Origin: Candidatus Woesearchaeota archaeon
GTDB taxonomy: Archaea; Nanobdellota; Nanobdellia; Woesearchaeales; JACPBO01
DNA length: 64,000 nt
Reading direction: 5' to 3'
Assembly (NCBI GenBank): GCA_030651135.1
Contig: JAUSCS010000009.1
Location: forward strand, 22,844-86,843
The position numbers and the translations under genes are program-made. The notes under the pieces were generated by a model, which made no database searches, had not been told where the DNA came from, and was given only the letters and a program-made list of their open reading frames with translations. Within the stretch, counting starts at the first letter, position 1. Every line of letters begins with the position of its first letter. This document shows positions 1 to 64,000 of this stretch, piece by piece.

Positions 1-997
1 TTGCCGACGTATCTTTGCCTTTTTCTGTCATTCTTTCAAGGATGCTGCTTAATTTGGTTTCCAATTGCTTTGACTTGACTATAATGCCGCCGATCCTTGC
101 ATTCACAACCTTACCGGCATGAATTTCTGCTTTGTTTTTTACTGCAGCCCATTTGTCTTTTAACTCCTTTGCTACTGCTGTTATTTCTTCTTTTGTCTGA
201 GCAGCTTCTATCTTTGCCTTGATTGCTTCGATTTCGCTGATCTGCGCATTAATCTCTCCAATTGATTCGTTTGCATCTGAATCAGCCAGATCTTCGCTGG
301 ACTCGATCTTTGAGCTTAGCTTGTTAAGATACTCTATCATCACATCAGCTGTATTCAGCAACTGTTCCTTTGCCTGCGTCATTATTGATGCTCCTAATTC
401 GGCGCATTCAGTTGTGTTTGTGTTCTTGCACTCTGCAAGCTTTTCTTTTGTTTCGTTGAACTTAAGGCGTGCATCCTGGTATTTTTCTTTTGCTTCGCTG
501 TATCTTTCTTTTGCATCTGTGAATTTGTCTCTTGCATTTTCAAGCTTTTCTTTTACTATAACTCTTGCCTTATAAGCGTGCTCTGCCTTATACTGCCTGA
601 ATTCGCCTGAATTCTTTAATTTTTCAAAGTCAGCTTCGTGTTTTGCCTTGTTTTCAAGGATTTTATCTAATCTCTCAAGATCCTTTTCCCCTAGCTTTTC
701 AACAAGCGCAATTCTTTTTTCATATTTATCTTGGCATCCCGTCAAATTCTTTTCATTGCATTTATCAACAGCAATCATAAGCTGACCTTTTTGATGCTCC
801 CTGACAGCTTCGACCTTGCTTCCGAGCTTTTCCTTCAGTTCATCAAGGGTTAAATTACTGTTTTTTGCTATCTTCACAGCCGTTACAATCTTTTTCCCAA
901 AGTTCTCTTTTGAATTATTTTCTGCAAATGCCATTGGCATCAGGCTGATTAGAAATACAGCCAATACAAAAAGTGCTATTGTTTTTCTCATTTTCAT
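1..997 (-). CDS. Secreted coiled-coil protein, 5'-partial in window (continues past position 1)
   Basis: My own minus-strand translation from ATG at 997: MKMRKTIALFVLAVFLISLMPMAFAENNS..., a signal peptide followed by Lys/Glu-rich helical repeats. A GGGAGG Shine-Dalgarno sits just upstream. It is absent from the ORF track because it runs off the window edge. The plus-strand ORF 219-575 is its low-complexity shadow. Confidence 0.5.
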   Translation of the reverse strand, partial: MKMRKTIALFVLAVFLISLMPMAFAENNSKENFGKKIVTAVKIAKNSNLTLDELKEKLGSKVEAVREHQKGQLMIAVDKCNEKNLTGCQDKYEKRIALVEKLGEKDLERLDKILENKAKHEADFEKLKNSGEFRQYKAEHAYKARVIVKEKLENARDKFTDAKERYSEAKEKYQDARLKFNETKEKLAECKNTNTTECAELGASIMTQAKEQLLNTADVMIEYLNKLSSKIESSEDLADSDANESIGEINAQISEIEAIKAKIEAAQTKEEITAVAKELKDKWAAVKNKAEIHAGKVVNARIGGIIVKSKQLETKLSSILERMTEKGKDTSA

Positions 998-1221
998 GAC
1001 CTCCCGTGTTGTTTTAATTTTCATTAAACAATATAATCTTTAACAACTATTATGAGCGCTTTATTTATAAATAAACTTTTTTTAGCCGAAATTTAAAGTT
1101 TTTATCAGCCTTTTAATGCTTTATAAAGCTCTATTTGGCCTCTTTTTACTTTATATAGCAATAATTATTCTGATATTTACAGGATAAAATTAAAGTCTTA
1201 GAAACATTTTTATAGTGATAT

Positions 1222-1926
1222 ATGTTTACTGCTGCTATGAAGGGGGCGATATCTTTAATACTGCTTTTTTTATTATTCGTAAATATAACATACGCAGCAA
1301 CAATATTCGGCGATATTTATGACCTTTCTTTAAACAGAATAGACAATGTAATAGTTGAGATCAACACCATACCGAATCAGCAGTATGTCTCGAAGAACGG
1401 AACTTATTCTTTTGATGCACCAGCGGGAGATTATATAATAAAGGCAAATTATTATCTTAATAATGTTCTCGAATCTTCTGCTGTTGAAAAGATCTCTGTA
1501 AAGGCAGAAGGAAGGTTCAGGCTTGATCTGATCCTGTTCCCCTCATTTGAAGATGAAAATCAGTTGCTGAACGAGAGCATTACAGTTCCAGCAACTTTTG
1601 AAAGTCCTAATTATTTAGTTTATTTTTTGATTATCATTTTAGTCTTGATCGTCTTATTGGCTGTTTTTTATTATTATAAAAAAATAAAGAAACCAGTAAT
1701 AAAAGGAACTGAAAAAACAATCTCGAAAGAAGAAAGCAAACCTTCTGATCTGGACCAGATAATAAAGCTCATAAAAAAAGAAGGCGGAAGGGCAACGCAA
1801 AAGGATTTAAGAAGACAGATTCCTTTATCAGAGGCAAAAATAAGTTTGATGATTGCAGAGCTTGAAGACAAAGGCGTGGTTAAAAAGATAAAGAAGGGAA
1901 GGGGGAATATAATAATCTTAAAATGA
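1222..1926 (+). CDS. Membrane-anchored winged-helix protein (signal peptide, extracytoplasmic domain, one TM, C-terminal wHTH)
   Basis: N-terminal hydrophobic leader, a central TM (YLVYFLIIILVLIVLLAVFYYY), and a C-terminal segment KDLRRQIPLSEAKISLMIAELEDKGVVKK typical of MarR/TrmB-like wHTH. Confidence 0.45.
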   Translation: MFTAAMKGAISLILLFLLFVNITYAATIFGDIYDLSLNRIDNVIVEINTIPNQQYVSKNGTYSFDAPAGDYIIKANYYLNNVLESSAVEKISVKAEGRFRLDLILFPSFEDENQLLNESITVPATFESPNYLVYFLIIILVLIVLLAVFYYYKKIKKPVIKGTEKTISKEESKPSDLDQIIKLIKKEGGRATQKDLRRQIPLSEAKISLMIAELEDKGVVKKIKKGRGNIIILK

Positions 1927-2747
1927 AAATATTGATTACTGGCGCAAGCAGCTATGTCGGGGCGCGTTTATATTCTGATCTATCTAAAAAATTCGATGTT
2001 GTTGGAACATACAATACAAATAAAATTTTTCCAGAGCTTGTTCAATTAGACATAACTGACCATGATGCGGTTATGCAGATTGTTAAAAAATTCAAGCCCG
2101 CTGCAATTATACATGCTGCAGCCAATCCAAGCGCCAGATGGTGTGAATCAAATCCAGAGCTCGCAGTAAAAATTAACGAAGATGGCACAAAAAATATTGT
2201 TGATGCTGCAAATGCAATAAAAGCAAAAGTTATTTACATTTCCTCTGTTATGATTGCGATTGTTCCTCAAAATGCGTATGGAAGAACAAAACTCGCCGGG
2301 GAAGAATATGTTAAAAATACGAAATATGGGTTCATAATATTAAGGCCTTCTTTGATCATCGGACTTAGCCCAAATACAACTAATGACAGGCCATTTAACA
2401 GAATACTTCAAAATATTGATGAGAAAACACCTGCAATTTATGATACATCGTGGAAATTTCAGCCTACATGGCTCAGCCATATTTCAGAGGTTATACAAAT
2501 ATCGCTTGAAAAAAGTATAACAAATGAAATCATTCCAATAGCTGTTCCTGAATTGAAATCCAGATTTGACATTGCAAAGGATATATTGTCTTGCTTTAAT
2601 ATTTCAGTAACGCCAAAAAATGAAAATGATAAAACCCCTGTTATAACTGTTACGCAAGATAAATTAAAACAATTTGGGCTTCCATGTTATAATTATTCAG
2701 AGATAATAATCAAAATTGTGAATGAAATAAAAGGGAGAGAAAAATGA
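1923..2747 (+). CDS. NAD(P)-dependent epimerase/reductase, SDR fold (RmlD-like)
   Basis: N-terminal Rossmann motif MKILITGASSYVGARL. 274 aa. The start overlaps the upstream stop (ATGA). Confidence 0.55.
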   Translation: MKILITGASSYVGARLYSDLSKKFDVVGTYNTNKIFPELVQLDITDHDAVMQIVKKFKPAAIIHAAANPSARWCESNPELAVKINEDGTKNIVDAANAIKAKVIYISSVMIAIVPQNAYGRTKLAGEEYVKNTKYGFIILRPSLIIGLSPNTTNDRPFNRILQNIDEKTPAIYDTSWKFQPTWLSHISEVIQISLEKSITNEIIPIAVPELKSRFDIAKDILSCFNISVTPKNENDKTPVITVTQDKLKQFGLPCYNYSEIIIKIVNEIKGREK

Positions 2748-3166
2748 AGCACAAACAGGCAAATGATATTTTCTATGTTATAAGGCTGGAGAAAGGAGAA
2801 AAGATAATTGAAGGCATTATTGATTTTTGCAGTAAAAATAAAATCAGGAACGGCCTGTTTTTTGGATTGGGAGCGATAAACAGAGTTGAGCTTATGCATT
2901 ATGTTGTTGATACAAAGACGTATTCTTCCAAAATTATAGAAGAGCCCTTGGAGATTGCGAATATGACTGGCAATGTGATGATCATGGACAGCAAGCCAAT
3001 ACTTCATACGCACATTACTGTTTCTGACAAGGATATGAGGCCTTATGCCGGGCATCTGAAAGAAGCAACAGTTGCAGCAACATGCGAAGTATTCCTTGTA
3101 AAGCTGGATTCTGAAATAAACAGGAAATACAGCGAAGAGATTGGCCTGAATCTTCTTGATATGTAA
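2744..3166 (+). CDS. PPC/DUF296-domain protein
   Basis: 140 aa. The YVIRLEKGEKIIEGIIDFC...GLGAINRVEL pattern resembles the PCC (DUF296) domain. Translationally coupled to the upstream gene. Confidence 0.4.
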   Translation: MKHKQANDIFYVIRLEKGEKIIEGIIDFCSKNKIRNGLFFGLGAINRVELMHYVVDTKTYSSKIIEEPLEIANMTGNVMIMDSKPILHTHITVSDKDMRPYAGHLKEATVAATCEVFLVKLDSEINRKYSEEIGLNLLDM

Positions 3167-4325
3167 GATGAAAACATTGTTAGTTATAGGCATTGATCCC
3201 GGAACAACATCTGCTTATGCAGTGTTTGATATAAACAAACAGCTTATTAAAAAAGATTATTCCAAAGAGCACAATATCAGCAGAATAATCTCTGAAGTGA
3301 TGAAGCTTGGAAAGCCTTTATTAGTTGGCTCTGACAAGAATCCACCTTCCAGCTTTGTTGTCGAGTTTGCAGCCAAAACAGGAGCTGAGTTGATATATCC
3401 TGATAAAGACCTGCTTGTTGAAGAAAAAAAGGAATTTGCGAAAGAACTGGTTTATAGCAATCCTCACGAATTAGACGCCATCTCTTCTGCATTGTTTGTT
3501 TTCAAAAGGCTGTCTGCATTGTTTACAAAGCTCGATATTTTTGTCAAGGAAAATAAAATAGAAGACATTGAAAACGAGCTGAAGGAAAAAGTTATCAGAG
3601 AGAAGATAAGCATGAAAACTGCTCTGGATGAAATAAAGAAGAAAAGTGTTGTGACGATCTATGAAAAAAGAGAAATCATAATAAAAAGGCAGCCTGAAGA
3701 TTATGAGAAATTAAGAAAAGAGCTTGAATTGGTCAGGGATTTCAATAAGAAATTAAACCAAAGAATAGAGATTTTGCAGGCAAAGAATAAAAAGCTGTTT
3801 GAAAGGATCAGCTCAAAACCAGAAGTGAGGCCCGAAGGAAAATATAGGGAAATGCTCGGGTTTAAGGAAAACAAGATTTTTTCATTGTCGAAGAACAATA
3901 AAAAACAGGAGGAAGAATTAAGCAGATTAAAAGAGGATCTGAAGAACATTCACAGCTTTATTTCAAAGATTGGCGATGAGAATTTTCTTGCTAAAAAACT
4001 GGATAACTTCACAAATCAGGAATTTGAATCAAAGAATAAGATATTGAACATTGGCAAAGAAGACGTGCTGTTTGTTGATGATCCAAATACCTACAGCGAA
4101 AGAATAATTGAATCTTTGAAAGACAAAGTAAGGTTTGTGATATTCAAAAAAGAGCCATCAAAGAAATTAAGGGAAAACTTCATTTTTATTAATTCAAAAG
4201 AAATTCAGATCGAGGAAAACGAGTATTTTGCGATTGCGAATAAAAAGGATTTTGAAAGTCAGAAAGAGAAGGCAGATATACTGAGCAAGGTTGTGCAAGA
4301 ATATAGACGAGAAAAAGCAGCTTAA
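3156..4325 (+). CDS. RNase H-fold (YqgF/RuvC-like, DUF460-type) protein with long coiled-coil C-terminus
   Basis: N-terminal VIGIDPGTTSAYAVFD resembles the YqgF/RuvC catalytic start. The Lys/Glu-rich remainder is predicted coiled coil. Confidence 0.4.
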   Translation: MICKMKTLLVIGIDPGTTSAYAVFDINKQLIKKDYSKEHNISRIISEVMKLGKPLLVGSDKNPPSSFVVEFAAKTGAELIYPDKDLLVEEKKEFAKELVYSNPHELDAISSALFVFKRLSALFTKLDIFVKENKIEDIENELKEKVIREKISMKTALDEIKKKSVVTIYEKREIIIKRQPEDYEKLRKELELVRDFNKKLNQRIEILQAKNKKLFERISSKPEVRPEGKYREMLGFKENKIFSLSKNNKKQEEELSRLKEDLKNIHSFISKIGDENFLAKKLDNFTNQEFESKNKILNIGKEDVLFVDDPNTYSERIIESLKDKVRFVIFKKEPSKKLRENFIFINSKEIQIEENEYFAIANKKDFESQKEKADILSKVVQEYRREKAA

Positions 4326-4327
4326 AG

Positions 4328-4753
4328 TTAAAGCTTGCCAAAATCCAGCATCATCTTCTTTCCGGTTTTAATGTTCTTTGCGCTTATCTTCTTTCCAGTC
4401 CCCATGATCTCCACTTTCTCGCCTTTGTAAGTTATGATATCACCTTTCTTGATCGCTGCCGGTGTGAATTTCACACTAACGCGGTGGACTTCCTTGCTTG
4501 TCAGCCTGTCCATTGTGAAAAGCCTGGTGGTGATCAAAAGCTCGCCCCTGAAATGCTTTTTTAATCTCTTGCCTAAGCTTATCAGAAACCCATTGTTGCT
4601 CAGATAAAGATCAACCCCTTTTTCAACATCAACAGCTTTCGCTACAAATATGCGTTCGCTTTTTTCCCTGTTGATCTGAGCTTTGACAAAGCTTATTATT
4701 TCTTCAGTCGGATTTCTCAGCTGAAGCACACCTTCATAATAATTTTCATTCAT
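4328..4753 (-). CDS. Hypothetical protein (KOW-like C-terminus)
   Basis: 141-aa ORF with no Cys and a basic C-terminal half. I do not recognise a family. Confidence 0.35.
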   Translation of the reverse strand: MNENYYEGVLQLRNPTEEIISFVKAQINREKSERIFVAKAVDVEKGVDLYLSNNGFLISLGKRLKKHFRGELLITTRLFTMDRLTSKEVHRVSVKFTPAAIKKGDIITYKGEKVEIMGTGKKISAKNIKTGKKMMLDFGKL

Positions 4754-4756
4754 AAT

Positions 4757-5443
4757 TTGTGTTATAAAACCGATATATTTATAATATTTTTCATTATTTT
4801 AAAGCAAATGGGAAAATTAACTAAATTTCTGAAAAAAACATGGCACTTCATATGGCATGAGGACAGCTTACTGAGCTGGATCGTCAACATAATCCTTGCT
4901 TTTGTTCTGATTAAATTCATCGTCTATCCTGGCTTGGGATTGGTCCTGGGCACATCCCATCCGATAGTCGCTGTTGTTTCATCAAGCATGGAGCATCATC
5001 AGCAATTCGATGAATGGTGGGCTTCTCGTGCATTGTGCGAGTCAGGGGCATGCAATCAGGGCCAGTTTTATGCTAAGTACAATGTCACAAAAGAAGATTT
5101 CCAGAAATATCCGTTTGCAAAGGGCTTTAACATAGGCGATATAATGTTTTTAAGGAAAGCTGATCCCAAAAGCGTAAAAATGGGAGATATAATTGTTTTC
5201 AGAAGCCCATATAGGTCTGATCCGATAATTCATCGAGTCATCAAGAAATGGACAGACGGCAATATTTATTATTTCAGGACAAAAGGCGACAACAATGCAG
5301 GCCATGTGCAGGATGAGCTGCAGATAACTGAAGCGCAGCTTGTTGGAAAAACTCTTTTCAGGGTTCCTTATCTCGGCTATGTGAAAATCGGCTTTGTGAA
5401 GTTTTTATGCGTGTTTGGAAAATTTAACTTTTGCGTGAGGTGA
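4757..5443 (+). CDS. Signal peptidase I, archaeal/eukaryal Sec11-type
   Basis: N-terminal TM followed by the VVSSSMEHH serine motif (SSMEP-like), with the conserved His region downstream. Confidence 0.6.
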   Translation: MCYKTDIFIIFFIILKQMGKLTKFLKKTWHFIWHEDSLLSWIVNIILAFVLIKFIVYPGLGLVLGTSHPIVAVVSSSMEHHQQFDEWWASRALCESGACNQGQFYAKYNVTKEDFQKYPFAKGFNIGDIMFLRKADPKSVKMGDIIVFRSPYRSDPIIHRVIKKWTDGNIYYFRTKGDNNAGHVQDELQITEAQLVGKTLFRVPYLGYVKIGFVKFLCVFGKFNFCVR

Positions 5444-5760
5444 ATAATATGTTCTGCCCAAAATGCGGCTCAATAATGCTGCCTAAAAAAGGCATTTGGC
5501 AGTGCTCGTGCGGCCATAAGGATAAAGGAAAGGAAAACTTAAAGCTGAAAGATGAATCAAAAAAAGAAGCCAAGAAAGACATAATGTTCGGGGTTGCAGA
5601 TGCAGGTAATGAGATGCTTCCGTTGACAGATGCAGAATGTGACAAATGCAGGCATGGCAAGGCATATTTCTGGACAATGCAGACAAGGGCAGGTGATGAA
5701 GCTGAAACAAGATTCTACAAATGCGAAAAATGCAAGCATGTATGGAGAGAATATAAGTAA
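5431..5760 (+). CDS. tfs: Transcription factor S / RNA polymerase subunit M (TFIIS-type zinc ribbon)
   Basis: 109 aa. N-terminal CPKCGS...CSCG ribbon and a C-terminal CDKC...TRAGDEAETRFYKCEKC TFIIS-type ribbon carrying the acidic DE hairpin. Confidence 0.75.
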   Translation: MREVNNMFCPKCGSIMLPKKGIWQCSCGHKDKGKENLKLKDESKKEAKKDIMFGVADAGNEMLPLTDAECDKCRHGKAYFWTMQTRAGDEAETRFYKCEKCKHVWREYK

Positions 5761-5765
5761 TTGAA

Positions 5766-6014
5766 ATGAGTGAATTTCCGGATTTCTTAAAAGACAGGGA
5801 AAAAATAAAGATCATTGCAAAGCCAAATTCTTCTAAAACAGAGATCATCGGCTATGATCAGGAAAAATCCGCATTAAGGCTGAATGTGAAAGCCCCTCCT
5901 GAAGAGAACAAGGCGAATATAGAGATCATAAGGTTTTTTAAAAAGCTGCTGAAGAAAGATGTAAAAATAATCTATGGATTGAAAGATAAAGAAAAGATCA
6001 TAAGAATAGAATAA
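5766..6014 (+). CDS. DUF167/YggU-family protein
   Basis: 82 aa with the IKIIAKPNSSKTEI...LNVKAPPEENKANIEIIRFF...IIYGLKDKEK pattern characteristic of UPF0235. Confidence 0.5.
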   Translation: MSEFPDFLKDREKIKIIAKPNSSKTEIIGYDQEKSALRLNVKAPPEENKANIEIIRFFKKLLKKDVKIIYGLKDKEKIIRIE

Positions 6015-6506
6015 TTACGCTTTCAAATAAATCTTCGTATCTGGAATATTCAGCTTTACAAACTCAACCCCTGCTTCTTTGAACAGCTCAATGGCATCCT
6101 TGTCAGGGTAATCGCTGAATGTGACAAATCTCTTAACTTTTGAATTAACGATCATCTTTGCGCAGATGTTGCACGGCGAATGAGTGCAGTACATTGTTGA
6201 TCCTTCTGTATGCTTGCCGTGCAGCGCAGCCTGTATTATTGCATTCTGCTCAGCATGCACTGCCCTGCATATCTCGTGCCTTGTTCCGGAAGGTATTTTC
6301 AATTCATCCCTTAAGCAGCCGAGCTCAAGGCAGTCTTTGCAGCCTCCAGGTGCGCCATTATAGCCTGTGCTTATGATGTGCTTATCTTTGACTAAAACAG
6401 CTCCGACATTATGGCGCTGGCAGGTAGCTCTCTCGCCAATAACCGCAGCTATCTTCAGGAAATATTCATCAACACTCGGCCTGTTTGTTTTTCTTTCTTG
6501 TGTCAT
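6015..6506 (-). CDS. dCMP deaminase (cytidine/deoxycytidylate deaminase family)
   Basis: Zinc-binding motifs HAEQNAI and CTHSPCNICAKMI. 163 aa. Confidence 0.75.
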   Translation of the reverse strand: MTQERKTNRPSVDEYFLKIAAVIGERATCQRHNVGAVLVKDKHIISTGYNGAPGGCKDCLELGCLRDELKIPSGTRHEICRAVHAEQNAIIQAALHGKHTEGSTMYCTHSPCNICAKMIVNSKVKRFVTFSDYPDKDAIELFKEAGVEFVKLNIPDTKIYLKA

Positions 6507-7056
6507 TTTATTGTATTATCGATCTTATTTTTTAACTCTTTAATTGTTCCGTCATTAATAATGATTTTGTCAGCCATTTTGATGCAGATCCCAAGCTGCT
6601 GCTTTGTTTTATCCTGGCTGAACTCTTTCTGCTCCTGTTCCCTGAACTGCTCCAGTGTTTTGTAAGCTTCCTGCCTTCCAAACCTTTCTTTCAGCCTTTT
6701 ATATCTTGCTTCAATCGGAGCATCAACAGCAGCAAAAATGAAATTTTTTAATTTTTTCAGTTCATTCACTTCTTCTGAATTTCTTATTGAATCAATGATT
6801 GTATTTTTTGACAGATCAATCTTTTCAGCAATTCTCTTTGCAAGTATATTCGCCCCAAGCTCTGATCTCAGTTTATTCCCCATATTTATTAAGCTTTCCC
6901 TTGTTTCAGCGATGTTCTGCTTTTTCAGCTCGTCTCTTATGGCATCAGAAAGCGAAAAATAAGCAAATCCTTTCTGCTTCAAATAGTCTGCAGCAGTTGT
7001 CTTTCCAGCTCCGTTTGTTCCTGTAAGCCCGATTATGATCTTGATGCACCCCGTGA
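6503..7056 (-). CDS. P-loop nucleotide kinase (dephospho-CoA kinase / dNMP kinase-like); N-terminus unresolved
   Basis: In-frame translation upstream of the ORF-track start reads IKIIIGLTGTNGAGKTTAADYLKQKGFAYFSL, a Walker A motif. The frame is open to a stop near 7063 but contains no ATG/GTG/TTG before 6982, so the real start is non-canonical or the 5' end is damaged. Confidence 0.5.
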
Positions 7057-7508
7057 TTGTGTCTTATCAGTTTATTTATATAGTTTGTGAAAAAAGAGCA
7101 GAGAGGAAAAGTTTTTATATGAGTCTTAATTATTCTGATATATGAGCATAACTTTGACGGCATTATTGGGCGAATTCGTTGCATTTAATATGGCGGTTAG
7201 TGTTCCGTTTGCTTTTTCTATTAGTTTTTTAGCAGGATCTTATGACGATTATAAAAGAGGGGAATTTTTAACTTTGAGATCTTCAATCAAATATCATTGG
7301 TTTGTGGTATCAAGAATTAATGCCATGGATTTTCGGTTAAATGAACAGGATTTTGATAGGAAATATGCTCCTATTATTCAAGAGTATTTCAAGGAAGAAT
7401 TATAGTTGGCTTCTAAATGGAGTTTTTTATTTGATAAATCGAGACTACTAAATCCAAAACCATAAAGCATATAAACAAGATATCTAAAATCCATATAGGG
7501 GGTTTTGG

Positions 7509-8375
7509 ATGAAAGCATATCTGGATATTATTAAGAGGATTCTTGATGAAGGAGTTATTAAGAAAGACAGGACTGGAACAGGCACTATCGCTATTGCAGG
7601 AGCTATGTTTCAGCATGACATGGCTGAAGGCTTTCCTTTGCTTACCACTAAAAAAGTTCCTTTAAGGCTGGTTGCGTCTGAGCTTGAATTTTTTATTAAA
7701 GGGATTTCAGATAAAAAATGGCTTCAGGAGAGAAACAACCACATTTGGGATGAATGGTGTTCTCCAGAGATAATTCCTTATTCCCATGATGAAGCAGCAA
7801 AAAAACGAATGATGGAAGAAAGGGATTTAGGACCGATTTACGGATGGCAGTGGAGGCATTTTGGAGCAAAATACGAAGGCTATGACAAGGATTATAATGG
7901 AAAAGGAGTTGACCAGCTTAAAAGATTGGTTGATGATTTAAAAAATAAGCCGTACAGCAGGCAGATGCTAGTGCTGGCATGGAATCCTGTTGATGTAAGC
8001 AAAGTAATTCCGCCTTTTTGCCATTATGGTTTTCAGGTAACTGTCCTAAATAACAAACTGAACCTGATGTGGAATCAGAGATCTGTTGACAGCGCATTAG
8101 GCCTGCCTTTTAATATTGCAAGCTATGGATTATTGCTGCATCTGCTCGCCAAGGAAACCGGCTTTAAAGAGGGAAAGCTTGTTGGTTTCTTGGGAGACAC
8201 ACATATTTATCTAAACCATGTTGAAGGGCTGAAAGAGCAGCTTAAAAGAGCGCCATTCAAACTGCCTTCAATAAAAACCGAGAATTTTAAGTCTATATTT
8301 GACTGGAAATTTGAAGACACAAAAGCTGAAAATTACGAGTGTCATCCGGCAATAAAATTTGAGATAGCGGTGTAA
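7509..8375 (+). CDS. thyA: Thymidylate synthase (ThyA type)
   Basis: DRTGTGTIAIAGAMFQHDMAEGFPLLTTKKV, GPIYGWQWRHFGA and LPPCH-like motifs. 288 aa. Confidence 0.9.
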   Translation: MKAYLDIIKRILDEGVIKKDRTGTGTIAIAGAMFQHDMAEGFPLLTTKKVPLRLVASELEFFIKGISDKKWLQERNNHIWDEWCSPEIIPYSHDEAAKKRMMEERDLGPIYGWQWRHFGAKYEGYDKDYNGKGVDQLKRLVDDLKNKPYSRQMLVLAWNPVDVSKVIPPFCHYGFQVTVLNNKLNLMWNQRSVDSALGLPFNIASYGLLLHLLAKETGFKEGKLVGFLGDTHIYLNHVEGLKEQLKRAPFKLPSIKTENFKSIFDWKFEDTKAENYECHPAIKFEIAV

Positions 8376-8378
8376 GAA

Positions 8379-8897
8379 ATGACTGAAATAATCGTGATTG
8401 CTGCAGTTGCGCAGAACAATGTGATCGGAAATAAAGGCGACATTCCGTGGAGAATACAGGAGGATTTCCAGCATTTTAAGGAAACAACATGGGGCCATCC
8501 GTGCATTATGGGTGATAAAACATATGAATCATTGCCTGAAAATGCAAAGCCGCTTCCTGGAAGGGAAAACATTGTGCTTACTTTTGACAAAAATTACAAG
8601 CCAAAAGGAACAACAATATTCTTTGATTTTGATGAAGCAATAGAGTGCTGCAGGAAAAAAGGCGTGGAGAAGGCATTCATTGCAGGAGGGGCAAGCATCT
8701 ACAAATTAGGATTAAAAGTGGCAGATACCTTTGAGCTGACAAGAATATATAAAGATTATGAAGGCGATGTTTTATTCCCTGAAATTAATTTTAATGAATG
8801 GGAACTGGTTAAAAAAGAAGATAAAGAAGGAAAGGATAAAAAAACAGGAGAGAATGTTAAGTTTTCTTTCCTGACTTACAAGAGGAAGAGAAAATGA
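8379..8897 (+). CDS. folA: Dihydrofolate reductase
   Basis: VIAAVAQNNVIGNKGDIPWRIQEDFQHFKETT is the canonical DHFR N-terminus. Starts 4 nt after the thyA stop. Confidence 0.85.
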   Translation: MTEIIVIAAVAQNNVIGNKGDIPWRIQEDFQHFKETTWGHPCIMGDKTYESLPENAKPLPGRENIVLTFDKNYKPKGTTIFFDFDEAIECCRKKGVEKAFIAGGASIYKLGLKVADTFELTRIYKDYEGDVLFPEINFNEWELVKKEDKEGKDKKTGENVKFSFLTYKRKRK

Positions 8898-10147
8898 AAA
8901 CAGAAGAGCTGAAATCATCAGACATTGAAGTTTATAATGCAATACAAAATGAATTAGAAAGGCAAAGAACAGAATTAAACATGATCCCTTCTGAAAGTTA
9001 CGCAAGCAGGGCTGTTTTAGAGGCAATGGGAAGTGTGCTGAACAATAAATATGCTGAAGGCTATCCTAAAAAAAGATATTATCAGGGAAATAAATATTGC
9101 GATGAAATAGAAACTATTGCGATTGAAAGGGCCAAAAAACTCTTTAATGCAGAGCATGCAAATGTGCAGCCAAATTCCGGGAGCCCTGCAAACATGGCAA
9201 TTTATTTTTCTGTCTTAAATCCCGGAGACAAAATAATGGGCATGGACTTAAGCCACGGCGGCCACCTGACTCACGGAAGCCCTGTAAATTTCTCAGGAAA
9301 GCTTTTCAGCTTTGCGCATTACGGCGTTGATAAAGAAACTGAAATGCTCGATATGGACAAAGTGAGGGAAATTGCGCTTAAAGAAAAGCCAAAGATGATT
9401 GTTTCAGGCTATACTGCATATCCGAGAACAGTTGATTTCAGGAGATTTCATGAAATAGCCCAGGAAATCGGAGCATATTCAATGGCAGATATATCTCATA
9501 TTGCCGGGCTTATAGTCGGAGATGTTCATCCTTCTCCATTGCCGTTCACAGATTTTGTGATGACAACAACGCACAAAACATTGAGGGGCCCAAGAAGTGC
9601 CATAATTCTTTGCAAGGAAAAATATGCAGCTCAACTGGATAAGGCAGTATTCCCTGGATTGCAGGGCGGACCGCATGAGCACACCATAGCCGGAAAGGCT
9701 GTCTGCTTTAAGGAAGCAATGGAGCCTGAATTTAAGCAGTATGCAATGCAGATCGTTAAAAATGCAAAAGCGCTTGCAGAAACACTCATGGCTAAGGGCA
9801 TAAAGCTGGTTTCAAATGGAACAGACAATCATTTGATTTTGATTGATCTTATCAAAACAAAATCAGCAGGAAAACAAGGCATGGGCAAAGAAATAGCTGT
9901 TGCGCTTGAAGAAGCAGGAATAGTCCTTAATGCAAACACAATCCCATTTGATCCCTCAACTCCGTTTAAGCCATCCGGATTAAGACTGGGAACTCCTATA
10001 TTGACGCAAAGGGGAATGAATGAAGATGAAATGAAGCAGATCGGAGAGTGGATTGCAGATATTATTGAACATCCAAATGATGCAGCATTAAAGCAGAAAG
10101 TAAGGCAGAATGTTCTTGATCTTTGCAGGAAGTTTCCGATTTACTGA
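8894..10147 (+). CDS. glyA: Serine hydroxymethyltransferase
   Basis: The PLP-lysine region TTTHKTLRGPRSAIIL and overall SHMT collinearity across 417 aa. The start overlaps the folA stop (ATGA). Confidence 0.9.
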   Translation: MKTEELKSSDIEVYNAIQNELERQRTELNMIPSESYASRAVLEAMGSVLNNKYAEGYPKKRYYQGNKYCDEIETIAIERAKKLFNAEHANVQPNSGSPANMAIYFSVLNPGDKIMGMDLSHGGHLTHGSPVNFSGKLFSFAHYGVDKETEMLDMDKVREIALKEKPKMIVSGYTAYPRTVDFRRFHEIAQEIGAYSMADISHIAGLIVGDVHPSPLPFTDFVMTTTHKTLRGPRSAIILCKEKYAAQLDKAVFPGLQGGPHEHTIAGKAVCFKEAMEPEFKQYAMQIVKNAKALAETLMAKGIKLVSNGTDNHLILIDLIKTKSAGKQGMGKEIAVALEEAGIVLNANTIPFDPSTPFKPSGLRLGTPILTQRGMNEDEMKQIGEWIADIIEHPNDAALKQKVRQNVLDLCRKFPIY

Positions 10148-10240
10148 TTAAGGCTGTGAATAGCAGTTAAGTGAAAATGATCCCTTTATCGCTTCTTTTA
10201 TCCGATACATTTTTAACTTAGTCTATTCATTTAATTTATC

Positions 10241-11017
10241 ATGGTACAAGTACAAACTTTTTCAGAAGGAAAGGTGAAAAACAGAAATGAGGATTATTTT
10301 AATTATAGTGAGAGTTGTTTTGTTATTGCCGATGGTGCTACTGATAAAAGCGGTCGAAATTATAATGGCCAAACAGGAGGAGAACTTGTTTCTCGAATTG
10401 TCGTAAATGAATGTTTATCAACCAATCTAAATGGAATTGAATTGATCAACCACATTAACAAAAAAATCAGGGAAGCATATACTAAACTGAACATTTTGAA
10501 AGATATCAAAGACCCAAAATATAGATTTACTTGCGGATTCATTTGTGTAAGGGTAATTGGCGGTAAAACAATAATCACTTATTTAGGAGATTTGGGTTTT
10601 AGAATTAATGGAATTGAAGTTTATCAGGAAATAAAACAAATTGACATTAATGATTCAGAAGAAAGATCAAAATATATTCGAGAAACAAATGACGTTGAAG
10701 GAAGCAGAAATCACATAATGCATTTACTCGTAAAACAATTCGAATATCAAAATAATCCCAATGACTCTTTGGGATATGGAGTAATTGATGGCTCTAAAAC
10801 ACCCTCTAAGTTTATAAAAACCTTTGAATACTATACTGAAAAAATAAAGACAATCGAACTATTTACTGATGGTTATTTTGATACATCCCAAGAAGTCTCA
10901 ATTAAAGGATGGGAAAAAGCTTTTGAAAAAGTTGAAGAAGAAGATCCAGATAAATGGAAAAAATATAAATCGACTAAATCTAAGGATGATAGAACGATAG
11001 CAATAATTACATTCTAA
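10241..11017 (+). CDS. PP2C/SpoIIE-like Ser/Thr phosphatase (tentative)
   Basis: The N-terminal NEDY...VIADGATD pattern resembles the PP2C metal-binding motif. Weak call. Confidence 0.35.
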   Translation: MVQVQTFSEGKVKNRNEDYFNYSESCFVIADGATDKSGRNYNGQTGGELVSRIVVNECLSTNLNGIELINHINKKIREAYTKLNILKDIKDPKYRFTCGFICVRVIGGKTIITYLGDLGFRINGIEVYQEIKQIDINDSEERSKYIRETNDVEGSRNHIMHLLVKQFEYQNNPNDSLGYGVIDGSKTPSKFIKTFEYYTEKIKTIELFTDGYFDTSQEVSIKGWEKAFEKVEEEDPDKWKKYKSTKSKDDRTIAIITF

Positions 11018-11028
11018 ATGATAACGTT

Positions 11029-11445
11029 CTACAATCCAATCCACTTGTCAACATCCTTTGCTATCTTTTTCAGATCTTCATAAGCCCTTTTTGCATCATT
11101 CTCGATCTCATCAATAAGAACTTCCAGCTTGTCAACCCTCAGCAGGTATTTCCTTCCTTCGTGCGTGATAATTCCTGCTTCCATGAGCTTGTTCATATGA
11201 TGCACAACAGTTCCCCTGGTCAGGTCAAGCTTATAAGCGACTTCATCGCTTGACAGCGGCTTCTTTGTTTTGGCGCTTTTCACAAACTCAACAAAGATTC
11301 GGAAGCAGCTGCTGTCCTTGTCGCGGAGATTGAACAGGCCAAGAGAGCTGCCCAGCCATTGCAGTTCACGATTAATGTTCTTTTCAACAGGCTTGTTGGA
11401 GCTTATTATGGTGAATTTAAATGTTGGCGCCATATCTGAGAGCAA
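11029..11445 (-). CDS. Winged-helix transcription regulator, divergent from grpE (candidate heat-shock regulator)
   Basis: LDLTRGTVVHHMNKLMEAGIITHEGRKYL is an ArsR/wHTH-like recognition helix. It shares its promoter region with grpE, which carries a palindromic operator. Confidence 0.5.
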   Translation of the reverse strand: MLSDMAPTFKFTIISSNKPVEKNINRELQWLGSSLGLFNLRDKDSSCFRIFVEFVKSAKTKKPLSSDEVAYKLDLTRGTVVHHMNKLMEAGIITHEGRKYLLRVDKLEVLIDEIENDAKRAYEDLKKIAKDVDKWIGL

Positions 11446-11514
11446 GACGTCTTTATATATAAAACTTTCTCTTTTAAACCGAAAACTATTTAAATAAGTT
11501 CATCTTACCACGTT

Positions 11515-11537
11515 TTCGTTGATTTAAAGTCAACGAA
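11515..11537. promoter_or_regulatory. Perfect palindromic operator TTCGTTGA-N7-TCAACGAA in the grpE/regulator divergent promoter
   Basis: The sequence ttcgttgatttaaagtcaacgaa has 8-bp perfect arms, and the spacer contains a TTTAAAG TATA-like element about 45 nt upstream of the grpE ATG. Confidence 0.6.
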
Positions 11538-11572
11538 ATAAAGAGGGGTTATAGTGTTTTGACAAGGCAAAA

Positions 11573-12073
11573 ATGATTGAAAAATCAGAGAATAAAAACA
11601 AAGAAAAAGAACTGAAAGATAACTTGGATTTCAATAAACACTTATCAGAAAAAGACAGCAAAATAAAAGAATTAACAGAATTATTGCAGAGGCTGCAGGC
11701 TGATTTTGAAAACTATAAAAAAAGGGCTGAAAAAGAGAAATGCGATCTTGCAGGATATACTGCATGCAAGCTTGTTTCGCAGTTTTTGCCAATACTGGAC
11801 AGCTTTGAGCTTGCATTGAAGAATGACCAGGATCATCAGAAATTTGTAAAAGGCGTTGAGCTTATTTACTCGCAGTTTTATTCGTTAATGGAAGATTTTG
11901 GATTAACTCCGATTGAGACAGTTGGAAAGAAGTTTGATCCTTACGAGCATGAAGCTTTATTGAGCGAAAAATCAGACAAGGATGAGGATATTATTTTGGA
12001 AGAGCTGCAGAAGGGCTACAAGCTGGGAGATGTTGTGATCAGGCACAGCAAAGTGAAGGTGAGCAAAAAATGA
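11573..12073 (+). CDS. grpE: GrpE nucleotide exchange factor
   Basis: Coiled-coil N-terminus then DFENYKKRAEKE...FDPYEHEAL, typical of GrpE. It precedes dnaK. Confidence 0.8.
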   Translation: MIEKSENKNKEKELKDNLDFNKHLSEKDSKIKELTELLQRLQADFENYKKRAEKEKCDLAGYTACKLVSQFLPILDSFELALKNDQDHQKFVKGVELIYSQFYSLMEDFGLTPIETVGKKFDPYEHEALLSEKSDKDEDIILEELQKGYKLGDVVIRHSKVKVSKK

Positions 12074-12258
12074 TTGAAGAAACAGATGGAGTTTTTGCTC
12101 AAGCCGATAAAATAAACAAAAAAGCAGAGATGACAATAATAGGGGATCTTTTTTACGATGTTGTAAAAGATGGTTTGTCCAAAGAAACAAGAAAAAGAAC
12201 AGGTGTAGAAGGCATTTATGAAATTGCATATGATCATGCAATGAGTCCGCGTATATAA
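12070..12258 (+). CDS. Small hypothetical protein overlapping the grpE stop
   Basis: 62-aa ORF whose start overlaps the grpE stop (ATGA). No recognisable motif. Confidence 0.25.
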   Translation: MIEETDGVFAQADKINKKAEMTIIGDLFYDVVKDGLSKETRKRTGVEGIYEIAYDHAMSPRI

Positions 12259-12264
12259 ATTCAA

Positions 12265-12774
12265 ATGACTATTACAAGAGAAACAAAAGAAGAAGAAATT
12301 GTAGAATTAGGCAAAATAGAATGCGGAGACTGCGATCACTGCTGCCGCTTTGGAGGCGGTTATCTGCTGCCTGGAGAGATCAAAGAAATTTCAAAAAATT
12401 TGAAATTAAGCGAGGATGAGTTCAAAAAAAACCATTTGGAAGAAGCAGAAAAGTTCAACACAAAATTATTCCGCTTTAAGTCAATAAAAATAAAAAACAA
12501 TTACGGGCCGTGCATTTTTTTAGAAAATAAAAAATGCGCAATAAACGAGTTCAAGCCGCTATACTGCAGAATAGGAACGTGCAGCAAAGACGGCGAAGAG
12601 ATAGTGAAATGGTTTGACTTGAATTTTTGCGTGAATGCAAATGACCCGGAATCAGTAAGGCAGTATGCATCGTTCCTAAAATCAAGCAATGCAATAGAAG
12701 GCGGCAAGTTAGGGGAGCTAATAAAAGACGAAAAAAGGCTGAAAGAAATTTTAAGTTATGAAATGTTGAAATAA
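12265..12774 (+). CDS. YkgJ-family CxxCxxCC zinc/iron-chelating domain protein
   Basis: IECGDCDHCCRFGGGY matches the CxxCxxCC signature. A paralog lies at 28557-28925. Confidence 0.5.
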   Translation: MTITRETKEEEIVELGKIECGDCDHCCRFGGGYLLPGEIKEISKNLKLSEDEFKKNHLEEAEKFNTKLFRFKSIKIKNNYGPCIFLENKKCAINEFKPLYCRIGTCSKDGEEIVKWFDLNFCVNANDPESVRQYASFLKSSNAIEGGKLGELIKDEKRLKEILSYEMLK

Positions 12775-12784
12775 GAGGTAAAAA

Positions 12785-13096
12785 ATGAACACAACTACAA
12801 AGCAAAAAAAATACATCACGTCAGAAGCAATACTGAGGTATTTGATAGGCGAAGATGACAAGATAGAGACGCTGATAATGTGCGAATCTTCAGAAGTTGA
12901 AATCCTGACATCAGATTTTGAGATTTATGAAGCGCTCGGCTCAATAAAGCCATATGACAGCTTCAAGCTGAACAAGCTGACAAAAATGTTTGAAGTTGTG
13001 AAGATTGTTTCATACGAGGAAACAATGCACAAGCAGAAGAGCATACTGACTGATGCAAGAGTGGAAGAATTAAGGGCGAAAGCTTTGACAAAATAA
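12785..13096 (+). CDS. Hypothetical protein
   Basis: 103-aa ORF between the YkgJ-like gene and dnaK. No motif recognised. Confidence 0.3.
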   Translation: MNTTTKQKKYITSEAILRYLIGEDDKIETLIMCESSEVEILTSDFEIYEALGSIKPYDSFKLNKLTKMFEVVKIVSYEETMHKQKSILTDARVEELRAKALTK

Positions 13097-13146
13097 TGAT
13101 TGCGATTAAAATTAATTCAAATAAAAATTAAAAGTGGAGGACTAAA

Positions 13147-15084
13147 ATGGGAAAGGAAAAAATAATCGGAATTGATCTTGGAACATCAAACTCAGCAGCA
13201 GCATTCTTGGAAGCCGGAAGGCCGAAGATAATACCGAGCAGCGAGGGCGTTACAGCATATGGAAAGGCATTTCCTAGCCATGTTGCATTTACAAAAGACG
13301 GGCAGCTGTTAGTTGGAGAGCCCGCCAGAAGGCAGGCTGTTTCCAATCATGAAGGAACAGTCTCTGCATTCAAAAGAAAAATGGGGACAACATTCAAATA
13401 TAATATCAGGGGCAAAGAATACACGCCTCAGCAATTATCTGCATTTTTGCTGCAAAAGATAAAAAAAGATGCTGAAGAATTCTTAGGCGAGAAAATAGAA
13501 AAGGCTGTCATAACCTGCCCTGCTTATTTTGATGACAACCAAAGGCAGGCAACTAAAGATGCCGGGACAATTGCAGGATTGGAAGTTGTAAGAATAGTAA
13601 ATGAGCCGACTGCCGCATGCCTTGCTTATGGCTTGGATAAAGCTCATCAGGAATTCAAGATACTTGTTTTTGATTTGGGCGGCGGAACTTTAGATGTTAC
13701 AATAATGGAATTCGGCCAGGGTGTTTTTGAGGTTAAATCCACATCCGGCGATACGCAGCTTGGCGGAACTGATATGGATAATTTAATTGTTGATTTTATA
13801 GTTTCTGAATTCAAAAAGCAGGAAGGAGTTGATTTAAGCAAAGATAAGATGGCAATGCAGCGCCTTAGAGAAGCAGGGGAAAAGGCAAAGATAGAGCTTT
13901 CAAATGTTATTGAAACAGACATCAATCTTCCATTTATAACAGCAACAAATGAAGGCCCGAAGCATTTGCAGCTCAAGCTGACAAGGGCAAAGCTGGAGCA
14001 GATCATTGATCCAATCATAAAGAGATGCAAACACCCTCTGGAACAGGCAATTTCTGATGCAAAGCTTGCAGCAAAAGATATTGGCAAGATTATTTTAGTC
14101 GGTGGACCTACAAGAATGCCCATTGTTCAGAAATTTGTCGAGGATTTCGTTGGCAAGAAAGCTGAAAGAGGGGTTGACCCGATGGAATGCGTTGCAATGG
14201 GTGCAGCAATACAGGCAGGCGTATTAGCTGGAGAAGTTAAAGACATTTTATTGCTTGATGTTACTCCGTTGACATTGGGAATTGAAACATTGGGCAGCAT
14301 AAGGACTCCGCTTATAGAAAGAAATGCAACAATCCCGACAAAGAAGAGCCAGGTATTTTCAACAGCTGCCGACAGCCAGACTGCAGTTACAATACATGTT
14401 TTGCAGGGTGAAAGGCCTATGGCTACTGACAACAAGAGCTTGGGGAGGTTTGATTTAGTTGGCATACCGCCTGCGCCAAGGGGAATTCCTCAAATTGAAG
14501 TTACATTTGACATTGATGCTAATGGGATATTGCATGTTACTGCAAAAGACCTTGGAACAGGGAAGCAGCAGTCAATCAAGATAATTGCGCCAAACAAACT
14601 AAATGAAGCAGATGTTGAAAGAATGAGGAAAGAAGCAGAAGCGCATGCTGAAGAGGATAAAAAACACAAAGAAGATGTCGAGATCATCAATAACGCGGAT
14701 ACATTGATCTACACAACAGAAAAGTTGTTCAAGGAATTCGAAGGCAAAGTAAAAGAAGACGAGCTTAATGATGTGAAAAAGGAAATAAATGAATTGAAAG
14801 AGCTGATGAAAGCTGAGAAGAAAGATGTTGATGCAATAAAGAAAAAGTTTGAAGAGATAAATGAGAAAATACAGAAATTAAGCACTGAACTGTATCAAAG
14901 GGTTTCAGAAGAAAGGGCTAAGGCGCAGCAGAGTGATACGCAGCAAAATGGAGCAGGCCCTGATTACGTCAATCCAGGAGACATTCCTGAAGAAGAGCAA
15001 GAGCAGCCTAAAAAGAAAGATAAAGTTGTTGATGCAGAGGTTGTAAAAGAGAAAGATGAGAAAAATAATAAAAAGAAAAAATAA
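13147..15084 (+). CDS. dnaK: Hsp70 chaperone DnaK
   Basis: [35 protein letters not shown] and the C-terminal substrate-binding and lid regions. 645 aa. Confidence 0.95.
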
Positions 15085-15087
15085 AGA

Positions 15088-15399
15088 ATGAAAAAAATCA
15101 AATCACAAAGCGATGCCAAAAGCACTCCGTATGTTCGGGCAGATAAAACACCATACTGCGAAATCTGCGAGCTGAAAATAGAAGGCGTATGCAAGGATAC
15201 TAGAAAGTGCAGGATCCTGAGCAAAGAAGAGGTTATTGATCTCTGCAGCGCAAACGAGGAAATGGATGATATTTCAATGGATTATGTTCTCAACAACTTT
15301 GCATTCATACAGTATGAGGACAGGTCATGGGTTACGATGAGGAAAGAAAGCGGCAAAAAGGCAAAGCAGAGAGTCAGAAGATTAAGCATTGCAGGGTAA
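15088..15399 (+). CDS. Hypothetical Cys-containing protein
   Basis: 103-aa ORF with YCEICELKIEGVCKDTRKC. Unknown. Confidence 0.3.
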   Translation: MKKIKSQSDAKSTPYVRADKTPYCEICELKIEGVCKDTRKCRILSKEEVIDLCSANEEMDDISMDYVLNNFAFIQYEDRSWVTMRKESGKKAKQRVRRLSIAG

Positions 15400-15401
15400 A
15401 G

Positions 15402-15992
15402 ATGAAAATTCCAACAAAAAAAGAGTGCTATAAGCTGTTGAAGAAATATTCTGTTCCACTTAATGTAATAAGGCATGCTGAAGATGTGTGCAGGGTTTCT
15501 TTGTTTATCGGAGAGAGAATGAAGAAAAGGGGAGAAAAGATAAATCTGAATTTATTGGAAGCAGCATCCTTATTGCATGATATTGACAAGATCCATACAC
15601 TGAACAACGGCAGGCACGGCATAATGTCCTGCGATATTCTGAAAAAAGAAAGATTCAATGCGATTGCAAGATTTGCTCTCATACACGTACTGCATGCAAT
15701 CTTAAGCACCAGAACCATGCCTAAAACATGGGAAGAAAAGATTTTTTATTATGCTGACAGGAGAGTCAATCCCGAAGGGATAGTTTCAGCGAAAAACAGA
15801 TTTGATTATTTAAGGCAGCAATATGGAACAAAAGATAAAAAAATAATGAAAATGATCAACGAAGCAGAGCCTAAAGTGAAAAGGCTGGAAAAAGAGATAT
15901 TTTCAAAGATTAAACTGAAGCCTGAAGAAATAAACAAGCTGACTGCAGCAGAGCAATATGGCAAAAGACTACTACAAAATACTTGGCGTTGA
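15402..15992 (+). CDS. HD-domain phosphohydrolase
   Basis: [14 protein letters not shown]...LLHDIDK is an HD motif. I start it at the internal Met (MKIPTKK) to avoid overlapping the upstream ORF. The track start is 15327. Confidence 0.5.
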
Positions 15993-17049
15993 TAAGCATG
16001 CATCAACTGAAGAAGTAAGAAGGGCTTACAAGAATCTTGCTAAAAAATACCATCCTGATTTGAACAAAGACAATGATGCAACTGAAAAATTCAAGGAAAT
16101 AAATGAGGCTGCTGCTGTTTTGGGCGACCAGAAGAAGAGAGAGCAGTATGACAGATTCGGCACAGCAGAGGTTCCGCCTGGATTTACGGGATTTGATTTT
16201 GGAGACCTTGGAATGGATGTTGATTTTGGCGATATATTTGAGGGTTTTTTTGGCGGCAGCGATATATTCGGAGGCAGAAGAAGGCAGGCAGCGCATGGGT
16301 CTGATTTAAGGTTTAACATGGATATTGAGCTTGAAGATGCTGCTTTTGGCGCAGAGAAAACAATTTCTTTAAGAAAACTGGAGAAATGCCCTGAATGCAA
16401 TGGAACCGGGGCTGAAAAGGGAACTGATTTTATCACATGCCCTGATTGTGCTGGAACTGGTTATATTAAAAGAAGCCAGAGAACTCCATTCGGAATTTTT
16501 TCAACCACAACAGCATGCCCGAAATGCAGCGGCTCTGGAGAATATATAAGGGAGAAATGCGCTGAATGCAATGGCAAAGGCAGAATAACTGCAAATAAAA
16601 AAATTGAGCTCAAAATTCCTGCTGGTGTTGAAGATGGAATGCACCTTAGGGTTACAGGAGAGGGCGAGGCTGGCGGTAAAGGCGGAAGAGCAGGAGACCT
16701 TTACGTGGTTATCCGCATAAAGCCGCACAAAACATTTGAAAGAGATGGCAATGAAATTAATGTTGAAATCCCAATAAGCTTTTCAACTGCCGCTATTGGC
16801 GGCGAGATAGAAGTGCCGACTTTGAATGGCAAGAAAACTTTGAAGATATCTGCTGGAACCCAGTCGAATACAATCTTCAGGATGAAAGGAGAAGGAATTC
16901 CCAATCTGAATGGCTTCGGGAAAGGATCTGAGAATGTTAAGGTTGTTGTAAAAGTCCCTGATAAACTGACAAAGAAGCAGAAAGAGCTGATCGAAGAGTT
17001 TGAGAAAGAGGGCAAGAAAGGGTTTCTTGGGAAAATGTTTTTATGGTGA
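15958..17049 (+). CDS. dnaJ: Hsp40 co-chaperone DnaJ
   Basis: J-domain DYYKILGV...HPD, a Gly/Phe-rich region, and four CxxCxGxG zinc repeats. Confidence 0.9.
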
Positions 17050-17190
17050 ATTTTTTTTCGTGGTTTTTATTTTAAACAACAAATTGCATCTTTTGCAGTA
17101 ATAAAGAATCTTTTCATTGCCTTTAATGTCGCTTCCACAGAGAGGGCATGCTTTTTCCATCACTTTTACTGGCTCTCTTTTTTCACGCAT
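17041..17190 (-). CDS. Small zinc-ribbon protein (49 aa), convergent with dnaJ
   Basis: My translation: [49 protein letters not shown]. Two CxxC pairs. Not in the ORF track because it is under 60 aa. Confidence 0.3.
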
Positions 17191-17229
17191 GAAACATAGA
17201 AAATGAATTATTTTTAAAGTTATGTGAAT

Positions 17230-17610
17230 CTAAGATTCAGTTTTTTTGTTTTCATATCCAAAATATTCTTTTGCAATCAATTCCAGCGCCATGATGGATG
17301 AGAATGACTTATGTGTTGCAGCACTATTGGTGGCTTCAGCAATCATTACTGCCTTATCCAAAGACAAGCCTCCGATTGCATCATTTGTTGTTCCAAACAA
17401 GCTTCTGAATCCATCTCCACGTATTATCGGGTAGACTTCATATAGCCCATATCCTCCGCTGCCTACGCCGCGATGCGAACTTATGATTGTTCCTCTACGC
17501 AACAGCACAACGCCGCCATTAAAAGGCTGAACAGCATATTTGCTGATCAACTCAGGATCAATGGATTTTAACTCTTTTATCGCTTGTGCAACTGTTTTAT
17601 ATTTTGGCAT
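17230..17610 (-). CDS. Hypothetical protein
   Basis: 126-aa ORF, Gly-rich in the centre. No family recognised. Confidence 0.3.
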   Translation of the reverse strand: MPKYKTVAQAIKELKSIDPELISKYAVQPFNGGVVLLRRGTIISSHRGVGSGGYGLYEVYPIIRGDGFRSLFGTTNDAIGGLSLDKAVMIAEATNSAATHKSFSSIMALELIAKEYFGYENKKTES

Positions 17611-17728
17611 TCATACCCCCTGCTTTATTGAAATAAGATGTTATTTATAAACTTTTCTTTTGTAACTACTATGAAAGAGATTTATTTTATGCTCTTGAGC
17701 TTCATAATCTTTAAAAACCGAATGGCTT

Positions 17729-18586
17729 TTGCTTAAATTAATGATCTTCGTCTCAACAGCCTGCCTGAAAGGGCTTAATGGAGGATTTGAAAAGGACTTA
17801 TTCAGGGTTTTAGAGCTTTATAAAAACAGCAATATAAAAAATATAGAGCTTGGCAGCGTCCATTCTGAAATGGATCCTGATTTTCTTTTAAAATTTTTAT
17901 TGAAGTACAAGGAAGAAAACGATGCAAAATTCATAATCCACGGATTTTTTCCTCCGATTAAGGAAAGTGTAATGATCAATATTGGATCGCAAAACAAGGA
18001 CATTCTTAAAAAGTCAATGCTGATTGCGACAAATGCCATAGATCTGTGCAGAAAGCTTGATGCAAAACTTTACAGCCTGCATGCAGCAGTGCTTGGCGAG
18101 GTTGATGCCCACGGGATTTACATAACAAAGAAATACGACAAGGAAAAAGTGCTTGAAACTTTTGAAGAGAATTTAATAAAGATCTGCGGGCTTGCAGGCA
18201 GCCAGGGAATAAAAATCGCAATTGAAAACCATGGCGGCGAATGCGGGGATGATTTTTTCACAAGAAAAGAGCATTTTTTAAATTTATTTGAAAAATTAAA
18301 AATAAAAAACCTCGGAATCCTGATTGATGTAGGGCATTTGAACACTGCAGCTAAAAAATTCGGCTTTGACAGGGGCGATTTTATAAAATCAATGCAGCCA
18401 AAGGCATTTGCAGTGCACTGCCATGAGAATGACGGGAGCTATGATCAGCACAAGAATGTAAATAAAGAAACATTAAGGGATTTTGACAAAGAAATCATTA
18501 AAAAAATTTTCATCACATCGGAAGCAAATGGATTGGGCATTAATGATATTATTCGTGGAAAGAACATTTTAGAGCAAAGCTTTTAA
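17729..18586 (+). CDS. Sugar-phosphate isomerase/epimerase, TIM-barrel (xylose isomerase-like)
   Basis: The spacing of acidic and His residues (HAAVLGE, IENHGG, DVGHLN, HCHENDG) fits the AP endonuclease 2 / xylose-isomerase-like fold. Confidence 0.5.
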   Translation: MLKLMIFVSTACLKGLNGGFEKDLFRVLELYKNSNIKNIELGSVHSEMDPDFLLKFLLKYKEENDAKFIIHGFFPPIKESVMINIGSQNKDILKKSMLIATNAIDLCRKLDAKLYSLHAAVLGEVDAHGIYITKKYDKEKVLETFEENLIKICGLAGSQGIKIAIENHGGECGDDFFTRKEHFLNLFEKLKIKNLGILIDVGHLNTAAKKFGFDRGDFIKSMQPKAFAVHCHENDGSYDQHKNVNKETLRDFDKEIIKKIFITSEANGLGINDIIRGKNILEQSF

Positions 18587-18611
18587 AATAACAAAAACTT
18601 TCTGGCATAAA

Positions 18612-19232
18612 ATGAGGCTAAAAACATCAAAAACAGAAATCGATCATCTGTGGAAAGCATGGCTTGCCATTTCAATAGCATTTGCAATAGTCCTTGGCGG
18701 AGGGTTTTCAGTCAGCCTGTTCTCTTTCAAATTTTTGCTAAACATAATATTCGCAGCATTCACAGTCGGAATCGGATTTTTGCTGCATGAGCTGTCGCAT
18801 AAGCTTACAGCGCAGCATTTTGGGTATTGGTCTGAATTCAGGGCGAATTTTCAGATGCTTTTTTTGATGATTGTAATGAGCTTTTTAGGATTTGTTTTTG
18901 CCGCTCCTGGAGCAACCATGATAGCAGGAAGAGTTGAGAAAAACAAATACGGAATGATTTCAGCAGCAGGCCCGTTAATTAATATTTTTCTGGCATTGAT
19001 CTTTCTAGGGTTAAGCTTTGCAACTCCTTTTTCTTTTATTACTGTCTTTGCTTTGTACGGGCTGCTGATCAACAGCTGGCTTGCATTGTTTAACATGATT
19101 CCTTTCGGAATTTTAGACGGAGCAAAGGTGATAAGGTGGAATGTAATTGCCTATGCTTTAATTGTCATTGCTTCGCTGGCGTTGGTTATGGTCGGGAATT
19201 CACTTATTAAGAATGTTGCCATGCTGGTCTGA
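18612..19232 (+). CDS. Polytopic membrane protein with HExxH (metalloprotease-like)
   Basis: Several TM helices and an LLHELSHKLTAQHFG motif. Confidence 0.4.
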   Translation: MRLKTSKTEIDHLWKAWLAISIAFAIVLGGGFSVSLFSFKFLLNIIFAAFTVGIGFLLHELSHKLTAQHFGYWSEFRANFQMLFLMIVMSFLGFVFAAPGATMIAGRVEKNKYGMISAAGPLINIFLALIFLGLSFATPFSFITVFALYGLLINSWLALFNMIPFGILDGAKVIRWNVIAYALIVIASLALVMVGNSLIKNVAMLV

Positions 19233-19247
19233 TATTATTTATTCTTT

Positions 19248-19988
19248 TTATATTAAACTAACTAAATTGTATATGTCCTTCTGAGTAAACAAGAATGTGC
19301 TTTGTTTCTTTTTTGGAGAAATTTTAGATCCTATGTTGTTTTCTCTGGCAATATCACAAAGCCTTTGATTAGTTATTTTCACTTCTGGCTTTATTAAGGA
19401 TAATGATTTGATTACTTTCTCCGAATTAAATAGCGGTTTGCCCTTTCTATTTCCTATATATTCCAACCACGAATCAAGCAGGATAAATCTAACTCCGTTT
19501 TTAGCCCTGTTCTTTTTTGGCTCATAACCGACAAGGTAGCGTTCAGAAACTAAATAGTAGATGACATTTTTGCAGCTTATTCCCAACCTGGCTAATACCT
19601 CTCCCATGAGTAAAACCTCATTTTCTTTTCCATCCAGATCATATACATCGATATACCTTTTTCTCTCGTGTGAATAAAACCACAGGGCAGGTTCAATTAG
19701 TTCAGTTAGCCTTTGATCATTCTTAGAGAACTCAAACAGTGTAGGTAACCTTTCAATTTCTACTTCCTCTCTTTGAAGCACATACATTTTTTTAATGAAA
19801 GAATCAAGTAATCTTCTCCCTTTAATCCCCTTTACAAGACGTGCTGTGTCTTCTACGCTGACGTAAAGCTCTTTACTTTTTCTTACGAATCCAACTAAAC
19901 CCATGTTAGCATATTTTCTTAACGTACAGCGCTCTAGACCAAAACGCTCTGCGACATCCTTGCTTGGTTGGTAGTTAGTATCATCCAT
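19248..19988 (-). CDS. Hypothetical DNA-binding protein (N-terminal MerR/excisionase-like HTH)
   Basis: The N-terminus VAERFGLERCTLRKYANMGL resembles an HTH. The rest is unknown. Confidence 0.3.
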   Translation of the reverse strand: MDDTNYQPSKDVAERFGLERCTLRKYANMGLVGFVRKSKELYVSVEDTARLVKGIKGRRLLDSFIKKMYVLQREEVEIERLPTLFEFSKNDQRLTELIEPALWFYSHERKRYIDVYDLDGKENEVLLMGEVLARLGISCKNVIYYLVSERYLVGYEPKKNRAKNGVRFILLDSWLEYIGNRKGKPLFNSEKVIKSLSLIKPEVKITNQRLCDIARENNIGSKISPKKKQSTFLFTQKDIYNLVSLI

Positions 19989-20047
19989 GCAACTATGAAA
20001 AAAACAACTTATTTAAAAACCTTTCTATATTTACTACTTAAGAGATG

Positions 20048-21775
20048 TTATAAGTTTTTAACCATATACAGCCCTTCTTTTTTATAGCCTAATCTTCTGT
20101 AATAATTCCTTGCGCCGATCCCTGAAATCACAACAATCCTGTTTTTGTAATATGTCTTTGCGATCTCTTCCGCCGTTTTCAATAATTCTTTTCCCAGGCC
20201 GCGGTGCTGTATTGCGCCTTTTTTGCCAATAGCAGCTGCCTCGCCATAGACATGCAGCTCTCTTATTAAAGCAGAATCCTCTGTTATCTCTTTTCTTAAA
20301 AACTGCGAAGGGAATCTTAAGCGGCAGAATCCGAACAAAATCTTGTTTTTGAAATCCTCTGCAGAGATAAAGAATTCTGTGCCTTTTGATGCTTCATAAT
20401 AAATTGATTTTATTTCTATGCTTTTCATGATTTTCTTGATATTTTTGCCTTTTAAATAATTCCCAGCTTCCCTGCACCGTATGCAATTGCATTTTATTTT
20501 CTTGTCTTTCATTATTTTTTCAACATACTGCCTTAAGTTGGTTTTATCAACACCTGCTTCAGTGGCATAAGTCGGGATGTCTCTCTGTATTCTCATTATC
20601 CTCGCATAAGAAGGAACGCATTTCTTGAACTCTGCAATCAGATGCGCAGCTTTTTCAGTTGTTAATGGCTTATACTCCTTTTTTTTGTACATACCATATA
20701 ATTTAGTTCCTTTCAGAACCATGCAGGGATAGATTTTGAGCATATCAGGCCTGAAATCCTGATTTTCAAAAAGCTCTTTTAATGCCTCTAAATCCTTTTT
20801 ATATGAAACTCCGGGCAGGCCGGGCATGACGTGATAATTTATCTTGAAACCCAGGTCTTTTAAAATTCTTGTTGATTCGATTGCATCTTTTATTGTATGG
20901 CCTCTTTCAATTTTCTTCAGAACATCATCATAAACTGTCTGGACGCCAAGCTCAACCCTTGTTGCCCCCAATCTCAGCATTTCATTCCCCTGCTTTAATC
21001 TTCCGTAATCCGGCCTTGTTTCCATTGTCAGGCCAACGCATTTGATATTTGAATTTTCATTTCTTTTTTGCTCTTTTTCAAGCGCTATGCTTTTTATTTT
21101 ATTTTTCATAACTGATAATTTTTTCTGGATTCTTTTTGTCCTTTCTTTATCTTTCACTTCTGCAGGCAATTCGAAGAAATCTTTAAATTTCAAAATGTTA
21201 AATTCTTTATTTTTTTCAAAAAACAAATCAGAAAAATCATTCATTGCCTTAAACGCGTATTTGATGAAATTCTCCTGGTATTTTTTCGGAAAGCTTGGAA
21301 AAGTTCCGCCCATTATGATCAGCTCGATCTTTCCCGGGAAATGGCCGAGAACAATGTACTGCTCCAGCCTGTTGAACACCTGAAGATAAGGGTCATAGTT
21401 ATTCCTCATTGCCCTTAATGTTGCAGGCTCTTTTCCTGTGTAGGACTGAGGAACTGTGCCGAAATAGCTCTTTATCCCGCCGGGGCAGTATATGCATTTT
21501 CCATGAGGGCATTTAAACGGCTTAGTCATAATTGCACAAACAGCAACTCCGCTTATTGTTCTGGTTGGCTTTGTCTGCAGGTATTTTTTTATTTTTGGAA
21601 GATCCGCTTTAGAAGCGTGCATTAAGATCTGTATATCTGTAGGAATAACCTTCATCTGGTGTTGTTTAGAGAGCTTTATCTTTACATTATTCAGCCTGTT
21701 CTTGCTGATCTTTTGTTTTTTTATGGTTTCAATTATTTCTTTGAAAAAGCCTTCCATAGAAATAAGAAGGTGCAT
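20048..21775 (-). CDS. elp3: Elongator subunit Elp3 homolog (radical SAM plus GNAT; tRNA U34 modification)
   Basis: The radical-SAM cluster CPHGKCIYCPGG (Cx4Cx2C, as in Elp3) and a C-terminal GNAT motif (RGLGKELL). 575 aa. Confidence 0.85.
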   Translation of the reverse strand: MHLLISMEGFFKEIIETIKKQKISKNRLNNVKIKLSKQHQMKVIPTDIQILMHASKADLPKIKKYLQTKPTRTISGVAVCAIMTKPFKCPHGKCIYCPGGIKSYFGTVPQSYTGKEPATLRAMRNNYDPYLQVFNRLEQYIVLGHFPGKIELIIMGGTFPSFPKKYQENFIKYAFKAMNDFSDLFFEKNKEFNILKFKDFFELPAEVKDKERTKRIQKKLSVMKNKIKSIALEKEQKRNENSNIKCVGLTMETRPDYGRLKQGNEMLRLGATRVELGVQTVYDDVLKKIERGHTIKDAIESTRILKDLGFKINYHVMPGLPGVSYKKDLEALKELFENQDFRPDMLKIYPCMVLKGTKLYGMYKKKEYKPLTTEKAAHLIAEFKKCVPSYARIMRIQRDIPTYATEAGVDKTNLRQYVEKIMKDKKIKCNCIRCREAGNYLKGKNIKKIMKSIEIKSIYYEASKGTEFFISAEDFKNKILFGFCRLRFPSQFLRKEITEDSALIRELHVYGEAAAIGKKGAIQHRGLGKELLKTAEEIAKTYYKNRIVVISGIGARNYYRRLGYKKEGLYMVKNL

Positions 21776-21871
21776 TTATTTTATAAAGCTATTGAAAACT
21801 TCATTTATTGCAGAAACAGAATAAAGCAAATAATATGCGCATATCATCAAGACAAATGCCTTTATTGGTAT

Positions 21872-21944
21872 AAGACAGGTGTCTTGATAAAAATCGAAAG
21901 ATTTATAAAGTCAGGTGTCTTAATAGTAATGAGACAGATGACTT
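21872..21944. promoter_or_regulatory. Three repeat operators (AAGACAGGTGTCTT, AAGTCAGGTGTCTT, GAGACAGATGACTT) upstream of the HEPN-MNT operon
   Basis: The first copy is a perfect palindrome AAGACA-GG-TGTCTT. The copies sit at 21872, 21908 and 21931. A TTTATAAAG TATA box lies at 21902-21910 between copies 1 and 2. The ATG is at 21948. Confidence 0.5.
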
Positions 21945-21947
21945 AAA

Positions 21948-22358
21948 ATGAAAGAAGAGAAGCACGATGAAACTTTAAAGGAAGTTTTAGATGAGATAGA
22001 GGCGGCGCTCAAAGACCCAAGGGGATTATTAGCGCATCAAAGGAGACTGGCTTTTTCGCTTTCTTTGGGAGCAACGAATCTCTTAGAACTTCATTTTCAT
22101 AAGCTCAGTATCATAAAAGAAGGATCGAAAATTAATCATTTATGGTTCAAAAAGAAAAAAGAAAAGGTTCTGGGGTATCTGCAGAAACAGATAATTTCAC
22201 CAATAAATTCTGTGCAGGACATAGATAAGGTTATTGAAATGGCCATCAAGATAGAAGAAAAAAGAGATGACCTGGCTTATGGCGCTCCTGCAACGGAGAG
22301 GGCATTGCAGGAAAAAATAAATCTGTTTTTCGAATTTAAAAAGATGTTAAAATGTTAA
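21948..22358 (+). CDS. HEPN-like protein, partner of the downstream MNT
   Basis: Small all-helical protein placed immediately before and overlapping a minimal nucleotidyltransferase. Three repeat operators lie upstream. Confidence 0.4.
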   Translation: MKEEKHDETLKEVLDEIEAALKDPRGLLAHQRRLAFSLSLGATNLLELHFHKLSIIKEGSKINHLWFKKKKEKVLGYLQKQIISPINSVQDIDKVIEMAIKIEEKRDDLAYGAPATERALQEKINLFFEFKKMLKC

Positions 22359-22951
22359 AGGCATACTCAGGATATTTTGCAGCATACCTGCTGAATAATT
22401 TGAAAAATACAGAAAATATAGAAAGGATCATACTTTATGGCTCTGTTGCAAAAGAAGAGGCCACGAAAGAGAGCGATATTGATATTTTTATTGAAGTTAA
22501 AAAAAAGACAGAAAAAATTGAGAAAGAATTAAAAGAAGCAGAAAAAAGATTTTATCAGAGCAGGGATGCTGCTTTATTCAAATCAAAAGGCGCAGATAAT
22601 AAATTTAATATTAAGATAGGAAAATTAAAAGACTGGAAAGAATTATACAGGAGCATAGCCTCCACCGGGATTGTCTTATACGGCCCATATGAAATAAAAG
22701 AAATTCCCTCCGGGGTTAAGCATTCCGTCATTGTTTTCTGGCAGAAAATAGGAAAAAACAGAGGAGCCTTTCTTAATAAATTATACGGCTTCAAAATCAA
22801 AGGCAAACATTATGCCGGCCTGATTTCAAAATTTGACGGAAAAAAACTTGGAAAAAGTTGTGTAATGTTTCCAATACAATATAAAGAAGATATATTCAGA
22901 TTATTAAAAGGATATGAAGTAATAGCGAAAATGATAGAGGTTTTTAGTTAG
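22352..22951 (+). CDS. Minimal nucleotidyltransferase (Pol-beta superfamily, MNT)
   Basis: LYGSVAKEEATKESDIDIFIEV matches the GS...DxD NTase signature. Overlaps the upstream gene by 7 nt. Confidence 0.6.
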   Translation: MLKAYSGYFAAYLLNNLKNTENIERIILYGSVAKEEATKESDIDIFIEVKKKTEKIEKELKEAEKRFYQSRDAALFKSKGADNKFNIKIGKLKDWKELYRSIASTGIVLYGPYEIKEIPSGVKHSVIVFWQKIGKNRGAFLNKLYGFKIKGKHYAGLISKFDGKKLGKSCVMFPIQYKEDIFRLLKGYEVIAKMIEVFS

Positions 22952-22963
22952 AGTTCTATTAAA

Positions 22964-23980
22964 TCATAGAGCTTGCTTAAATTGTGGATAGCACCCAGGA
23001 TAATAGTCCAGCTTGTCCTCATTCATCACAATAACGAAGTCATAGTGCTTGATTATATCTGAGAATTTGTCCCTTATATCCAGCATAATATTATGGAATG
23101 CGTTGAAATCATCTATTTCAAAATCCAGTTCAATATCCCATTCACCAATGCAGTTTATAATATATGTTAGATTCTTTAAATAATTGCAGTGCTGGAAGAA
23201 CTGGCTGTATTTTTGTTTTGTTAAGCTCCTGAACTTTATCAGTGCCTTGCAGTAAATCCAGTTGAATTTATTTAAGTTTAAGAATACCCTGTGGATCAAA
23301 ATAATATTCTCTTTTTTCAAATTTTTAATCCTGTAATTCACGATTCTTGGCGTGGTTTTCAGCCTCTGCGCAATTTCTATTATCGGCATTCTCGCATTAT
23401 TGACAAGGATTTTTATGATCTCCTCATCCACGGGATCTATTTTTAAATCATCTTTTTTGCCTCCCTGAAAAACAGCAGGGAAAGGCTCTTTATTTTCCAA
23501 AAGGTATTCCTTTCTCCAGTGAGGAACTCCTGTGCTGATTGAAGTTTCCCTTAAGCTTATGTGCTGGCTGAATTTTTCATCCAGTTCTTTTATCGCTTCA
23601 TTAAACTCATAAACATCTTTAACTATATACCCTGCAATTATATCAAATTTCCCGGAGCAGGTGGCAATCCATTCTGTCTTTTTATGCTGCTTTAAGAACC
23701 CGATAATTTCGCTTATTGTCTTTTTATCTGCGTTTTCAAGCGAAAGGTATATTTTATACTTTGAAAAGCCGAGCTTGTAAGTATCGATCACAGTAGAGAA
23801 TCTTGTGATGATGTTATCTTTTAAGAGTTTTTTAATCCTGTAATCCACAACCTGCTTGCTTAATCCTACTTTCTTGCCTATTTCTGAATCTGCCTGCCTG
23901 CAATTAACATCAAGCTGGTACAATATCTTTCGATCCTTCAGATCAAGGAATTCTGAGAGCATATTATGATATAATGACAA
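22964..23980 (-). CDS. Transcription regulator with two Lrp/AsnC-type HTH modules
   Basis: ILYQLDVNCRQADSEIGKKVGLSKQVVDYRIKKL, with a second HTH near residue 190 (IIKILVNNARMPIIEIAQRL). Divergent from the radical-SAM gene. Confidence 0.5.
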   Translation of the reverse strand: MSLYHNMLSEFLDLKDRKILYQLDVNCRQADSEIGKKVGLSKQVVDYRIKKLLKDNIITRFSTVIDTYKLGFSKYKIYLSLENADKKTISEIIGFLKQHKKTEWIATCSGKFDIIAGYIVKDVYEFNEAIKELDEKFSQHISLRETSISTGVPHWRKEYLLENKEPFPAVFQGGKKDDLKIDPVDEEIIKILVNNARMPIIEIAQRLKTTPRIVNYRIKNLKKENIILIHRVFLNLNKFNWIYCKALIKFRSLTKQKYSQFFQHCNYLKNLTYIINCIGEWDIELDFEIDDFNAFHNIMLDIRDKFSDIIKHYDFVIVMNEDKLDYYPGCYPQFKQAL

Positions 23981-24067
23981 TTAGTTTATAAATTTTGTTA
24001 TTTTGACAAAAAAATCAATAGAACATTTTAATTATCTATCAAGTTATTACTGTAATGTGATAAAATA

Positions 24068-25996
24068 ATGGCAAAACAAAAAAACTACAAAATCGCATTG
24101 TTTAGCTTACCTCCTTACCAGCCTGTTTATATGCACCCTGCAGTTCCTTATTTAACAGGTTATCTTAAAAAATATTTGCCTGATGTTGAAGTTGTTCAAA
24201 AAGATCTTAATACAGGCTCTTTGGATTATTTTTTAGGATCTACCCCGAAGTTCATGAGAAATATTGCTTCGTACAGGGATTTTCAGGGGCATAAACAAGC
24301 AAGAAGAGAACTATCTGCCAGAATAGAGCACGCAACAGAAGGAAGATTACATATTGTAAGAAACACTGTCAATTACGACTTAGCCCAAACAGGAGAGGAT
24401 TACAAATCTAGAACTGGATTGCTTCAAGTTGCTCAACAAAAAGAAAGAAACTTATTTTATGAATATTTCAGAACTGAAGTTCTTCCATCTTTAGAGGGAG
24501 TTAATCTTGTTGGTCTGTCTGTTAGCGACCAGAAACAATTGGTTCCTACAATGGTTTTAGCTTCTGTGATTAAAGAACAGTATCCTGATACCAAAGTTGT
24601 TATTGGTGGAAATATAATCACAAGAAATTACGATGTTCTTTCACAGGATAATGAATTGAATAGAAGGTTATTTGATCATTTTGATTATTTGGTTCATCAT
24701 GAAGGAGAAGTTGCAATTAAAGAATTAGTAGAAAGATTAAAAGAAGGTAAGGCTGTAGAAGGTGTCCCTAAACTTATTTACAGAGATGGTGGAAGAATCA
24801 AAGAAAATCTTCGGTTTGTTGTTGAAAATGTTAATGCCATTCCTGCACCAGATCTCGATGATTTAGTTGCTCAAGGAAACCATTGGACTCCTGAATTAGT
24901 AATTCCATATTTGATTGGAAGAGGTTGTGATTGGGGAGGTTGTAATTTCTGCGATATCCCTGCGGGTTATGATGGTTCTAGAACAAGAATGGAAAAAGTG
25001 ACAGGCAAGAAATTTGAAGTGGAAGGCAGTACTGGAAAAAGAAGAGTCCAAGATTTGGATAAGGTTATTGAAGACCTTCGAGACCTAAAAGAAAGATATA
25101 GCACAAAGTATTTTAGTTTTGGGGATGAAGAATTGGCTGGAGATTCATTAAGAGATTTTGTTGATAAAATTTTAGAATCTGATTTAGATATAGAATGGGA
25201 ATGTTATGGAAGGATTGAAGATATTTATTTAGATAAAGACTTTTGCAAAAGATTAAGAGAGGCCGGATGTAGATTTATACAGTTCGGTATTGAATCTGCC
25301 AGCCAAAAAGTTCTGGACACAAGTAATAAAGGCTACAAATCCGGATTGACTGGAAGAGTTTTGAGAAATACATATGAAACCGGGATTATGAATCATGCCT
25401 TTATTCTAATTGGATTGCCAGATGACAGTATAATTGAGGCATCTCGGCTAATTACTTTCTTAGAAGAAACTGCTCAATACATTACTACTATGAAGCCAAT
25501 AATGTATAAAGTTTCAAAATGGTCTCCTATGGCATTGAAGCCAGAAACTTTTGGACTAATGCTAGATAAAGAAAATACTCCAGACCTTGAACAAAGAATA
25601 AGTGTAGAAAAAGATTCCGGGATGATGAGCAGGCATAAAGCAGGAGCATTTGTTAGATTATTAGAATTATGGGTTGCACAACATCATAAAGTGAATCCTG
25701 CAACAAGCGAATATATGTTTGCCCAGAGACTGTTTCTTTCACGAGACGAATTGGAAGAATTTGGGAGAAGCGTTGATTACCAAGTTGAACTCGGATCCAA
25801 TGATTTAAAAGCAATAAAACGAGTATTTCACGGATTAGTTCAGGAATTAAAAACAAAAGCGTACGATGGTGCTGTAAATAGAGATATAAGAATAGAATAT
25901 GAACAGATGTATTTGGAATTGAAAGATCAAAGAGCGCCTGAAAACTTAGAGGAGATTATTTCTTTATTAAGAAAAACAGCTTCAGTGAATTACTAA
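24068..25996 (+). CDS. Radical-SAM enzyme with N-terminal B12-binding-like domain and Cx4Cx2C cluster
   Basis: The N-terminal roughly 250 aa are Rossmann-like. GRGCDWGGCNFCDIPAG carries three Cys spaced Cx4Cx2C. There is a C-terminal extension of about 200 aa. Confidence 0.55.
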   Translation: MAKQKNYKIALFSLPPYQPVYMHPAVPYLTGYLKKYLPDVEVVQKDLNTGSLDYFLGSTPKFMRNIASYRDFQGHKQARRELSARIEHATEGRLHIVRNTVNYDLAQTGEDYKSRTGLLQVAQQKERNLFYEYFRTEVLPSLEGVNLVGLSVSDQKQLVPTMVLASVIKEQYPDTKVVIGGNIITRNYDVLSQDNELNRRLFDHFDYLVHHEGEVAIKELVERLKEGKAVEGVPKLIYRDGGRIKENLRFVVENVNAIPAPDLDDLVAQGNHWTPELVIPYLIGRGCDWGGCNFCDIPAGYDGSRTRMEKVTGKKFEVEGSTGKRRVQDLDKVIEDLRDLKERYSTKYFSFGDEELAGDSLRDFVDKILESDLDIEWECYGRIEDIYLDKDFCKRLREAGCRFIQFGIESASQKVLDTSNKGYKSGLTGRVLRNTYETGIMNHAFILIGLPDDSIIEASRLITFLEETAQYITTMKPIMYKVSKWSPMALKPETFGLMLDKENTPDLEQRISVEKDSGMMSRHKAGAFVRLLELWVAQHHKVNPATSEYMFAQRLFLSRDELEEFGRSVDYQVELGSNDLKAIKRVFHGLVQELKTKAYDGAVNRDIRIEYEQMYLELKDQRAPENLEEIISLLRKTASVNY

Positions 25997-26017
25997 GAAT
26001 TATGGCCGATCCTAACA

Positions 26018-26490
26018 CTAAACTGTTACATTAGCAATCTTCATCTTCACAAACTTATTTATCTCCAGATAAAGCGCTCCGGCTCCTGACATGAGGATCA
26101 GCAGCAGGAATTCGTAAATGCTCAATGCGGTTGTATCAAATACATTCTGCAATGCCGGAATATAGACAACTGATATGACTGCCAGCAAAGAAACCAGCAC
26201 TGACAAAATGAGCCATTTGTTCTTGAAAAATCCGACTCTTGATAATGGATAATTCACAGACCTGCACGAAAATGCCTGGTAAAGCTCGAACATGGCAATC
26301 ACAATGAGCCTTCCATCTGCGGGTATTTTTGCGCCTGTTTCCAGAATTATTATATCGCCAGGTACAAGATTGATGGCATCTATTGCTTCGACTTCATTGT
26401 TTCTCAGAACACCTGCCTTTAAGGCTGAGCTTTTGAATTGATTCAGTAAAATCTCAAAAGGGCTGGTTCTTTTGCCTTCTTTAAGCTAGT
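26018..26490 (-). pseudogene. Decayed P-type cation ATPase: actuator-domain fragment fused to the last TM segments, with no start codon
   Basis: Read upstream of the 94-aa ORF in the same frame, the sequence gives ...VLRNNEVEAIDAINLVPGDIIILETGAKIPADGRLIVIAMFELYQAFSCRS.... This is an A-domain motif (PGDIv.l..GdkiPADgRl) joined directly to the C-terminal TM region of the same pump. The phosphorylation and nucleotide-binding domains are missing. Confidence 0.5.
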
Positions 26491-26598
26491 TAAGGCCTAT
26501 TGCTGCAGCCTTTTTGCAGCTTCCTCATTGCTTAAGCCTTTTCTTGAGCTGTTTAGGCTTTCAGAGTTTCACCAGCTGTTTTTTGATAATATTCCATC

Positions 26599-26922
26599 TT
26601 ATTCTTTTTTCTGCCATCTCAATGATTCTTTTTTTATTTCTTTCAGATTATTCAAGAAATGCTCTAAGCAGTCAATGCCGCAGAACGATGCCTTTTTCTT
26701 GAAGTCATCCGGGCCGAAGATCAAGGTATAGTTGCTTGTGGAGTACGGATCAAGCTCATTTGCGCAAACCTTGCATATTGTCTGATGCAGTTTTTCCCTT
26801 TCTTTTATTTTGTTTTCAACGAATTTTCTCAGGTGAAAGCCGCCTTCCTCAAGGTCTCTTTTTATCTTTTTTAATTCATCTTCATCAAGGTAATCTACCA
26901 CGTCCCTTAATCTTTTGTCCAT
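26599..26922 (-). CDS. Zinc-finger protein (CxxC...CxxxC)
   Basis: ICKVCANELD...CGIDCLEHF. Coupled to an upstream ribbon-helix-helix gene by an ATAATG overlap. Confidence 0.35.
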   Translation of the reverse strand: MDKRLRDVVDYLDEDELKKIKRDLEEGGFHLRKFVENKIKEREKLHQTICKVCANELDPYSTSNYTLIFGPDDFKKKASFCGIDCLEHFLNNLKEIKKESLRWQKKE

Positions 26923-26924
26923 TA

Positions 26925-27068
26925 TTTCACCTCGGTTTTTGAGAACAGCTTTATCTTGATATATGAAGAAACAGAGATCCCTAGCTTTTTTGCTTCCTCT
27001 TCAATTGCAGCCTTTTCATGGTCATTAAGGTAAACATGGACCATGTTGTTTCTGGTGTTTTTTTTCAT
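26925..27068 (-). CDS. Ribbon-helix-helix (CopG/Arc-like) small regulator
   Basis: My translation: MKKNTRNNMVHVYLNDHEKAAIEEEAKKLGISVSSYIKIKLFSKTEVK. A beta-strand then two helices, typical of RHH. Under 60 aa, so not in the track. Confidence 0.4.
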
Positions 27069-27081
27069 TGTGCGGGTTCTG

Positions 27082-27153
27082 TATTTAGTATTATTATAGT
27101 ATTATTTAGGTATTTATATAGTATTTTATCAGTATTAGTATTTAAAGATTGTG
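27082..27153. repeat. Degenerate AGTATTW tandem repeat tract in an intergenic region
   Basis: tgtatttagtattattatagtattatttaggtatttatatagtattttatcagtattagtattt contains at least seven GTATT cores. Confidence 0.5.
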
Positions 27154-27211
27154 ATTTTCTAATAAACAACATGAAGAAGTGTGTTTAGTCTAAAAATAAG
27201 ATATTCTGAGT

Positions 27212-28333
27212 TTACAACCCGCGACCCTTCATAAAGTATTTCGCATCACCGCCATCAACAAGCCTTGCTATCTTCTTTGTTTCGGTATCCACAATAAAGA
27301 TATGCCCGATAGGGAGATAAACAAGTATGTGCCTGTCGTCAGGAAGCCATGTTGGGTCACTATAACCACTATATCTATCACCTCTCCATTGGATGATAGT
27401 CTCTGTATAATTTGGATTGGCATACATCTTTTTCATCTTAGCACTCAAATCATGTTCTATGGCAGCGGGAGCATAAGAGCTCATTTTAATACTGCCTTCG
27501 TTTATGAAAATTACTTTTTTGTAATCATTGGAGGATTCATAACCATCCCCCATTCCAGATGTAAAATCTCGTTGATATAAAGATAAAGAAGCATTGTTAA
27601 TACAGGATTCGAAAGGGTCGTCTACGTATCCTTCTTCCCATGGCTTTTTCTGAGCATAACTACAAATTAAAACAGCCTTTTCAAATGAAAAGTCATATTC
27701 GAAAAATAAATCACGCCCATCGTTCTCTGAAAATATCCGTGAACCATAAACAAGAACTTTTTTGCCCTCTTTGTAAAAATAAGCATTTACTCCAACAGCT
27801 GCACTAAATCTTGAAATATCCTCTAATTCTTTTAATTCGGTAACTTGATTAGTATTAAGGTCTACGATATAAAAATATGGTTGGTCTAGTCCATTTATTT
27901 GACCATCAATGGAATGAAGTAATTTTGGATTATAATTACTATCTGTTTCAGTAGAAATAACAAACAACCAGTCTCCATCAGGTGAGAAACGTGATAAGCG
28001 TATCTTCTCACCTTTAGTTTGGAAAACAGAGGATGTTTCAGTACCATTCTCATTAGTTATATATATCTGTTTGCCTAAATGAATAGCAATCTGGTGTTTA
28101 GCAGGGTCAAGCATAAAATGGTCTACTAAACCATCAAATATTTTTTTGCTATTTGTTCGGTCGGCCTGTATTGAGTAGAGTCCATCTTGAGTAGCATAAA
28201 ATATTGTTACATTAGGAGCCCATGAAATTCTTTCTTCAAATTCTATAGGAAACTGTGAACTATTGCAGCCAGATAATAAAAGAACGTTTACTAATAAAAA
28301 CAGAGATAGTGTAATCCTTAATTTCAACTGCAT
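27212..28333 (-). CDS. Secreted lipoprotein with beta-propeller (PD40/TolB-like) repeats
   Basis: Signal peptide plus the lipobox LLSGCNSS, then repeated hydrophobic/aromatic-Gly-Asp blades. Confidence 0.45.
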   Translation of the reverse strand: MQLKLRITLSLFLLVNVLLLSGCNSSQFPIEFEERISWAPNVTIFYATQDGLYSIQADRTNSKKIFDGLVDHFMLDPAKHQIAIHLGKQIYITNENGTETSSVFQTKGEKIRLSRFSPDGDWLFVISTETDSNYNPKLLHSIDGQINGLDQPYFYIVDLNTNQVTELKELEDISRFSAAVGVNAYFYKEGKKVLVYGSRIFSENDGRDLFFEYDFSFEKAVLICSYAQKKPWEEGYVDDPFESCINNASLSLYQRDFTSGMGDGYESSNDYKKVIFINEGSIKMSSYAPAAIEHDLSAKMKKMYANPNYTETIIQWRGDRYSGYSDPTWLPDDRHILVYLPIGHIFIVDTETKKIARLVDGGDAKYFMKGRGL

Positions 28334-28380
28334 AAGATTTTTTAACGAGTATTCTCTATTTAAAACTTTTCTTTTATATC

Positions 28381-28551
28381 CTAGCTCTCAAACCTTCCCT
28401 TGACCTTGTATTTGTCTGATTTCAGGATCTCTTCAACTTCCTTGTCAAACGAGTTGTCAGGCTTGTTGAACAGCCAGTGGAAGACAAAGAACGAAACAAA
28501 CAGGACAACGGCGATTACAATGCCCTCTTTTGAGAATATTTCGATCATATT
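28381..28551 (-). CDS. Small single-TM protein (56 aa)
   Basis: My translation: MIEIFSKEGIVIAVVLFVSFFVFHWLFNKPDNSFDKEVEEILKSDKYKVKGRFES. Confidence 0.25.
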   Translation of the reverse strand, partial: NMIEIFSKEGIVIAVVLFVSFFVFHWLFNKPDNSFDKEVEEILKSDKYKVKGRFES

Positions 28552-28556
28552 AGCTG

Positions 28557-28925
28557 CTATATCTTTGGAATATATAAATTTTTTGCATATCTGACCTTTA
28601 CTTCCTCAAGATGGTGCATTGGCTTGCAGTCTTCAGCTGTTTTTTTGCTGAAAAAAGGATAATCCCTGCATGCCTTCGGCAGTATGTTATATATTTTGCA
28701 TGACGTTGTGCCGTCGGTATTTTTTACCAGGAAGACGCAGTCTCCGTTGATCAGCCTCATATAGCCTTCCTGATCCTTCCTGAACGGATGGTTCATGAGA
28801 AAATCAGCATGGCCTGCAGCCTCTATCTTGGTTATATCTGATTTATTCAGCCTGAAAAGAAGCCTGCAGCACTGTCCGCAGTTCTCGCATCTGAAGCTTT
28901 TCTGTGTAATCCTCTTTTTCGTCAT
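28557..28925 (-). CDS. YkgJ-family CxxCxxCC domain protein
   Basis: FRCENCGQCCRL matches the CxxCxxCC signature. Paralog of 12265-12774. Confidence 0.5.
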   Translation of the reverse strand: MTKKRITQKSFRCENCGQCCRLLFRLNKSDITKIEAAGHADFLMNHPFRKDQEGYMRLINGDCVFLVKNTDGTTSCKIYNILPKACRDYPFFSKKTAEDCKPMHHLEEVKVRYAKNLYIPKI

Positions 28926-29509
28926 TCGATCTGCCTTATTATTCTTAAAAAATTATTGTCATTTATGTTATTTTTATAAATCTTGCAGCTTTCAATCATT
29001 TCTTTCCTGTTTATTTTTATACTTTTCTCTTTTAACAGTTCTGAAACAAAATCTGAGACCAGAAAAACCGAGAACTGCGTGACATTGGCTGGCCTTTCGA
29101 TATAATGAGCGCGCTCGAAGTCGACCAGAACAGGTTTATTATGCTTGGTTATTATAATGTGCTTGTGCGGATGCGACATCTCTTCCTTGTTTATTTTCAG
29201 CTTGTCTAATTGATATAATTGATCATAGAGTGTTTTTATCATTTTCAATATTATATTTTTATTGTTCTCTTTTTCAATAAAATCCAGAAAATAAATGCCG
29301 TCAATAAACTCCATTCCCAGCTTTCCATTTTTAAAAAATAAAGCCTTTGGCCCGATATTCTTTTTGTTCAGTATTTTCAAGAATCTGAATTCATTCTCGA
29401 TCCTGTTCTCAGCCCTGCTTTCAGGATTTTTTATTTTGATGATTATTTTCTTGTTCTTGTATTTGGAAAAATAAATCAATCCGCGCTTGCCTTTTTTGTA
29501 GATCTGCAT
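28922..29509 (-). CDS. Small atypical protein kinase (Bud32/RIO/Kdo-kinase-like)
   Basis: An N-terminal Gly-rich/Lys region, a catalytic-loop-like HPHKHIIITKHN, and a DFG-equivalent LVDFERA. Confidence 0.4.
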   Translation of the reverse strand: MQIYKKGKRGLIYFSKYKNKKIIIKIKNPESRAENRIENEFRFLKILNKKNIGPKALFFKNGKLGMEFIDGIYFLDFIEKENNKNIILKMIKTLYDQLYQLDKLKINKEEMSHPHKHIIITKHNKPVLVDFERAHYIERPANVTQFSVFLVSDFVSELLKEKSIKINRKEMIESCKIYKNNINDNNFLRIIRQIE

Positions 29510-29530
29510 TTTGTTATCACTTCAATTTTC

Positions 29531-30097
29531 CTATAATTCTTCCAGAATGTCTTTCTTTTTATATTCTACGTTGCTTCTTTTTAATATCTCATCAAATTCC
29601 ATTGAATGTTCAAGAGGAATTTTTACAACGCCTGCCGAAATCCTTATCCCATTAAGCATCTTAAGAATGCCTTCTTTTTTTCTGCCTGCAAGGATATAGT
29701 TAAATTTTACTTTTTGAGAATGGTTTAATCCTTTTAAATTATACCAAAATAAGGAATACGACCTAAATCCGAGTGTTTCACAAAATTTTCTATTTTTAAA
29801 AATGCTTATGCCCTCAAAAAATACACCCGTTCTTGCCATGAATTCATTTGAAAATAAATCTTTCAGCAATATCTGTTTTATATCAATGTCTTCTTCAAGC
29901 TTTTCTTTTATTTTATTTTTTATTGCCTGAATGGCATTGAGCCTTTCCTCCAAACTTCCTGCCAGAAAGATAACAAGTATATCTATATCTCTGGCTTTAT
30001 ATTTTCCTTTAACCAGCGATCCGTATACAACAATATCAAATATTTCCTTTCCTGCTTTTTCAGATTTCAAGCATTTTTCTAATTTTTTCAATATCAT
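29531..30097 (-). CDS. Minimal nucleotidyltransferase (MNT)
   Basis: IFDIVVYGSLVKGKYKARDIDILVIF matches the GS...DxD motif. Confidence 0.6.
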   Translation of the reverse strand: MILKKLEKCLKSEKAGKEIFDIVVYGSLVKGKYKARDIDILVIFLAGSLEERLNAIQAIKNKIKEKLEEDIDIKQILLKDLFSNEFMARTGVFFEGISIFKNRKFCETLGFRSYSLFWYNLKGLNHSQKVKFNYILAGRKKEGILKMLNGIRISAGVVKIPLEHSMEFDEILKRSNVEYKKKDILEEL

Positions 30098-30398
30098 TTT
30101 TTATCAATTCCGCGGATTCCTTGTCCATCTTTTTAGTGTAACTGTCTTGGTAAAAAGGGAAATCCCTGTCCACTATTTTGTAGATTTCTCTGAATTTCTC
30201 CTCAAGAACCCTGAATCTGTCAGAGTGGGAAGTCGGGACACGGCCTTCTTTTCTGAGGATGTATATATCGCATAAAGCAACTAGTGCTTTAAAGAAAAGA
30301 GTCGTAGCTGTATTATGCTTGCCTTGTTTAAATGCGCTTACACCGAGCTCGTAATACTCATAAAAATTTTCTTTTAATATTCCTTCCTTTTCATTCAT
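30060..30398 (-). CDS. HEPN-domain protein (Rx4-6H motif)
   Basis: RVPTSHSDRF carries R-x4-H. All-helical, 112 aa. It overlaps the MNT start. Confidence 0.5.
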   Translation of the reverse strand: MNEKEGILKENFYEYYELGVSAFKQGKHNTATTLFFKALVALCDIYILRKEGRVPTSHSDRFRVLEEKFREIYKIVDRDFPFYQDSYTKKMDKESAELIKNDIEKIRKMLEI

Positions 30399-30443
30399 GT
30401 ATGATACAACTTAATATGAGTATTTAAGCTTTTTGGTTGTAAT

Positions 30444-30509
30444 ATACAACAATTCATACAGTACAACAAAATAACGTTATTTTGTAGTTTATGTTGTACA
30501 ATACAACAA
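30444..30509. promoter_or_regulatory. TACAACAA direct repeats plus palindrome TGTTGTA-CAA-TACAACA upstream of the HEPN-MNT pair
   Basis: The motif occurs at 30444-30452 and 30462-30470 and as an inverted pair at 30493-30509, within the 118-bp gap between the TrmB gene end and the HEPN start. Confidence 0.45.
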
Positions 30510-30516
30510 AGCTCAA

Positions 30517-31254
30517 TCATTTCCTCGCCTGTTTCCACATTAGCTTAAATTGATTCAGGTAGCTCATTGCATTGTCCTTGTTCTTAATAACAACAGCAAT
30601 CGGCGGCTTTGCAGTCCAGATAAATAAGATTACTGTGTCTTTGTAGATCATTGTGTCTGTAATGCTTGAATATTCCTTTGGATGAAATCTTGCTTCGCCA
30701 ATATAGTCTTTTAATAATTGAGAATTTTTTTCTTTTATTTCTTCATTAAAGATGCAATACGATTTTATTCCTTGCTTTCTCTTTCTTTTCTGCCACAGCT
30801 CCCAGTATGGGCCCATTATATCTTTAAACAATCCAGAAACTCCAAAATCATAATATTCTCCTTTATTGCCAAGCTCTTCCAGTATTTTGTCCAATACAGA
30901 GCGAATTCCTTTAATGCCATAATAAACAGTAACTTCCTGCTTTTCCTTGCTTGCTTCTAATCTTGATTTAAGAATCGGCATTATTTCTTGTAATTTTTCC
31001 TGCCTTTCCTTTAAAACATCCATCAATCGTTCAGGGCTTGCAGGCTCAAAATGCTGCTTTTTGCCTTTAATAACAGATGAAACAAGGCCTTTTTCCTTTA
31101 ATCGCTGCAGGATCTGATAAGTTGTTCCCCTATGCAGGCCTGTTTTCTTGATTACTGCCCCTGCTAAAGTTGATCCTGTTTCTATTAATGCAAGATAGAC
31201 TTTTGATTCTGCTTCTGACAAGCCTAGCTCTTCTAAAACATCAAGTTCCGGCAT
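30517..31254 (-). CDS. TrmB-family transcription regulator
   Basis: N-terminal LGLSEAESKVYLALIETGSTLAGAVIKKTGLHRGTTYQILQRLKEKGLV HTH plus a TrmB-like C-terminal domain. Confidence 0.6.
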   Translation of the reverse strand: MPELDVLEELGLSEAESKVYLALIETGSTLAGAVIKKTGLHRGTTYQILQRLKEKGLVSSVIKGKKQHFEPASPERLMDVLKERQEKLQEIMPILKSRLEASKEKQEVTVYYGIKGIRSVLDKILEELGNKGEYYDFGVSGLFKDIMGPYWELWQKRKRKQGIKSYCIFNEEIKEKNSQLLKDYIGEARFHPKEYSSITDTMIYKDTVILFIWTAKPPIAVVIKNKDNAMSYLNQFKLMWKQARK

Positions 31255-31255
31255 T

Positions 31256-31885
31256 TTATACCATCAACTGCCTTATTATGTTGATAAATTCCTCTGCAGT
31301 ATTGATCGCTCGTATTGCATTGTATTCCTCTACACTAAGTGTTACATTATAGGTAAAGGTTTCTCTGTCATTTCTCACCAGGTCATACTGTTTAGCATAC
31401 TCGTAGGCTTTTTCTTGAAAGTCTTCAACACTGATTTTTTGAATTTGAGCAGTAGTTTCGAAAGTCTTTAAATATTCTTCATAAAGATGTTTTGCTAACT
31501 TTTTAGTTTTGACTAAATAATACAGTATAATATACTCCGTCGTTATATGAACTCCCCTTAAGCCTTCCCTTAGTTTTGTTTTGTATTTTAATGCCAAAAA
31601 TGCATGAACAATATAGTACATGGAATAATAAGCAGCAGCTACAGCTTCTGCATAATCTTTATATCCTTCACCGACCTTGAGGATCTTTTTATCAGAGTCC
31701 TCTTTAGAAGCATTATAGATGAGTTTTGCTGTTTCCAATCTGTTCCTGCTTTTTTCCCGATAGAAATCAGCAATTTGGTGCTTTTCTGTTTCAGAGAGCT
31801 TTTTCAGATCATTCGATTGGGTAAGCTCTAAAATTCGTTTTTCTGCAATTATGATCTTCTTTTCGATTAAATCCTGCATTTTCAT
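31256..31885 (-). CDS. HEPN-like protein, partner of the upstream HTH-MNT
   Basis: Helical 209-aa protein. Paralogous to 50746-51303 (shared AAAYYSMYYIVHAFLAL / LAYYSMYHCLLAALF segment). Confidence 0.4.
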   Translation of the reverse strand: MKMQDLIEKKIIIAEKRILELTQSNDLKKLSETEKHQIADFYREKSRNRLETAKLIYNASKEDSDKKILKVGEGYKDYAEAVAAAYYSMYYIVHAFLALKYKTKLREGLRGVHITTEYIILYYLVKTKKLAKHLYEEYLKTFETTAQIQKISVEDFQEKAYEYAKQYDLVRNDRETFTYNVTLSVEEYNAIRAINTAEEFINIIRQLMV

Positions 31886-32490
31886 CTTTTATACGCCCCA
31901 TTCAGTAATTGATAATACCCTTCTACACCATATAAAATAACATGGTATTTTCTCGCTTCATTTCCTATATTTAATGCACCGGGATTAAGAATCATTTCCC
32001 TAAAATCATTTGTATCGATAAAATTCGGCGCTTTTTTTACTTTTGTGTACGCTTTGTGCATTGCATCTTCTATTTCACGTATATCTTTTTTATCCCGAAC
32101 AATAATTAATAAGTCAAGGTCGGATTTTGCTGTTTGAAGTCCTTTAGCATAAGAGCCAAAAACAAGCAAAATAAAAAAAAGATTCTTGGCAGATATAAAA
32201 ATATCTTCAAGCATCACTTGTATCCACGGGTATTTTTGCAGTAAGTCCTTTTTTCTTTTTAGTTCAATATCAACAAAAACAGGGGTTGGCGCGAATTCAT
32301 TTAATGTGACAATCTGTGCAGGGGGAACAGGCTCTTTTTTAATGATGTTTTTCTTCTCCAGATCAGCAATATTATTGTAAACCAAGGTATATGACTTGCC
32401 TAGTTTTTTAGCAATGCCTCTAATGGTAGGCTTCTCTTCGGGATGGCTTAATAAAAAAACTAAAATTTGTTCTTGGGTCTTGGTTAGCAT
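31882..32490 (-). CDS. HTH-fused minimal nucleotidyltransferase
   Basis: An N-terminal wHTH (TIRGIAKKLGKSYTLVYNNIADLEKKNII) then FGSYAKGLQTAKSDLDLLIIV. Paralog of 51278-51835. Confidence 0.6.
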   Translation of the reverse strand: MLTKTQEQILVFLLSHPEEKPTIRGIAKKLGKSYTLVYNNIADLEKKNIIKKEPVPPAQIVTLNEFAPTPVFVDIELKRKKDLLQKYPWIQVMLEDIFISAKNLFFILLVFGSYAKGLQTAKSDLDLLIIVRDKKDIREIEDAMHKAYTKVKKAPNFIDTNDFREMILNPGALNIGNEARKYHVILYGVEGYYQLLNGAYKR

Positions 32491-32701
32491 TTTTTATTAT
32501 ACTAATGGTAGTATCAACTGATATTAATTATAAGTTATATAAAAATGTTTTGTTTTTGACTCTGACAATACAGGCAAGTAAAAGCAAAGCGTCTATTTAA
32601 ATCTTTCTATTCTGTCGTCTTGATTAAGACTACAATAATTTAAATACCTGCCACACTATTACTACTATGAGGTAAGTAAATATAAGATGATGTGAGGAAA
32701 A

Positions 32702-33061
32702 ATGAAAACAAACCGAGATACGGTATTGATGAGCGGACTGCACGACCTGGTCGCAGAGGGGGTCTTGCATTTCAGTGAATATGATGTGGATTGCATAAAG
32801 AGTAACTTGGACAGCCACACCACATACTACATAGACTCGACCAAGAATCTGGGCACTCACATAGCCGACATGGTAAAAAGCGACAAGATAGGTATAGTGG
32901 CCAGAAACTGGACCATAATGGACCGCGTGGATACCGCACTGACAAAGAGAGATTATCGATGTGATGACTCTTCGTGGGGCAACCATGGCAGTTATGGGAT
33001 GTACAGTTACCACAAGGATACCAGACTGAATAAAACCCATCTGAGAATAACAAAAGACTGA
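32702..33061 (+). CDS. Hypothetical protein, first gene of a compositionally atypical cassette
   Basis: 119 aa. Codon third positions are conspicuously G/C-rich (gac ctg gtc gca gag ggg gtc ...), unlike the surrounding genome. No family recognised. Confidence 0.4.
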   Translation: MKTNRDTVLMSGLHDLVAEGVLHFSEYDVDCIKSNLDSHTTYYIDSTKNLGTHIADMVKSDKIGIVARNWTIMDRVDTALTKRDYRCDDSSWGNHGSYGMYSYHKDTRLNKTHLRITKD

Positions 33062-33102
33062 GATTAACTAAAAAAAATAATAAATCAAGGAGGTAAAGGA
33101 AA

Positions 33103-33333
33103 ATGGAAAGACAATACCAAGAAATTTACGGTGGAACAGTTGATGTGTCAAGAGAGGAAGAAACTCTCAAATATGGATTAACTGAAACAGGAACACTTAG
33201 TGAGAGAGGTTTAAGAAGCACAGTAGAACAGATAAGAAATGAATTTTTAGATAGTGCTTTGAGAACACAAAAAATTATTGGTAAACCTATCTCACTCGAA
33301 TATACAATATATGAAATTTCGGAGAAAAAATAA
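33103..33333 (+). CDS. Hypothetical small protein, cassette gene 2
   Basis: 76 aa, preceded by a strong AAGGAGGT Shine-Dalgarno. Confidence 0.4.
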   Translation: MERQYQEIYGGTVDVSREEETLKYGLTETGTLSERGLRSTVEQIRNEFLDSALRTQKIIGKPISLEYTIYEISEKK

Positions 33334-33349
33334 ATAAAATCAGAGGTAA

Positions 33350-33667
33350 ATGAAAATGGTATCGATAGATGTGTATAAAGCAAAATATTCAGGCAAAAAA
33401 GAAGATTGGCAAAGTACTTATTACGCCGATTCAGATGAAGCATCTTGCTTTACTAGTTATCTAAAAGGGGATACCTTGAGGGAATTAGCAGAAAATCTAC
33501 CGAAAATTCCAGTAGACTATACTCGTGGAGTGTTTGAAATAAACTACTCACCGCCTTTTCATACAAAAGTGTCTTCTGGTGGTATAATCAAGTTAAAGCA
33601 CCTTAATTTATTAGAAAGAAGAATTTTCGAGTATTATTTAAGTAAAAATTTGCGAAAAGAAGGTTGA
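33350..33667 (+). CDS. Hypothetical protein, cassette gene 3
   Basis: 105 aa, preceded by a GAGGT Shine-Dalgarno, 16 nt after gene 2. Confidence 0.4.
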   Translation: MKMVSIDVYKAKYSGKKEDWQSTYYADSDEASCFTSYLKGDTLRELAENLPKIPVDYTRGVFEINYSPPFHTKVSSGGIIKLKHLNLLERRIFEYYLSKNLRKEG

Positions 33668-33685
33668 AGTTATTGCAAATCCATT

Positions 33686-34222
33686 TTATTTTTGGATCAA
33701 ATAAACCATCAAATCCTCAAAAAACACGTGCTTTTTGCACAATAATCTGTATTTTAACTTGTTTTTCTTTATCAAACTATTAATCATTCTCGGATTTGTC
33801 AGCGATGAAAAAACCATCAGAATAATGCCTTCTTTTTTAAGATAGTTATTTGCTTTGCTCAGAAACCTTTCAATAACCTCATATCCTTTTTTGCCGCCTT
33901 CTATGGTTATATCCTTGACTTTCAGATCAGAAGGCAGATAAGGCGGATTGAAGATAATGGTGTCAAATTTTATGTTTTTAACATTGGAGAACAAGTTGCT
34001 TTGCCTGAATGTTATTTTTTTGTTTTTATTTTTATTTTTTAAATGATCAATAACATCTTTTTGCACATCTGATGCAATAACTTTCTTTACGTCTTTCTTT
34101 TTTGCTGCTTCTATTGCCTGTATCCCTGAGCCTGTTCCGAGATCAAGCACAACTCCTCTTGCATATTTCCTGACTTGCTCCGCTAATAAATAAGAATCAT
34201 CACTAGGCTCATAGATCGTCAT
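33686..34222 (-). CDS. HemK/Mtq2-like N5-glutamine (protein) methyltransferase
   Basis: SAM motif VLDLGTGSGIQAIEAA and substrate motif IIFNPPY. Confidence 0.7.
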   Translation of the reverse strand: MTIYEPSDDSYLLAEQVRKYARGVVLDLGTGSGIQAIEAAKKKDVKKVIASDVQKDVIDHLKNKNKNKKITFRQSNLFSNVKNIKFDTIIFNPPYLPSDLKVKDITIEGGKKGYEVIERFLSKANNYLKKEGIILMVFSSLTNPRMINSLIKKNKLKYRLLCKKHVFFEDLMVYLIQK

Positions 34223-34358
34223 TTTCCAGGATTAAGCCCTTCACACATTGTAATGAGATTTCCGCAGTTGTCGCATTCATAATTAGTATAGCGGGAATTG
34301 CCGCTGTCCATGACACCTTTTCTGACCATCTTCCCGACTTTGCATTTTATGCACAGAA
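34219..34358 (-). CDS. Small 4-Cys zinc-ribbon protein, translationally coupled to the methyltransferase (Trm112-like candidate)
   Basis: My translation: MNNILCIKCKVGKMVRKGVMDSGNSRYTNYECDNCGNLITMCEGLNPGK. Its stop TGA overlaps the methyltransferase ATG (ATGA). Confidence 0.35.
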
Positions 34359-34364
34359 TATTGT

Positions 34365-34838
34365 TCATTTGAATTCCTCATCTATTTTTTTAACATACTC
34401 TTTTACCCTTGCTAATATTGAGCTTAATAAAAAGCTTTCTATTTTCTCGTTGAATACATCAAGGATCATTGAATGCTCTGTAATTCTGTACATGTTATCT
34501 ATTTTTTCTATCAGGAACAAATCCCTCAATCTTTTTAGCTGCCTTCTTATGTTTGATCCTGCTATTCCGAGCATTGCAAGCTTATGGCTTTTTCTGAGCT
34601 CTTTAACCTGCTCTTCAACATCAACACTGCTTAATTCTTTCTTGTTTTTCTTAGCATCCAATAAAACATAGAGAACATCAACAACAACATCTCGGGAATC
34701 ACCTGGCTGCAGCAAGCCAAGGCTCAGGCATAATTTTTTAACAAGATCCCTTCTTTCAAGGTTTTGCGGCTTTTCATATCTCCTTAAAGTTATTTCAGCC
34801 AGCGGCGTGTCTTTCGAGACTTTTTGATCCATGGTCAT
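34365..34838 (-). CDS. Hypothetical helical (winged-helix-like) protein, first gene of the MTase operon
   Basis: 157 aa. LRRYEKPQNLERRDLVKKLCLSLGLLQPGDSRDVVVDVLYVLL. Family not recognised. Confidence 0.35.
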   Translation of the reverse strand: MTMDQKVSKDTPLAEITLRRYEKPQNLERRDLVKKLCLSLGLLQPGDSRDVVVDVLYVLLDAKKNKKELSSVDVEEQVKELRKSHKLAMLGIAGSNIRRQLKRLRDLFLIEKIDNMYRITEHSMILDVFNEKIESFLLSSILARVKEYVKKIDEEFK

Positions 34839-34879
34839 TTATTAGAATAGCTTGTTTATATAGGTTTTGATTGAAGGTT

Positions 34880-35731
34880 TTATTTCACCTGAAATCCTCC
34901 ATATCCAACAGCTTTTTCATCAGCATAAACAGTTCGCCATTCAGTGTAATGGGTTTTTTTAGTTCCTAATGCGATCCTTCCCTCTGCTATCATCTTCAGT
35001 ACAGTTGTCAGGGCAGGCCAGTCGCTAATTTCTTTCTGCCTACCTTGATGGCCTTTCTTTTCTTTTGTTCCATCAATATATTGCCGTAAAAGAGCGTCTC
35101 TTTCCTGAACCGGCAATCTTAAAAATTCTTCATCAACAGGCAAAACATGCCCCTGTGCCAGAATCTCGCCATGGTCTGGCTTTCCGTCAACTATTATTAC
35201 CGATGACCTTGTTTTTGTTTCACCTGCTTTTATCGCATCATAAACAGCATCATCCCCGATGTATTTTCTGCGTGGCTCATTATACTGATAAACCTTAACA
35301 AAATGGTCTCTGGAATCCCTTGGAATGGAAAATTCTGAAAAATCCAGAATAGAAAGATCAGCAGGATGCACATTGATTATTTTATCTTTAAAACAGCTTA
35401 ACAAGGGTTCTTTAACCAGCCTCATATAGCCGCCGAGAACAATAAGATCTATTGCAAAGTCATTTTCTTTCTCATACCTTTTTAATAGATCCAATATCCG
35501 CTTATTATAGTCAATGCTTTTTTCACCTTCTTCTTTTTTAAGAAACCTCTTCTCAACATTAGCCAGCTCTTCAAGTACCAATAGCCCAGCATTCTCTTTA
35601 TCTGAAAAGATCAGTTTCGGCTTTATCACTTTAGCGCATTCCCTCAGGTTAGTCCCAGATCCAGATCCAAAGCCGACCCAGTTGAAATCTTCGTATTTGC
35701 CTGAATAGATTGGAGTTATTTTTTCTGTCAT
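34880..35731 (-). CDS. purN: GAR formyltransferase-like (PurN family) with extension
   Basis: GFGSGSGTNL, INVHPADLSIL and GETKTRSSVIIVDGKPDHGEILAQ align to PurN motifs. It opens the pur cluster. Confidence 0.55.
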   Translation of the reverse strand: MTEKITPIYSGKYEDFNWVGFGSGSGTNLRECAKVIKPKLIFSDKENAGLLVLEELANVEKRFLKKEEGEKSIDYNKRILDLLKRYEKENDFAIDLIVLGGYMRLVKEPLLSCFKDKIINVHPADLSILDFSEFSIPRDSRDHFVKVYQYNEPRRKYIGDDAVYDAIKAGETKTRSSVIIVDGKPDHGEILAQGHVLPVDEEFLRLPVQERDALLRQYIDGTKEKKGHQGRQKEISDWPALTTVLKMIAEGRIALGTKKTHYTEWRTVYADEKAVGYGGFQVK

Positions 35732-35735
35732 TTTC

Positions 35736-37043
35736 TCATAAAGCCTTATTTGCTATATCTTTTCTATAGATAAATACAATCTTATTATTCAGCCTTGTTG
35801 TAGTGTCATCAATAAAGTGTACTGCTTTATAAGCTCTTGATCGGGCATCTCTGATTCCATCAGCAGAATATACAGTAACTCCCAATACTCTTCCGCCCGT
35901 GGTCACTATCTGCCCATCTTTTATTCCAGTACCTGCATGGAACACTTTAACATCAGACAAGCCAGAAACCTCTTCAAGACATCCGATCGGCAACCCGGTT
36001 TCATATTTTCCAGGATAACCATTGGAAGCCATCACAACGCAGCAAGAAGCGCCTGGATTGAACTCAACATTTACTTCGTCAAGTTTTCCATCGAGAGCAG
36101 CTGAGATTGCCGGATATATGCCTCCCTTAAACATCATAACAGATGGCTGGGCTTCAGGATCTCCAAATCTACAGTTATATTCTAGAATCTTAAGCCCATC
36201 TTCCGTCATAATAACAGCGGCATATAAAAACCCTTTGTACTCTCTGCCCTCCCCTTTCATTTTCCTGACTAATGGAGTCATCATTGTATCTGCAACATAC
36301 CTTACCACCCCTTTGTCTGCAATAGGAGCTGGGCCATAAGCACCCATTCCACCCGTATTAGGACCCAAATCATTATCAAGCAAACATTTATGATCTTGCA
36401 CAGACATTTCTAAAGGAATTACTCTTTCACCATCAGAAATTCCAAAAACAGAAAATTCCTGTCCAAACAATCTTTCAGCAACCAAAACATTAGGCCCATA
36501 CAGCTTAGCATGGTCCTCTAATTTAGATAAAGCTTCTTCTTTGCTACCACAGACATAAACACCCTTTCCTGCCGTCAAACCGCGGGCTTTAATAACAACG
36601 CCTTTGCTTGTACTCATTTGGTGTATGGCATTTAAAGCTTCTGATGTTGTAGAGCAGCAAATAGATCTTGCCTGAGGAATACCTGAGTTCGCCATTAAAT
36701 CATGCGATAAAAATTTGTCAGATTCTATTTCAGCAGCAACACTTCTTGGGCCAAATATTCTATAAAACCCCCTTTGGTTGAAAATATCAACAATGCCGTC
36801 AACCAAAGGTTGCTCTGGACCGACAACAACCATATAAACCTTTTCGTTCATAACAAGATCATAAAGTCTGTCAACATTCTCTTTTTTTGCCACATTAATG
36901 TCCACATTCCTGCATTTTTCATCTTTTCCAGTTCCTGCATTTCCAGGAGCATATAGTACTTCATCCACTTTAGGATCCTGAGCAATACTCCACCCTAATG
37001 CATGCTCTCTTCCGCCTGATCCAATAACTAAGACTTTTGCCAT
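35736..37043 (-). CDS. purD: Phosphoribosylamine-glycine ligase
   Basis: MAKVLVIGSGGREHALGWSI, an ATP-grasp core. 435 aa. Confidence 0.85.
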   Translation of the reverse strand: MAKVLVIGSGGREHALGWSIAQDPKVDEVLYAPGNAGTGKDEKCRNVDINVAKKENVDRLYDLVMNEKVYMVVVGPEQPLVDGIVDIFNQRGFYRIFGPRSVAAEIESDKFLSHDLMANSGIPQARSICCSTTSEALNAIHQMSTSKGVVIKARGLTAGKGVYVCGSKEEALSKLEDHAKLYGPNVLVAERLFGQEFSVFGISDGERVIPLEMSVQDHKCLLDNDLGPNTGGMGAYGPAPIADKGVVRYVADTMMTPLVRKMKGEGREYKGFLYAAVIMTEDGLKILEYNCRFGDPEAQPSVMMFKGGIYPAISAALDGKLDEVNVEFNPGASCCVVMASNGYPGKYETGLPIGCLEEVSGLSDVKVFHAGTGIKDGQIVTTGGRVLGVTVYSADGIRDARSRAYKAVHFIDDTTTRLNNKIVFIYRKDIANKAL

Positions 37044-37054
37044 TTTGTTTACTC

Positions 37055-38503
37055 CTACAATGTTTTTTTATGGTGATATTTGTCAGCAATTAATCTAACA
37101 ATCTCCTTGCTTTGTCCTATATATTTTAGCGGGTCTGTTATCTCTCTCAAAGTTGTTTCATTTAATCTGCCTGTAACTTGCTCATTCGTCAGTAAAACAT
37201 CAATAAATGCCGTTCTAGAATTCCAGGCGCAAGTTGCTAATTCCCCCATCAAATCATGAGCCTGGTTCCTTGTTAATGGGTCCTTTACTTTTCTGTGATC
37301 TGTCAAATAAGTCATTACTAATTGGGCTGTAACAATTCCATAGCTTCTTAAAACTCTTTCTTTTGCTCTCTCTTCCCTTAACTCGATCCAATAGGCAATG
37401 TTAGCCAATCTTCTTATTGCATGATCTGTAAATTTAAACCCATCTTCGAGATTTATTCTTGAGTTTGCCGATGCAGCTAAATTTCTTGCATAAGGCATCT
37501 CACAATTCATTAAAGCGGTGACGAGATTGCCTGCCAGGTAGTTTCTTGCTGACATAAACTGCTCTTCTTCTGTCGGGTTGCCGTTTTTAGCATCTTTATG
37601 AGGCATTGCAGAAGAACCTTTTTTCTTCTGCGGAGCAGCATTGATGAAAATATTGACATCATCGCTTCTTCCCCACGCAATATATTTTGCAATGTTGTTC
37701 ATTGTTTCCCCCAATCTCGACATAACATATGCAATGTCTGCTTCGAACTCTAGCCCCGGCAATTGTGTTGCAGCGTCCATAAAGCCAATTCCTAGTTTTT
37801 TGCAATATTCTTCCTGTAATTTTATCCCATCAATGCCTAAAGCCAAAGCAGAGTGATGATTACCTGTAGCGTCTCCCCATTTTCCAATAACCGAATGTTC
37901 ATAAACAAATCTTAGAACGTCTAGTCCGGACTGAAGCATTTCTGCGTAATGTGCAAAAGGCCTGCCAGCGACTGTTGGAAGAGCATCGTAACCATGTGTT
38001 TCATCCATATGTGGCTTATCAATCCATAATGAAGATTTATCTATTAAAATATCTCTTAAGTTTTCTACGGAATCCGCGATTACACACAAAGACAGTTTTA
38101 GCTGTATTGCTCTTGCTGGCTGTGTCGTGTCTGCGCTTGTTTTTGCTTTATTTATGTGGGATCCTGCTTCAGGGCTTACTTTTTCTTCCAATGACGTGTT
38201 AATTGCAATAACATCATGGCTTCCTTTCTCTTCTAATTCCCTTATCCTATCAGGGTCTATGTGCCTTAATGACGCTTTTTCTGCGATCTCTTCTGCCAAA
38301 TCCACAGAAACAATATCGGGGTATAATTTTGCCAATGTCCTTGCTGCTTCGCCTTGAACATATAAGCTATATTCAAAGGTCTTTTCATCCCCCCAGATGT
38401 CAACCATCTCAAAAGTCCCGTATCTTCCTGCTGCCAATTTAGTTGTATCTACCTTGTAATCTTTTGGAAATCTTGGTTTTGGCTGAGTTCTTTCTTCTTT
38501 CAA
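37055..38503 (-). CDS. purB: Adenylosuccinate lyase
   Basis: Fumarate-lyase signature GSSAMPHKDAKNGNP (GSSxMPxKxN). The pur context favours PurB over ArgH/FumC. Confidence 0.75.
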   Translation of the reverse strand: MKEERTQPKPRFPKDYKVDTTKLAAGRYGTFEMVDIWGDEKTFEYSLYVQGEAARTLAKLYPDIVSVDLAEEIAEKASLRHIDPDRIRELEEKGSHDVIAINTSLEEKVSPEAGSHINKAKTSADTTQPARAIQLKLSLCVIADSVENLRDILIDKSSLWIDKPHMDETHGYDALPTVAGRPFAHYAEMLQSGLDVLRFVYEHSVIGKWGDATGNHHSALALGIDGIKLQEEYCKKLGIGFMDAATQLPGLEFEADIAYVMSRLGETMNNIAKYIAWGRSDDVNIFINAAPQKKKGSSAMPHKDAKNGNPTEEEQFMSARNYLAGNLVTALMNCEMPYARNLAASANSRINLEDGFKFTDHAIRRLANIAYWIELREERAKERVLRSYGIVTAQLVMTYLTDHRKVKDPLTRNQAHDLMGELATCAWNSRTAFIDVLLTNEQVTGRLNETTLREITDPLKYIGQSKEIVRLIADKYHHKKTL

Positions 38504-38509
38504 CTTGGT

Positions 38510-39571
38510 TCACCTCAAACATCCTTCTTCTGCTAATGCTTCCAATATGATCTTTTTCCTCGGCGCTGTTGTTATTTCAGGCAATGTTCCTGTTATTGCT
38601 TCCCGTATATTGCAATATTTTACTATCCCCTCTACCATGACATCATCAGGCATCCAATATTCTGCAAGCTTTTTTTCATCCTTGTGCAAACCAAGGCTTT
38701 CTACATGATCTCTGAAATGCTGCTTGTCAGCCTGCACGATTATAAATTCATTTTTTTCAGGGTTAAACTTATATTTCTCTTTGTTCCAGAATCTTGAGGA
38801 ATCCGGCGTTACATGCTCGTCTATTAGTCCAATAACATCGCTAGGCAGATAGCCGAACTCCCATTTTGTGTCTGCTGGCAAATCTCCTTTGGATTCCAGA
38901 TAAGAATTTATAAAATTGTATAGCTCAAATCCAATATCCATTATGTGGGTAAGGTCTTCCGGCTTTCTTAAGCCAAATGCCTCATAATTTCTTTTTATGA
39001 TCTCTGCTGTAAGTTTAGGGTCATTTGCTTCTGGATTCAATCCCCTGAACTCAGGGATTGAAAAATCTTTAGCCTGGCCTTTTGCTGTTGGCGTAAATAT
39101 TACCTCATCTAATTTCTCATTTTTTCTATAGCCTGGCCTTAATTTTACACCGCAGAATTCCATTCCTTTTTCAGGTCCATTTACTTTTTCATAATCCTTC
39201 CATGCAGAGCCTGTCAGATATTTTCTGAAAACCATCTCAACCAATATTGGATTTGCTTTCAGCACACGCCATGTGTTGGGCGCAATGTTCCTGATAAAAT
39301 GATTTGGAACAATATGCTTTGTTTTTTCAAAAAAATATGAGGAGATTGCATCAAGGTTTTCCCCCTTTGCGTATACTCGTCTTTTGTGCACAACATCATG
39401 GGTTGAAAGATTGTCGCTTGATATCATGATCAATTCATTATCTGTGACATCATAAACAGTTCTTACCTTGCCCATTTTGGGCGGAGTTCTGACATCAATT
39501 TCAGGGTAGACTTCTCTCTTCAAAGTGTTGTTCATGATCTCCGGTGTTATTAGTTTTTTATCAATTGCCAT
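38510..39571 (-). CDS. purC: SAICAR synthetase (eukaryote-like long form)
   Basis: Position within the pur operon and 353-aa length. The sequence is alignable by eye to the Ade1-type enzyme. Moderate confidence. Confidence 0.6.
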   Translation of the reverse strand: MAIDKKLITPEIMNNTLKREVYPEIDVRTPPKMGKVRTVYDVTDNELIMISSDNLSTHDVVHKRRVYAKGENLDAISSYFFEKTKHIVPNHFIRNIAPNTWRVLKANPILVEMVFRKYLTGSAWKDYEKVNGPEKGMEFCGVKLRPGYRKNEKLDEVIFTPTAKGQAKDFSIPEFRGLNPEANDPKLTAEIIKRNYEAFGLRKPEDLTHIMDIGFELYNFINSYLESKGDLPADTKWEFGYLPSDVIGLIDEHVTPDSSRFWNKEKYKFNPEKNEFIIVQADKQHFRDHVESLGLHKDEKKLAEYWMPDDVMVEGIVKYCNIREAITGTLPEITTAPRKKIILEALAEEGCLR

Positions 39572-39586
39572 TTTTCACCTCCTTGT

Positions 39587-40876
39587 TCAATGTCTAAAAT
39601 GCCTCATTCCTGTAAAGATCATGGCTATGCCATATTCGTTTGCGGCTTTGATAACATCATCATCGTATTTAGATCCGCCTGGCTGTATTATGTGCTTAAT
39701 GCCGGTTTTGGCTGCATCATCTATGCCGTCTCTGAAAGGAAACATGGCATCTGATGCCAAGGCACAATTTCCCATTTGCAATTCAATGTATTCTTTTTTT
39801 CTTTTGCCGTACATATGATCTTCTTCAGGCTGCAAGTTGGCTTTAAATCTTTCATCAAATTCTCTTGCCAGATTTTCCCTTGCCTTTTCAGCAGAAATTC
39901 TGACAGAAACAGCCCTGTTTGGCTGGCCAGCCCCCATTCCCAGTATTTGATAATGCCCTGGCTTATACTCTCTCGCAATAACTATGGCATTTGATTTTGT
40001 ATGCTTTGCTGCTTTCCATGCATGGTCATAATTCCCCATCAAGCTCGTGCTTGGCTTTGCATCTGTTACAATGCCGATTGTTTTTACATCTTCTCCTTCA
40101 ATTATTTGATAAGCGCCTTCAAACAAATCCTCGATTGTTTCTAAATACAGCCTGTCATCAGGAGTTTGCATTAATAATCCGCCTATTACGCATTTTATCT
40201 CCAATCCTGCATAGCCTCTGATCAAATCACCAACAGCCAGCAATCTTATGTCTTTTTTCCATGCTTTTAAAGCTTCAAGGGCATCTGGCTCATATTCAGG
40301 GGCAATTATAACTTCAACAAAGGATTTCTGAGCTTTATTAGTATCTATAATCTTCTGCGCTGTTTCTAAATCAAGCCTTCTGTTAAAGGCATCTACAGAG
40401 CCAAATGCAGAAACTGGATCGCCAAACCATGCTGCTTCAAAGGCCTCTGCTAATGTTTCCCCAGTAGCATAGCCGCACGGATTTGTATGTTTTATTACAG
40501 AGACGCCTGGCTTTTTTAGTTCCAAAACCGATTCTAAAGCTGCATTAGCATCAATTATGTTATTGTAAGAGAGAGGCTTTCCATGAAGCGGATCAACATG
40601 CAAAATGGAAGACCCATTAAAGTTTTTATCTTCGTAAGCCGATGCCTTTTGATGCGGATTCTCGCCATATCTGCAGGAGATTTTTCTATCAAAAATAATC
40701 GAAGAGCTTTTTATTATTTCTTTGATCTTGCCTATTAAATCTCCTTTGGTTGTAGGCAAATGGCGGTCTAATGGCAAATCACCATAGATCTTAGCAAGAT
40801 CTCCGAGCAGCGCATCCATATTCACAAATGAAACTTGTTTTGGAAAGTCATGATTTTCTTTTTCTGATTCTGGCAT
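39587..40876 (-). CDS. purH: AICAR transformylase (PurH C-terminal domain only)
   Basis: The C-terminal ...GIKHIIQPGGSKYDDDVIKAANEYGIAMIFTGMRHFRH is typical of PurH. At 429 aa it lacks the N-terminal IMP cyclohydrolase domain. Confidence 0.75.
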   Translation of the reverse strand: MPESEKENHDFPKQVSFVNMDALLGDLAKIYGDLPLDRHLPTTKGDLIGKIKEIIKSSSIIFDRKISCRYGENPHQKASAYEDKNFNGSSILHVDPLHGKPLSYNNIIDANAALESVLELKKPGVSVIKHTNPCGYATGETLAEAFEAAWFGDPVSAFGSVDAFNRRLDLETAQKIIDTNKAQKSFVEVIIAPEYEPDALEALKAWKKDIRLLAVGDLIRGYAGLEIKCVIGGLLMQTPDDRLYLETIEDLFEGAYQIIEGEDVKTIGIVTDAKPSTSLMGNYDHAWKAAKHTKSNAIVIAREYKPGHYQILGMGAGQPNRAVSVRISAEKARENLAREFDERFKANLQPEEDHMYGKRKKEYIELQMGNCALASDAMFPFRDGIDDAAKTGIKHIIQPGGSKYDDDVIKAANEYGIAMIFTGMRHFRH

Positions 40877-40877
40877 T

Positions 40878-41717
40878 TTATTTTCCTCCCAAATCGCATC
40901 TATTTATTATTGATATTTTATTTTCTGATGTTTTTCTGTTTGAATAAACAACTGCAACTCCAACACGGAAATCCTTTGCAGGATCCTCCATTCCCCTGAT
41001 TTCAAGAGGCGCCAATGCATCATAAACTTCTTTTGCAGTTTCGTCAATTGTTTTGCCCTCTAAACCAACATCAAGAGGCCCCCCCGCAAATGAAGGCAGT
41101 GGATCAATGTTTTTTCCACTATAAGTTGCAATTAATTTTCCTTTGCCTCCTTCTAAAGCAATATCATAACAATCATCATGCCTAGAACCCATTTGGTCTC
41201 TTCTCATTATGTAAAACGCGGCGCTGTCTGGCTGCAGGCAGCCGCTTATCCTTGGCGTGAAATTCGGATCATCAGGTTCATGCTTCGTTATATCAATCCA
41301 GCCATTTTTAGAATCATATTGAGGAGATGCTATTTCAAAAGCCTCGTTTAATATTTTTGCAGCATTTGTTTTAAGAGGATTAGCTTTGGCTGCCCTATAG
41401 ATTAATGCTGTTTGTGCCCCATTGCTGACAATTAGCGCATTGTTTATTAATGCTATTGCAGGATAAATCAGCAAAGCAGGATTTCCTTTTTCCAGCTGCT
41501 TTTTGTCTGTGACATCTGTTCGAATTACCCCGCTTCCAACCTCTGCATCCTTATCTTCTACGAGCTTTCTTGCTTGGCTTGGCGGGCTTCTTCCTGTAAT
41601 GCCGTAAACAAGTATGTTGTTTTCTTTACCAAGATCTTGGCCGATTATGATAAATCTTCCAGGATATTCCATATTTGCTAATGCTTCTAATCCTTCAATC
41701 ATTTTTATTACCTCCAA
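40878..41717 (-). CDS. purO: Archaeal IMP cyclohydrolase PurO-like
   Basis: YPGRFIIIGQ...VYGITGRSPPSQARKL resembles PurO. It compensates for the missing IMPCH domain of purH. Confidence 0.55.
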   Translation of the reverse strand: MEVIKMIEGLEALANMEYPGRFIIIGQDLGKENNILVYGITGRSPPSQARKLVEDKDAEVGSGVIRTDVTDKKQLEKGNPALLIYPAIALINNALIVSNGAQTALIYRAAKANPLKTNAAKILNEAFEIASPQYDSKNGWIDITKHEPDDPNFTPRISGCLQPDSAAFYIMRRDQMGSRHDDCYDIALEGGKGKLIATYSGKNIDPLPSFAGGPLDVGLEGKTIDETAKEVYDALAPLEIRGMEDPAKDFRVGVAVVYSNRKTSENKISIINRCDLGGK

Positions 41718-41749
41718 TTAAAATCTTTCACACTTCTCGTTTTTATTCA

Positions 41750-42646
41750 CTATAAAGTTTTCACTTCTCCATTGACAACAAGCACGCCATTATGGTCATT
41801 TAACGTTTTTGATTTCTTTTGTTTTGCTTCTTCTATTATACCAAAGGCTGCATAGCTTTGCGTCAATTGCGCAGCAATCTGCACTGCATTTTTATAAGAA
41901 CCGATGCTCACAACACCCGTTGCTACTGTCTCATGCAGGTCTCTCATATATTCAAAAAAGTCATAAATAGGCGGTTCTCTGATGCATATTTGAACACCAT
42001 TTCTTAGCTGCCTATCGATGCGATTAATGTAATTCCCTCTGCTGTTAAAGATGGTTACAACAACATCGTTCCTCTTAATTTCTTCAATATCTTTGATTTG
42101 GTATTTTAGATTCAGATCATTAAAAGCTTTTTCTAATTCATCCATGGATTCTTTGCCGATATGCTCGTTATTCAGAACAGCAATTGTTTCATTAAACCTG
42201 CTCTGCAGGAATCTGTATCCTATGTTTAATGCAGCATAGCTGTTGTCCAAGCCTACTGTCAATACGGGATTTAAAGGCGGCTTTTCTGCTGTTGAAAGGA
42301 ATGAGCTTAATCCATGAGTAACGCTGTCTGTTATTGGTATGCCTATTACAATATCTGAGATTGTTGCGTAGGTCTTTACAACTCCGGTGAGAACATTGCT
42401 CATGCCAGCTCCGCATATGTAAACTTTCATTTCAGTTCGGGCTTTAAGTTCAGCCATTATTTTAGCAACCTTTTCAGGCGTGTTGTCTGCGGAAGCATAG
42501 AAAACTGCAACCTCCAAGCTAGGCAGTTCTTTTCCCGCCCTCACAATTCCCGGCAGCACCTTTTCTTCGTCGCTTGTTGAGCCGAATATGGCTGTTAATC
42601 TTGTCGTTTTAACCTCTTTTGTTTTACATATACCCTTCAAACACAA
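41750..42646 (-). CDS. purE: PurE-like (AIR carboxylase/mutase) with a roughly 140-aa C-terminal extension
   Basis: LTAIFGSTSDEEKVLPGIVRAGKELPSLEVAVFYASADNTPEKV resembles the PurE GSxSD...SAHRTP region. Confidence 0.5.
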   Translation of the reverse strand: MCLKGICKTKEVKTTRLTAIFGSTSDEEKVLPGIVRAGKELPSLEVAVFYASADNTPEKVAKIMAELKARTEMKVYICGAGMSNVLTGVVKTYATISDIVIGIPITDSVTHGLSSFLSTAEKPPLNPVLTVGLDNSYAALNIGYRFLQSRFNETIAVLNNEHIGKESMDELEKAFNDLNLKYQIKDIEEIKRNDVVVTIFNSRGNYINRIDRQLRNGVQICIREPPIYDFFEYMRDLHETVATGVVSIGSYKNAVQIAAQLTQSYAAFGIIEEAKQKKSKTLNDHNGVLVVNGEVKTL

Positions 42647-43913
42647 CAGGCTTTTTTCCAGGCAGGATGAGTTTTGTTTTTAAATCGCCAGACCCGGAAG
42701 CTACATGGCCTATTATTTTGCCTTTGATTCCTTCCTGCTTAGCCAATTCAATTGCTTTATTTGCATCATTTTTATTTACAATGCATGCAAACCCCATTCC
42801 CATATTCAGTTTTCGGTATATTTTTTCTGCATCATATCTTTCTGTGATCTTGCCTTTTTTGAATTGCCCTTCCACTTCCTCTTCAAATAATTCGAATATG
42901 GGCTGCGGCGTGATTGGATCATCTATAACATACTCCACATTTTTGCCGGCTCTGTTAAAATTAGCCAGTCCGTTTCCTGTTATATTGACGCCAATGACAT
43001 AGGGAAATTCTTTTGCGATCCTTGCCATTGCCCTCGAATAGATTATAGTCGGCTCCAGCAGAACTTCTAAAAATGTTTTTGAGCCATAGCCAGGAACTTT
43101 TTCATCAAGATGGAACCATCCCGTGTATTCTTTCCTGTATTTTTCCCTTTTTTCAAAATGCCCATTAAGCAATCTTAATCTTGCTGCAGTATAGCCATTT
43201 GAATGAAGTCCGGATGACTCAAACCCAACAATAATTTGCTTTGGCTTTATATAAAACTCAAATCCATTTTCCGTGAATACGCCTTTCTCAAGAACATCCC
43301 TTTTGCTGATAAAGCCGAAGCCCGAAAACACCAGCTCGAAACCATGCATTTCATCAACTGTTGTTATTGTTTCCTCTAAAGATGCTGTTTCACATTTTCC
43401 GAGATTTATTTTAGGCACTTTGAGAATGTTGGAAACATCTGCTAATTTCATTGCTTTTATGAGCCCGAGCTCAACATCGCCTGCAATCTCTTTCTCTTCA
43501 TAAGCAGCCTGGCATGCTGTAAATTTAGTGAGCTGATCAAAAAATGCGCTTCCCCACGGAGCAGCATCATTTACATTCATTGCAATGCCGTCAATTGCAA
43601 TTGTGTCAAATTTTCCGGCAATTGACGCTATTCTTTGTTTTTGCAGAAGATCTGATAATTCAGGATATTGCACAGAGGCATGAGCCAGCATTAATTTGCT
43701 GCCTACGCTGTCGCAGGTTGAGAAAGAATAATATTCAGGATGGATTGTTTCGTATAAATCAGAAAAAAACCCGCCGACTATGCGCCTTGAGAACAGATCG
43801 GCTTTTGAATTTGCTATTGCTTTCTTTGCAGCTTCAACTGACTTGGCTTCGCGATTTTCGTAATCTTCTCCCAGTTTTTGTGTCATTTTATTTTTTCCCC
43901 TCACTCCATGCAC
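42624..43913 (-). CDS. purM: AIR synthetase-related protein (PurM-like, long form)
   Basis: GGFFSDLYE...FSTCDSVGSKLMLA is collinear with PurM fGGF...DGVGTKLklA, but the DGVGTK motif is divergent and the protein is about 85 aa longer. Confidence 0.45.
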   Translation of the reverse strand: MHGVRGKNKMTQKLGEDYENREAKSVEAAKKAIANSKADLFSRRIVGGFFSDLYETIHPEYYSFSTCDSVGSKLMLAHASVQYPELSDLLQKQRIASIAGKFDTIAIDGIAMNVNDAAPWGSAFFDQLTKFTACQAAYEEKEIAGDVELGLIKAMKLADVSNILKVPKINLGKCETASLEETITTVDEMHGFELVFSGFGFISKRDVLEKGVFTENGFEFYIKPKQIIVGFESSGLHSNGYTAARLRLLNGHFEKREKYRKEYTGWFHLDEKVPGYGSKTFLEVLLEPTIIYSRAMARIAKEFPYVIGVNITGNGLANFNRAGKNVEYVIDDPITPQPIFELFEEEVEGQFKKGKITERYDAEKIYRKLNMGMGFACIVNKNDANKAIELAKQEGIKGKIIGHVASGSGDLKTKLILPGKKPVVFEGYM

Positions 43914-45832
43914 GTTGTTGCCGGCGGCTTGTCTGTAACATCAATTACATATGCGCCGACATTGTATTTTTTTATCAAAGTATCGTGAATTTCATCAAGG
44001 CATTCCCATGACATTCTGATCATATTTTTTTTTCGGTATTCTGCTAAATTCTCTCTTTTGACATCTAGAGGTTCTATAGGGGAAACTGTCATAAAATCAT
44101 CAGTTAAAACATTCCTTGATGCAACACTTCTCTTTCCAGCATTATAGATGTCAGCTCCAAACAATACAAATATTGTCTGGCTTATATTCCTGCTAAACCC
44201 ATAATCATCTATTATTCCTCTTCCTTCGTAGTCAACATCTTTCAATAAATCAATTGTTTCTCTGCTTACAGTTGTAGGTATTAAGGAAGAAATATTTACA
44301 GGATCAGCTCTAGGTTTAACTTCATACACAATTCTATTAATGTCATGAATCTCTTCTGGAATTCTTTTAGCTGCTTTTCTTATCTTTTGCCAGTTTCTTT
44401 CTCCTCTCAACAAAGCCAAATAAGAGTAAGTTCTTCCATCTCCCTGCACTCCTACTGTTTTTATCGGCAATACATACCCTTCTAGTCCTTCTTCTCTTGC
44501 TATCTGGCTTACTCTATCATTTATTTTGTAAAGTGCATCGTTTACCCATTCAGGATTTCCATTTACTATTCTTATTCCGAGACCTGGCCCTGGAAATGGC
44601 TGCCTTTCAGAAATAGTGGGGGGAAGCCCAATTTCTCTTGCTGCTTCCCTGACTTCATCCTTGAATATCAATCTGTTTGGCTCTACAATCCTTCCACTTT
44701 TTTCCATTTCTTCTATGAATTTGCATCCTACGTTGTGGTGTGATTTTATTGTTGCCGCTTTCCTGCCTACTCCTTTTCCGCTTTCTATCCTATCAGTATA
44801 CAGCGTCCCTTGAGCAAGGAATGTTTTTTCAGGATCAAGCTTTAACTCAGAGCATTTTTCCTGCATTATTTTTCCAAATAAATTGCCAATTGTTTTTCTT
44901 TTTTGTTCAGGGTCGCTCATCCCCTCTATTGCATTGATAAATCTGTCCTCAGCTTTCACAACTATCAGCGCTACACCTGTTTTTCTTAAGCTGGCTTCAA
45001 CCTCCTCTGTCTCGTTTTTTCTCATCAACCCTTCGATATAAACATTGTAAATTTTTCCTATGCCTTCTGTCTTTGCAAGAACTGTTGCGACAAAGCTTGA
45101 ATCAACTCCTCCGCTTACAAAACATATAACGTCGTTTTTTCCAACAGTCTCTTTTATGTATCTTTTGCACTCTTCTATGTAATTTCCCATTGTCCAGCCG
45201 CTGCCGCAGCCGCAAATATCATGCACAAAATTAGAAATAATGTCTTTTCCCTTTGGCGTGTGGGTCACTTCAGGATGGAATTGAACGCCGTAAATTTTCT
45301 TTTTGTCATTCGCTATTGCCGCAACATGGTCTTTTGTTTCTGCAATCACCCTGAATCCGCTTGCCAGCCTTCTTCCATCAACACTGTCGCCATGGCTCAT
45401 CCAGCCAATAATTTTTTCATCTAAACGTGAAAACAACGGGTGAGCATTGTCGATTTTAATTTCTTTTTCGCCATACTCTTTTACAATATGTTCTCCATGA
45501 AGAATTCCGTCTCCAAAAAAGAAATTTAGAAAATATTTGTTCCACCAATCCTTATTTACAAGTGTATGATTCATCTGCTGCATTCCATAGCAGATGCCCA
45601 GCATCGGGATTCCCTGTTCAAATAATTTCTTGTCAGCAAGAGGAGCTCCTTTTTCATATACGCTTCTAGGCCCTCCTGAAAGGATTATCCCCTTTGGTTT
45701 TTCTTCCAGGATGCTGTTAAGGCTGCAATCATGGGGCTTTATTTCCGAAAAAACATTGCACTGCCTTACTGTCCTGGCTATCAGCTGCGTGTATTGGCCT
45801 CCGAAATCAAGCACAATTATTTTTTCTTTCAT
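43901..45832 (-). CDS. guaA: GMP synthase (glutamine-hydrolysing), fused long form
   Basis: N-terminal GATase (IIVLDFGGQYTQLIAR, GICYGMQ) and PP-loop FVSGGVDSSF. 643 aa. Confidence 0.8.
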   Translation of the reverse strand: MKEKIIVLDFGGQYTQLIARTVRQCNVFSEIKPHDCSLNSILEEKPKGIILSGGPRSVYEKGAPLADKKLFEQGIPMLGICYGMQQMNHTLVNKDWWNKYFLNFFFGDGILHGEHIVKEYGEKEIKIDNAHPLFSRLDEKIIGWMSHGDSVDGRRLASGFRVIAETKDHVAAIANDKKKIYGVQFHPEVTHTPKGKDIISNFVHDICGCGSGWTMGNYIEECKRYIKETVGKNDVICFVSGGVDSSFVATVLAKTEGIGKIYNVYIEGLMRKNETEEVEASLRKTGVALIVVKAEDRFINAIEGMSDPEQKRKTIGNLFGKIMQEKCSELKLDPEKTFLAQGTLYTDRIESGKGVGRKAATIKSHHNVGCKFIEEMEKSGRIVEPNRLIFKDEVREAAREIGLPPTISERQPFPGPGLGIRIVNGNPEWVNDALYKINDRVSQIAREEGLEGYVLPIKTVGVQGDGRTYSYLALLRGERNWQKIRKAAKRIPEEIHDINRIVYEVKPRADPVNISSLIPTTVSRETIDLLKDVDYEGRGIIDDYGFSRNISQTIFVLFGADIYNAGKRSVASRNVLTDDFMTVSPIEPLDVKRENLAEYRKKNMIRMSWECLDEIHDTLIKKYNVGAYVIDVTDKPPATTCME

Positions 45833-45844
45833 CTTAAATCATTC

Positions 45845-46663
45845 TCATTTAACATACTCGTAAGCATTTCTGAACAAAATTAAGCCCGAAGGCTCTTTTC
45901 TGGCTCCATCTCTTGTCCACAAAGGATCTGACAATGGGTTAGTTGTTTCTGGATGAGGCATCATCCCAAGCACATTGCCTTTATAATTGCATATGCCTGC
46001 AATATGGTCAACAGAACCTGTTGGATCTGCCCTTAGATTGCTTTGTCTTTTTCCCAACATTTTTCTTTCAGGTGTAACATATGTAAATACAACCTGATCA
46101 TTATTCCGAAGTTTTTTCAAAACAGCAATATCATTGCGATAGTATCCCTTTGTGACTAACTTTCCTTCCCCATTATCCATGTGCATAAGCAGCACATCAT
46201 CAATTCCTCTTGTCCATATGCATTTTCCTCTGTTGACATTATCAAGACTTACAGGATAATCCATAAATCTTCCGGCATCTGTATCATAAAGTGCTAAATT
46301 AACTTCCCCAAATGGTTTTTTTGCTGTTGAAATAAGCCCAGCCACTGTCAAATCCTGAAAACCATTGCACACACCCAAAAAAAGCCTGCCTTCATCTACA
46401 AACCGCTCCATTTCAGATTTCACATTGGGATGCAGGAAATATTTTCCAGCCAGTGAGCCTGCAAAATTATAATCCCCAAAGCCAAATCCTCCAATATCAA
46501 ATATCAAAGAATATTCAAGAACACTTTTCTTTTTTGAGAGCAGGTCATTCATGAAGACATGCTCTACTTCAAAGCCCACATGCTTCAAGGACCATTCACT
46601 TTCCCTATACCTGTTTTTACCAGGCAACCACAATATTGCAGCTTTTGGTTTTTTTGTCGGCAT
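45845..46663 (-). CDS. purQ: FGAM synthase glutamine amidotransferase subunit
   Basis: LGVCNGFQ catalytic motif and the GMMPHPE His region. Confidence 0.7.
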   Translation of the reverse strand: MPTKKPKAAILWLPGKNRYRESEWSLKHVGFEVEHVFMNDLLSKKKSVLEYSLIFDIGGFGFGDYNFAGSLAGKYFLHPNVKSEMERFVDEGRLFLGVCNGFQDLTVAGLISTAKKPFGEVNLALYDTDAGRFMDYPVSLDNVNRGKCIWTRGIDDVLLMHMDNGEGKLVTKGYYRNDIAVLKKLRNNDQVVFTYVTPERKMLGKRQSNLRADPTGSVDHIAGICNYKGNVLGMMPHPETTNPLSDPLWTRDGARKEPSGLILFRNAYEYVK

Positions 46664-46669
46664 TTTTAT

Positions 46670-49312
46670 TCATGGAAGTTCTGCGAAATTGTAAGCAGAT
46701 TTCCATGCCTTTCCTATTTTATCTAGTGTTGTCGAAACAGCGGGTGTTAAGTCAGGGCAGACAACTTTGAAATCTTGGGTAGAGTCTGTAAGCCCGATTA
46801 AATTATAAGGTATATGCGTTCTGTTCATCATATTCTCAAATTCTTTATGTCTGTGTGCATCTACTTCAAATAATGCTCTTGTAAGAGTTTCTGAGAATAA
46901 AAGCTCATGGTTTTCTAATGAGGAGAAATCCTTATCGCAAAGCGTTATTTGCATTCCATGTCTTCCACCATAAGCCATTAAAGCCAGGGCAGTCACAAGG
47001 CCTCCAGCTGCAATTATTTTTGAAGAGCGGATAATGCTTTCTTTTGGATCTGCATTCACACAATTTTGAACAATATGATGTAGGTCATGATATGTTCTTT
47101 TTGCTAACTGCTCGTCCAATTCCGGAACTTTATTACCTATATAACCATCAACATGGTACTCTGACTTTCCTCCTGCAAACTCGTCTTTTCCTTTTCTTTT
47201 AAAATGCTGTATCGCATAAAATACAGAGCCACCCAACTCTGCTTTAGTAGGTGAACCAACAAGATAAATCAGATTTCCAGGATTTTTTGCAAATGATGTT
47301 AATGTTTTTCTTACATCGTCTATAACTGACATTGCTGAAAAATGAAGCATTGTGGGAATATAGTACTTTTCTCCGTCTTCCACATGATTGTTATTGGAAC
47401 TGTCTTTGCCTACTATGCCTGGCGCTTCAAATAAAACAACCATATCAGCAAAAGTCTGATAACCCACAGCCATTCTTCCTAATTCCTCATCATCTCTTTT
47501 TATGTTTGCAAATGACCAATTGTCGCCTGTTGCCATATGATGGGGATTTCCTCCGGCAACTATATTTCTCATAATGCCCTCATCAAACATTGACTTAACC
47601 ATATTCCTGACGCTCTTTATTCCCCTTCTCGAGTTAATTGCTATGGAAATAACAGCGCCTTTATAGTAATCCATAAATGGCTGAATCACAGCAGCATCGT
47701 TTGGCGCATCATAATGAGGGCCTGAGAGTGGGCCGTGGACAGTTGCATTGCCTACATGATGGTCAAATTTCCTCGCCATAACCATCTCATTGCTTCCTAT
47801 TGTTGGGTAAGCCAATACTTTCAGAAAATCTTCTGTAAGGTCTTTTTTTCTTTTTATAATAGGCTCTGGCAATTGGAGCTCTTTGTAAATAGCTGTTCTC
47901 CTAACCTTTGGCTTGCCATTTCTTAAGAAATTAACATTCGCATCAAAAACAACAGTCTTTCCATTATTCTTCGTTAATCTGATTCTGCCATCTCCTGTGC
48001 AAGTTCCTAAAACAGCTGCAGGAACACCAAAATATTCCATTGTTTCCACTAATGTTTTTGCGTGCTGTGGCCGAACAGTTGCAGTCTGCCTTTCCTGTGA
48101 TTCTGACAAAATCAATTCAAGGTCTGTTAGGCCTTTTTCTTTTGTCCAAATCCTGTCTAGATAAAGAACTCCGCCATTGCTCATTTCAAACAATTCAAAG
48201 CAACTTGCATTATAGCCGCCGCCGCCAGTATCTCTTTGCTTGGTTATTATGCTCATTGGAAAAATAAATCTGTTAAGGACATAAGCCCATGCCTGCTGAA
48301 CAACAGGGTTTCCGATTTGAACTGCACCGCTTAGCCTTTTTGCCTGTTTTTTCTCAGTCTCTGTTAGGGCTCCTTTGCCAATAACATGCCCGCCCATTGA
48401 AGCCATGGTAGCGCCTTCTAAGCCATCTCTTCCTGTTGCGCCTCCCCATGCAACTAGCTTATCTCCGGGCATAATCCTTTGTGCCTTGAGATATTCGTCA
48501 ATATCCACCACGCCAAAAGCACCCGAGAAACATAAAGGATTGGTAGCAAATATTCTATTGGCATCTATTTTTGAGATTACTGTAGGAACTCCAAATTTAT
48601 TTCCATAACTTTCATTTCCCTTTACCCCATCAAGCAAATATTGAATCGGAAGATGAACGCCTTTAGGAACTTTTTTCAAGTCCAAATCAGGTGGCGGAAG
48701 GCATAGCACATAAGTTGCTCCTCTTAAATCACCAAGAACTGCCAAAATGTCTCTTATGTCTCCGCCTAATGCTGTTTCTGTGCCGCCTATTGCATAAATC
48801 TTGAATGGGAAATTGTGTGTTTCGCATTTGTACGCAAGGCCAAGCTTGACAAATTTCTTATGATCAAAACCAACTTTGCTGCCTTCAAAAACACCCATGT
48901 AAATTATGCCTGCATCGTCCTTGAACATTGATGCGACAAAATCTTTATTTAAAAATTCAGAAGCATGGAAGATTGTTTCCTTAATGAGGTTTTTATATTG
49001 CGTTATGATTGGCTCAACGCCATTGCCAAGAGAATAATCGAGAAGTTTTATTCTTCCTTTGCTTGTTCCATGCGCTGAATGCTCACACCACTGCTGATCA
49101 ACCATCTTAAGAAACATTTGTGCAAAATCAGAGTTTATTTCAATGCCTTTATTTTTCCAGTAGGGCAGTTCTTTTTTCATTTCTTTCTGAACAACTGCCG
49201 CCTCACCTGGAAGAAAAGCCAATCTGTGATGGGCAACAAAACTATCAAGCTCTTCATGTTTTAAATTCAAAAATTTTCCCCATTCAAATTTTACTGATTC
49301 ATCTATTGCCAT
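46670..49312 (-). CDS. purL: FGAM synthase II
   Basis: 880-aa PurM-superfamily tandem fold with many Gly-rich ATP-binding segments. Adjacent to purQ and purS-like. Confidence 0.8.
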   Translation of the reverse strand: MAIDESVKFEWGKFLNLKHEELDSFVAHHRLAFLPGEAAVVQKEMKKELPYWKNKGIEINSDFAQMFLKMVDQQWCEHSAHGTSKGRIKLLDYSLGNGVEPIITQYKNLIKETIFHASEFLNKDFVASMFKDDAGIIYMGVFEGSKVGFDHKKFVKLGLAYKCETHNFPFKIYAIGGTETALGGDIRDILAVLGDLRGATYVLCLPPPDLDLKKVPKGVHLPIQYLLDGVKGNESYGNKFGVPTVISKIDANRIFATNPLCFSGAFGVVDIDEYLKAQRIMPGDKLVAWGGATGRDGLEGATMASMGGHVIGKGALTETEKKQAKRLSGAVQIGNPVVQQAWAYVLNRFIFPMSIITKQRDTGGGGYNASCFELFEMSNGGVLYLDRIWTKEKGLTDLELILSESQERQTATVRPQHAKTLVETMEYFGVPAAVLGTCTGDGRIRLTKNNGKTVVFDANVNFLRNGKPKVRRTAIYKELQLPEPIIKRKKDLTEDFLKVLAYPTIGSNEMVMARKFDHHVGNATVHGPLSGPHYDAPNDAAVIQPFMDYYKGAVISIAINSRRGIKSVRNMVKSMFDEGIMRNIVAGGNPHHMATGDNWSFANIKRDDEELGRMAVGYQTFADMVVLFEAPGIVGKDSSNNNHVEDGEKYYIPTMLHFSAMSVIDDVRKTLTSFAKNPGNLIYLVGSPTKAELGGSVFYAIQHFKRKGKDEFAGGKSEYHVDGYIGNKVPELDEQLAKRTYHDLHHIVQNCVNADPKESIIRSSKIIAAGGLVTALALMAYGGRHGMQITLCDKDFSSLENHELLFSETLTRALFEVDAHRHKEFENMMNRTHIPYNLIGLTDSTQDFKVVCPDLTPAVSTTLDKIGKAWKSAYNFAELP

Positions 49313-49314
49313 TT

Positions 49315-49905
49315 TTATTTTCTGTAAATCAATCTCTGGTGCCTTTTGCTAATAGGGCTTTGCATAGCGCCCATATTATCCATGTCAATAGGAAAATAAA
49401 TGACTTTATGGCATTTCGAGTCAATCGGGCTTTGGTTTGCAATCACTTCAAGATCTTTTTTGTTTAATTTTCCTCTAAGCGTATACTGGCTTGCTGTTCT
49501 TAAAGAGCTGAGCTCTATTCCTAAAACATCTTTTATTGCTCGCTGGACAAATTCACCCTCCACATCACTAACAAAGGGCTGCGTCTTAAAGCCAAAGCGC
49601 AGAATCCAGTCTCCAACATGCTTTTTATTAAAATATTTTTCTGCAAAAGGATCAAAACCAGCATATAGGGCATAAGAATGAATGACGGGGTTAATCAAAA
49701 TTTCTTCCGCTATTTCATAATAGCCAGCATCATCATTTGGTTTTGTTTCTATTAGCCACAATTTAGAAATGTTTAGTTCATCAATTTGAAGCCCAAAATT
49801 TCTGACAAGATAGCCTTTTTGCCCGATGCCCTTTCTATCGGGCACTTTATCCTCTTTACTGTTCCCAACAGCGATAACTGAAATAGTTTTAGCTTTTTCT
49901 ATCAT
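49315..49905 (-). CDS. purS: Tandem PurS-like protein
   Basis: 196 aa, about twice the length of PurS. The second half (PFVSDVEGEFVQRAIKDVLGI) resembles the PurS core. Position directly upstream of purL. Confidence 0.4.
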   Translation of the reverse strand: MIEKAKTISVIAVGNSKEDKVPDRKGIGQKGYLVRNFGLQIDELNISKLWLIETKPNDDAGYYEIAEEILINPVIHSYALYAGFDPFAEKYFNKKHVGDWILRFGFKTQPFVSDVEGEFVQRAIKDVLGIELSSLRTASQYTLRGKLNKKDLEVIANQSPIDSKCHKVIYFPIDMDNMGAMQSPISKRHQRLIYRK

Positions 49906-50022
49906 TCCATCCCCTCTTGAAACAATTATGTAAAGTTAAGTGGTATATTTATAAACATTTCTATTCTAGAATGGTAACATTTAAAGATATGGCTGTAATT
50001 CAGATATACAAATAAACCAAAA

Positions 50023-50550
50023 TCATTTCTTCATCTTAAGCACATCAAGCAATTCATCAGCTTTCAGCAAAGCCAATCCTGCCTTGTTGCCGCATATCTC
50101 TACTTTTATGATCTTCTGCGGCTTTTCAAGATCAACATTCTTCCTGTCAATAACTTCGGTAAGCTTTAAAATAAGATCCGTTACGCCTTCCTTGTCATAA
50201 TGCCTTTTATTTAATTCCATCTTCCATCTGTCATTCGGCTTTATGCCTTTAATAAGGCCCTTTATTCCTTTCTGCATGTCTTTTACAGTGGATTTTACCC
50301 ATTTGTCTATAGGCGTATAGTGGAATGTCTGCTCAAATTTAGAGATGTCTTTTTTTGCCTTGTTTAACAGCGAGCTTACAATCTTCTTCGGATTTGGAGC
50401 CCGAATCATGAACACTCCGTCAATGCCTGACTTCAGAAATTTAGGCTTTACTTTCAGCTCTTTCAACAACGCTTCTATCTCGGCCTTTGTGCTTCCTGCA
50501 TGTGCAGGATCATATGTAACAATAAGATTTGCATCAACCATATTTATCAC
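50023..50550 (-). CDS. Hypothetical basic protein (possible THUMP-like RNA-binding)
   Basis: 175-aa Lys-rich protein. Weak resemblance to small archaeal THUMP proteins. Confidence 0.3.
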   Translation of the reverse strand: MINMVDANLIVTYDPAHAGSTKAEIEALLKELKVKPKFLKSGIDGVFMIRAPNPKKIVSSLLNKAKKDISKFEQTFHYTPIDKWVKSTVKDMQKGIKGLIKGIKPNDRWKMELNKRHYDKEGVTDLILKLTEVIDRKNVDLEKPQKIIKVEICGNKAGLALLKADELLDVLKMKK

Positions 50551-50745
50551 CCCTTATTGCAGCTATATGTTATTTAGTATTTATAGTTTTTGTTTTAGGC
50601 TCCTCCGCTTCTTTTCCCTTCTCTTCATCTTCTTCAATAAAGAGCCCAATTGCCTGTCAAAAACCACCCATCATAGATGGGTGGCATGTAGCTGCGTTCC
50701 ATCGCATCAGGCGGTTAATTGGAAATGTTCACATTTCCAATTTGC

Positions 50746-51303
50746 TCAAAAATGCAAACATTTTTGACATTTGAGCATGCTCAGAATTTTCCACATATGA
50801 AAAAGGTTGGCTTTCTGCCACCAGTCAAAGACTGGATGGAAAATTCTGACATTTCCATGATACTCTTTTATCTTCTCTTCATTTAGATTAGCCATAAGAT
50901 TGCTCATCTCTGTAATGAATTCTTCAGCAATCTTGATAGAATTAGATGCTTCTTTCTGGTTAACTGCAAAATCAACATAGTACTGCTTGTCTACCCTCTC
51001 AGATTTTGCATTTGAAATTTTGGCATTGTCAATTCCAAATGCTTTTTTGAGAAGTATTATTGAGGCAGCATGATTTTCGCATTTTATGCCTATCCTAAAC
51101 AATGCCGCAAGAAGGCAATGGTACATGGAATAATATGCCAATGCAACTGCGTCTTTAAGGTTGCCTATCTTCAATAGAGCCTTTGCTGAAGATAAAGATT
51201 CATTTGACCTTAGGATGTACGCTTCTTTAATATCCTCACTTGGCTCAACTTCCTGCAGTTTTTCCTGCTTATGCAGCTTAATCAAAAAATTTATTTTTGT
51301 CAT
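50746..51303 (-). CDS. HEPN-like protein (paralog of 31256-31885)
   Basis: Shared LAYYSMYHCLLAALF segment. Overlaps the upstream HTH-MNT gene. Confidence 0.4.
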   Translation of the reverse strand: MTKINFLIKLHKQEKLQEVEPSEDIKEAYILRSNESLSSAKALLKIGNLKDAVALAYYSMYHCLLAALFRIGIKCENHAASIILLKKAFGIDNAKISNAKSERVDKQYYVDFAVNQKEASNSIKIAEEFITEMSNLMANLNEEKIKEYHGNVRIFHPVFDWWQKANLFHMWKILSMLKCQKCLHF

Positions 51304-51835
51304 AGTAAATCTCAGTGCCTTTTATTATCACATGATTTTTTTCTATTTCTTTAATAAGCAGGCTATCCTTATTATAGCTGCCTATTTTTACGCTTATTTT
51401 TGAATCTATCTGCTCCACTTCTTCTTTTAGCTTAGCATCTTTGGTGTCTATGTAGATATCAATGTCGCTGCCTTTAGCTGCAATGCCTTTTGCATATGAG
51501 CCAAATAGGATTGCCAAGCTTATTTTTTGATTTCTCCTGATTAGCTCTATGATCCTCCTTAAATGAGGGTACTTCTTTAATATCTCTAATAGCTTATGCG
51601 GTTCAACAAGATAAGCATATTGCTTTGCCTCCAGTGTTTTTTTCAGAAAAAATACCTTATTTCTTCCTTCTTGCTTAAAATCAACAATATTATCTCCGTA
51701 CAATTCATGGACTTTTCTTGCAATGGTGGTTTGATTGGTTTTTAACAGCCTAGCAAGCCCTCTGATGTGATTGTCGCTCTTGAAAAGCGATTCGATGATT
51801 TTAATATTGTAATTATTTTGTGACATATGTAACAA
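51278..51835 (-). CDS. HTH-fused minimal nucleotidyltransferase (paralog of 31882-32490)
   Basis: N-terminal HTH plus LAILFGSYAKGIAAKGSDIDIYIDT. Confidence 0.6.
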   Translation of the reverse strand: MLHMSQNNYNIKIIESLFKSDNHIRGLARLLKTNQTTIARKVHELYGDNIVDFKQEGRNKVFFLKKTLEAKQYAYLVEPHKLLEILKKYPHLRRIIELIRRNQKISLAILFGSYAKGIAAKGSDIDIYIDTKDAKLKEEVEQIDSKISVKIGSYNKDSLLIKEIEKNHVIIKGTEIYYDKNKFFD

Positions 51836-51865
51836 TAATATTACAGTACTATATAAATGTTTCGT

Positions 51866-52366
51866 TTAAGGCATTGCATTTTTCCACATATCCTCAAAGA
51901 ATTCCCTGTAGTATTCATAATTTTGTTTGGAATGAATAATAAAGGCAGTTGGTTTCTCATGCCAGACCACAGTCATTACATTGCCATTAAATATGAAGAT
52001 TCCTATTGGTATTGATTGTTCTGTAAATCTAAATCTCATTCCTGGATGTTTATGATGCTCTAATAGAGTATCTTTTAGCTTAATATTGGATATTAATCTT
52101 GCTTTAATTCCTTTCTCAATTCTTTTTTTATGAAAATTCTGAAAAAATATGATAGTTTCCTTTAATTTAAGCTCTTCTCCCAGTGTAAAAACAAGATATT
52201 CTTCTCCTTTATTCAGCGTTTCCAGAATAAGGTTGAATGCTGATTTCATACCCTCTAATGACTCATAAACAACAGCTTCCTGCTTTTCTTCAGCAAGCTT
52301 TCTTCTTTGCTCTATCTGCGGGATTATGTTTTCTTCAAGCTCTTTCTTCTGCTCCTGAATCTGCAA
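51866..52366 (-). CDS. TrmB C-terminal-domain-only protein (no HTH)
   Basis: The C-terminal 130 aa are collinear with the C-domain of the TrmB regulator at 30517-31254 (...FEDMWKNA vs ...FKLMWKQA). The N-terminus is a coiled coil rather than an HTH. Confidence 0.4.
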   Translation of the reverse strand: MQIQEQKKELEENIIPQIEQRRKLAEEKQEAVVYESLEGMKSAFNLILETLNKGEEYLVFTLGEELKLKETIIFFQNFHKKRIEKGIKARLISNIKLKDTLLEHHKHPGMRFRFTEQSIPIGIFIFNGNVMTVVWHEKPTAFIIHSKQNYEYYREFFEDMWKNAMP

Positions 52367-52543
52367 CTTCTTTTTTAACCTGCTCGTAAGGAGGAAAGAA
52401 ATTAATCAAATTGTTTAAGTCTCTTTCGTATTCTTCTTTTGAAGGAAACTTCAGCTTAGAAAGGCTGCTTTTTTCCTCTTTTAACTTTTCAAAAAGAAGC
52501 TTCTCATCTATTTCAACTTTCTTATTCAGAAGAATCCAGATAA

Positions 52544-54037
52544 TTACACAACAACAACGCCATCAAACTCTTTAATAGCTGAAACAGCATAATCCAGCTT
52601 TCTCTGGCTTTCTGCGTATACTGTAAATAATGTTTCGTCTTTATTCACTTTATCGCCGACATGCTTGTAAAGATAAACACCTGCTCCCTTGTTCTGCGGA
52701 GCGCCTGCAATCCTTGCGATCTTTGATATTGAATGATTATTCACAATCTTAACAACACCTTGTTTTGGCGAAAGCACAGTATAGGCAAACTCGCCGATTT
52801 TTATGTCCTGCGGCATAATTTCTTTTCCGCCCTGCGCTTTTATTATTTCAATAAATTTTTTGTAAGCTCTTCCATCATTCACTATTTCAGATGCCTTTTT
52901 CAGGCCCTCTCCCTTCTTCGCTTTATACCCCATTTCAAGCATCATACCGGCCATATTCAGTGCTTTTATTCTCAAATCCTGAGGCCCTCTGGGATCATTT
53001 CTTAAAATCCATAAAACATCACGAGCTTCAAGGCTAGGCCCGATTCCATTTCCTATTGGCTGCGTACCATCAGTTAAAATAACTTTAACAATCATCCCAA
53101 GAGCTTTAGCTAATTCTTCAAAGCCTTTTTTTAACTGCAATGCTGATTTTTTATCCAAAATTTTCGAGCCCTTGCCATAAGGAATGTCAATCAAAACATG
53201 CGTTGCAGAAACAGATGCCTTTTTTGCCATAACGCTGGCAAGCAGCTGCGATTTTGCATCTATTGCAAGAGGCTTTTCAACTTTTATAATCTTATCATCT
53301 GCAGGAGCGAGATTAAGAGCGCCGCCCCACACTAAGCAGCCATTTGTCTTTTCAACAATCTTTTTCATTTTAGGAAGCGGAATATTGACATTTGTAAGCA
53401 CTTCAACTGTGTCTGCTGTTCCAGCTGGGCTTGTAATGCTTCTCGAAGATGTTTTTGGAATTGCCAGGCCAGCTGCTGCAATTATCGGAACTATTATCAT
53501 TGTTGTCCTGTTGCCAGCAACGCCTCCAGAGCAGTGCTTGTCCATAACAGGATAGCGGTGCAGCTTTAGCTTTTCGCCAATGTCAGACATTGCCTTTGTC
53601 AGCAAAGCTGTCTCTTTCATAGTCATTCTGTTTGCATAGCAGGCAGAAACAAAGTAAGTGAGCTCTATTGCATCCAGCTTGTTGTGCACAATGTCCCACA
53701 CAATCTGGTCAATCTCTTTTTTATCCAAAGTTCCGCCGTCAAGCTTCTTCTTTATAAAATCAATTGACAAGGGCTTTCTTGCAGGAATTATCTCAACAAT
53801 GTCCTTGTCTTTTAAATTCAGAGAATCAATAATCTCCTCGAAAACTCCGATATGCCCTTCTGGAACAGCCTTTTCGCTTTCTGCAATATCAAGCACAACA
53901 GTTTCAAGCTTGTTTCCTTTTTTTATTTTAATCCTGTCCAATGCATGCAAATCCATTTTTGCAGCATCTTTTTGGTTGAGTATTGCCACTAAAACATCCC
54001 CTGTTGCAATATCCATGTCTTTGACAATTAATTTCAT
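52544..54037 (-). CDS. AMP phosphorylase (thymidine phosphorylase family, archaeal long form)
   Basis: DKHCSGGVAGNRTTMIIVPIIAAAGL matches the pyrimidine-nucleoside phosphorylase signature. The N-terminal extension and 497-aa length are typical of archaeal AMPpase. Confidence 0.75.
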   Translation of the reverse strand: MKLIVKDMDIATGDVLVAILNQKDAAKMDLHALDRIKIKKGNKLETVVLDIAESEKAVPEGHIGVFEEIIDSLNLKDKDIVEIIPARKPLSIDFIKKKLDGGTLDKKEIDQIVWDIVHNKLDAIELTYFVSACYANRMTMKETALLTKAMSDIGEKLKLHRYPVMDKHCSGGVAGNRTTMIIVPIIAAAGLAIPKTSSRSITSPAGTADTVEVLTNVNIPLPKMKKIVEKTNGCLVWGGALNLAPADDKIIKVEKPLAIDAKSQLLASVMAKKASVSATHVLIDIPYGKGSKILDKKSALQLKKGFEELAKALGMIVKVILTDGTQPIGNGIGPSLEARDVLWILRNDPRGPQDLRIKALNMAGMMLEMGYKAKKGEGLKKASEIVNDGRAYKKFIEIIKAQGGKEIMPQDIKIGEFAYTVLSPKQGVVKIVNNHSISKIARIAGAPQNKGAGVYLYKHVGDKVNKDETLFTVYAESQRKLDYAVSAIKEFDGVVVV

Positions 54038-55044
54038 TTTTGGATAGACTCCCTATAGAATTCAATTATGTTTACAAACAATGTCATGATGGCTGGGCCT
54101 ATCAGCACGCCTACAAAGCCGAACAAAACCAGGCCGCCTAAAACTCCGATAAGCACAAAAACAGGATGAAGCTTTGACCTGTCGCCTATAATTTTCGGCT
54201 TTATTATGTTATCAATGGTTGAAATCAGCAGCGCGCCATAAATTAAAAGCCCGATGCTCAGAAAGATTTCAGTGTTGCTGCCGGCATAATAGCCGTTGAT
54301 TAGCTTAATTAATGCAGCTGGCAGCCAGACAACCCATGACCCTACAAAAGGTATCATTGCTGCAATCGTCAGTATAAGGGCCCAGAATATAGGATGATCA
54401 ATCCTGAAAATATAGAATCCTATCAAGCCTATTATGCCCTGGATAATTGAAACAATTATTGTGCAGAATACAACAGCATAAAGCATGCTCCCAATTCCCT
54501 TTTCAAGAGTCTCTTTTTGTTTTTCTTTCAGCGGAAGGATTTCTTTTATCCTTTTCAGCAGCTGCTCGCCGTTAACTAAAAGGAAGAATATTGTGAAGAG
54601 CGCAACAAACATGGATATTAGCTTTTTTGGGATGCTTAGCAAAAATCCTGAAGCCTGGTCTGATATGAAAGAAGCAGAGTCTTTTAAGAGCTGCGTTATA
54701 TAGTTATTTATGTTTTCATTGATAAAAATTTTAAAACCCTCTATGGCAAAGCCGCCTTTGGCTGCGCTGTATACAGAATATGCCTGTTTGTAAAGCGCTC
54801 CTATCAGCAAAGACGCTGCTGCTATTGAGATCAGCAATATGAGAATAACTGTTATTGATGCAGATAAGTATGGCCTTTTTGTTTTTGCCAGAAGCCATCT
54901 GTAAACCGGATAAAAAATGTAAGCAACAACTGCAGCTGTAAGCAATGCTTCAATGAATGGCCTTGCAATTAAAAAAGCAAGAATGAAGATGACAACAGCC
55001 AAAACAATGAAAAACACGCCCCTGTATTGCTTGATTTGAAACAC
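54034..55044 (-). CDS. AI-2E family (PerM/YhhT-like) permease
   Basis: Eight predicted TM segments in the AI-2E topology. GTG start preceded by AAAGAGG. Confidence 0.65.
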   Translation of the reverse strand: MFQIKQYRGVFFIVLAVVIFILAFLIARPFIEALLTAAVVAYIFYPVYRWLLAKTKRPYLSASITVILILLISIAAASLLIGALYKQAYSVYSAAKGGFAIEGFKIFINENINNYITQLLKDSASFISDQASGFLLSIPKKLISMFVALFTIFFLLVNGEQLLKRIKEILPLKEKQKETLEKGIGSMLYAVVFCTIIVSIIQGIIGLIGFYIFRIDHPIFWALILTIAAMIPFVGSWVVWLPAALIKLINGYYAGSNTEIFLSIGLLIYGALLISTIDNIIKPKIIGDRSKLHPVFVLIGVLGGLVLFGFVGVLIGPAIMTLFVNIIEFYRESIQK

Positions 55045-55061
55045 CTCTTTTTAAGTTATAA

Positions 55062-55214
55062 TGGGCCCAGCCGGACTTGAACCGACGACATTCACCAGTT
55101 TGAACGTTTTACGCTAGTCAAGGCAGCGTCACTCGCTTCGCTCGTTCCGAGCCTCGACTCACTTCGCTACGCTCGTTCGTCAAGGTGACATCATAGCCAC
55201 TAGATCATGAGCCC
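55062..55214 (-). tRNA. tRNA-Val (anticodon GAC) with 80-nt intron after position 37
   Basis: Folded by hand. Acceptor GGGCUCA/UGGGCCC pairs 7/7 (one G-U), discriminator A. D-loop AGUGG. Anticodon stem UCACC/GGUGA, loop UUGACG|U. T-arm GUCGG-UUCAAGU-CCGGC. Exons 55178-55214 and 55062-55097. The intron 55098-55177 is GC-rich, and AACG/CGUU pairing at its ends fits a bulge-helix-bulge. Confidence 0.7.
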
Positions 55215-55351
55215 TTCAATATGCAACCATAAACGAGAATTCATTTATATAGCTTTTGCTTCTTTAGTAAGCGACAAAAATAAGCCATAGAATAAATCGC
55301 TTACTAAGGTTTGCCAGACATAACAATTTTATGAGTTATTTATGTCTGGCA

Positions 55352-55585
55352 TTACTTTTTGTCTTTGGCTTTTACAACAAAGTAATATATGATCGCTCCG
55401 ATTAAGCCGACTAAAACTAGTACCAGAATCCAGACGATCTTTTCTGTTTCGTCCTTGAATGTTCTTTTCGCGCAGTCAATTATCATGAAGATCCAGAAAA
55501 TAAAGGCAAGGATGAATATTGCCATAAAGATTAAGAACAGTAATGAAATGAAGATGCCCATCCACATTGCTGTTTCAGCTGCCAT
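55352..55585 (-). CDS. Small two-TM membrane protein
   Basis: 77-aa hydrophobic protein with a C-terminal Lys cluster. Confidence 0.3.
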   Translation of the reverse strand: MAAETAMWMGIFISLLFLIFMAIFILAFIFWIFMIIDCAKRTFKDETEKIVWILVLVLVGLIGAIIYYFVVKAKDKK

Positions 55586-55652
55586 TTTAACACATCATCT
55601 TATTGTCATTTAAATACTTTTAGATAAAGCACATTAGCAGATACACTTAGCT

Positions 55653-55898
55653 CTATCGCGGGTTTCTACAACAAGATGCGGATATATGCAAATATTGAAA
55701 TGGGCCTTGAACTTCAACAACCACTTCATTTTTGTTGATGTTGAATTTGTCATAGCCAAGCTTCCTTATTCTTTCACCAAGATTATCCCTGCTGATCAAT
55801 GGCGGTGTTGCGCAATTATAGCAAGGCAGTCTGGGCATATATCTGCCTTCAGGCAGTTCGCGTATCTCTGTTTCTTTTCCTTCATATAAAACTTTCAT
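55653..55898 (-). CDS. Small Cys-containing hypothetical protein
   Basis: 81-aa ORF with CYNC and SASCC. Confidence 0.25.
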   Translation of the reverse strand: MKVLYEGKETEIRELPEGRYMPRLPCYNCATPPLISRDNLGERIRKLGYDKFNINKNEVVVEVQGPFQYLHISASCCRNPR

Positions 55899-55924
55899 TA
55901 TAACGCCCCCTTTATGTTAATAAA

Positions 55925-56008
55925 GAGCCTCCGACGAGAGTTGCACTCGCGACCTCCACCTTTTTAGCACGATACCAAGGTGGCGCAATAGCTACTATGC
56001 TACGGAGG
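55925..56008 (-). tRNA. tRNA-Thr (GGU)-like gene with 11-nt intron and atypical T-loop
   Basis: Acceptor GCCUCCG/CGGAGGC is a 7/7 Watson-Crick stem, discriminator U. Anticodon stem CCACC/GGUGG, loop UUGGUA, then intron UCGUGCUAAAA (55961-55971), then A. T-stem GCGAG/CUCGU. The T-loop reads UGCAACU instead of UUCRAAU and the D-loop reads AGUAGC (A in place of G18), so this is possibly a divergent or pseudo-tRNA. Confidence 0.4.
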
Positions 56009-56047
56009 CATAACAGTTGTTTTTTATTTGTTATTTATAAAGTTTGT

Positions 56048-56764
56048 TTAAATTTTAAATGCCTTGAAGAGCCATTCGAAAAAAGAAGTTATGCCGGAAC
56101 GCTGCTGATATGCTGCATTAGTAGCTTTATTGGCATCGCTTACAGCATCATTGCTTTTATTGAGAATTTTCTCCTCTGCTTTTTCTAGCTCGATGATCGG
56201 CTGCCTGACAACACCCACGGAACTGTTCGCAATTATTGAAAAATAGCTCAGATATCCGAAGCCAGGGACTTTTGCTTCGTAATATACATAATCTATGCTT
56301 TCTGCTATTCTTTTTGCCGGGAACTCCATCCACTTGTCCTTTTGGTTGTACCGCATAAGAACAATATTCGGGTCTTCGGCAAATCTTTCAAGCCATGATT
56401 TTTTGATTCTAAACTCAATCTTCAGGGATTCCATCTCAGCATCCCTTATGTTCGAGTTTACAACTTTGATGTGTTGGTATGCGCCAGCAGGCGCCCCTAT
56501 TCCTTCTTCAGGCTCTGCAAGCCTTTCAAGTTTCATGCTCGTATTCACAAATTCTTCTGTAAGCTCAAGGTGCATGTTGGTGAAAGCGATCTTATCAGTT
56601 GTTATTGACAATGTCGCGTCAGTAAAGCCCAGGATCGAAAACAAAAAAATCTGGTAGTTGTCCTTTGATATTCTGGGGGTTATTGTTATAGCAGAAACTA
56701 TTGATAAATTGATTAAAATCATGCAAAAAATTATTAAAAACAATTTATGGCTGTTTATTTTCAT
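56048..56764 (-). CDS. Secreted protein with N-terminal signal/anchor
   Basis: MKINSHKLFLIIFCMILINLSIVSA signal peptide. 238 aa, no recognised domain. Confidence 0.4.
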   Translation of the reverse strand: MKINSHKLFLIIFCMILINLSIVSAITITPRISKDNYQIFLFSILGFTDATLSITTDKIAFTNMHLELTEEFVNTSMKLERLAEPEEGIGAPAGAYQHIKVVNSNIRDAEMESLKIEFRIKKSWLERFAEDPNIVLMRYNQKDKWMEFPAKRIAESIDYVYYEAKVPGFGYLSYFSIIANSSVGVVRQPIIELEKAEEKILNKSNDAVSDANKATNAAYQQRSGITSFFEWLFKAFKI

Positions 56765-56839
56765 ACTTACCCCCTATTGCCCAAACCCCCTTTTATGAAG
56801 AAAATGCGGTCCAATTTAAAAATGTAATGCCGAAGATGC

Positions 56840-57187
56840 CTAGCTCCCATAATACGAGCTTTTCTTATAACCCAGCTTCAATCTCGCATCATCATATGCC
56901 TTATGATCCTCCAAGATTATCTCGATGAAATCTTTGTTTTGCTCTTTGATCAGTACAGCTCTCACATCAGAGGCTATTTTCCTGAAGAACACATACAAAT
57001 GCTTAAATTCCTTCTTTGAAGGGACAGAGCCAAGCTCCTTGTTTTCTTTGCATCTTCTGCACCACTCGATAAGGTCATTTAACATCCCTTCTTTTAATTT
57101 GACAATGTAATCATCAAAATTTTTGTTAAACTTTATTTGGTTTCCAAAGATCTCAAGCAATTTCTGCTTTGCTTTTTTGTCTTCCAT
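56840..57187 (-). CDS. Small helical protein, likely HEPN/DUF86-like partner of the upstream NTase
   Basis: 115 aa. Overlaps the end of the NTase gene 57153-58028 by 35 nt, like the other pairs. Confidence 0.3.
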   Translation of the reverse strand: MEDKKAKQKLLEIFGNQIKFNKNFDDYIVKLKEGMLNDLIEWCRRCKENKELGSVPSKKEFKHLYVFFRKIASDVRAVLIKEQNKDFIEIILEDHKAYDDARLKLGYKKSSYYGS

Positions 57188-58028
57188 AAATCATCTCCTC
57201 GTATGCGTTCTTGAATCTTACTAAATGGCTGTTTGGCTTGATGTTCTTAATCGATTCTTCAAGCGTTTTTATATAAGTATGGACTTCGACGTATAAATAT
57301 GTTTCTGAAAAAATATTTTTGCACAATTCTTTCATAAGCATATCGAGATGCTCTAGTTTGATTTTTGATGATATTTCTTTCAGCTCCCTGCCATTAAGCA
57401 GCCTGTTCCTGCAAAAAAGATTGTAATCGAAGACAAGCCTTCTTACAGACTCCGGCTTTTTTTCTTTCCTCATATGCTCAATTACTGCCTCATGGTATGT
57501 TCCCATCAGCCTTGATAAAGAGGGCTTTTTCTTCTTCGCGTTATTTGGTATCATGAAATTAGATGCTGAAATCAATGAAGCTGACTGAAATACAGGATTG
57601 GTTAATCTTTTCTCTGATAGGAAGATCACGTGCTTATTTTCATCCCATTTTTCCTTGTAGCCCTTTTTTGCAATGATAAAAACATCAATATCATTAAATT
57701 CCTTGGAGAACAAAAAAGAGCCGGCTATGAAGACTTTGTCGTGCTTCTTTGAATAGCCGTCTATGAGCTTCTTGGCTTCCGCTAATCTTGCCGGAATTAT
57801 TTCACTAGATCCACTAACCCAGTATTCTCTGTCCTTTTGTTCCCTTGAAAGCGAGTCGAGTGCTTCCATCTTCTTCTTCACAGATGTGTAAAGCGACTTT
57901 TTCTCGGCATTTGAAAGTCTAAGGCGATTACTGTACTTTTTCAGAACACTGAACTGTTTTTCTGTGAATATCAGAGGAACAAATAGCTCTTCTTTCTCCG
58001 CTACTATTTTTAATATTTTTTCATTCAT
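57153..58028 (-). CDS. Nucleotidyltransferase-domain protein
   Basis: KVFIAGSFLFSKEFNDIDVFIIA matches the GS...DxD motif. Confidence 0.5.
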   Translation of the reverse strand: MNEKILKIVAEKEELFVPLIFTEKQFSVLKKYSNRLRLSNAEKKSLYTSVKKKMEALDSLSREQKDREYWVSGSSEIIPARLAEAKKLIDGYSKKHDKVFIAGSFLFSKEFNDIDVFIIAKKGYKEKWDENKHVIFLSEKRLTNPVFQSASLISASNFMIPNNAKKKKPSLSRLMGTYHEAVIEHMRKEKKPESVRRLVFDYNLFCRNRLLNGRELKEISSKIKLEHLDMLMKELCKNIFSETYLYVEVHTYIKTLEESIKNIKPNSHLVRFKNAYEEMIYGRQKSKAEIA

Positions 58029-58107
58029 ATTACCTTATAAAGTAATACTTATATTTAAATATTTCGATTTTTCATTAAAAATATTAATAATTTTATTAGA
58101 AATGTAA

Positions 58108-58292
58108 TGCGGAGGAAGGGACTCTCAAATCCTGAGGATTTGCTTTTCCTCTGGGATATTCGAACCCTCGGACCCATTCCTTGCCAAGGCAACTCGCATG
58201 CCCAGACTCTAAGGGACAGGATGTCCTAGCTGGTCTTAAGTATCGCACCACATCTGAGTCCTGCGCGTTTGACCAGGCTTCGCTACCTCCGC
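58108..58292 (-). tRNA. tRNA-Leu (anticodon CAG) interrupted by probably three introns (anticodon loop, variable region, T-loop)
   Basis: Acceptor GCGGAGG/CCUCCGC 7/7, discriminator A. D-arm GCGA-AGCCUGGUCAA-ACGC. Anticodon stem CAGGA/UCCUG, loop CUCAGA, with a 30-nt insert before A38. A T-arm reading GAGGG-UUCGAAU-...-CCCUU forms only if a 37-nt insert (AUCCCAGAGG...GAGAGU) is removed. A further roughly 33 nt must leave the variable region to give a class-II Leu arm. Confidence 0.5.
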
Positions 58293-58341
58293 ATAATGCC
58301 TAGTCTTTAAACAGAAATAAGAAAACACTTTATAAAACTTT

Positions 58342-58890
58342 CTAAGCTTCTTCCTTGCAGTCCATGCACATCAGAACGCCGTCAAGATCCGTGACTTTCT
58401 CAGCGTATTTGCCGCATATCTGGCATACGCCTTCTGACGCCTTTCGCTTGCCTAATCGCTTTCTTTCCTCTTCTCTTATTTCGAATTTTTCAACCAGAAG
58501 ATCAAACAATTGCGGCTCTATTTTAAGTACATCTTTTAATGTAAGCAATCCGATGAATTTTTTACCGTAAATAACAGGCAAGTGCCTTATGTTTGAGTCT
58601 CTCATCTTAAGCAAAGCATCAAAAATATCTGCTTCAGGGCTGATTGACACCATATTTATTTCCATATAATCCCCGACTTTCGACTTAGAAGCATCAATGC
58701 CCTTCGCAACAGCTTTTCTGACAATGTCCTGCTCTGTTATTATGCCCTGCAATTCTTCTGCTTTTTTGATCAGCAATGCGCCAACATGCTTCTCAGCCAT
58801 GAGCTTGGCGCAATCCTGCAAACTCATTCCAGAAGTGATTGTAATTGGATTTTCCGTCATTGCATCGCAGACTTTAAAGCCGGTTTTCAT
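58342..58890 (-). CDS. CBS-pair protein with C-terminal zinc ribbon
   Basis: Two CBS motifs (VGALLIKK..., HLPVIYGKKFIGLLTLKDV) and a C-terminal CQICGKY...CMDCKEEA. Confidence 0.55.
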   Translation of the reverse strand: MKTGFKVCDAMTENPITITSGMSLQDCAKLMAEKHVGALLIKKAEELQGIITEQDIVRKAVAKGIDASKSKVGDYMEINMVSISPEADIFDALLKMRDSNIRHLPVIYGKKFIGLLTLKDVLKIEPQLFDLLVEKFEIREEERKRLGKRKASEGVCQICGKYAEKVTDLDGVLMCMDCKEEA

Positions 58891-58901
58891 TTAGTTCACC
58901 T

Positions 58902-60824
58902 TTAATAGTTTACCATAACCTCGACATCCTTGCCGAAAAATGATTTAAGGCTCTCAAATAATGGCTCTTTTATAAACACGCGCGGAGGGATTTTTTCATT
59001 CACAAGTGCTTTTTCCATTTCTTCAATTGAAGACTCTTTTGCTGCGCCCAAGCTGCCGTCTTTGTTTATAATGGCTTTTGTAATTTCCTTCTGCTCAGCA
59101 TCTATGTCATGAATGATAAACGCTTCCTTTTCGAGCAGCAAAACTTCGCCGAACTTTGTTCCGTGTTTCACTCTCACTCTGGCTTTCTCTATTTCCAGGC
59201 CGCGCTTTCTCTGGATGTATTCGATCAGGAACTTTATGAAAGAAGAGGAATCTTTCTTTACCTTTTCAACTTCCACTTTTGTGAGCTTCTTTTCATCATA
59301 ATCTTTTTTTGCCTTTATTATTTCATTCAATATTCTCAAAAATTTTGCAGGAATCTTCCCTTCAGCTATAAGCTTGTCCTCAAACATACTGACAATTTCA
59401 ACATCTGCAACTTTTTCAACGCCCTCTAATTTTAATATGTCCCTTATCATGGTTACAATCGTGTCATAAATGCGGACCATGTCTTCTTCTTCCTTTATCT
59501 TTTCTATCTGGCCGAATAATTTTTTTATTCTTTTAAGGTAATCTTCTGCATTTGTCAGCAGCTCGTCAAGCTCTTTTCCTGTGAGTGATTTTTTTGTTCC
59601 GTGCTCAAGCTCTTTTCTGACCTGGATATTCTTCTCTAAAAGCTTGATGTATTTCTCTTCAAGCATCTTTTCCTTATCAACAAATATTTCCTTCATCAAT
59701 GCAGGAGTTTCCTTAGGAGTTGGAGGCGGTATGCCAAAAAGCATCAGTGCAGCCTGGCTTGGAGTAAGTATTGCATAATAGATGTCTTCCATTCCCAGAT
59801 CCTGCAGCCTGAAATGAACTCGCTTCAGCATTTCTTCGCCTGATGACATGAACATATCAATTGCCTCTGCGCTTGGCTTTATCTTGCCCATTTTCAATAA
59901 TTGCTTCCAGGGCATAAAGATGCCCCTGTCGTAGAATGGAACACCGTCTCTGAGCAATGTGAATATTATTGGGTTTGCCTCTTTCAGGCTGTCCCAGAAA
60001 TCTGTCAGAATGTAAACCTGGATGTTCAGCTTGTTTTTAACCCCGGTTATATCGCCTGCTTCAATTCCCATGCCGATTATTATCGCCCTTAATTTGTCTT
60101 TCAATTCTGCCCTTGTCATCCGCTTGACATCTGTGTCATCAATTACAACCCAGACATCAATGTCAGATGTTTTTGTTGCCCTGCCCTGAACTAATGAGCC
60201 TGCCAAAACATAAGAAACAATGTAGCGCTCGAATTTCTTCAGCACCATTGATTTGTGTATTTCGGCTATTTTTATTGCTGAAAGCATTCCAAGATCATAA
60301 ACAGGGGCAGACATTGCAATAAGCTGCAATAAGTCATATTTTGCATCATAGCAGCTCTGCCAAAGCTCCGACAGAATCACTATTTCAGGAGTCAAAGACT
60401 TGTCAACATCCTCGGCCATCTTTGTTATTATTGCAGAAAGCTTTGTTGCCAGCTCCTGCTTTGACATCTTCTGGCTGTCAGAATCATCAACCAATACAAG
60501 AACATTTATTTTTTCTGTACCTTCTTTTTTCTCTTCCTGTTTTTCACTGGTTTTTTCTTTTGGATCAATATATTCTTCTGGCTGCGCCTGAGTAGGTTTT
60601 TCCTCGCCTTTCCTCTGCGGCGGCAGCAATGCGATCCCCATGATATATTTGTCGAACTTTTTAAGAACTTCTTTCTGGAACCTGTCAATCTTTTCCTTTA
60701 TTTCCTTTATCTTTTCCTGGGCTTCTTTTGGGAGATTTTCAGGGATCTTTAATGCCAATTCATTACCTGATTTTTGCTTCTCTTCAGAATTTTTTTTATT
60801 TTCCTTTTCTTCTTTCTTTGCCAT
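58902..60824 (-). CDS. Large (640 aa) protein with two nucleotidyltransferase-like modules and helical domains
   Basis: Lys/Glu-rich N-terminus. A first degenerate NTase (INVLVLVDDSDS). A second clear NTase (AGSLVQGRATKTSDIDVWVVIDD), each followed by helical segments. Confidence 0.4.
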   Translation of the reverse strand: MAKKEEKENKKNSEEKQKSGNELALKIPENLPKEAQEKIKEIKEKIDRFQKEVLKKFDKYIMGIALLPPQRKGEEKPTQAQPEEYIDPKEKTSEKQEEKKEGTEKINVLVLVDDSDSQKMSKQELATKLSAIITKMAEDVDKSLTPEIVILSELWQSCYDAKYDLLQLIAMSAPVYDLGMLSAIKIAEIHKSMVLKKFERYIVSYVLAGSLVQGRATKTSDIDVWVVIDDTDVKRMTRAELKDKLRAIIIGMGIEAGDITGVKNKLNIQVYILTDFWDSLKEANPIIFTLLRDGVPFYDRGIFMPWKQLLKMGKIKPSAEAIDMFMSSGEEMLKRVHFRLQDLGMEDIYYAILTPSQAALMLFGIPPPTPKETPALMKEIFVDKEKMLEEKYIKLLEKNIQVRKELEHGTKKSLTGKELDELLTNAEDYLKRIKKLFGQIEKIKEEEDMVRIYDTIVTMIRDILKLEGVEKVADVEIVSMFEDKLIAEGKIPAKFLRILNEIIKAKKDYDEKKLTKVEVEKVKKDSSSFIKFLIEYIQRKRGLEIEKARVRVKHGTKFGEVLLLEKEAFIIHDIDAEQKEITKAIINKDGSLGAAKESSIEEMEKALVNEKIPPRVFIKEPLFESLKSFFGKDVEVMVNY

Positions 60825-60999
60825 TTAAAGACCCACCCTTAAAGAGAACTAATAAGCGATTGTTTATAAATATTATGGTTTTATTGATTTTGAGATTTTC
60901 ATAATTTTAATTCCATAAAAAACAAAACATATATATAGAAGTGATGACTTAGGAATGGTATTAATTAAACTTAAAAATAACGATAAAAGGTGATGAAAG

Positions 61000-61665
61000 A
61001 TGGCTGGACAAAAATACAAATATGAAGAAGAACATAAAAAGATTTATCATAAGATGTTAGAAGCAATTCCTTTAAAAGATTACATAAAACAAACAAAAAA
61101 ACACGGAGATGCTTGGACATCGGCTTTAGAAGTTTTAAAGGGAAAGGGTGTGGCTCATATTGATGATGGAATTGAACTTTTAACTGATGCAGTAATAGCA
61201 TATAGAAGGGCAGCAAATCTGCCTTTTAGCGATGACCCTAAGCACAGACATTATGTTGTATCTGAAATCAGGCACATTCTTAATGATAGGGAATTTTCAA
61301 AAGGGCTCGGTGAAGACCCTGAAAAAATGTTAAAAGAGGGAAATGCTCACATTATATTAACCCAAATATTACAACTGGAAAAAGACAGAGATTTAGAAGG
61401 AAAGTTAGATTATGAAATGAGAAAAATATTATCGCCTGATAAAGATTTTGATTTTTACCACGGAATAGCTCATTATTATGCAAGTCTACGTCCGACACTA
61501 AGGTTCAGTAAAGGGAAGCTTACTAAGATGTCTTCGCAGGAAGGAATAGTTGGCGCCATAAAATCTGCATATAAGCAAGAAATTAGCAACCAGTTGGAAG
61601 ATCATAAAACAGATGAAGGGTATAAAACAAAGAAAAGAGGTACAACTGATGAGGATACTCACTAG
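61000..61665 (+). CDS. Hypothetical soluble protein
   Basis: 221-aa ORF. No motif recognised. Confidence 0.35.
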   Translation: MAGQKYKYEEEHKKIYHKMLEAIPLKDYIKQTKKHGDAWTSALEVLKGKGVAHIDDGIELLTDAVIAYRRAANLPFSDDPKHRHYVVSEIRHILNDREFSKGLGEDPEKMLKEGNAHIILTQILQLEKDRDLEGKLDYEMRKILSPDKDFDFYHGIAHYYASLRPTLRFSKGKLTKMSSQEGIVGAIKSAYKQEISNQLEDHKTDEGYKTKKRGTTDEDTH

Positions 61666-61676
61666 TGGTAGCCCAA

Positions 61677-62522
61677 TTATTTTTCTTTTTCCATTTCATC
61701 CATTGTTCTGATCAAAAAAACCCTTGATACCGTAAAATAAGGCAGAAAGATCGCCAAAAATAAAATAATCGCCAGCAGATAATTTATTGCAAGGGAGTAT
61801 TTCAATATTAAAACAATCAAAAACAAAATAAAGATCAAAATCAAATAAATGGAAAAGGCATATTTTATTTTTTTAATGCCAACTATGAAGATCTTTTTTA
61901 TTAATTCTTTTAAACTATATCTCTGAATAATGGAATAAGCCATAATTATAAAATAAAAAAATATAATAAAAACAACCACAGAAATGGCAATAGTTGTATT
62001 CTGCGGGACTGCAATCACCGATGTCATGCTGCGGCGTATGGAATCAAAAGATATTACTGAAATCAACGAAGCAACTAAAAATAAAATAAAGCTGATCAAT
62101 GAAAACTTCATAAAAAAATTAAAAAATCTTGCCTTGATCTTCAGCATTTTATTTGCAATAATCCAGTTTATTGACTGCAGAATGCACCATGCTATGAATA
62201 AAAATAAAGCAAAAATAAAAGCCGACTGCATAATTGTATTCAAATTCTGATTCACCAGTGCATTTTGGGTAGAGAAATCAGGCTGAATAACAGATCCTGG
62301 GTTGACTGAGATCTGCTGGGCTATTGCAGAGTACTGGTTCAGTATCGGAATGAGTATTTTCAGCGAGTCAAATATTTTTTTAACTGTAAAGCCAAGCATA
62401 CCAAAAGAAAAGAGCAAAAATAAAAGATCGAGAAAAACCGAGAGAATGAATAAAAGAGAGTTTTTTCTTATAGCCTGGAATGTTGCTTTGAGGCTTTTGG
62501 TCAAGAGGGTTGTGAGGGTCAT
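61677..62522 (-). CDS. Polytopic membrane protein
   Basis: Seven or more hydrophobic helices. Ile/Phe-rich. Confidence 0.4.
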   Translation of the reverse strand: MTLTTLLTKSLKATFQAIRKNSLLFILSVFLDLLFLLFSFGMLGFTVKKIFDSLKILIPILNQYSAIAQQISVNPGSVIQPDFSTQNALVNQNLNTIMQSAFIFALFLFIAWCILQSINWIIANKMLKIKARFFNFFMKFSLISFILFLVASLISVISFDSIRRSMTSVIAVPQNTTIAISVVVFIIFFYFIIMAYSIIQRYSLKELIKKIFIVGIKKIKYAFSIYLILIFILFLIVLILKYSLAINYLLAIILFLAIFLPYFTVSRVFLIRTMDEMEKEK

Positions 62523-62529
62523 TGTAAGA

Positions 62530-64000
62530 TTAAGGTGATTGGCAGCAGATTTGGCCAGAATCGCATTTACCAGTATCAGCTAAATCAGTTAATTGCGTAA
62601 ATGAAGTAGGACATGCTCCGCTATTTTCAGGCGGAAGACAAACTCCTTTTTTAGCAGGATTGCTCTTATCACTACATTCCTTTTCCCAGACATAAGCTGT
62701 TATTATTTGTGAAAAAGCCTCTGCATTTGCTGGAGCAACCAATGCTTTGCCTTGAAATGTGTGTTTGTCATTTAAAGTGGGTGTCCAACTATAGGTGCTT
62801 GTTTTCTTGTCTGTAGTAGATATGACTGTAGGGGTAGGTGGTTGCAGATTGTTAATAATTACATAAGCACTGTTCATATCGCTGCTTGTTGTTAGTTTAA
62901 TTTCATAGCTTCCGGGTTTTTTTAATAAAATCGGACTTGTTGACTTACCATCAACAGTGAAAGAACTAACAGTTGCCGAAACTGTTTGACCGGTTCCTTG
63001 AGCAGCAGGATCGCATATAACTTTGAAATTCACTGATTTTTCCTGAATTGCTCCGTTATATGTTGTTTTTTGCTCAGAAGGAACATACTGTTCCGTGGCT
63101 GTATCTTTTTTATAGTCATATAATGCGAATACAGCATTCCATGGCTGTTCTTTATTGTCGCAATTAAAGCTAGAGTCGATTGTGGTTGTCTGGGCTGCCT
63201 GAGGGTTATAATTAAATATTGTTGAAGCATCGGTGCTTGGTTTGTCATTTATATAAACCTGAATATTTGCACTGCAAGTTACTTTTTTATTTAAAAAATC
63301 ATAAGTGCAATCTGTTATTTTATCAGCCGCTACTGATGATGTGAAAGTTGGAGGAGGACCATCAGAATAAGCACCAGTTCTATATCCAAATTTATCTGAA
63401 GCTTTATTATAAACTAGTTCAAAAGCATCATTGCATTGCATTAAATTAGGATTGATTGAAATAGAACTCGCTGAAATCTTTCCGCCGCTGGTTATTTTAT
63501 TGGCATCATAAGCTACATTGGTGATTTGCACACACCCAGTTGTTGAAGTTGGTGTTGAGGCTTTTCTTCTGAACATGTCTTCCGTTATTATAACATCAGG
63601 CAATGTAAATTGATGCTGCTTATTCTCAGAAAGCAGTTTTACTGGTTGATTTGGTGCATTATTGCCGCTGCTCATCTCAGGAATTACAACGCCATTCTGG
63701 TTTGTTACAGTCCATCTCAATTGTTTTGTATAAGAGCAGAACTCTCCAGCTCCGCCAGCGCAATATTCATATTGGCGCTCTTTCGCATCTGTAGGCAGTT
63801 GCTGCGCTATTCTCGCAGATACTTGCAACTTCTCATCTTTTTTGAAAGGCTCTGCTTTTACATAAGGATCGCCATCAAAATACGCCTCTCCTATGTTTTG
63901 GCCGATGTTCAATCTGCACAGATAGCTCGCAGTTCCTATGTCAAAGCTGCAGAATGCCGGCGGATTTCCGCCTTCCTGCGTTATGCTGCATTCCTGCTTG
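62530..64000 (-). CDS. Large secreted Thr/Ser/Cys-rich surface protein, N-terminus probably beyond the window end
   Basis: The ORF is open to the window edge. Thr/Ser-rich repeats with paired Cys (e.g. CDSGQICCQSP) suggest an extracellular adhesin or S-layer-like protein. Confidence 0.4.
   Translation of the reverse strand, partial: KQECSITQEGGNPPAFCSFDIGTASYLCRLNIGQNIGEAYFDGDPYVKAEPFKKDEKLQVSARIAQQLPTDAKERQYEYCAGGAGEFCSYTKQLRWTVTNQNGVVIPEMSSGNNAPNQPVKLLSENKQHQFTLPDVIITEDMFRRKASTPTSTTGCVQITNVAYDANKITSGGKISASSISINPNLMQCNDAFELVYNKASDKFGYRTGAYSDGPPPTFTSSVAADKITDCTYDFLNKKVTCSANIQVYINDKPSTDASTIFNYNPQAAQTTTIDSSFNCDNKEQPWNAVFALYDYKKDTATEQYVPSEQKTTYNGAIQEKSVNFKVICDPAAQGTGQTVSATVSSFTVDGKSTSPILLKKPGSYEIKLTTSSDMNSAYVIINNLQPPTPTVISTTDKKTSTYSWTPTLNDKHTFQGKALVAPANAEAFSQIITAYVWEKECSDKSNPAKKGVCLPPENSGACPTSFTQLTDLADTGKCDSGQICCQSP

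Follow-up and report, generated by a model that had tools for sequence, protein, structure and literature searches.

Class II-type HEPN/MNT two-gene cassettes and their operators in a 64-kb stretch of a Woesearchaeota genome

Introduction

Among the toxin-antitoxin-like modules of archaea, HEPN/MNT pairs are regarded as the most abundant. A mechanism has been demonstrated for class I only (DUF86, RX4HXY); the PF05168-type class II dominates archaea. In the type VII system HepT/MntA, the AMPylation site is a Tyr beside the HEPN motif (PMC7641770). Class II comprises PF05168 with PF01909, lacks RX4HXY, and is prevalent in archaea (Yao et al. 2020, PMC7641770), and no experimentally characterised class II pair was found in the literature searched. 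A C-terminal Tyr has been proposed as the nucleotidylation site, the HEPN-T proteins often being without the canonical His (Anantharaman et al. 2013, PMC3710099). More recently, the archaeal-enriched candidate defence system PDC-M05 was described as a nucleotidyltransferase (NTase) plus a HEPN protein, with DPANN genomes enriched in such candidates (PMC12988326).

Results

Five two-gene pairs

An earlier note on this DNA had described five HEPN-like/MNT pairs with overlaps of 4-38 nt. In the window (the whole 64,000-nucleotide stretch analysed here), all ten of the ten ORFs were recovered in place with that same range of overlaps, i.e., 7 nt in pair A (22352-22358), 38 nt in B (30060-30097), 4 nt in C (31882-31885), 26 nt in D (51278-51303), and 35 nt in E (57153-57187). 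Cassettes A, B, and C lie within 10.6 kb and cassette D 19 kb from that interval, giving four to five pairs across the 64 kb. Their parts are as follows.

21849..21944, forward strand: cassette A promoter/operator, four palindromic TTAAGACAnnTGTCTTAA-type boxes around a TATA box
21948..22358, forward strand: A partner, 136 aa, all-helical, HEPN-like, without a Pfam family
22352..22951, forward strand: A nucleotidyltransferase, 199 aa (Pfam Polbeta 5e-11)
30396..30507, reverse strand: cassette B promoter/operator, GTTGTAnnnTACAAC boxes and TATA box
30060..30398, reverse strand: B partner, 112 aa, predicted UPF0332-type HEPN fold with an AF0298-like signature
29531..30097, reverse strand: B nucleotidyltransferase, 188 aa (Pfam Polbeta 3.7e-7)
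32499..32545, reverse strand: cassette C promoter/operator, TATA box, palindrome, and extra half-site
31882..32490, reverse strand: C nucleotidyltransferase, 202 aa, N-terminal winged HTH plus MNT (Pfam NTP_transf_2 3.6e-8)
31256..31885, reverse strand: C partner, 209 aa, PF05168-type HEPN (Pfam HEPN E 0.14; hhalign to D)
51278..51835, reverse strand: D nucleotidyltransferase, 185 aa, winged HTH plus MNT (Pfam Polbeta 4.5e-12)
50746..51303, reverse strand: D partner, 185 aa, HEPN (PF05168; Pfam HEPN 4.2e-9, above the curated cut-off)
57153..58028, reverse strand: E protein, 291 aa, divergent NTase candidate, GSx8DxD at residue 103
56840..57187, reverse strand: E partner, 115 aa, a small family (sequence-family search)

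Two architectures are supported, namely a HEPN-like gene followed by an NTase with an extra C-terminal domain (A and B) and a winged HTH-NTase followed by a HEPN gene (C and D). The MNT gene stands first and its HEPN or, in E, other partner second in C, D, and E, and the order is the opposite in A and B, likewise in 23 and 67 other loci. The earlier picture of HEPN-like/MNT modules that differ in architecture and have operators of their own is borne out for four pairs (A-D), in two architectures and with operators that in A, B, and C are co-inherited.

Nucleotidyltransferases

The NTases of four pairs (A, B, C, and D) pass the Pfam curated cut-offs for NTP_transf_2/Polbeta, and the motif G-S-x(8-10)-D-x-D occurs in 5/5 NTases, with a spacer of 10 in A, C, and D, 9 in B, and 8 in E. 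In the A NTase, GSx10DxD spans residues 30-44 of the MNT domain, beyond which lies a C-terminal domain of ~80 aa; the B NTase is likewise an MNT domain (GSx9DxD) followed by a C-terminal domain similar to that of A (family alignment A4). Efforts to identify this domain yielded no PDB or Pfam assignment, nor was a DNA-binding domain identified in cassettes A or B by PDB or Pfam; a match to PaaX_M (Cas2-like, E 0.017) was seen in one member only of the A/B NTase C-terminal domain alignment. The C and D NTases begin with a winged HTH, a fusion which the earlier note had proposed and which agrees with MarR/TrmB/HVO_A0114 matches below the Pfam threshold and with near full-length matches to PADLOC PDC-M05A (1.7e-14 over residues 2-165 for C; 4e-11 for D). 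These two pairs had also been called paralogous, and they are indeed related, if distantly: the NTases are 27% identical, and the C partner reaches the D HEPN by hhalign with 93% probability and an E of 3e-7. The NCBIfam MntA_antitoxin model was matched below its cut-off only (20-33 bits vs 60). No NTase matched the AbiEii/DUF1814 models in Pfam, NCBIfam, or PADLOC, the matches being to MntA_antitoxin and PDC-S09/M05A.

Partner proteins

The D partner alone was assigned to HEPN by profile search, and its phmmer match to AF0298 (2hsb; 4e-4) aligns the D motif to REESDY. Besides its hhalign link to D, the C partner has homologues with a precomputed PF05168 match (two) or the JGI name UPF0332 (three), and it carries an insertion of ~40 aa within a PF05168-type HEPN. 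No match to the A, B, or E partners was found in Pfam, NCBIfam, or PADLOC, and hhalign gave no link from A or B to the C partner. The up-down helical bundle of the HEPN fold was nevertheless found; for A and B, this HEPN-likeness rests on structure prediction. Of the five HEPN-like partners proposed earlier, four were thus retained (D by profile, C by hhalign to D, A and B by structure prediction) and E was not. On sequence grounds, we assign C and D to class II, i.e., an MNT beside a PF05168/UPF0332-type HEPN without RX4HXY. The predicted fold and AF0298-like signature of the B partner place it there as well, and the A partner is probably a class II HEPN.

RX4HXY is absent from 5/5 partners. 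Where the penultimate helix begins, the site at which HEPN RNases carry Rx4-6H, partners A-D have R-x4-Y (A R106..Y111; B R78..Y83; C R174..Y179; D R103..Y108), which is 92-100% conserved and placed at 70-83% of protein length; the family alignments of A-D contain no conserved His at R+4 to R+6, and the D variant at the HEPN active-site position occurs in no partner. A His starting helix 3 is 99-100% conserved. Invariant positions are H64 and K-R106-D-D-x-A-Y111-G in the A partner; H58, R61, Y83, and Y87 in B, where R78 and D85 are each 92% conserved; and R110-G-V-H113 and R174-E-x-F-T-Y179 in C. The D motif reads R103-VDKQ-Y108, and a like signature occurs in solved UPF0332 structures (AF0298, REESDY; 9xbd, RNRSDY). 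Alignment for Rx4-6H had been put forward as the check on these partners. Strings of that form do occur (A 25-30, B 53-58, and C 106-113), but we rejected them as active sites, given that they are mislocated and their Arg is poorly conserved (78%, 35%, and 77%). With the canonical Rx4-6H missing from every partner, and its D variant likewise missing from this site, any RNase activity of the partners is putative.

Judging from its motif, the E protein is probably a divergent NTase; a weak DUF6932 match (E 0.016) spans the motif region, and there was no PDB sequence match. Its partner received HEPN support from no test (Pfam, NCBIfam, PADLOC, hhalign, or PDB), and family alignment A5 likewise gave no hhalign, Pfam, or PDB assignment. 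An exhaustive HMMER search of 1.84 billion proteins yielded a family of 35 representatives, in whose alignment a RelE/ParE-like pattern may be present when judged by eye.

Promoters and operators

Palindromic or repeat operators had been noticed upstream of two pairs. The repeats of A and B are real and above chance, and their co-inheritance with the cassettes strengthens the claim. Upstream of A are four AAGACAnnTGTCTT boxes (21849-62, 21872-85, 21908-21, and 21931-44), two on either side of the TATA box TTTATAAA at 21902-09, and the last stops 3 nt short of the ATG. This four-box and TATA layout recurs in ~20 orthologous loci in unrelated contexts, with boxes starting near -95, -72, -40, and -17. 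Upstream of B are three to four GTTGTAnnnTACAAC boxes, at 30493-507, 30436-450, and 30396-410 (the last abutting and overlapping the ATG) plus a degenerate one at 30457-470, with a TATA box (TTAAATA) at 30421-27. The B layout recurs in 66 loci from metagenomes, with boxes near -111, -71, -53, and -13 and a TATA box near -33; the median is 2 strict boxes, against 0.05 per 130 nt across the locus as a whole. At 0-1 mismatch, the A and B boxes match nowhere else in the window.

In C, a TATA box at ~32536-45 is followed by the palindrome TATCAGTTGATACTA at 32509-23, beyond which TAGTAT (32499-504) forms a third half-site. The C operator, dedicated to its own cassette like those of A and B, is kept in 5/6 loci, and in one of the loci (L112) both half-sites carry a compensatory change (TATAGA and TCTATA). 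For D, a TGTAA-N8-TTACA palindrome lies between a TATA box (51850-57) and the ATG at 51826, which is probably the NTase start. The operators overlie the TATA box and start site, and those of A, B, and C are inherited together with their cassettes.

Distribution, pairing, and decay

We compared 108 loci in other genomes (23 of A, 80 of B, and 5 of C). The partner gene adjoins the NTase in 23/23 A loci, in 67/67 B loci with room downstream, and in 5/5 C loci. These are families peculiar to DPANN Nanoarchaeota (Woesearchaeota and Pacearchaeota), and cassette A occurs in only 22 of 185,579 species representatives, with two copies in one genome. In all genomes examined the flanks are unrelated housekeeping genes and the cassettes sit alone; no mobility genes adjoin them, and no A, B, or C cassette was found in IMG/VR viral contigs.

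The cassette proteins share 60-85% identity at fixed length, which is unusually conserved for toxin-antitoxin genes, and they exceed co-located orthologues (67% vs 47-59%; 69% vs 49%; 55% vs 38%; ~69% vs 47-52%). Identities of 65-85% and fixed lengths suggested core, vertically inherited genes, a reading that we rejected because of the patchy occurrence, variable context, and duplicated and decayed copies. An IS element disrupts the A partner gene in locus L028, and in L030 that gene has suffered a deletion and a frameshift; in both, the neighbouring NTase is intact and retains its motif. This asymmetry of decay is seen in two loci, of which one comes from a co-assembled MAG. A seemingly broken NTase beside an intact partner (L013) was discarded, the break being a scaffold gap of Ns, as was L031 as a comparative strain, since it is this very genome in an assembly from a different sample. 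Taken singly, each cassette behaves as a mobile, dispensable toxin-antitoxin-like unit.

Discussion

Comparison with described systems

In architecture, and it is in this sense only that we call them the same kind, the cassettes resemble class II HEPN/MNT pairs: a small GSx10DxD NTase beside a HEPN-fold protein of ~110-210 aa without RX4HXY, in archaea, with overlapping genes. Structural examples of class II are AF0298 (2hsb), TT1696 (1ufb), and ST0689 (1wol), and AF0298 has the R-x4-Y signature and helix-3 His common to the cassette partners. They differ in the ~40 aa insertion of the C HEPN, in the reversed gene order and extra NTase domain of A and B, and in that the partners in A and B, which no sequence profile detects above its threshold, thus represent new families. 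These two HEPN-like families are invisible to Pfam, NCBIfam, and PADLOC, and DPANN defence and toxin-antitoxin censuses at present undercount their type. Similar to type VII HepT/MntA, the cassettes are two-gene NTase and HEPN operons with GSx10DxD and a conserved Tyr (oligo-AMPylated in HepT); unlike it, they lack RX4HXY, and the Tyr sits at the His position, with no catalytic His or Asp there. PDC-M05 shares the two-gene architecture, the near full-length M05A matches in C and D, and an archaeal enrichment consistent with PMC12988326, but M05B is marginal in D (E = 0.013) and unmatched in C.

The cassettes are lineage-specific versions of a common toxin-antitoxin-like module. For A, B, and C, together with D, we favour, at about even confidence, independent, self-contained cassettes of the class II HEPN/MNT kind that are horizontally mobile, dispensable, autoregulated, and type VII-like. 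Each has a separate TATA promoter, enclosed by 3-4 palindromic operator boxes, and a transcript with little or no leader. By analogy with HepT/MntA, the cassette products may repress that promoter, in C and D through the N-terminal winged HTH of the NTase and in A and B probably through its extra C-terminal domain or a protein complex. The catalytically intact NTase would nucleotidylylate the invariant Tyr of the partner's R-x4-Y and keep the HEPN protein inert; were modification to lapse, that protein could bind or cleave RNA and arrest growth. The invariant Tyr, and the two genomes that kept the NTase after losing the A partner, bear on this indirectly. Counting against the favoured reading are the missing Rx4-6H, the unusually high conservation, the negative viral-contig scans, the lack of adjoining mobility genes, and the lack of an identified DNA-binding domain in A and B. 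The cassettes are unusually clean test cases, with tiny proteins, three near-invariant residues (His, Arg, and Tyr) as candidates for catalysis or as acceptors, sharply defined co-inherited operators, and two natural knock-outs of the partner gene.

Alternative explanations

The interval had been read as a defence/addiction island, i.e., 10.6 kb acquired or maintained as a whole whose regulators, kinase-like gene, and YkgJ genes cooperate with the HEPN/MNT pairs. Between the pairs there are indeed TrmB, Lrp, RHH, kinase-like, and CxxCxxCC (YkgJ) genes. Several features would suit an island: the density itself (three cassettes within 10.6 kb, four to five within 64 kb), a slightly lower GC in the interval (0.34-0.37 vs 0.38-0.40), the presence there of a small pair led by an RHH gene and of the C-terminal fragment of a P-type ATPase, TrmB-type genes abutting both winged HTH-NTase cassettes of this genome, and another NTase/HEPN pair close to cassette A in one other locus (L019) and to cassette B in two (L070 and L109). 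However, the interleaved genes, which also include Elp3 (686 bits) and a B12-dependent radical SAM enzyme, are ordinary; PADLOC found nothing among them beyond HTH cross-matches, and neither tRNA nor integrase borders the interval. The 108 loci from other genomes show no such clustering. None of the 23 A loci has a B or C cassette within 10 kb; cassette B is accompanied by the kinase-like and YkgJ genes in 0/80 loci and by TrmB in 3/80 (distant homologues), and cassette C by TrmB in 0/5. For want of such linkage we also dropped the ideas that the B partner, the B NTase, and the kinase-like and YkgJ genes form one functional operon and that TrmB is a dedicated regulator of B or C. We consider an island highly doubtful; three cassettes in 11 kb are a peculiarity of this genome, not a functional island, and local density in one genome is poor ground for calling islands.

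Other readings concern what the two proteins do. They might form a domesticated two-subunit nucleotidyltransferase in which the HEPN-like protein is a non-catalytic, substrate-binding or regulatory subunit with a ligand-regulated normal function and no toxin, modelled on the fused kanamycin, lincosamide, and aminoglycoside nucleotidyltransferases and acting on a small molecule, protein, or RNA. This is possible, if on the whole unlikely: a passive scaffold would not need a near-invariant R, Y, and His, the cassettes have no fixed metabolic neighbourhood, and their patchiness (A in 22 species representatives), duplicate, and decayed copies speak against it, as does a multi-box operator, taken as autorepressed and typical of toxin-antitoxin modules, accompanying each cassette. 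Compared with KNTase/ANT(4'), LinB, and ANT(6), the cassette folds are separate, much smaller polypeptides with a predicted autoregulatory operator, and there was no sign of a small-molecule substrate. Reversed roles in A and B, with the downstream NTase as an AbiEii/MenT-like toxin nucleotidylating tRNA and the HEPN-like protein as antitoxin, seem very improbable indeed. The gene order matches the usual antitoxin-first order and that of AbiE/MenAT, also a two-gene module common in DPANN (AbiE is enriched in these genomes, PMC12988326), with autoregulation predicted here; a prediction with MNT as the toxin came first (cited in PMC3710099). Nevertheless, the NTases match MntA_antitoxin and PDC-S09/M05A, not AbiEii/DUF1814, the upstream protein is HEPN-like rather than a winged HTH, and the A NTase, full-length with GSx10DxD, outlives the loss of its neighbour in L028 and L030, where an unneutralised toxin would be lethal. 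Improbable, finally, is that A and B are a non-toxin, DPANN-specific, autoregulated two-protein nucleotidyltransferase switch, with a HEPN-derived sensor or substrate subunit that would have lost all RNase residues and kept His...R-x4-Y alone, and a possibly Cas2-like NTase C-terminal domain that would read the four-box operator or an RNA. If true, this would make gene expression respond to nucleotide or energy status in minimal-genome organisms and provide a first function for the large class II HEPN/MNT group.

The five pairs and their nucleotidyltransferases

All ten ORFs that the earlier note had arranged in five pairs are present in the window (Q7J54_048xx locus tags in the source MAG), each pair comprising a nucleotidyltransferase (NTase; in E a probable one) and a partner protein. 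Four of the five (B, C, D and probably A) belong to class II HEPN/MNT, with two architectures among them.

Gene pairs in the window
A: 21948-22358 (+), partner; 22352-22951 (+), NTase; overlap 7 nt
B: 30060-30398 (-), partner; 29531-30097 (-), NTase; overlap 38 nt
C: 31882-32490 (-), NTase; 31256-31885 (-), partner; overlap 4 nt
D: 51278-51835 (-), NTase; 50746-51303 (-), partner; overlap 26 nt
E: 57153-58028 (-), NTase-motif protein; 56840-57187 (-), partner; overlap 35 nt

Pfam's NTP_transf_2/Polbeta models recognise the NTases of A to D above their curated cut-offs, and G-S-x(8-10)-D-x-D is present in all five, including the E candidate, which besides this motif has a weak Pfam match to DUF6932 covering the motif region. 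The proposed HTH fusion in C and D is borne out by an N-terminal winged HTH in both; these two NTases share just 27% identity. Both match PADLOC PDC-M05A nearly end to end (C 1.7e-14, D 4e-11), and C and D resemble PDC-M05, an archaeal-enriched, unvalidated candidate system (PMC12988326).

The DPANN-restricted families A and B are new: their gene order is reversed, their NTase is extended, and they escape detection by Pfam, NCBIfam and PADLOC. Their NTases (199 and 188 aa) each end in a further domain of about 80 aa, and these C-terminal domains can be aligned to each other (alignment A4). Pfam and PDB profiles gave no assignment for this domain; a single family member has a weak match to PaaX_M, a Cas2-like domain (E 0.017). 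A strongly conserved W...N-R-G-x-F-L-N-K-x-Y-G...G-K-S runs through it (window 22700-22951 and 29531-29780), and the domain is a candidate for binding the operator or RNA. The window also holds a sixth, non-minimal NTase (58902-60824, -; 640 aa, internal NTP_transf_2 domain, 2.8e-5); just downstream of it lie a CBS-domain gene and pair E.

Partner proteins

The earlier description of all five as HEPN-like/MNT pairs is supported for A to D and unsupported for E. By profile search, the D partner is HEPN in Pfam (PF05168, 4.2e-9), and the C partner reaches only E 0.14 there; the C family profile matches D at 93% probability (hhalign, E 3e-7), two C homologues carry PF05168 and three are called UPF0332 by JGI. 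The A and B partners have no match in Pfam, NCBIfam or PADLOC, none of the 240 listed homologues of the two has a precomputed Pfam domain, and hhalign links neither to C nor to the other. For the E partner, with 35 family representatives only, Pfam, PDB and hhalign searches gave no assignment, leaving HEPN unsupported. This protein has an N-terminal strand and helix, then a conserved R76...K81..N84..F-I-E..L..H95-K-Y-Y-D, a pattern which, judged by eye, may resemble RelE/ParE-type toxins.

Motif conservation was read from family alignments of 120 sequences each. Strings fitting the Rx4-6H motif named in the earlier note occur at A 25-30, B 53-58 and C 106-113, but they are not conserved as motifs (Arg in 78%, 35% and 77%) and lie no further along the fold than its middle; we rejected them as active sites. 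Where HEPN proteins canonically carry the motif, at 70-83% of the protein length and directly ahead of the last helix, A, B, C and D instead have R-x4-Y (Arg 92-99%, Tyr 99-100% conserved).

R-x4-Y motifs of the partners
A: K-R106-D-D-x-A-Y111-G
B: R78-DFPF-Y83-Q-D85-S-Y87
C: R174-E-x-F-T-Y179
D: R103-VDKQ-Y108

A His at the start of helix 3 is conserved at 99-100% (A H64, B H58, C H113). Two solved UPF0332 proteins bear the same signature: AF0298 (...KTH... and L-R-EESD-Y) and 9xbd (R-NRSD-Y), the latter with a Y-to-F variant deposited as 9xbc. Both features fit the HEPN-T/class II literature: in HEPN-T (PF05168) the canonical His is often absent, with "a conserved H elsewhere", and nucleotidylation has been proposed at a C-terminal Tyr (PMC3710099), while Yao et al. 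define class II HEPN/MNT, commoner in archaea and uncharacterised, as PF05168 plus PF01909 without RX4HXY; in class I a GSX10DXD NTase adds three AMPs to the Tyr of RX4HXY (PMC7641770).

Promoter boxes

The repeat operators reported upstream proved to be conserved cis-elements that travel with the cassettes. Cassette A has four TTAAGACAnnTGTCTTAA boxes starting near -95, -72, -40 and -17, with a TATA box (TTTATAAA) fused to box 3 and box 4 ending 3 nt before the ATG, a layout kept in about 20 loci. The GTTGTAnnnTACAAC boxes of B lie near -111, -71, -53 and -13, where the final one abuts the ATG, and the TATA box is near -33; 66 loci have a median of 2 strict boxes per 130 nt, the density over the loci as a whole being 0.05. 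In C (5/6 loci), the TATA box is followed by an 18-bp palindrome, TAGTATCAA/TTGATACTA, and a third half-site. With 0-1 mismatch allowed, the A, B and C boxes are matched nowhere in the window but at their cognate promoters.

Boxes over the TATA box and start site of essentially leaderless operons are where archaeal repressors classically bind. As the boxes travel along with the cassette, autoregulation is the simplest reading, in which the cassette proteins would act on their own promoter; C and D have a winged HTH, and no recognised DNA-binding domain was found in A or B. In one C locus (L112, 3340-3395), both half-sites are altered together, from TATCAA/TTGATA to TATAGA/TCTATA, as would be expected of binding by a protein dimer, and this protein pair could show which wHTH residues set DNA specificity.

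Cassettes in other genomes and likely mechanism

A was found at 23 loci from 22 GTDB species representatives (one genome with two copies), all DPANN-labelled or mislabelled TPA bins, with the NTase after the partner in 23/23. For B, JGI metagenomes gave at least 232 relatives, and 80 loci were kept; the NTase adjoins the partner in all 67 of these with room downstream. C occurs in five further genomes, always as wHTH-NTase then HEPN. Flanks of all three vary between loci and are all housekeeping genes (e.g., GatD/E, Fic, ribosomal proteins, eIF2-gamma, AspRS, MCM, glycosyltransferases, Band7). Where a locus has a further gene in common with the window, the cassette exceeds that gene in identity. 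Each cassette is a self-contained unit. The A, B and C partner families are all absent from IMG/VR viral contigs.

Identity of cassette proteins and co-located shared genes
L014: cassette 67/66%; shared genes 47% and 59%
L018: cassette 69/65%; shared gene 49%
L025: cassette 55/51%; shared gene 38%
L045: cassette 69/61%; shared gene 47%
L050: cassette 69/60%; shared gene 52%

As to mechanism, the most likely, to which we give about an even chance, is that the cassettes are type VII-like autorepressed toxin-antitoxin modules in which the NTase would nucleotidylylate the invariant Tyr of the partner; a domesticated two-subunit nucleotidyltransferase is the chief alternative. Two decayed A loci bear on which component might be harmful. 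In another Woesearchaeota MAG (L028, 7743-10246), the partner is split after codon 57 by a 2.1 kb IS insertion encoding a 616-aa DDE transposase (PF01609, 1.3e-6), and the L030 copy carries an internal deletion plus a frameshift; in both the NTase is still full-length with GSx10DxD. These cases, few as they are (n=2), speak against an NTase toxin dependent on its partner and fit a partner that is harmful or dispensable. An apparent reverse case (L013, NTase broken, partner intact) was discarded, the break being a scaffold gap.

Surroundings of the cassettes

The reading of the A-C interval as a defence/addiction island is not supported. Between the cassettes lie Elp3 (686 bits), a B12-dependent radical SAM enzyme, a double Lrp/AsnC regulator, a lipoprotein-like protein, a CxxCxxCC (YkgJ) protein, a small kinase-like protein, TrmB, a P-type ATPase fragment and a small RHH-led pair, in which PADLOC found nothing beyond HTH cross-matches. 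GC is only slightly lowered in the interval, and no tRNA or integrase borders it; the sole tRNA of the window (55062-55214, -; Rfam 42 bits, missed by ARAGORN) has a length of 153 nt, pointing to an intron. In other genomes, kinase-like and YkgJ genes adjoin B in 0/80 loci, TrmB-like genes adjoin B in 3/80 (distant homologues) and C in 0/5, and none of the 23 A loci has a B or C cassette within 10 kb. One A locus (L019) and two B loci (L070 and L109) have a second NTase/HEPN pair nearby, a number not above what such abundant modules would give.

Cassette C is followed after 1 nt by full-length TrmB (30517-31254, -), a linkage absent from the five other C genomes, and a 166-aa homologue of the TrmB C-terminal domain without HTH (51866-52366, -; 32% identity, E 4e-18) lies 30 nt upstream of D. 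A 48-aa NikA-like ribbon-helix-helix gene (26922-27068, -; PF21983, 1.1e-7) overlaps by 1 nt a 107-aa ORF with Cys pairs and no family match (26599-26922, -); the two may be another small antitoxin-led pair. A 94-aa ORF matching just the C-terminal part of P-type cation ATPases (26018-26302, -; PF00689, 3.8e-17) looks like a gene remnant, suggesting past rearrangement or decay in the interval. Upstream of C, 32630-33100 holds only mutually overlapping ORFs on both strands, with no family matches, and may be non-coding or decayed genes. Long antisense ORFs in the A and B genes (22555-22806, -; 29931-30275, +) have tblastn matches in all orthologous loci, a "conservation" that we dismissed as a by-product of the conserved coding strand and no sign of real genes. 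In three unrelated genomes, small gene pairs containing DUF2283 lie at most a few kb from cassette C (L006 8744-9255; L007 1542-2098; L113 2452-3074), and a ParE/MazE pair lies near it in L114, a hint that small toxin-antitoxin-like modules may tend weakly to gather in the same regions.

Follow-up and report, generated by a model that had tools for sequence, protein, structure and literature searches.

The DNA analysed here, referred to as the window, is a 64,000-nucleotide stretch of a 161-kb contig from a metagenome-assembled genome (MAG) of Candidatus Woesearchaeota. Three short genes, designated g1, g2, and g3, lie in tandem on its plus strand between a minus-strand HTH-MNT gene (31882–32490) on the left and a minus-strand MTS/Mtq2-like methyltransferase gene (33686–34222) on the right. 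This arrangement—three plus-strand genes enclosed by minus-strand HEPN/HTH-MNT and Mtq2-like blocks—was described in an initial annotation of the DNA, and is borne out by both the open reading frames (ORFs) and the gene callers. The first gene, g1 (32702–33061, plus strand), encodes a soluble protein of 119 aa; g2 (33103–33333, plus strand) encodes a product of 76 aa, and g3 (33356–33667, plus strand) one of 103 aa, which an alternative ATG at 33350 would extend to 105 aa. Lengths of 119, 76, and 105 aa had been given initially, and these hold for the ORFs as placed; for g3, however, 103 aa is the likely length. The NCBI and Logan gene callers predict the same three genes and start g3 at 33356, and the corresponding NCBI loci (Q7J54_04890, 04895, and 04900) are all annotated as 'hypothetical protein'.

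The intergenic gaps are short, at 41 nt between g1 and g2 and 16 (or 22) nt between g2 and g3. The HTH-MNT gene is divergent from g1, the spacer between them being 211 nt, and the DNA specific to the cassette extends from approximately 32551 to 33681. All three proteins are hydrophilic and possess no transmembrane segment. The g1 protein (pI 6.6) has a high content of Asp, Thr, and His, whilst the g2 protein is acidic (pI 4.97) and the g3 protein basic (pI 8.6). No paralogues of g1–g3 are present in the window.

Each gene of the cassette is preceded by a Shine-Dalgarno-like motif located 4–8 nt upstream of its start. At g1, this is GAGG (32694–32697), with the ATG 4 nt downstream; at g2, it is GGAGGT (33089–33094), with the ATG 8 nt downstream. 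At g3, the motif GAGGT (33343–33347) lies 8 nt from the second ATG (33356) and just 2 nt from the first, and thus 33356 is the likely start. Strong GGAGGT-type motifs had been noted for the second and third genes; g2 does carry the full hexamer, g3 has the shorter GAGGT, and g1 proves to have a motif of its own. The spacing of 16–40 nt reported for these sites needs correction: those figures match the distances between the genes (41 nt and 16 or 22 nt), and the motifs of g2 and g3 lie 8 nt from the ATG. Shine-Dalgarno-like motifs precede about one third of the window genes, chiefly the internal genes of operons, and the spacing seen in the cassette is that found at internal genes of this genome's purine operon. 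The g1–g2 and g2–g3 spacers moreover share a common 48-nt ribosome-binding context, which is 71% identical between the two and ends in GAAAATGG.

Homology to the region upstream of the MNT module ends at around 32550, and the region upstream of g1 that is specific to the cassette spans 32551–32701 (plus strand). A candidate archaeal TATA box, TTTAAATA, occurs here at 32639–32646 on the plus strand; it matches the consensus and may serve as the promoter. A second candidate is found at 32596–32603 on the same strand. Transcription from the box at 32639–32646 would begin approximately 30 nt upstream of g1. A T4-A-T5 tract at 33684–33693 (plus strand), 17 nt past the g3 stop, is likely to be an archaeal oligo-T terminator; it runs into the 3′ end of the methyltransferase gene, which converges on g3. 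Neither the g1–g2 nor the g2–g3 spacer contains an oligo-T tract. As a TATA box lies upstream of g1, the spacers are free of oligo-T, and the first T4-A-T5 tract follows g3, the three genes may be expressed as a single leadered tricistronic mRNA running from the TATA box at 32639–32646 to the tract after g3, with each cistron presumably translated from its own Shine-Dalgarno site.

To judge from sequence searches, the three proteins are strict orphans. A word-indexed search of 5.8 billion clusters returned only self-matches for g1, g2, and g3, and an exhaustive phmmer search of 1.84 billion representatives found no homologue of g1 (g2 and g3 being covered by the word index); altogether, 15 billion predicted proteins hold no relative of the cassette. 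The Logan locus L001 carries g1 and g2. No relative of g1, g2, or g3 was recovered from scans of IMG/VR, nor of g1 from scans of metagenomes and GTDB genomes, and the phage and plasmid collections INPHARED and PLSDB gave no match to g1–g3 by blastn or tblastn. The 22 loci fetched for comparison contain no relative detectable by tblastn. Profile searches of Pfam, PHROGs, PADLOC, and NCBIfam produced no match beyond noise at E values up to 1, in agreement with the initial impression that the products bear no recognisable motif. A sequence search of the PDB gave a best E value of at least 0.076, which is not a usable match. Single-sequence AlphaFold2 models were uninformative, with pLDDT of 34 for g1 and 37 for g3, and Foldseek searches of the PDB with these models returned noise (best E of 3.2 for g1 and 0.69 for g3; TM-scores of 0.32 or less).

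The absence of any homologue in these collections, together with pLDDT values below 40, favours the reading that the ORFs are non-functional: chance or decaying frames within junk left by an old integration and over-called by gene finders. Properties of the DNA point the same way. The g1 segment is T-poor (19.7% T), as a result of which ORFs of at least 119 aa arise in 3.5% of shuffles of the segment, and half of its six frames stay open, for 119, 136, and 93 aa; the coding score of g1 is close to zero, and three-base periodicity at g3 is marginal (300 of 5,000 shuffles). Several observations nevertheless argue against such a reading. ORFs beginning with ATG on the same strand cover 909 of 1,071 nt (85%), a value never matched in 2,000 piecewise dinucleotide shuffles, in which coverage averaged 120 nt and reached 845 nt at most. 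A correctly spaced Shine-Dalgarno motif precedes all three genes. When frames are scored with a codon model trained on 35 long window genes, the annotated frame is clearly the best of six in every case, at +0.045 bits/codon for g1, +0.34 for g2, and +0.11 for g3, with all other frames at −0.33 or below. Three-base periodicity (base-by-phase, 5,000 shuffles) is strong at g1, where only 2 of 5,000 shuffles equal it, and significant at g2 (77 of 5,000), and is absent from the adjacent intergenic spacer used as a control (2,417 of 5,000). Non-functional ORFs are thus considered rather unlikely, though a possibility to be taken seriously, and g1–g3 most likely are true genes that encode small soluble proteins.

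The 136-aa frame opposite g1 (32630–33040, minus strand) was considered as a gene and rejected, as it has a codon score of −0.33 and lacks a Shine-Dalgarno motif; moreover, it was called by none of the gene callers and has no entry in the protein collection. The frame is a shadow ORF that owes its existence to the low T content.

The base composition of the cassette is far from uniform. The GC content of g1 is 0.458 overall and 0.57 at third codon positions (GC3), a figure well above the roughly 48% initially quoted for its third positions. Window genes of 150 aa or more show a GC content of 0.373 ± 0.032 and a GC3 of 0.36 ± 0.06, and the GC3 of g1 surpasses that of all 1,052 in-frame 120-codon segments taken from window genes (maximum 0.55). 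In overall GC, g1 falls within the top 0.6% of 360-nt windows. Its synonymous codon score of −0.175 bits/codon is below that of all 366 host segments (mean 0.206 ± 0.078; lowest value −0.042). ATA is used for all seven Ile codons and CTG for six of nine Leu codons. This composition is not that of highly expressed host genes: DnaK, GrpE, and DnaJ, the only window genes presumed to be highly expressed, have GC3 values of 0.37–0.41, as opposed to 0.57 in g1.

In contrast, g2 and g3 are AT-rich, with GC3 of 0.18 and 0.25, respectively, and their synonymous codon scores (+0.28 and +0.08) are host-like. The initial description of the whole cassette as compositionally foreign therefore holds for g1, on both GC3 and codon score, and fails for g2 and g3; the cassette is compositionally heterogeneous. 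As only g1 is atypical, the three genes may not have arrived together, and the contrast in composition between g1 and g2/g3 speaks against one module that evolved as a whole. On this evidence, g1 would be the latest acquisition, from a donor of higher GC content, whilst g2 and g3 could either be older residents or derive from an AT-rich donor.

The cassette is the outermost piece, at one end, of an accessory island of approximately 4.17 kb (29510–33685), whose breakpoints were set by blastn against the Logan contig L002 from another sample. This island is mosaic in structure, with four units: an NTase gene (188 aa) and its partner of 112 aa, a gene for a TrmB regulator, HEPN209 with HTH-MNT202, and g1–g3. 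Its core flanks are the methyltransferase gene, whose product has an MTS domain (Pfam MTS, E = 3.6e-18) and an NPPY motif and shares 84% amino-acid identity with the L002 protein, and a small kinase-like gene on the minus strand (28922–29509). In L002, these flanks are present at 85%–91% (about 86%) nucleotide identity, and the whole 4.17-kb block is missing: L002 4056–5268 corresponds to window 34881–33682, and L002 5262–6390 to window 29513–28382. Gene order in L002 is x155, zn48, methyltransferase, kinase-like, and CxxCxxCC, with the methyltransferase stop overlapping the kinase-like start (ATGA; the overlapping pair occupies 4730–5850). In L004 and L005, from more distantly related GTDB representative Woesearchaeota, the methyltransferase and kinase-like genes are fused, forming one continuous ORF of 413 aa in L004 (1713–2954) and of 390 aa in L005 (3638–4810).

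Overlap of the flanking genes in L002 and their fusion in L004 and L005 imply that adjacency is the ancestral state and that the window carries an insertion. The island was inserted precisely where the methyltransferase gene meets the kinase-like gene, the sole position that spares both. A 6-bp direct repeat, AAAATG, marks the two edges, with one copy at the methyltransferase-proximal edge (33682–33687, minus strand) and the other at 29507–29512, with the start codon (ATG) of the kinase-like gene inside it. This repeat could be either a target-site duplication or a microhomology, being too short and too common here to decide between them, since AAAATG is a common start context in this genome. 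No integrase, transposase, or replication gene lies in or beside the island, whose genes match NTase, HEPN-like, or TrmB proteins or nothing at all; nor were a tRNA gene, clear att sites, or a convincing terminal inverted repeat found at its edges. An integron-like cassette was considered and dropped, given the lack of an integrase, the mixed gene orientations, and the want of a convincing edge repeat.

The surroundings of the island were also compared with L002. The region 27212–28333 of the window represents a 1.2-kb insertion bearing a 373-aa orphan ORF with no Pfam or NCBIfam match, and a P-type cation ATPase gene has lost about 1.9 kb (at approximately 26302–26305), so that a 91-aa C-terminal remnant is left. 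The neighbourhood of the island is an insertion/deletion hotspot. As regards the core genes themselves, the methyltransferase–kinase-like fusion suggests that the two proteins are functionally connected, and the kinase-like protein of approximately 195 aa gives weak matches of the Bud32 and choline-kinase type. A 49-aa gene encoding a four-cysteine zinc ribbon (34219–34368, minus strand) is translationally coupled upstream of the methyltransferase gene and is kept in L002; its product could be a Trm112-like partner, though no match to the Trm112 profile was seen.

On balance, and with moderate confidence, the cassette is regarded as a real, acquired, strain-specific accessory operon, the acquisition of which was probably recent. 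A horizontally acquired module had been suggested from the outset; its location within a variable island, as judged from L002, L004, and L005, supports acquisition, and the atypical composition of g1 alone does not support a single uniform module. Orthologues in core regions of related genomes would have pointed elsewhere, and none was found: relatives of g1–g3 are absent from all 12 Woesearchaeota and Nanoarchaeota loci fetched via the methyltransferase (tblastn, E up to 1). Probably, g1–g3 originated from a mobile element, that is, from the virus and plasmid gene pool.

Native, fast-evolving genes, or genes born de novo within the lineage, would dispense with horizontal acquisition. DPANN lineages are known for fast evolution and for many short lineage-specific ORFs (PMC6393860), and the host-like synonymous codon usage of g2 and g3 (+0.28 and +0.08; host mean 0.21) would suit such an origin. 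Against it stand the absence of the block from the 86%-identical relative, the adjacency or fusion of the flanks in three relatives, codon usage in g1 that lies beyond the host range, and the demonstrable mobility of the adjoining island modules, so that native or de novo origin is regarded as improbable. A further alternative concerns the assembly, in that the g1 segment could come from another organism and have been mis-joined into the MAG contig. The source is metagenome-assembled and the jump in composition is limited to about 360 nt, as might be expected of a chimera; however, an independent Logan assembly (run SRR13727527, a 36-kb contig) agrees with 100% identity for 20.5 kb spanning the site, the GC-rich stretch is exactly one ORF with its own Shine-Dalgarno motif and stop amid AT-rich spacers, and so small an insert (360 nt) would make an implausible chimera, which together render this explanation very remote.

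GC-rich spots in AT-rich archaeal genomes often represent structured non-coding RNA. The g1 segment (360 nt at 46% GC within a genome of 37% GC) was rejected as such an RNA, an alternative that retains next to no probability, because it gives no Rfam match at the gathering threshold and only noise at E values up to 10, folds with minimum-free-energy z-scores of +0.07 (plus strand) and −1.35 (minus strand), and shows strong codon periodicity with a GC excess limited to third codon positions. Elsewhere in the window, the GC-rich stretch 11084–11452 was likewise rejected as an RNA, being an ordinary 138-aa HTH gene, and a tRNA gene interrupted by an intron of 83 nt was recognised at 55062–55214 (minus strand) by the Rfam tRNA model (42 bits), having been missed by ARAGORN.

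The immediate neighbour of the cassette is a self-contained module on the minus strand (31256–32545), comprising the HTH-MNT (31882–32490) and HEPN (31256–31885) genes, and the cassette lies outside it. Homologues of HTH-MNT with 60%–92% identity occur in five other contigs (L003, L019–L023), with the HEPN partner beside them wherever the contig reaches that far, and the neighbourhoods of these homologues are unrelated to one another. A check for synteny between the cassette and HEPN/MNT genes, as proposed initially, yielded none: the five homologous MNT(-HEPN) loci have other neighbours, and tblastn at E up to 1 detected no g1–g3 near them. Judging from these comparisons, the MNT/HEPN module is mobile independently of the cassette, and the cassette is a module distinct from the toxin-antitoxin pair that it adjoins.

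Alignment of the DNA upstream of MNT reveals a conserved segment of approximately 55 nt with a TATA box and a palindrome, TAGTATCAATTGATACTA, beyond which similarity ends at around 32550. In the window, the palindrome TAGTATCAATTGATACTA occupies 32509–32526 (minus strand) with two mismatches, and the TATA box conserved upstream of MNT occupies 32534–32544 (minus strand). The combination of TATA box and palindrome is found upstream of HTH-MNT/HEPN modules in six loci (window 32491–32545; L019–L023), and the palindrome is probably an autoregulatory operator for the winged-helix domain of the MNT protein. In the metagenome contig L020, approximately 2.4 kb downstream of the HEPN homologue (1343–3767) contain no ORF longer than 139 aa. 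The toxin-antitoxin-rich setting noted initially is upheld, the island contributing two NTase/HEPN-like pairs and positions 50746–51826 a third. This third pair (minus strand) is MNT/HEPN-like, its MNT-like protein sharing 27% identity with the island MNT over 172 aa, and the ORF adjoining the MNT-like gene has a weak HEPN match.

A role for the cassette in toxin/immunity or defence, as first suggested, amounts to guilt by association. Given its island setting, the most likely functional class would be inter-genomic conflict, with g1–g3 acting as conflict or addiction cargo derived from a mobile element. More specifically, acidic g2 and basic g3 might constitute an addiction or toxin-antitoxin-like pair to which g1 was added as separate cargo; this is put forward only with low confidence, and an acidic upstream product followed by a basic downstream one is a pattern common by chance. 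More doubtful still is the suggestion that g1–g3, or g2–g3, belong to an unseen family of conflict proteins (toxin-antitoxin, abortive-infection, or anti-defence) of DPANN archaea or their viruses, represented by one genome and with g1 drawn from an unsampled donor of higher GC content. With regard to known anti-phage defence systems, no PADLOC family was found for g1, g2, or g3 at E values up to 1.

If real and functional, g1–g3 exemplify an unsampled pool of accessory genes circulating among DPANN archaea. The locus also shows how accessory modules stack at one permissive site, here the 4-bp overlap of two coupled core genes, and it provides a clean test case for whether the singleton orphan genes of islands are expressed and under selection. 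The finding alone opens no long-standing question.

Amongst known systems, type II toxin-antitoxin modules bear a formal likeness to g2–g3, which are two small co-oriented genes separated by a gap of 16–22 nt, sharing one design of ribosome-binding site and possibly co-transcribed. A small acidic upstream product, a larger basic downstream product, and a location in a mobile island beside toxin-antitoxin modules are further points in common. In contrast, g2 has no RHH, HTH, or AbrB domain, neither g2 nor g3 is similar to any toxin or antitoxin family, and the cassette includes a third gene upstream, g1, with different codon usage. Beyond gene arrangement, no defining feature of a toxin-antitoxin or defence family is present, and the cassette is accordingly filed under none of them. 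HEPN/MNT (HepT/MntA) pairs are type VII toxin-antitoxin modules (PMC7641770, PMC3710099); the pair at this locus is the immediate neighbour of the cassette, and its promoter/operator region ends at about 32550, which leaves the cassette outside.

A second resemblance is to the 'dark matter' and accessory genomic islands of archaea described by Makarova, Wolf and Koonin (PMC6393860), which likewise comprise blocks of short unannotated genes in DPANN genomes, vary among close relatives, and are set amid toxin-antitoxin-like and regulator genes. Most genes in those islands belong at least to small families, whereas g1–g3 are absolute singletons, and the present island possesses no recognisable integrase or element backbone. 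The orphan clusters of archaeal viruses and plasmids also share features with the cassette, namely tightly packed short ORFs, strong ribosome-binding sites, a lack of homologues, and non-host composition; the cassette differs from them in having no IMG/VR, INPHARED, PLSDB, or PHROGs match and no capsid, replication, or integrase gene nearby. Singleton short ORFs are very common in the variable islands of uncultivated archaea. Within this range of systems, the cassette is strain-specific orphan cargo in an archaeal accessory island, a very common kind of feature.

Follow-up and report, generated by a model that had tools for sequence, protein, structure and literature searches.

A multi-intron leucine tRNA gene with two candidate anticodon loops in a Woesearchaeota-type DPANN archaeon

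The DNA analysed in this work, a 64-kb stretch referred to here as the window, contains a tRNA-Leu gene of 185 nt at positions 58108-58292 on the minus strand. Its GC content is 54% versus 37% for the window, forming a GC island of the kind also seen at both neighbouring tRNA genes. These neighbours, a tRNA-Val(GAC) gene (55062-55214) and a Thr(GGU) gene (55925-56009), are real and contain introns of 80 nt and 11 nt, respectively, in agreement with the original prediction that the flanking Val and Thr genes are interrupted. All three tRNA genes of the window were missed by ARAGORN in default mode, which reported zero tRNA across the 64 kb, and the Rfam matches in the window were the two neighbouring tRNAs alone, with one of the three tRNA genes recovered at the curated threshold; the unspliced tRNA-Leu locus was scored by neither program. 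A TATA-box-like element, UUUUAUAAA, is located upstream of the gene and is probably its archaeal promoter, and relatives have TTTAAATA at a similar upstream distance. The gene also has a T-rich trailer.

A protein of the window has its match on record in a single metagenome assembly, Logan SRR13727527. One protein encoded beside the gene shares 97% identity with a Woesearchaeota protein, and the neighbouring 640-aa nucleotidyltransferase is widespread in Woesearchaeota. The host is a Woesearchaeota/Nanoarchaeota (DPANN) archaeon and not a crenarchaeon, the group from which the original prediction took multi-intron tRNAs to be mainly known. In a relative with a 97% identical nucleotidyltransferase, a different gene follows the CBS protein and the tRNA-Leu gene is absent from the syntenic site. 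The search for orthologous loci through nucleotidyltransferase synteny was dropped because the tRNA is not syntenic, and DNA patterns derived from the tRNA were used instead. No tRNA_int_endo family (splicing endonuclease) was among the first 25 Pfam families listed in each of two scans of the window ORFs. The parts of the gene outside its anticodon region are as follows, with a hyphen in a bulge marking the predicted cut:

58329..58337, minus strand: TATA-box-like UUUUAUAAA, about 37-45 nt upstream of G1, as read from the sequence.
58108..58292, minus strand: whole tRNA-Leu gene, 185 nt, with G1 at 58292 and discriminator A73 at 58108; CCA is not encoded.
58260..58292, minus strand: exon common to both predicted splicing routes, tRNA positions 1-30, with the acceptor 5' strand, U8 A9, the D-arm, G26 and, from the anticodon stem, C27-G30.
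58209..58222, minus strand: exon with A38, UCCUG (3' side of the anticodon stem) and the 8 nt that open the variable region (UCCCUUAG).
58177..58208, minus strand: 32-nt intron in the variable-arm loop, with central helix (H) CCUU/AAGG, bulges AG-A and AA-U, h of 2 bp and h' of 3 bp.
58159..58176, minus strand: exon with UGGGUCC (variable arm, 3' half), GAGGG (T-stem, 5' strand) and UUCGAA (T-loop, positions 54-59).
58122..58158, minus strand: 37-nt intron at 59/60, with the T-stem as h, H UUCG/UGAG, and bulges AA-U and AG-U.
58108..58121, minus strand: last exon, from U60 through CCCUU (T-stem, 3' strand) and CCUCCGC (acceptor, 3' strand) to A73.

An 86-nt tRNA-Leu(CAG) results once three inserts are taken out: 30 nt at 37/38, 32 nt from the variable-arm loop and 37 nt at 59/60. 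The acceptor stem GCGGAGG/CCUCCGC has 7/7 Watson-Crick pairs and a discriminator A, CAGGA/UCCUG forms the anticodon stem and GAGGG-UUCGAAU-CCCUU the T-arm, and U8, A14, G18 G19 of the D-arm, the UUCGAAU T-loop and A73 are all present when read from the sequence. The product has the features of a class II tRNA-Leu, namely a 15-nt variable region, UCCCUUAGUGGGUCC, identical to that of related Leu genes, A73, and the anticodon CAG or UAA. Of the two alternative 86-nt products assembled in silico, ARAGORN called one tRNA-Leu(cag) and the other tRNA-Leu(taa). Each exon segment is intact and nearly the same as in relatives, and the D-arm 23-mer is identical at 77 archaeal loci. The gene is most probably a functional, heavily interrupted tRNA-Leu gene, whose inserts have the character of protein-spliced archaeal introns. 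The original prediction of a genuine multi-intron tRNA-Leu gene with a perfect 7-bp acceptor stem is therefore upheld by the ARAGORN call on the spliced 86-mer and by relatives that carry the joins uninterrupted, and the positions and sizes given for the 30-nt and 37-nt inserts agree with ours. A third insert was likewise correctly placed in the variable region, but it measures 32 nt and not about 33, and the mature product is 86 nt and not 88 nt long. The anticodon CAG is valid for one product but incomplete as a description, because a second loop lies inside the 30-nt insert.

Both outer introns are unambiguous as predicted from the sequence. The variable-arm junction forms a full hBHBh' (bulge-helix-bulge, BHB) motif with 4/4 pairs in H (shuffle P 0.041), and the predicted join reproduces UCCCUUAGUGGGUCC, which is the uninterrupted variable arm of L029, L058, and L087. 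A homologue of this 32-nt intron was sought elsewhere, and none was found. The 59/60 junction also has 4/4 pairs in H (shuffle P 0.037), its h' AUCC/GGAU follows a 1-nt bulge, the intron has an apical hairpin GAGGA/UCCUC, and the local fold of this T-loop segment (z = -3.05) is the sole significantly stable one among the junction segments. Homologous introns at 59/60 were found in L090 and L105, where H is UUCG/UGAA and UUCA/UGGG, so that pairing is kept through sequence changes, and a different intron with H UUCG/CGAA occupies the same site in L108 and L112. The predicted joins UCCCUUAG+UGGGUCC and GGGUUCGAA+UCCCUU are uninterrupted in relatives that lack these two introns (L029, L058, L021, and others), the exons are conserved, and the BHB helices show compensatory changes. 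In a spliced transcript, the predicted T-loop join would read GGUUCGAA^UCCCUU.

The anticodon region is more complex, since CUUAAGA, a further and perfect anticodon loop (UAA), lies within the 30-nt insert at 37/38, between BHBs of its own at 30/31 and 37/38. Its parts are given below for the route that would lead to the CAG anticodon (route A) and the route that would lead to UAA (route B):

58262-58265, minus strand: CGCA, inside the common exon; at the 30/31 BHB it forms the 5' strand of H.
58253..58259, minus strand: ACUCAGA, A31 plus C32-A37 of the CAG loop; exon in the CAG route.
58242..58252, minus strand: rest of the 30/31 intron, with GG (h' partner), UGCG at 58244-58247 (3' strand of H) and the AU of the 3' bulge AU-A.
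58235..58241, minus strand: ACUUAAG, A31 plus C32-G37 of the UAA loop; micro-exon in the UAA route, intronic in the CAG route.
58223..58234, minus strand: 12-nt intron at 37/38 in the UAA route, with which the 30-nt intron of the CAG route also ends.
58223..58252, minus strand: 30-nt intron at 37/38 in the CAG route, overlapping the rest of the 30/31 intron, ACUUAAG and the 12-nt intron.

The intronless Leu(CAG) genes L068 and L074 have the same loop sequence as ACUCAGA, which in the UAA route forms the first 7 nt of the 30/31 intron, with CU(C) as the 5' strand of h'. ACUUAAG sits in a 16-nt motif, UGCGAnACUUAAGACC, that is common to all relatives. The two routes share UAGG (58225-58228) as the 3' strand of the central helix at 37/38, and they share the 3' bulge AC-A. 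The 30/31 junction is of the HBh' type, with H CGCA/UGCG at 4/4 Watson-Crick pairs (shuffle P 0.013) and an h' of just 2 bp in the window gene. At 37/38, H is CUUA/UAGG with 4/4 pairs in the UAA route (shuffle P 0.0085) and CUCA/UAGG with 3/4 pairs and a C·A mismatch in the CAG route (shuffle P 0.11). ARAGORN in intron mode accepted the 30-nt intron after the other two inserts had been removed. The diagnostic joins predicted for the anticodon region are CAGGACUCAGA^AUCCUG for route A and CAGG^ACUUAAG^AUCCUG for route B.

Every exon-intron junction thus has a BHB-type or relaxed BHB motif with a 4-bp helix and 3-nt bulges. A mere BHB-like motif is not evidence in itself, because a lenient BHB scan of the gene yielded dozens of chance candidates; what counts is the coincidence of such motifs with the junctions dictated by the cloverleaf, and the shuffle tests were restricted to the 4-bp central helix at those junctions. 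Neither at the route-A junction nor at either outer intron did minimum-energy folding give a canonical BHB register, and other registers differ little in energy. The motifs can therefore be neither proved nor disproved by folding energy, and we relied on the junction-constrained helix tests and on the relatives. The BHB-type motifs implied by the original prediction are present at its three junctions by the junction-constrained helices; the minimum-energy folds prefer neighbouring registers.

These results suggest, with a probability of about 0.5, that alternative BHB splicing in cis makes both Leu(CAG) and Leu(UAA) from this one gene. The splicing endonuclease would recognise each junction as a BHB and cut after the second nucleotide of each 3-nt bulge, and a ligase would then join the exons. 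The anticodon region would act as a two-loop cassette with two mutually exclusive resolutions. In route A, the anticodon stem would stack on CUCA/UAGG and the 30-nt intron at 37/38 would be removed, with loss of the UAA loop, to give tRNA-Leu(CAG). In route B, CGCA (positions 25-28) would pair with UGCG and the 18-nt intron at 30/31, including the CAG loop, would be removed; CUUA would then pair with the same UAGG and the 12-nt intron at 37/38 would be removed, to give tRNA-Leu(UAA) after excision of four introns in total. An enzyme that cuts the UAA route should also cut route A, because after removal of the 30/31 intron the geometry is the same (anticodon stem, 4-bp H, and two bulges). We infer from the sequence that the precursor is actually cleaved, that both routes are used, and that the route is set kinetically, as a local 30/31 hairpin that forms early competes with a more stable cloverleaf-like conformer. 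Several observations speak against a dual output: the C·A mismatch of route A, the noncanonical minimum-energy folds, the 2-bp h', and the energy cost of route B, in which the D-stem and the anticodon stem must partly open and whose stability falls short of that of conformer A by about 6 kcal/mol.

The two-loop cassette was found in 18 distinct relatives and the UAA loop alone in 12 others, and in these 12 genes a mature tRNA is possible solely by removing both the 30/31 and 37/38 introns. The metagenome relatives were retrieved with a pattern requiring the UAA cassette, and conservation of the cassette is unbiased only in four genome-scan hits and the window gene; in these 5/5 cases the 16-nt motif is 100% conserved within an otherwise hypervariable intron. 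ACUCAGA is invariant in 18/18 two-loop relatives, and this conservation ends exactly at the predicted CAG-route 5' splice site: the following nucleotide varies (A/G/U), and the partner strand and the rest of the intron are free to vary. Besides A31, the invariant block takes in two unpaired nucleotides, G36 and A37; the two-loop genes have A at position 31 in 18/18 cases, versus U, C or A in the UAA-only genes. The h' helix of the 30/31 intron has compensatory changes at 4/4 pairs across 26 distinct sequences, with a covariation score of 0.394, compared with 0.113 for shuffles (0/500 reach the observed score) and at most 0.097 for slid controls. The ACUCAGA-side strand of this hairpin varies freely with compensatory changes in the UAA-only genes, whereas it never varies in the two-loop genes, where an h' partner (GAG, GGG, GG or AG) lies directly beside UGCG even though the loop length ranges from 3 to 20 nt. 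The 3' strand of H at 37/38 is often UGAG in two-loop genes, to which this full Watson-Crick complement of CUCA is confined; in the window gene and four relatives it is UAGG or UAAG, which is perfect with CUUA and mismatched with CUCA. In an intron/exon tree, two-loop genes are intermingled with UAA-only genes. The UAA cassette is present in all CAGGACUCAGA genes that have an insert, including 4/4 in a scan not requiring the cassette, and the route-B product is 84/86 identical to the simple Leu(UAA) gene L042. Both codons concerned are common here, UUA being the commonest Leu codon (27.5%) and CUG accounting for 18.8%. A scan of viral contigs contained no unbiased CAG-loop genes, and none of the 7 genomes hit by the genome scan showed a second paralogue with the same D-arm.

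It is conceivable, though we regard it as unlikely, that the three introns are removed to give Leu(CAG) alone and that the internal UGCG-AnA-CUUAAGACC cassette is non-functional, in which case it would have been inherited from, or repeatedly gene-converted from, a paralogous UAA-type gene. This would agree with ARAGORN in intron mode, which assigns every two-loop relative that has no other interruption to tRNA-Leu(cag) and gives it one intron, with the greater stability of conformer A, and with the invariance of ACUCAGA. However, a non-functional cassette would not be expected to keep the 16-nt motif in all five unbiased cases, an h' partner beside UGCG across such different loop lengths, or, in the window gene and four relatives, an H 3' strand that suits CUUA at the expense of CUCA, and the genome scan showed no second paralogue with this D-arm in the 7 genomes that it hit. 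Conversely, removal of four introns might give Leu(UAA) alone, with CUCAGA serving as the h' 5' strand of the 30/31 intron and its likeness to a CAG loop being a frozen relic. In its favour, the window gene has perfect route-B central helices, the 12 sister genes can use no route but B, CUC(AG) pairs with the segment before UGCG, and the anticodon would read the commonest Leu codon. We nevertheless find this reading doubtful: a strand needed for h' pairing alone should be as variable in two-loop genes as it is in UAA-only genes, and not form an invariant block that spans unpaired positions and stops exactly at the route-A splice site. Furthermore, selection should remove a cleavable route-A BHB if its use ruined the precursor, yet the H 3' strand is often UGAG, which pairs perfectly with CUCA.

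A pseudogene in decay, or a stable non-tRNA transcript of about 185 nt with a mere likeness to a tRNA, would account for the failure of every detector on the unspliced locus, for the variable-arm insert without a homologue, and for the empty syntenic site in the relative with the 97% identical nucleotidyltransferase. Such a gene would hardly be expected to have intact exons, a matching 4-bp helix with 3-nt bulges at every junction, a TATA-like promoter element with a T-rich trailer, a GC island as at both neighbouring tRNAs, and dozens of relatives with the same architecture, and we consider this explanation very improbable. Separate paralogous Leu(CAG) or Leu(UAA) genes may be located elsewhere in the genome, and gene conversion between paralogues may also have played a role. 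A split or tri-split trans-spliced tRNA was rejected, as the pieces are collinear within 185 nt and there is a single upstream TATA-like element. A C/D-box guide RNA in the introns was also rejected, as no UGAUGA/CUGA boxes were seen by eye.

In favour of alternative splicing in cis, we count route B as real in the family because it is obligatory in the 12 UAA-only genes, its h' helix covaries, its helices are perfect, and its product resembles L042. Route A is counted as real because of the invariance of ACUCAGA up to the splice site, the restriction of UGAG to two-loop genes, the interleaved tree, the presence of the UAA cassette in all CAGGACUCAGA genes with an insert, and the frequency of both codons.

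Multi-intron tRNA genes with non-canonical BHB introns have been reported in Thermoproteales, other Crenarchaeota, Nanoarchaeum equitans, Methanopyrus kandleri, Korarchaeum, and ARMAN-1/2, according to the reviews PMC4033280 and PMC4090602 (citing Sugahara et al. 2008). As in those genes, the introns here are short, of the protein-spliced kind defined by BHB or relaxed BHB motifs, the sites 30/31, 37/38, and 59/60 are all in the published list of intron sites, and standard tRNA finders miss the gene. The gene differs from them in its Woesearchaeota-type DPANN host, in the four introns needed for the UAA route, where the maximum in a 2014 review is three, in an intron inside the loop of a class-II variable arm, and in two overlapping, mutually exclusive intron sets around two alternative anticodon loops. 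The predicted output is comparable to that of shared-half split and tri-split tRNAs (N. equitans tRNA-Glu, Caldivirga maquilingensis tRNA-Gly and tRNA-Ala; Randau 2005; Fujishima 2009; both covered in the review PMC4033280), in which synonymous isoacceptors likewise arise from common body segments and alternative anticodon pieces joined at BHBs by the same endonuclease/ligase machinery. Those pieces are separate genes or transcripts joined in trans, whereas here they form one contiguous 185-nt unit, and a single precursor would settle the choice in cis by which of its alternative folds it adopts. Within the same superphylum, DPANN, tRNA gene disruption has been tied to EndA variants with an L3 loop (Kaneta et al. 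2018, PMC5829648), and that study, which included a Woesearchaeota genome, reports more tRNA disruption and incomplete predicted tRNA sets and urges manual curation. The text consulted holds no description of the present gene family, of a 30/31 plus 37/38 Leu(UAA) architecture, or of a two-anticodon cassette. Our basic finding is an added case of the disrupted DPANN tRNA genes already reported, and the two-loop cassette is its new part. A full-text search of open-access papers and preprints returned no description of cis alternative BHB splicing that gives two anticodons. The tRNA-Leu(UAA) of cyanobacteria and plastids also has an intron in its anticodon loop, a self-splicing group I ribozyme of more than 200 nt at 34/35. 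A group I intron was considered and rejected for the present gene; unlike the cyanobacterial and plastid case, the inserts are 12-37 nt long and BHB-flanked, and Rfam gave no group I match in the region even at E ≤ 10.

Genes of this kind are recognisable only after three or four introns have been removed, and DPANN tRNA inventories are therefore systematically incomplete, which affects inferences about codon reading or dependence of symbionts drawn from them. Annotation pipelines would label two-loop genes Leu(CAG) and report Leu(UAA) missing. If the proposed alternative splicing is correct, it would account for the "missing" Leu(UAA) genes in Woesearchaeota-type DPANN annotations and would represent a conserved gene-compaction device in these archaea, with at least 18 distinct sequences. 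It would also be alternative splicing by the archaeal tRNA endonuclease, a cis counterpart of shared-half split tRNAs. A cassette used both ways would be a new means of diversifying the tRNA pool, and one 185-nt transcript with one enzyme would offer a simple system in which to ask how RNA folding kinetics choose between competing BHBs. Furthermore, such use would tie intron-containing, multi-intron, and shared-half split tRNAs into one evolutionary picture.

The locus at window positions 58108-58292 is a real multi-intron tRNA-Leu gene and forms a GC island (54% GC versus 37% window-wide). Its parts, read from the sequence, and the two neighbouring tRNA genes are as follows.

58108-58292, minus strand: tRNA-Leu, 185 nt, G1 at 58292, discriminator A at 58108
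its acceptor 5' strand: GCGGAGG, then UA
its D-arm: GCGAAGCCUGGUCAAACGC, then G
its anticodon arm: stem CAGGA, loop CUCAGA, 30-nt insert, AUCCUG
its variable region: UCCCUUAG, 32-nt insert, UGGGUCC
its T-arm: GAGGG-UUCGAA, 37-nt insert, UCCCUU
its 3' end: CCUCCGC-A
55062-55214, minus strand: tRNA-Val(GAC), 80-nt intron at 37/38
55925-56009, minus strand: tRNA-Thr(GGU), 11-nt mini-intron at 37/38

Excision of the three inserts in silico gave an 86-nt product with a normal class-II cloverleaf, called tRNA-Leu(cag) by ARAGORN; detection was lost when the T-loop insert was retained. Because synteny failed as a route to orthologous loci, the D-arm 23-mer was scanned across species-representative genomes, which gave 77 loci (L-numbers are handles for loci from such pattern scans). 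In Woesearchaeota/Nanoarchaeota-type loci (L029, L058, L021, L049 and L042, among others), AUCCUG-UCCCUUAGUGGGUCC-GAGGGUUCAAAUCCCUU is uninterrupted, exactly the joins predicted to result from excising the variable-arm and 59/60 inserts, and the anticodon arm CAGGACUCAGAAUCCUG is identical in intronless Micrarchaeota Leu(CAG) genes (L068, L074). The spliced product and these joins bear out the original prediction of a tRNA-Leu with three inserts. Conservation of the 23-nt D-arm extends to distant archaeal phyla, and Nitrososphaera tRNA-Leu(CAA) genes (L007, L009-L011 and many others) have it unchanged; after CUCAAGA these genes carry introns about 40-70 nt long.

Introns interrupt each of the three tRNA genes found in the window, and the predicted intron-bearing Val and Thr-like neighbours were both recovered. 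ARAGORN in default mode found no tRNA across the 64-kb window (0/3), and Rfam at the gathering threshold gave a single match, 55062-55214 (1/3); its E-value mode added 55926-56009, with the tRNA-Leu locus still without a match. The tRNA-Val(GAC) intron has a canonical bulge-helix-bulge (BHB) motif (central helix UUGA/UCAA, bulges CG↓A and AC↓U); it also holds two copies of an imperfect direct repeat, GAACGAGCG(U/A)AGCGA(A)GUGA. The tRNA-Thr(GGU) mini-intron, with central helix UUGG/CUAA and no inner helix, is of the bulge-helix-loop type, and ARAGORN in intron mode miscalls this gene as Phe(aaa). In its unusual T-loop, UGCAACU, G takes the position of the near-universal U55; an intronless tRNA-Thr orthologue adjoining tRNA-Leu in L016 and L088 has the same T-loop.

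The junctions of the tRNA-Leu gene were compared with the geometry 5'-h-H(4 nt)-bulge(xx↓x)-h' ... h'-H(4 nt)-bulge(xx↓x)-h-3', where H is the central helix and h and h' are the outer and inner helices.

Predicted motifs by intron
variable arm: H CCUU/AAGG; bulges AG↓A, AA↓U; h 2 bp; h' 3 bp
59/60: H UUCG/UGAG; bulges AA↓U, AG↓U; h the T-stem; h' AUCC/GGAU past a 1-nt bulge
37/38, CAG route: H CUCA/UAGG with a C·A mismatch; bulges GA↓U, AC↓A; h the anticodon stem; h' 2 bp
30/31, UAA route, first intron: H CGCA (positions 25-28)/UGCG; bulges GG↓N, AN↓A
37/38, UAA route, second intron: H CUUA with the segment directly before xx↓AUCCUG

The 59/60 layout exactly parallels that of a canonical anticodon-loop intron. 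Since a lenient scan of the gene yielded many chance BHB-like combinations, the evidence lies in the coincidence with junctions dictated by the cloverleaf. On this basis the predicted motifs were found, with P = 0.041 (variable arm), 0.037 (59/60) and 0.11 (37/38, CAG route) for the observed H pairing at fixed junctions in intron shuffles, although minimum-energy folding favours neighbouring registers and the T-loop segment alone is significantly stable (z = -3.05). L090 and L105 carry homologues of the 59/60 intron in the same position (H UUCG/UGAA and UUCA/UGGG), and an unrelated intron occupies it in L108 and L112 (H UUCG/CGAA); the search found no homologue of the variable-arm intron, so far seen in the window gene alone. 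Many relatives have an extra intron at 8/9, some 40 nt 5' of the D-arm (L082, L086, L089, L091-L093, L099, L102-L104, L108, L112, L114, L115); the H of this intron changes in step with the acceptor stem (GGGG/CCUU, GAGG/CCUC, GAGG/CCUU). With further introns in the D-loop (L083/L109, L105) and at 51/52 in the T-stem (L041, with H UCCG/CGGA; L091; L096/L106), several family genes need four introns removed.

The CAG anticodon stands as a product called by ARAGORN, but its reading as the only anticodon does not, as a second loop, CUUAAGA, lies inside the 30-nt insert, within a 16-nt motif (UGCGAnACUUAAGACC) common to genes of other genomes. L016, L041 and L045 have this motif and no CAG loop whatever, and therefore their tRNA needs CUUAAGA as anticodon loop and two introns removed. 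In the window gene both H of this UAA route are perfect (CGCA/UGCG, P = 0.013; CUUA/UAGG, P = 0.0085; intron shuffles), UAGG pairs at 3/4 positions with CUCA of the CAG loop, and the product is identical at 84/86 positions to the simple Leu(UAA) gene L042.

A metagenome scan with ACGCGCAGG-N(5-35)-TGCGANACTTAAGACC gave 34 further loci, and the 40 genes parsed had 30 distinct anticodon regions, 12 with the UAA loop only and 18 with both loops. In the UAA-only genes the 30/31 intron bodies are unrelated hairpins (e.g. GCUA/UAGC, CUCU/AGAG, AAGAGC/GCUCUU, GCC/GGC), and the splice site is fixed at 30/31 because the third bulge nucleotide can be U, C or A. When 26 distinct sequences were aligned in fixed register, h' of this intron showed changes on both sides at 4/4 pairs, with a covariation score of 0.394 versus 0.113 in shuffles (0/500 reached 0.394) and at most 0.097 in slid controls. 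In intron mode, ARAGORN assigns spurious introns and wrong identities to the UAA-only genes (L016, L045, L094, L101, L107, L110, L111 and others), calling them Arg(cct), Thr(agt), Ser(aga), Pyl(cta) or Ile(aat).

The two routes use overlapping intron sets, and splicing by one excludes splicing by the other. For the full-length precursor, folding energies favour conformer A, which is compatible with the cloverleaf, over conformer B by about 6 kcal/mol; conformer A would display the anticodon stem together with H (CUCA/UAGG) and a pair of bulges. The UAA route would present the same geometry once its first intron is removed; since the geometry is identical, an endonuclease that processes UAA-only genes should also cut the CAG route. 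The UAA route would depend on a local hairpin of positions 25-28 with UGCG, which could form co-transcriptionally, ahead of synthesis of the anticodon-stem 3' strand, so that kinetic partitioning may lead to both tRNAs. Both UUA and CUG codons are in demand in the host (27.5% and 18.8% of Leu codons in the window). From sequence comparison, we consider the chance that one gene yields both Leu(CAG) and Leu(UAA) to be about even (roughly 0.5).

The main rivals are output of Leu(CAG) only, in which case the UAA cassette would be a relic or a product of gene conversion; output of Leu(UAA) only, in which case CUCAGA would be a frozen hairpin strand; and a pseudogene. UAA-only and two-loop genes interleave in a tree of the shared 37/38 intron and variable arm, and the cassette is present in all insert-bearing CAGGACUCAGA genes among the loci retrieved, as in 4/4 from a genome scan without a cassette requirement. 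In the two-loop genes the segment preceding UGCG (GAG, GGG, GG, AG) adapts, keeping its pairing with the fixed CUC, and ACUCAGA (A31 plus positions 32-37 of the CAG loop) is invariant; the intron of the CAG route then opens with A, G or U and is otherwise variable in sequence and length (9-31 nt). The 3' strand of H is UGAG, Watson-Crick to CUCA, in two-loop genes only; elsewhere among them UGGG fits both loops, and UAAG or UAGG is perfect for CUUA with one C·A mismatch to CUCA. Both routes, when spliced in silico, yield 86-nt products that ARAGORN accepts as tRNA-Leu, for the window gene and nine other two-loop genes.

The original prediction had linked such genes to crenarchaeal lineages. 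This link fails: judged from its proteins, the host is a DPANN archaeon and not a crenarchaeon, because a 640-aa nucleotidyltransferase encoded next to the gene shares 97% identity with a "Candidatus Woesearchaeota archaeon" protein (GCA_016180285.1) and 68-75% with the other matches listed, those with a named source being Woesearchaeota or Nanoarchaeota, and because the window also carries genes for purine synthesis and for DnaK/DnaJ/GrpE along with archaeal families. Across Woesearchaeota, this neighbour keeps an identity of about 70%; Polbeta/NTP_transf_2 nucleotidyltransferase domains are matched by four window ORFs (e.g. 57153-58028, 58902-60824) and HEPN by one. In GCA_016180285.1 (L003, 6484-7185) a 233-aa ORF after the CBS-domain gene replaces tRNA-Leu (cf. 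window 58028-58342), so that the tRNA locus marks a point of recent rearrangement or insertion. Some contigs that carry multi-intron tRNA-Leu genes of the DPANN type (L041, DCWL01000013.1; L021, L042, L045, L049, L058, L073) belong to MAGs labelled "Patescibacteria group bacterium UBA2163" or "uncultured Methanosarcinales archaeon", probably through binning or labelling errors.

tRNA genes with several BHB introns are well documented, and the literature lists 30/31, 37/38 and 59/60 among intron positions (PMC4090602); the maximum in a 2014 review was three introns per gene (PMC4033280). Kaneta et al. 2018 had already tied DPANN EndA variants to increased disruption of tRNA genes and to gaps in predicted tRNA sets (PMC5829648). 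As a multi-intron DPANN tRNA, the window gene is thus of a known kind. Synonymous isoacceptors from shared body parts are known only for split and tri-split tRNAs, joined in trans (PMC4033280), whereas here two anticodons lie in one cis gene, of which a limited search of open-access full text found no report. Automated tRNA annotation of genomes with UAA-only Leu genes would be both wrong and incomplete. What is new is the conserved two-loop cassette, which is worth an experimental test.
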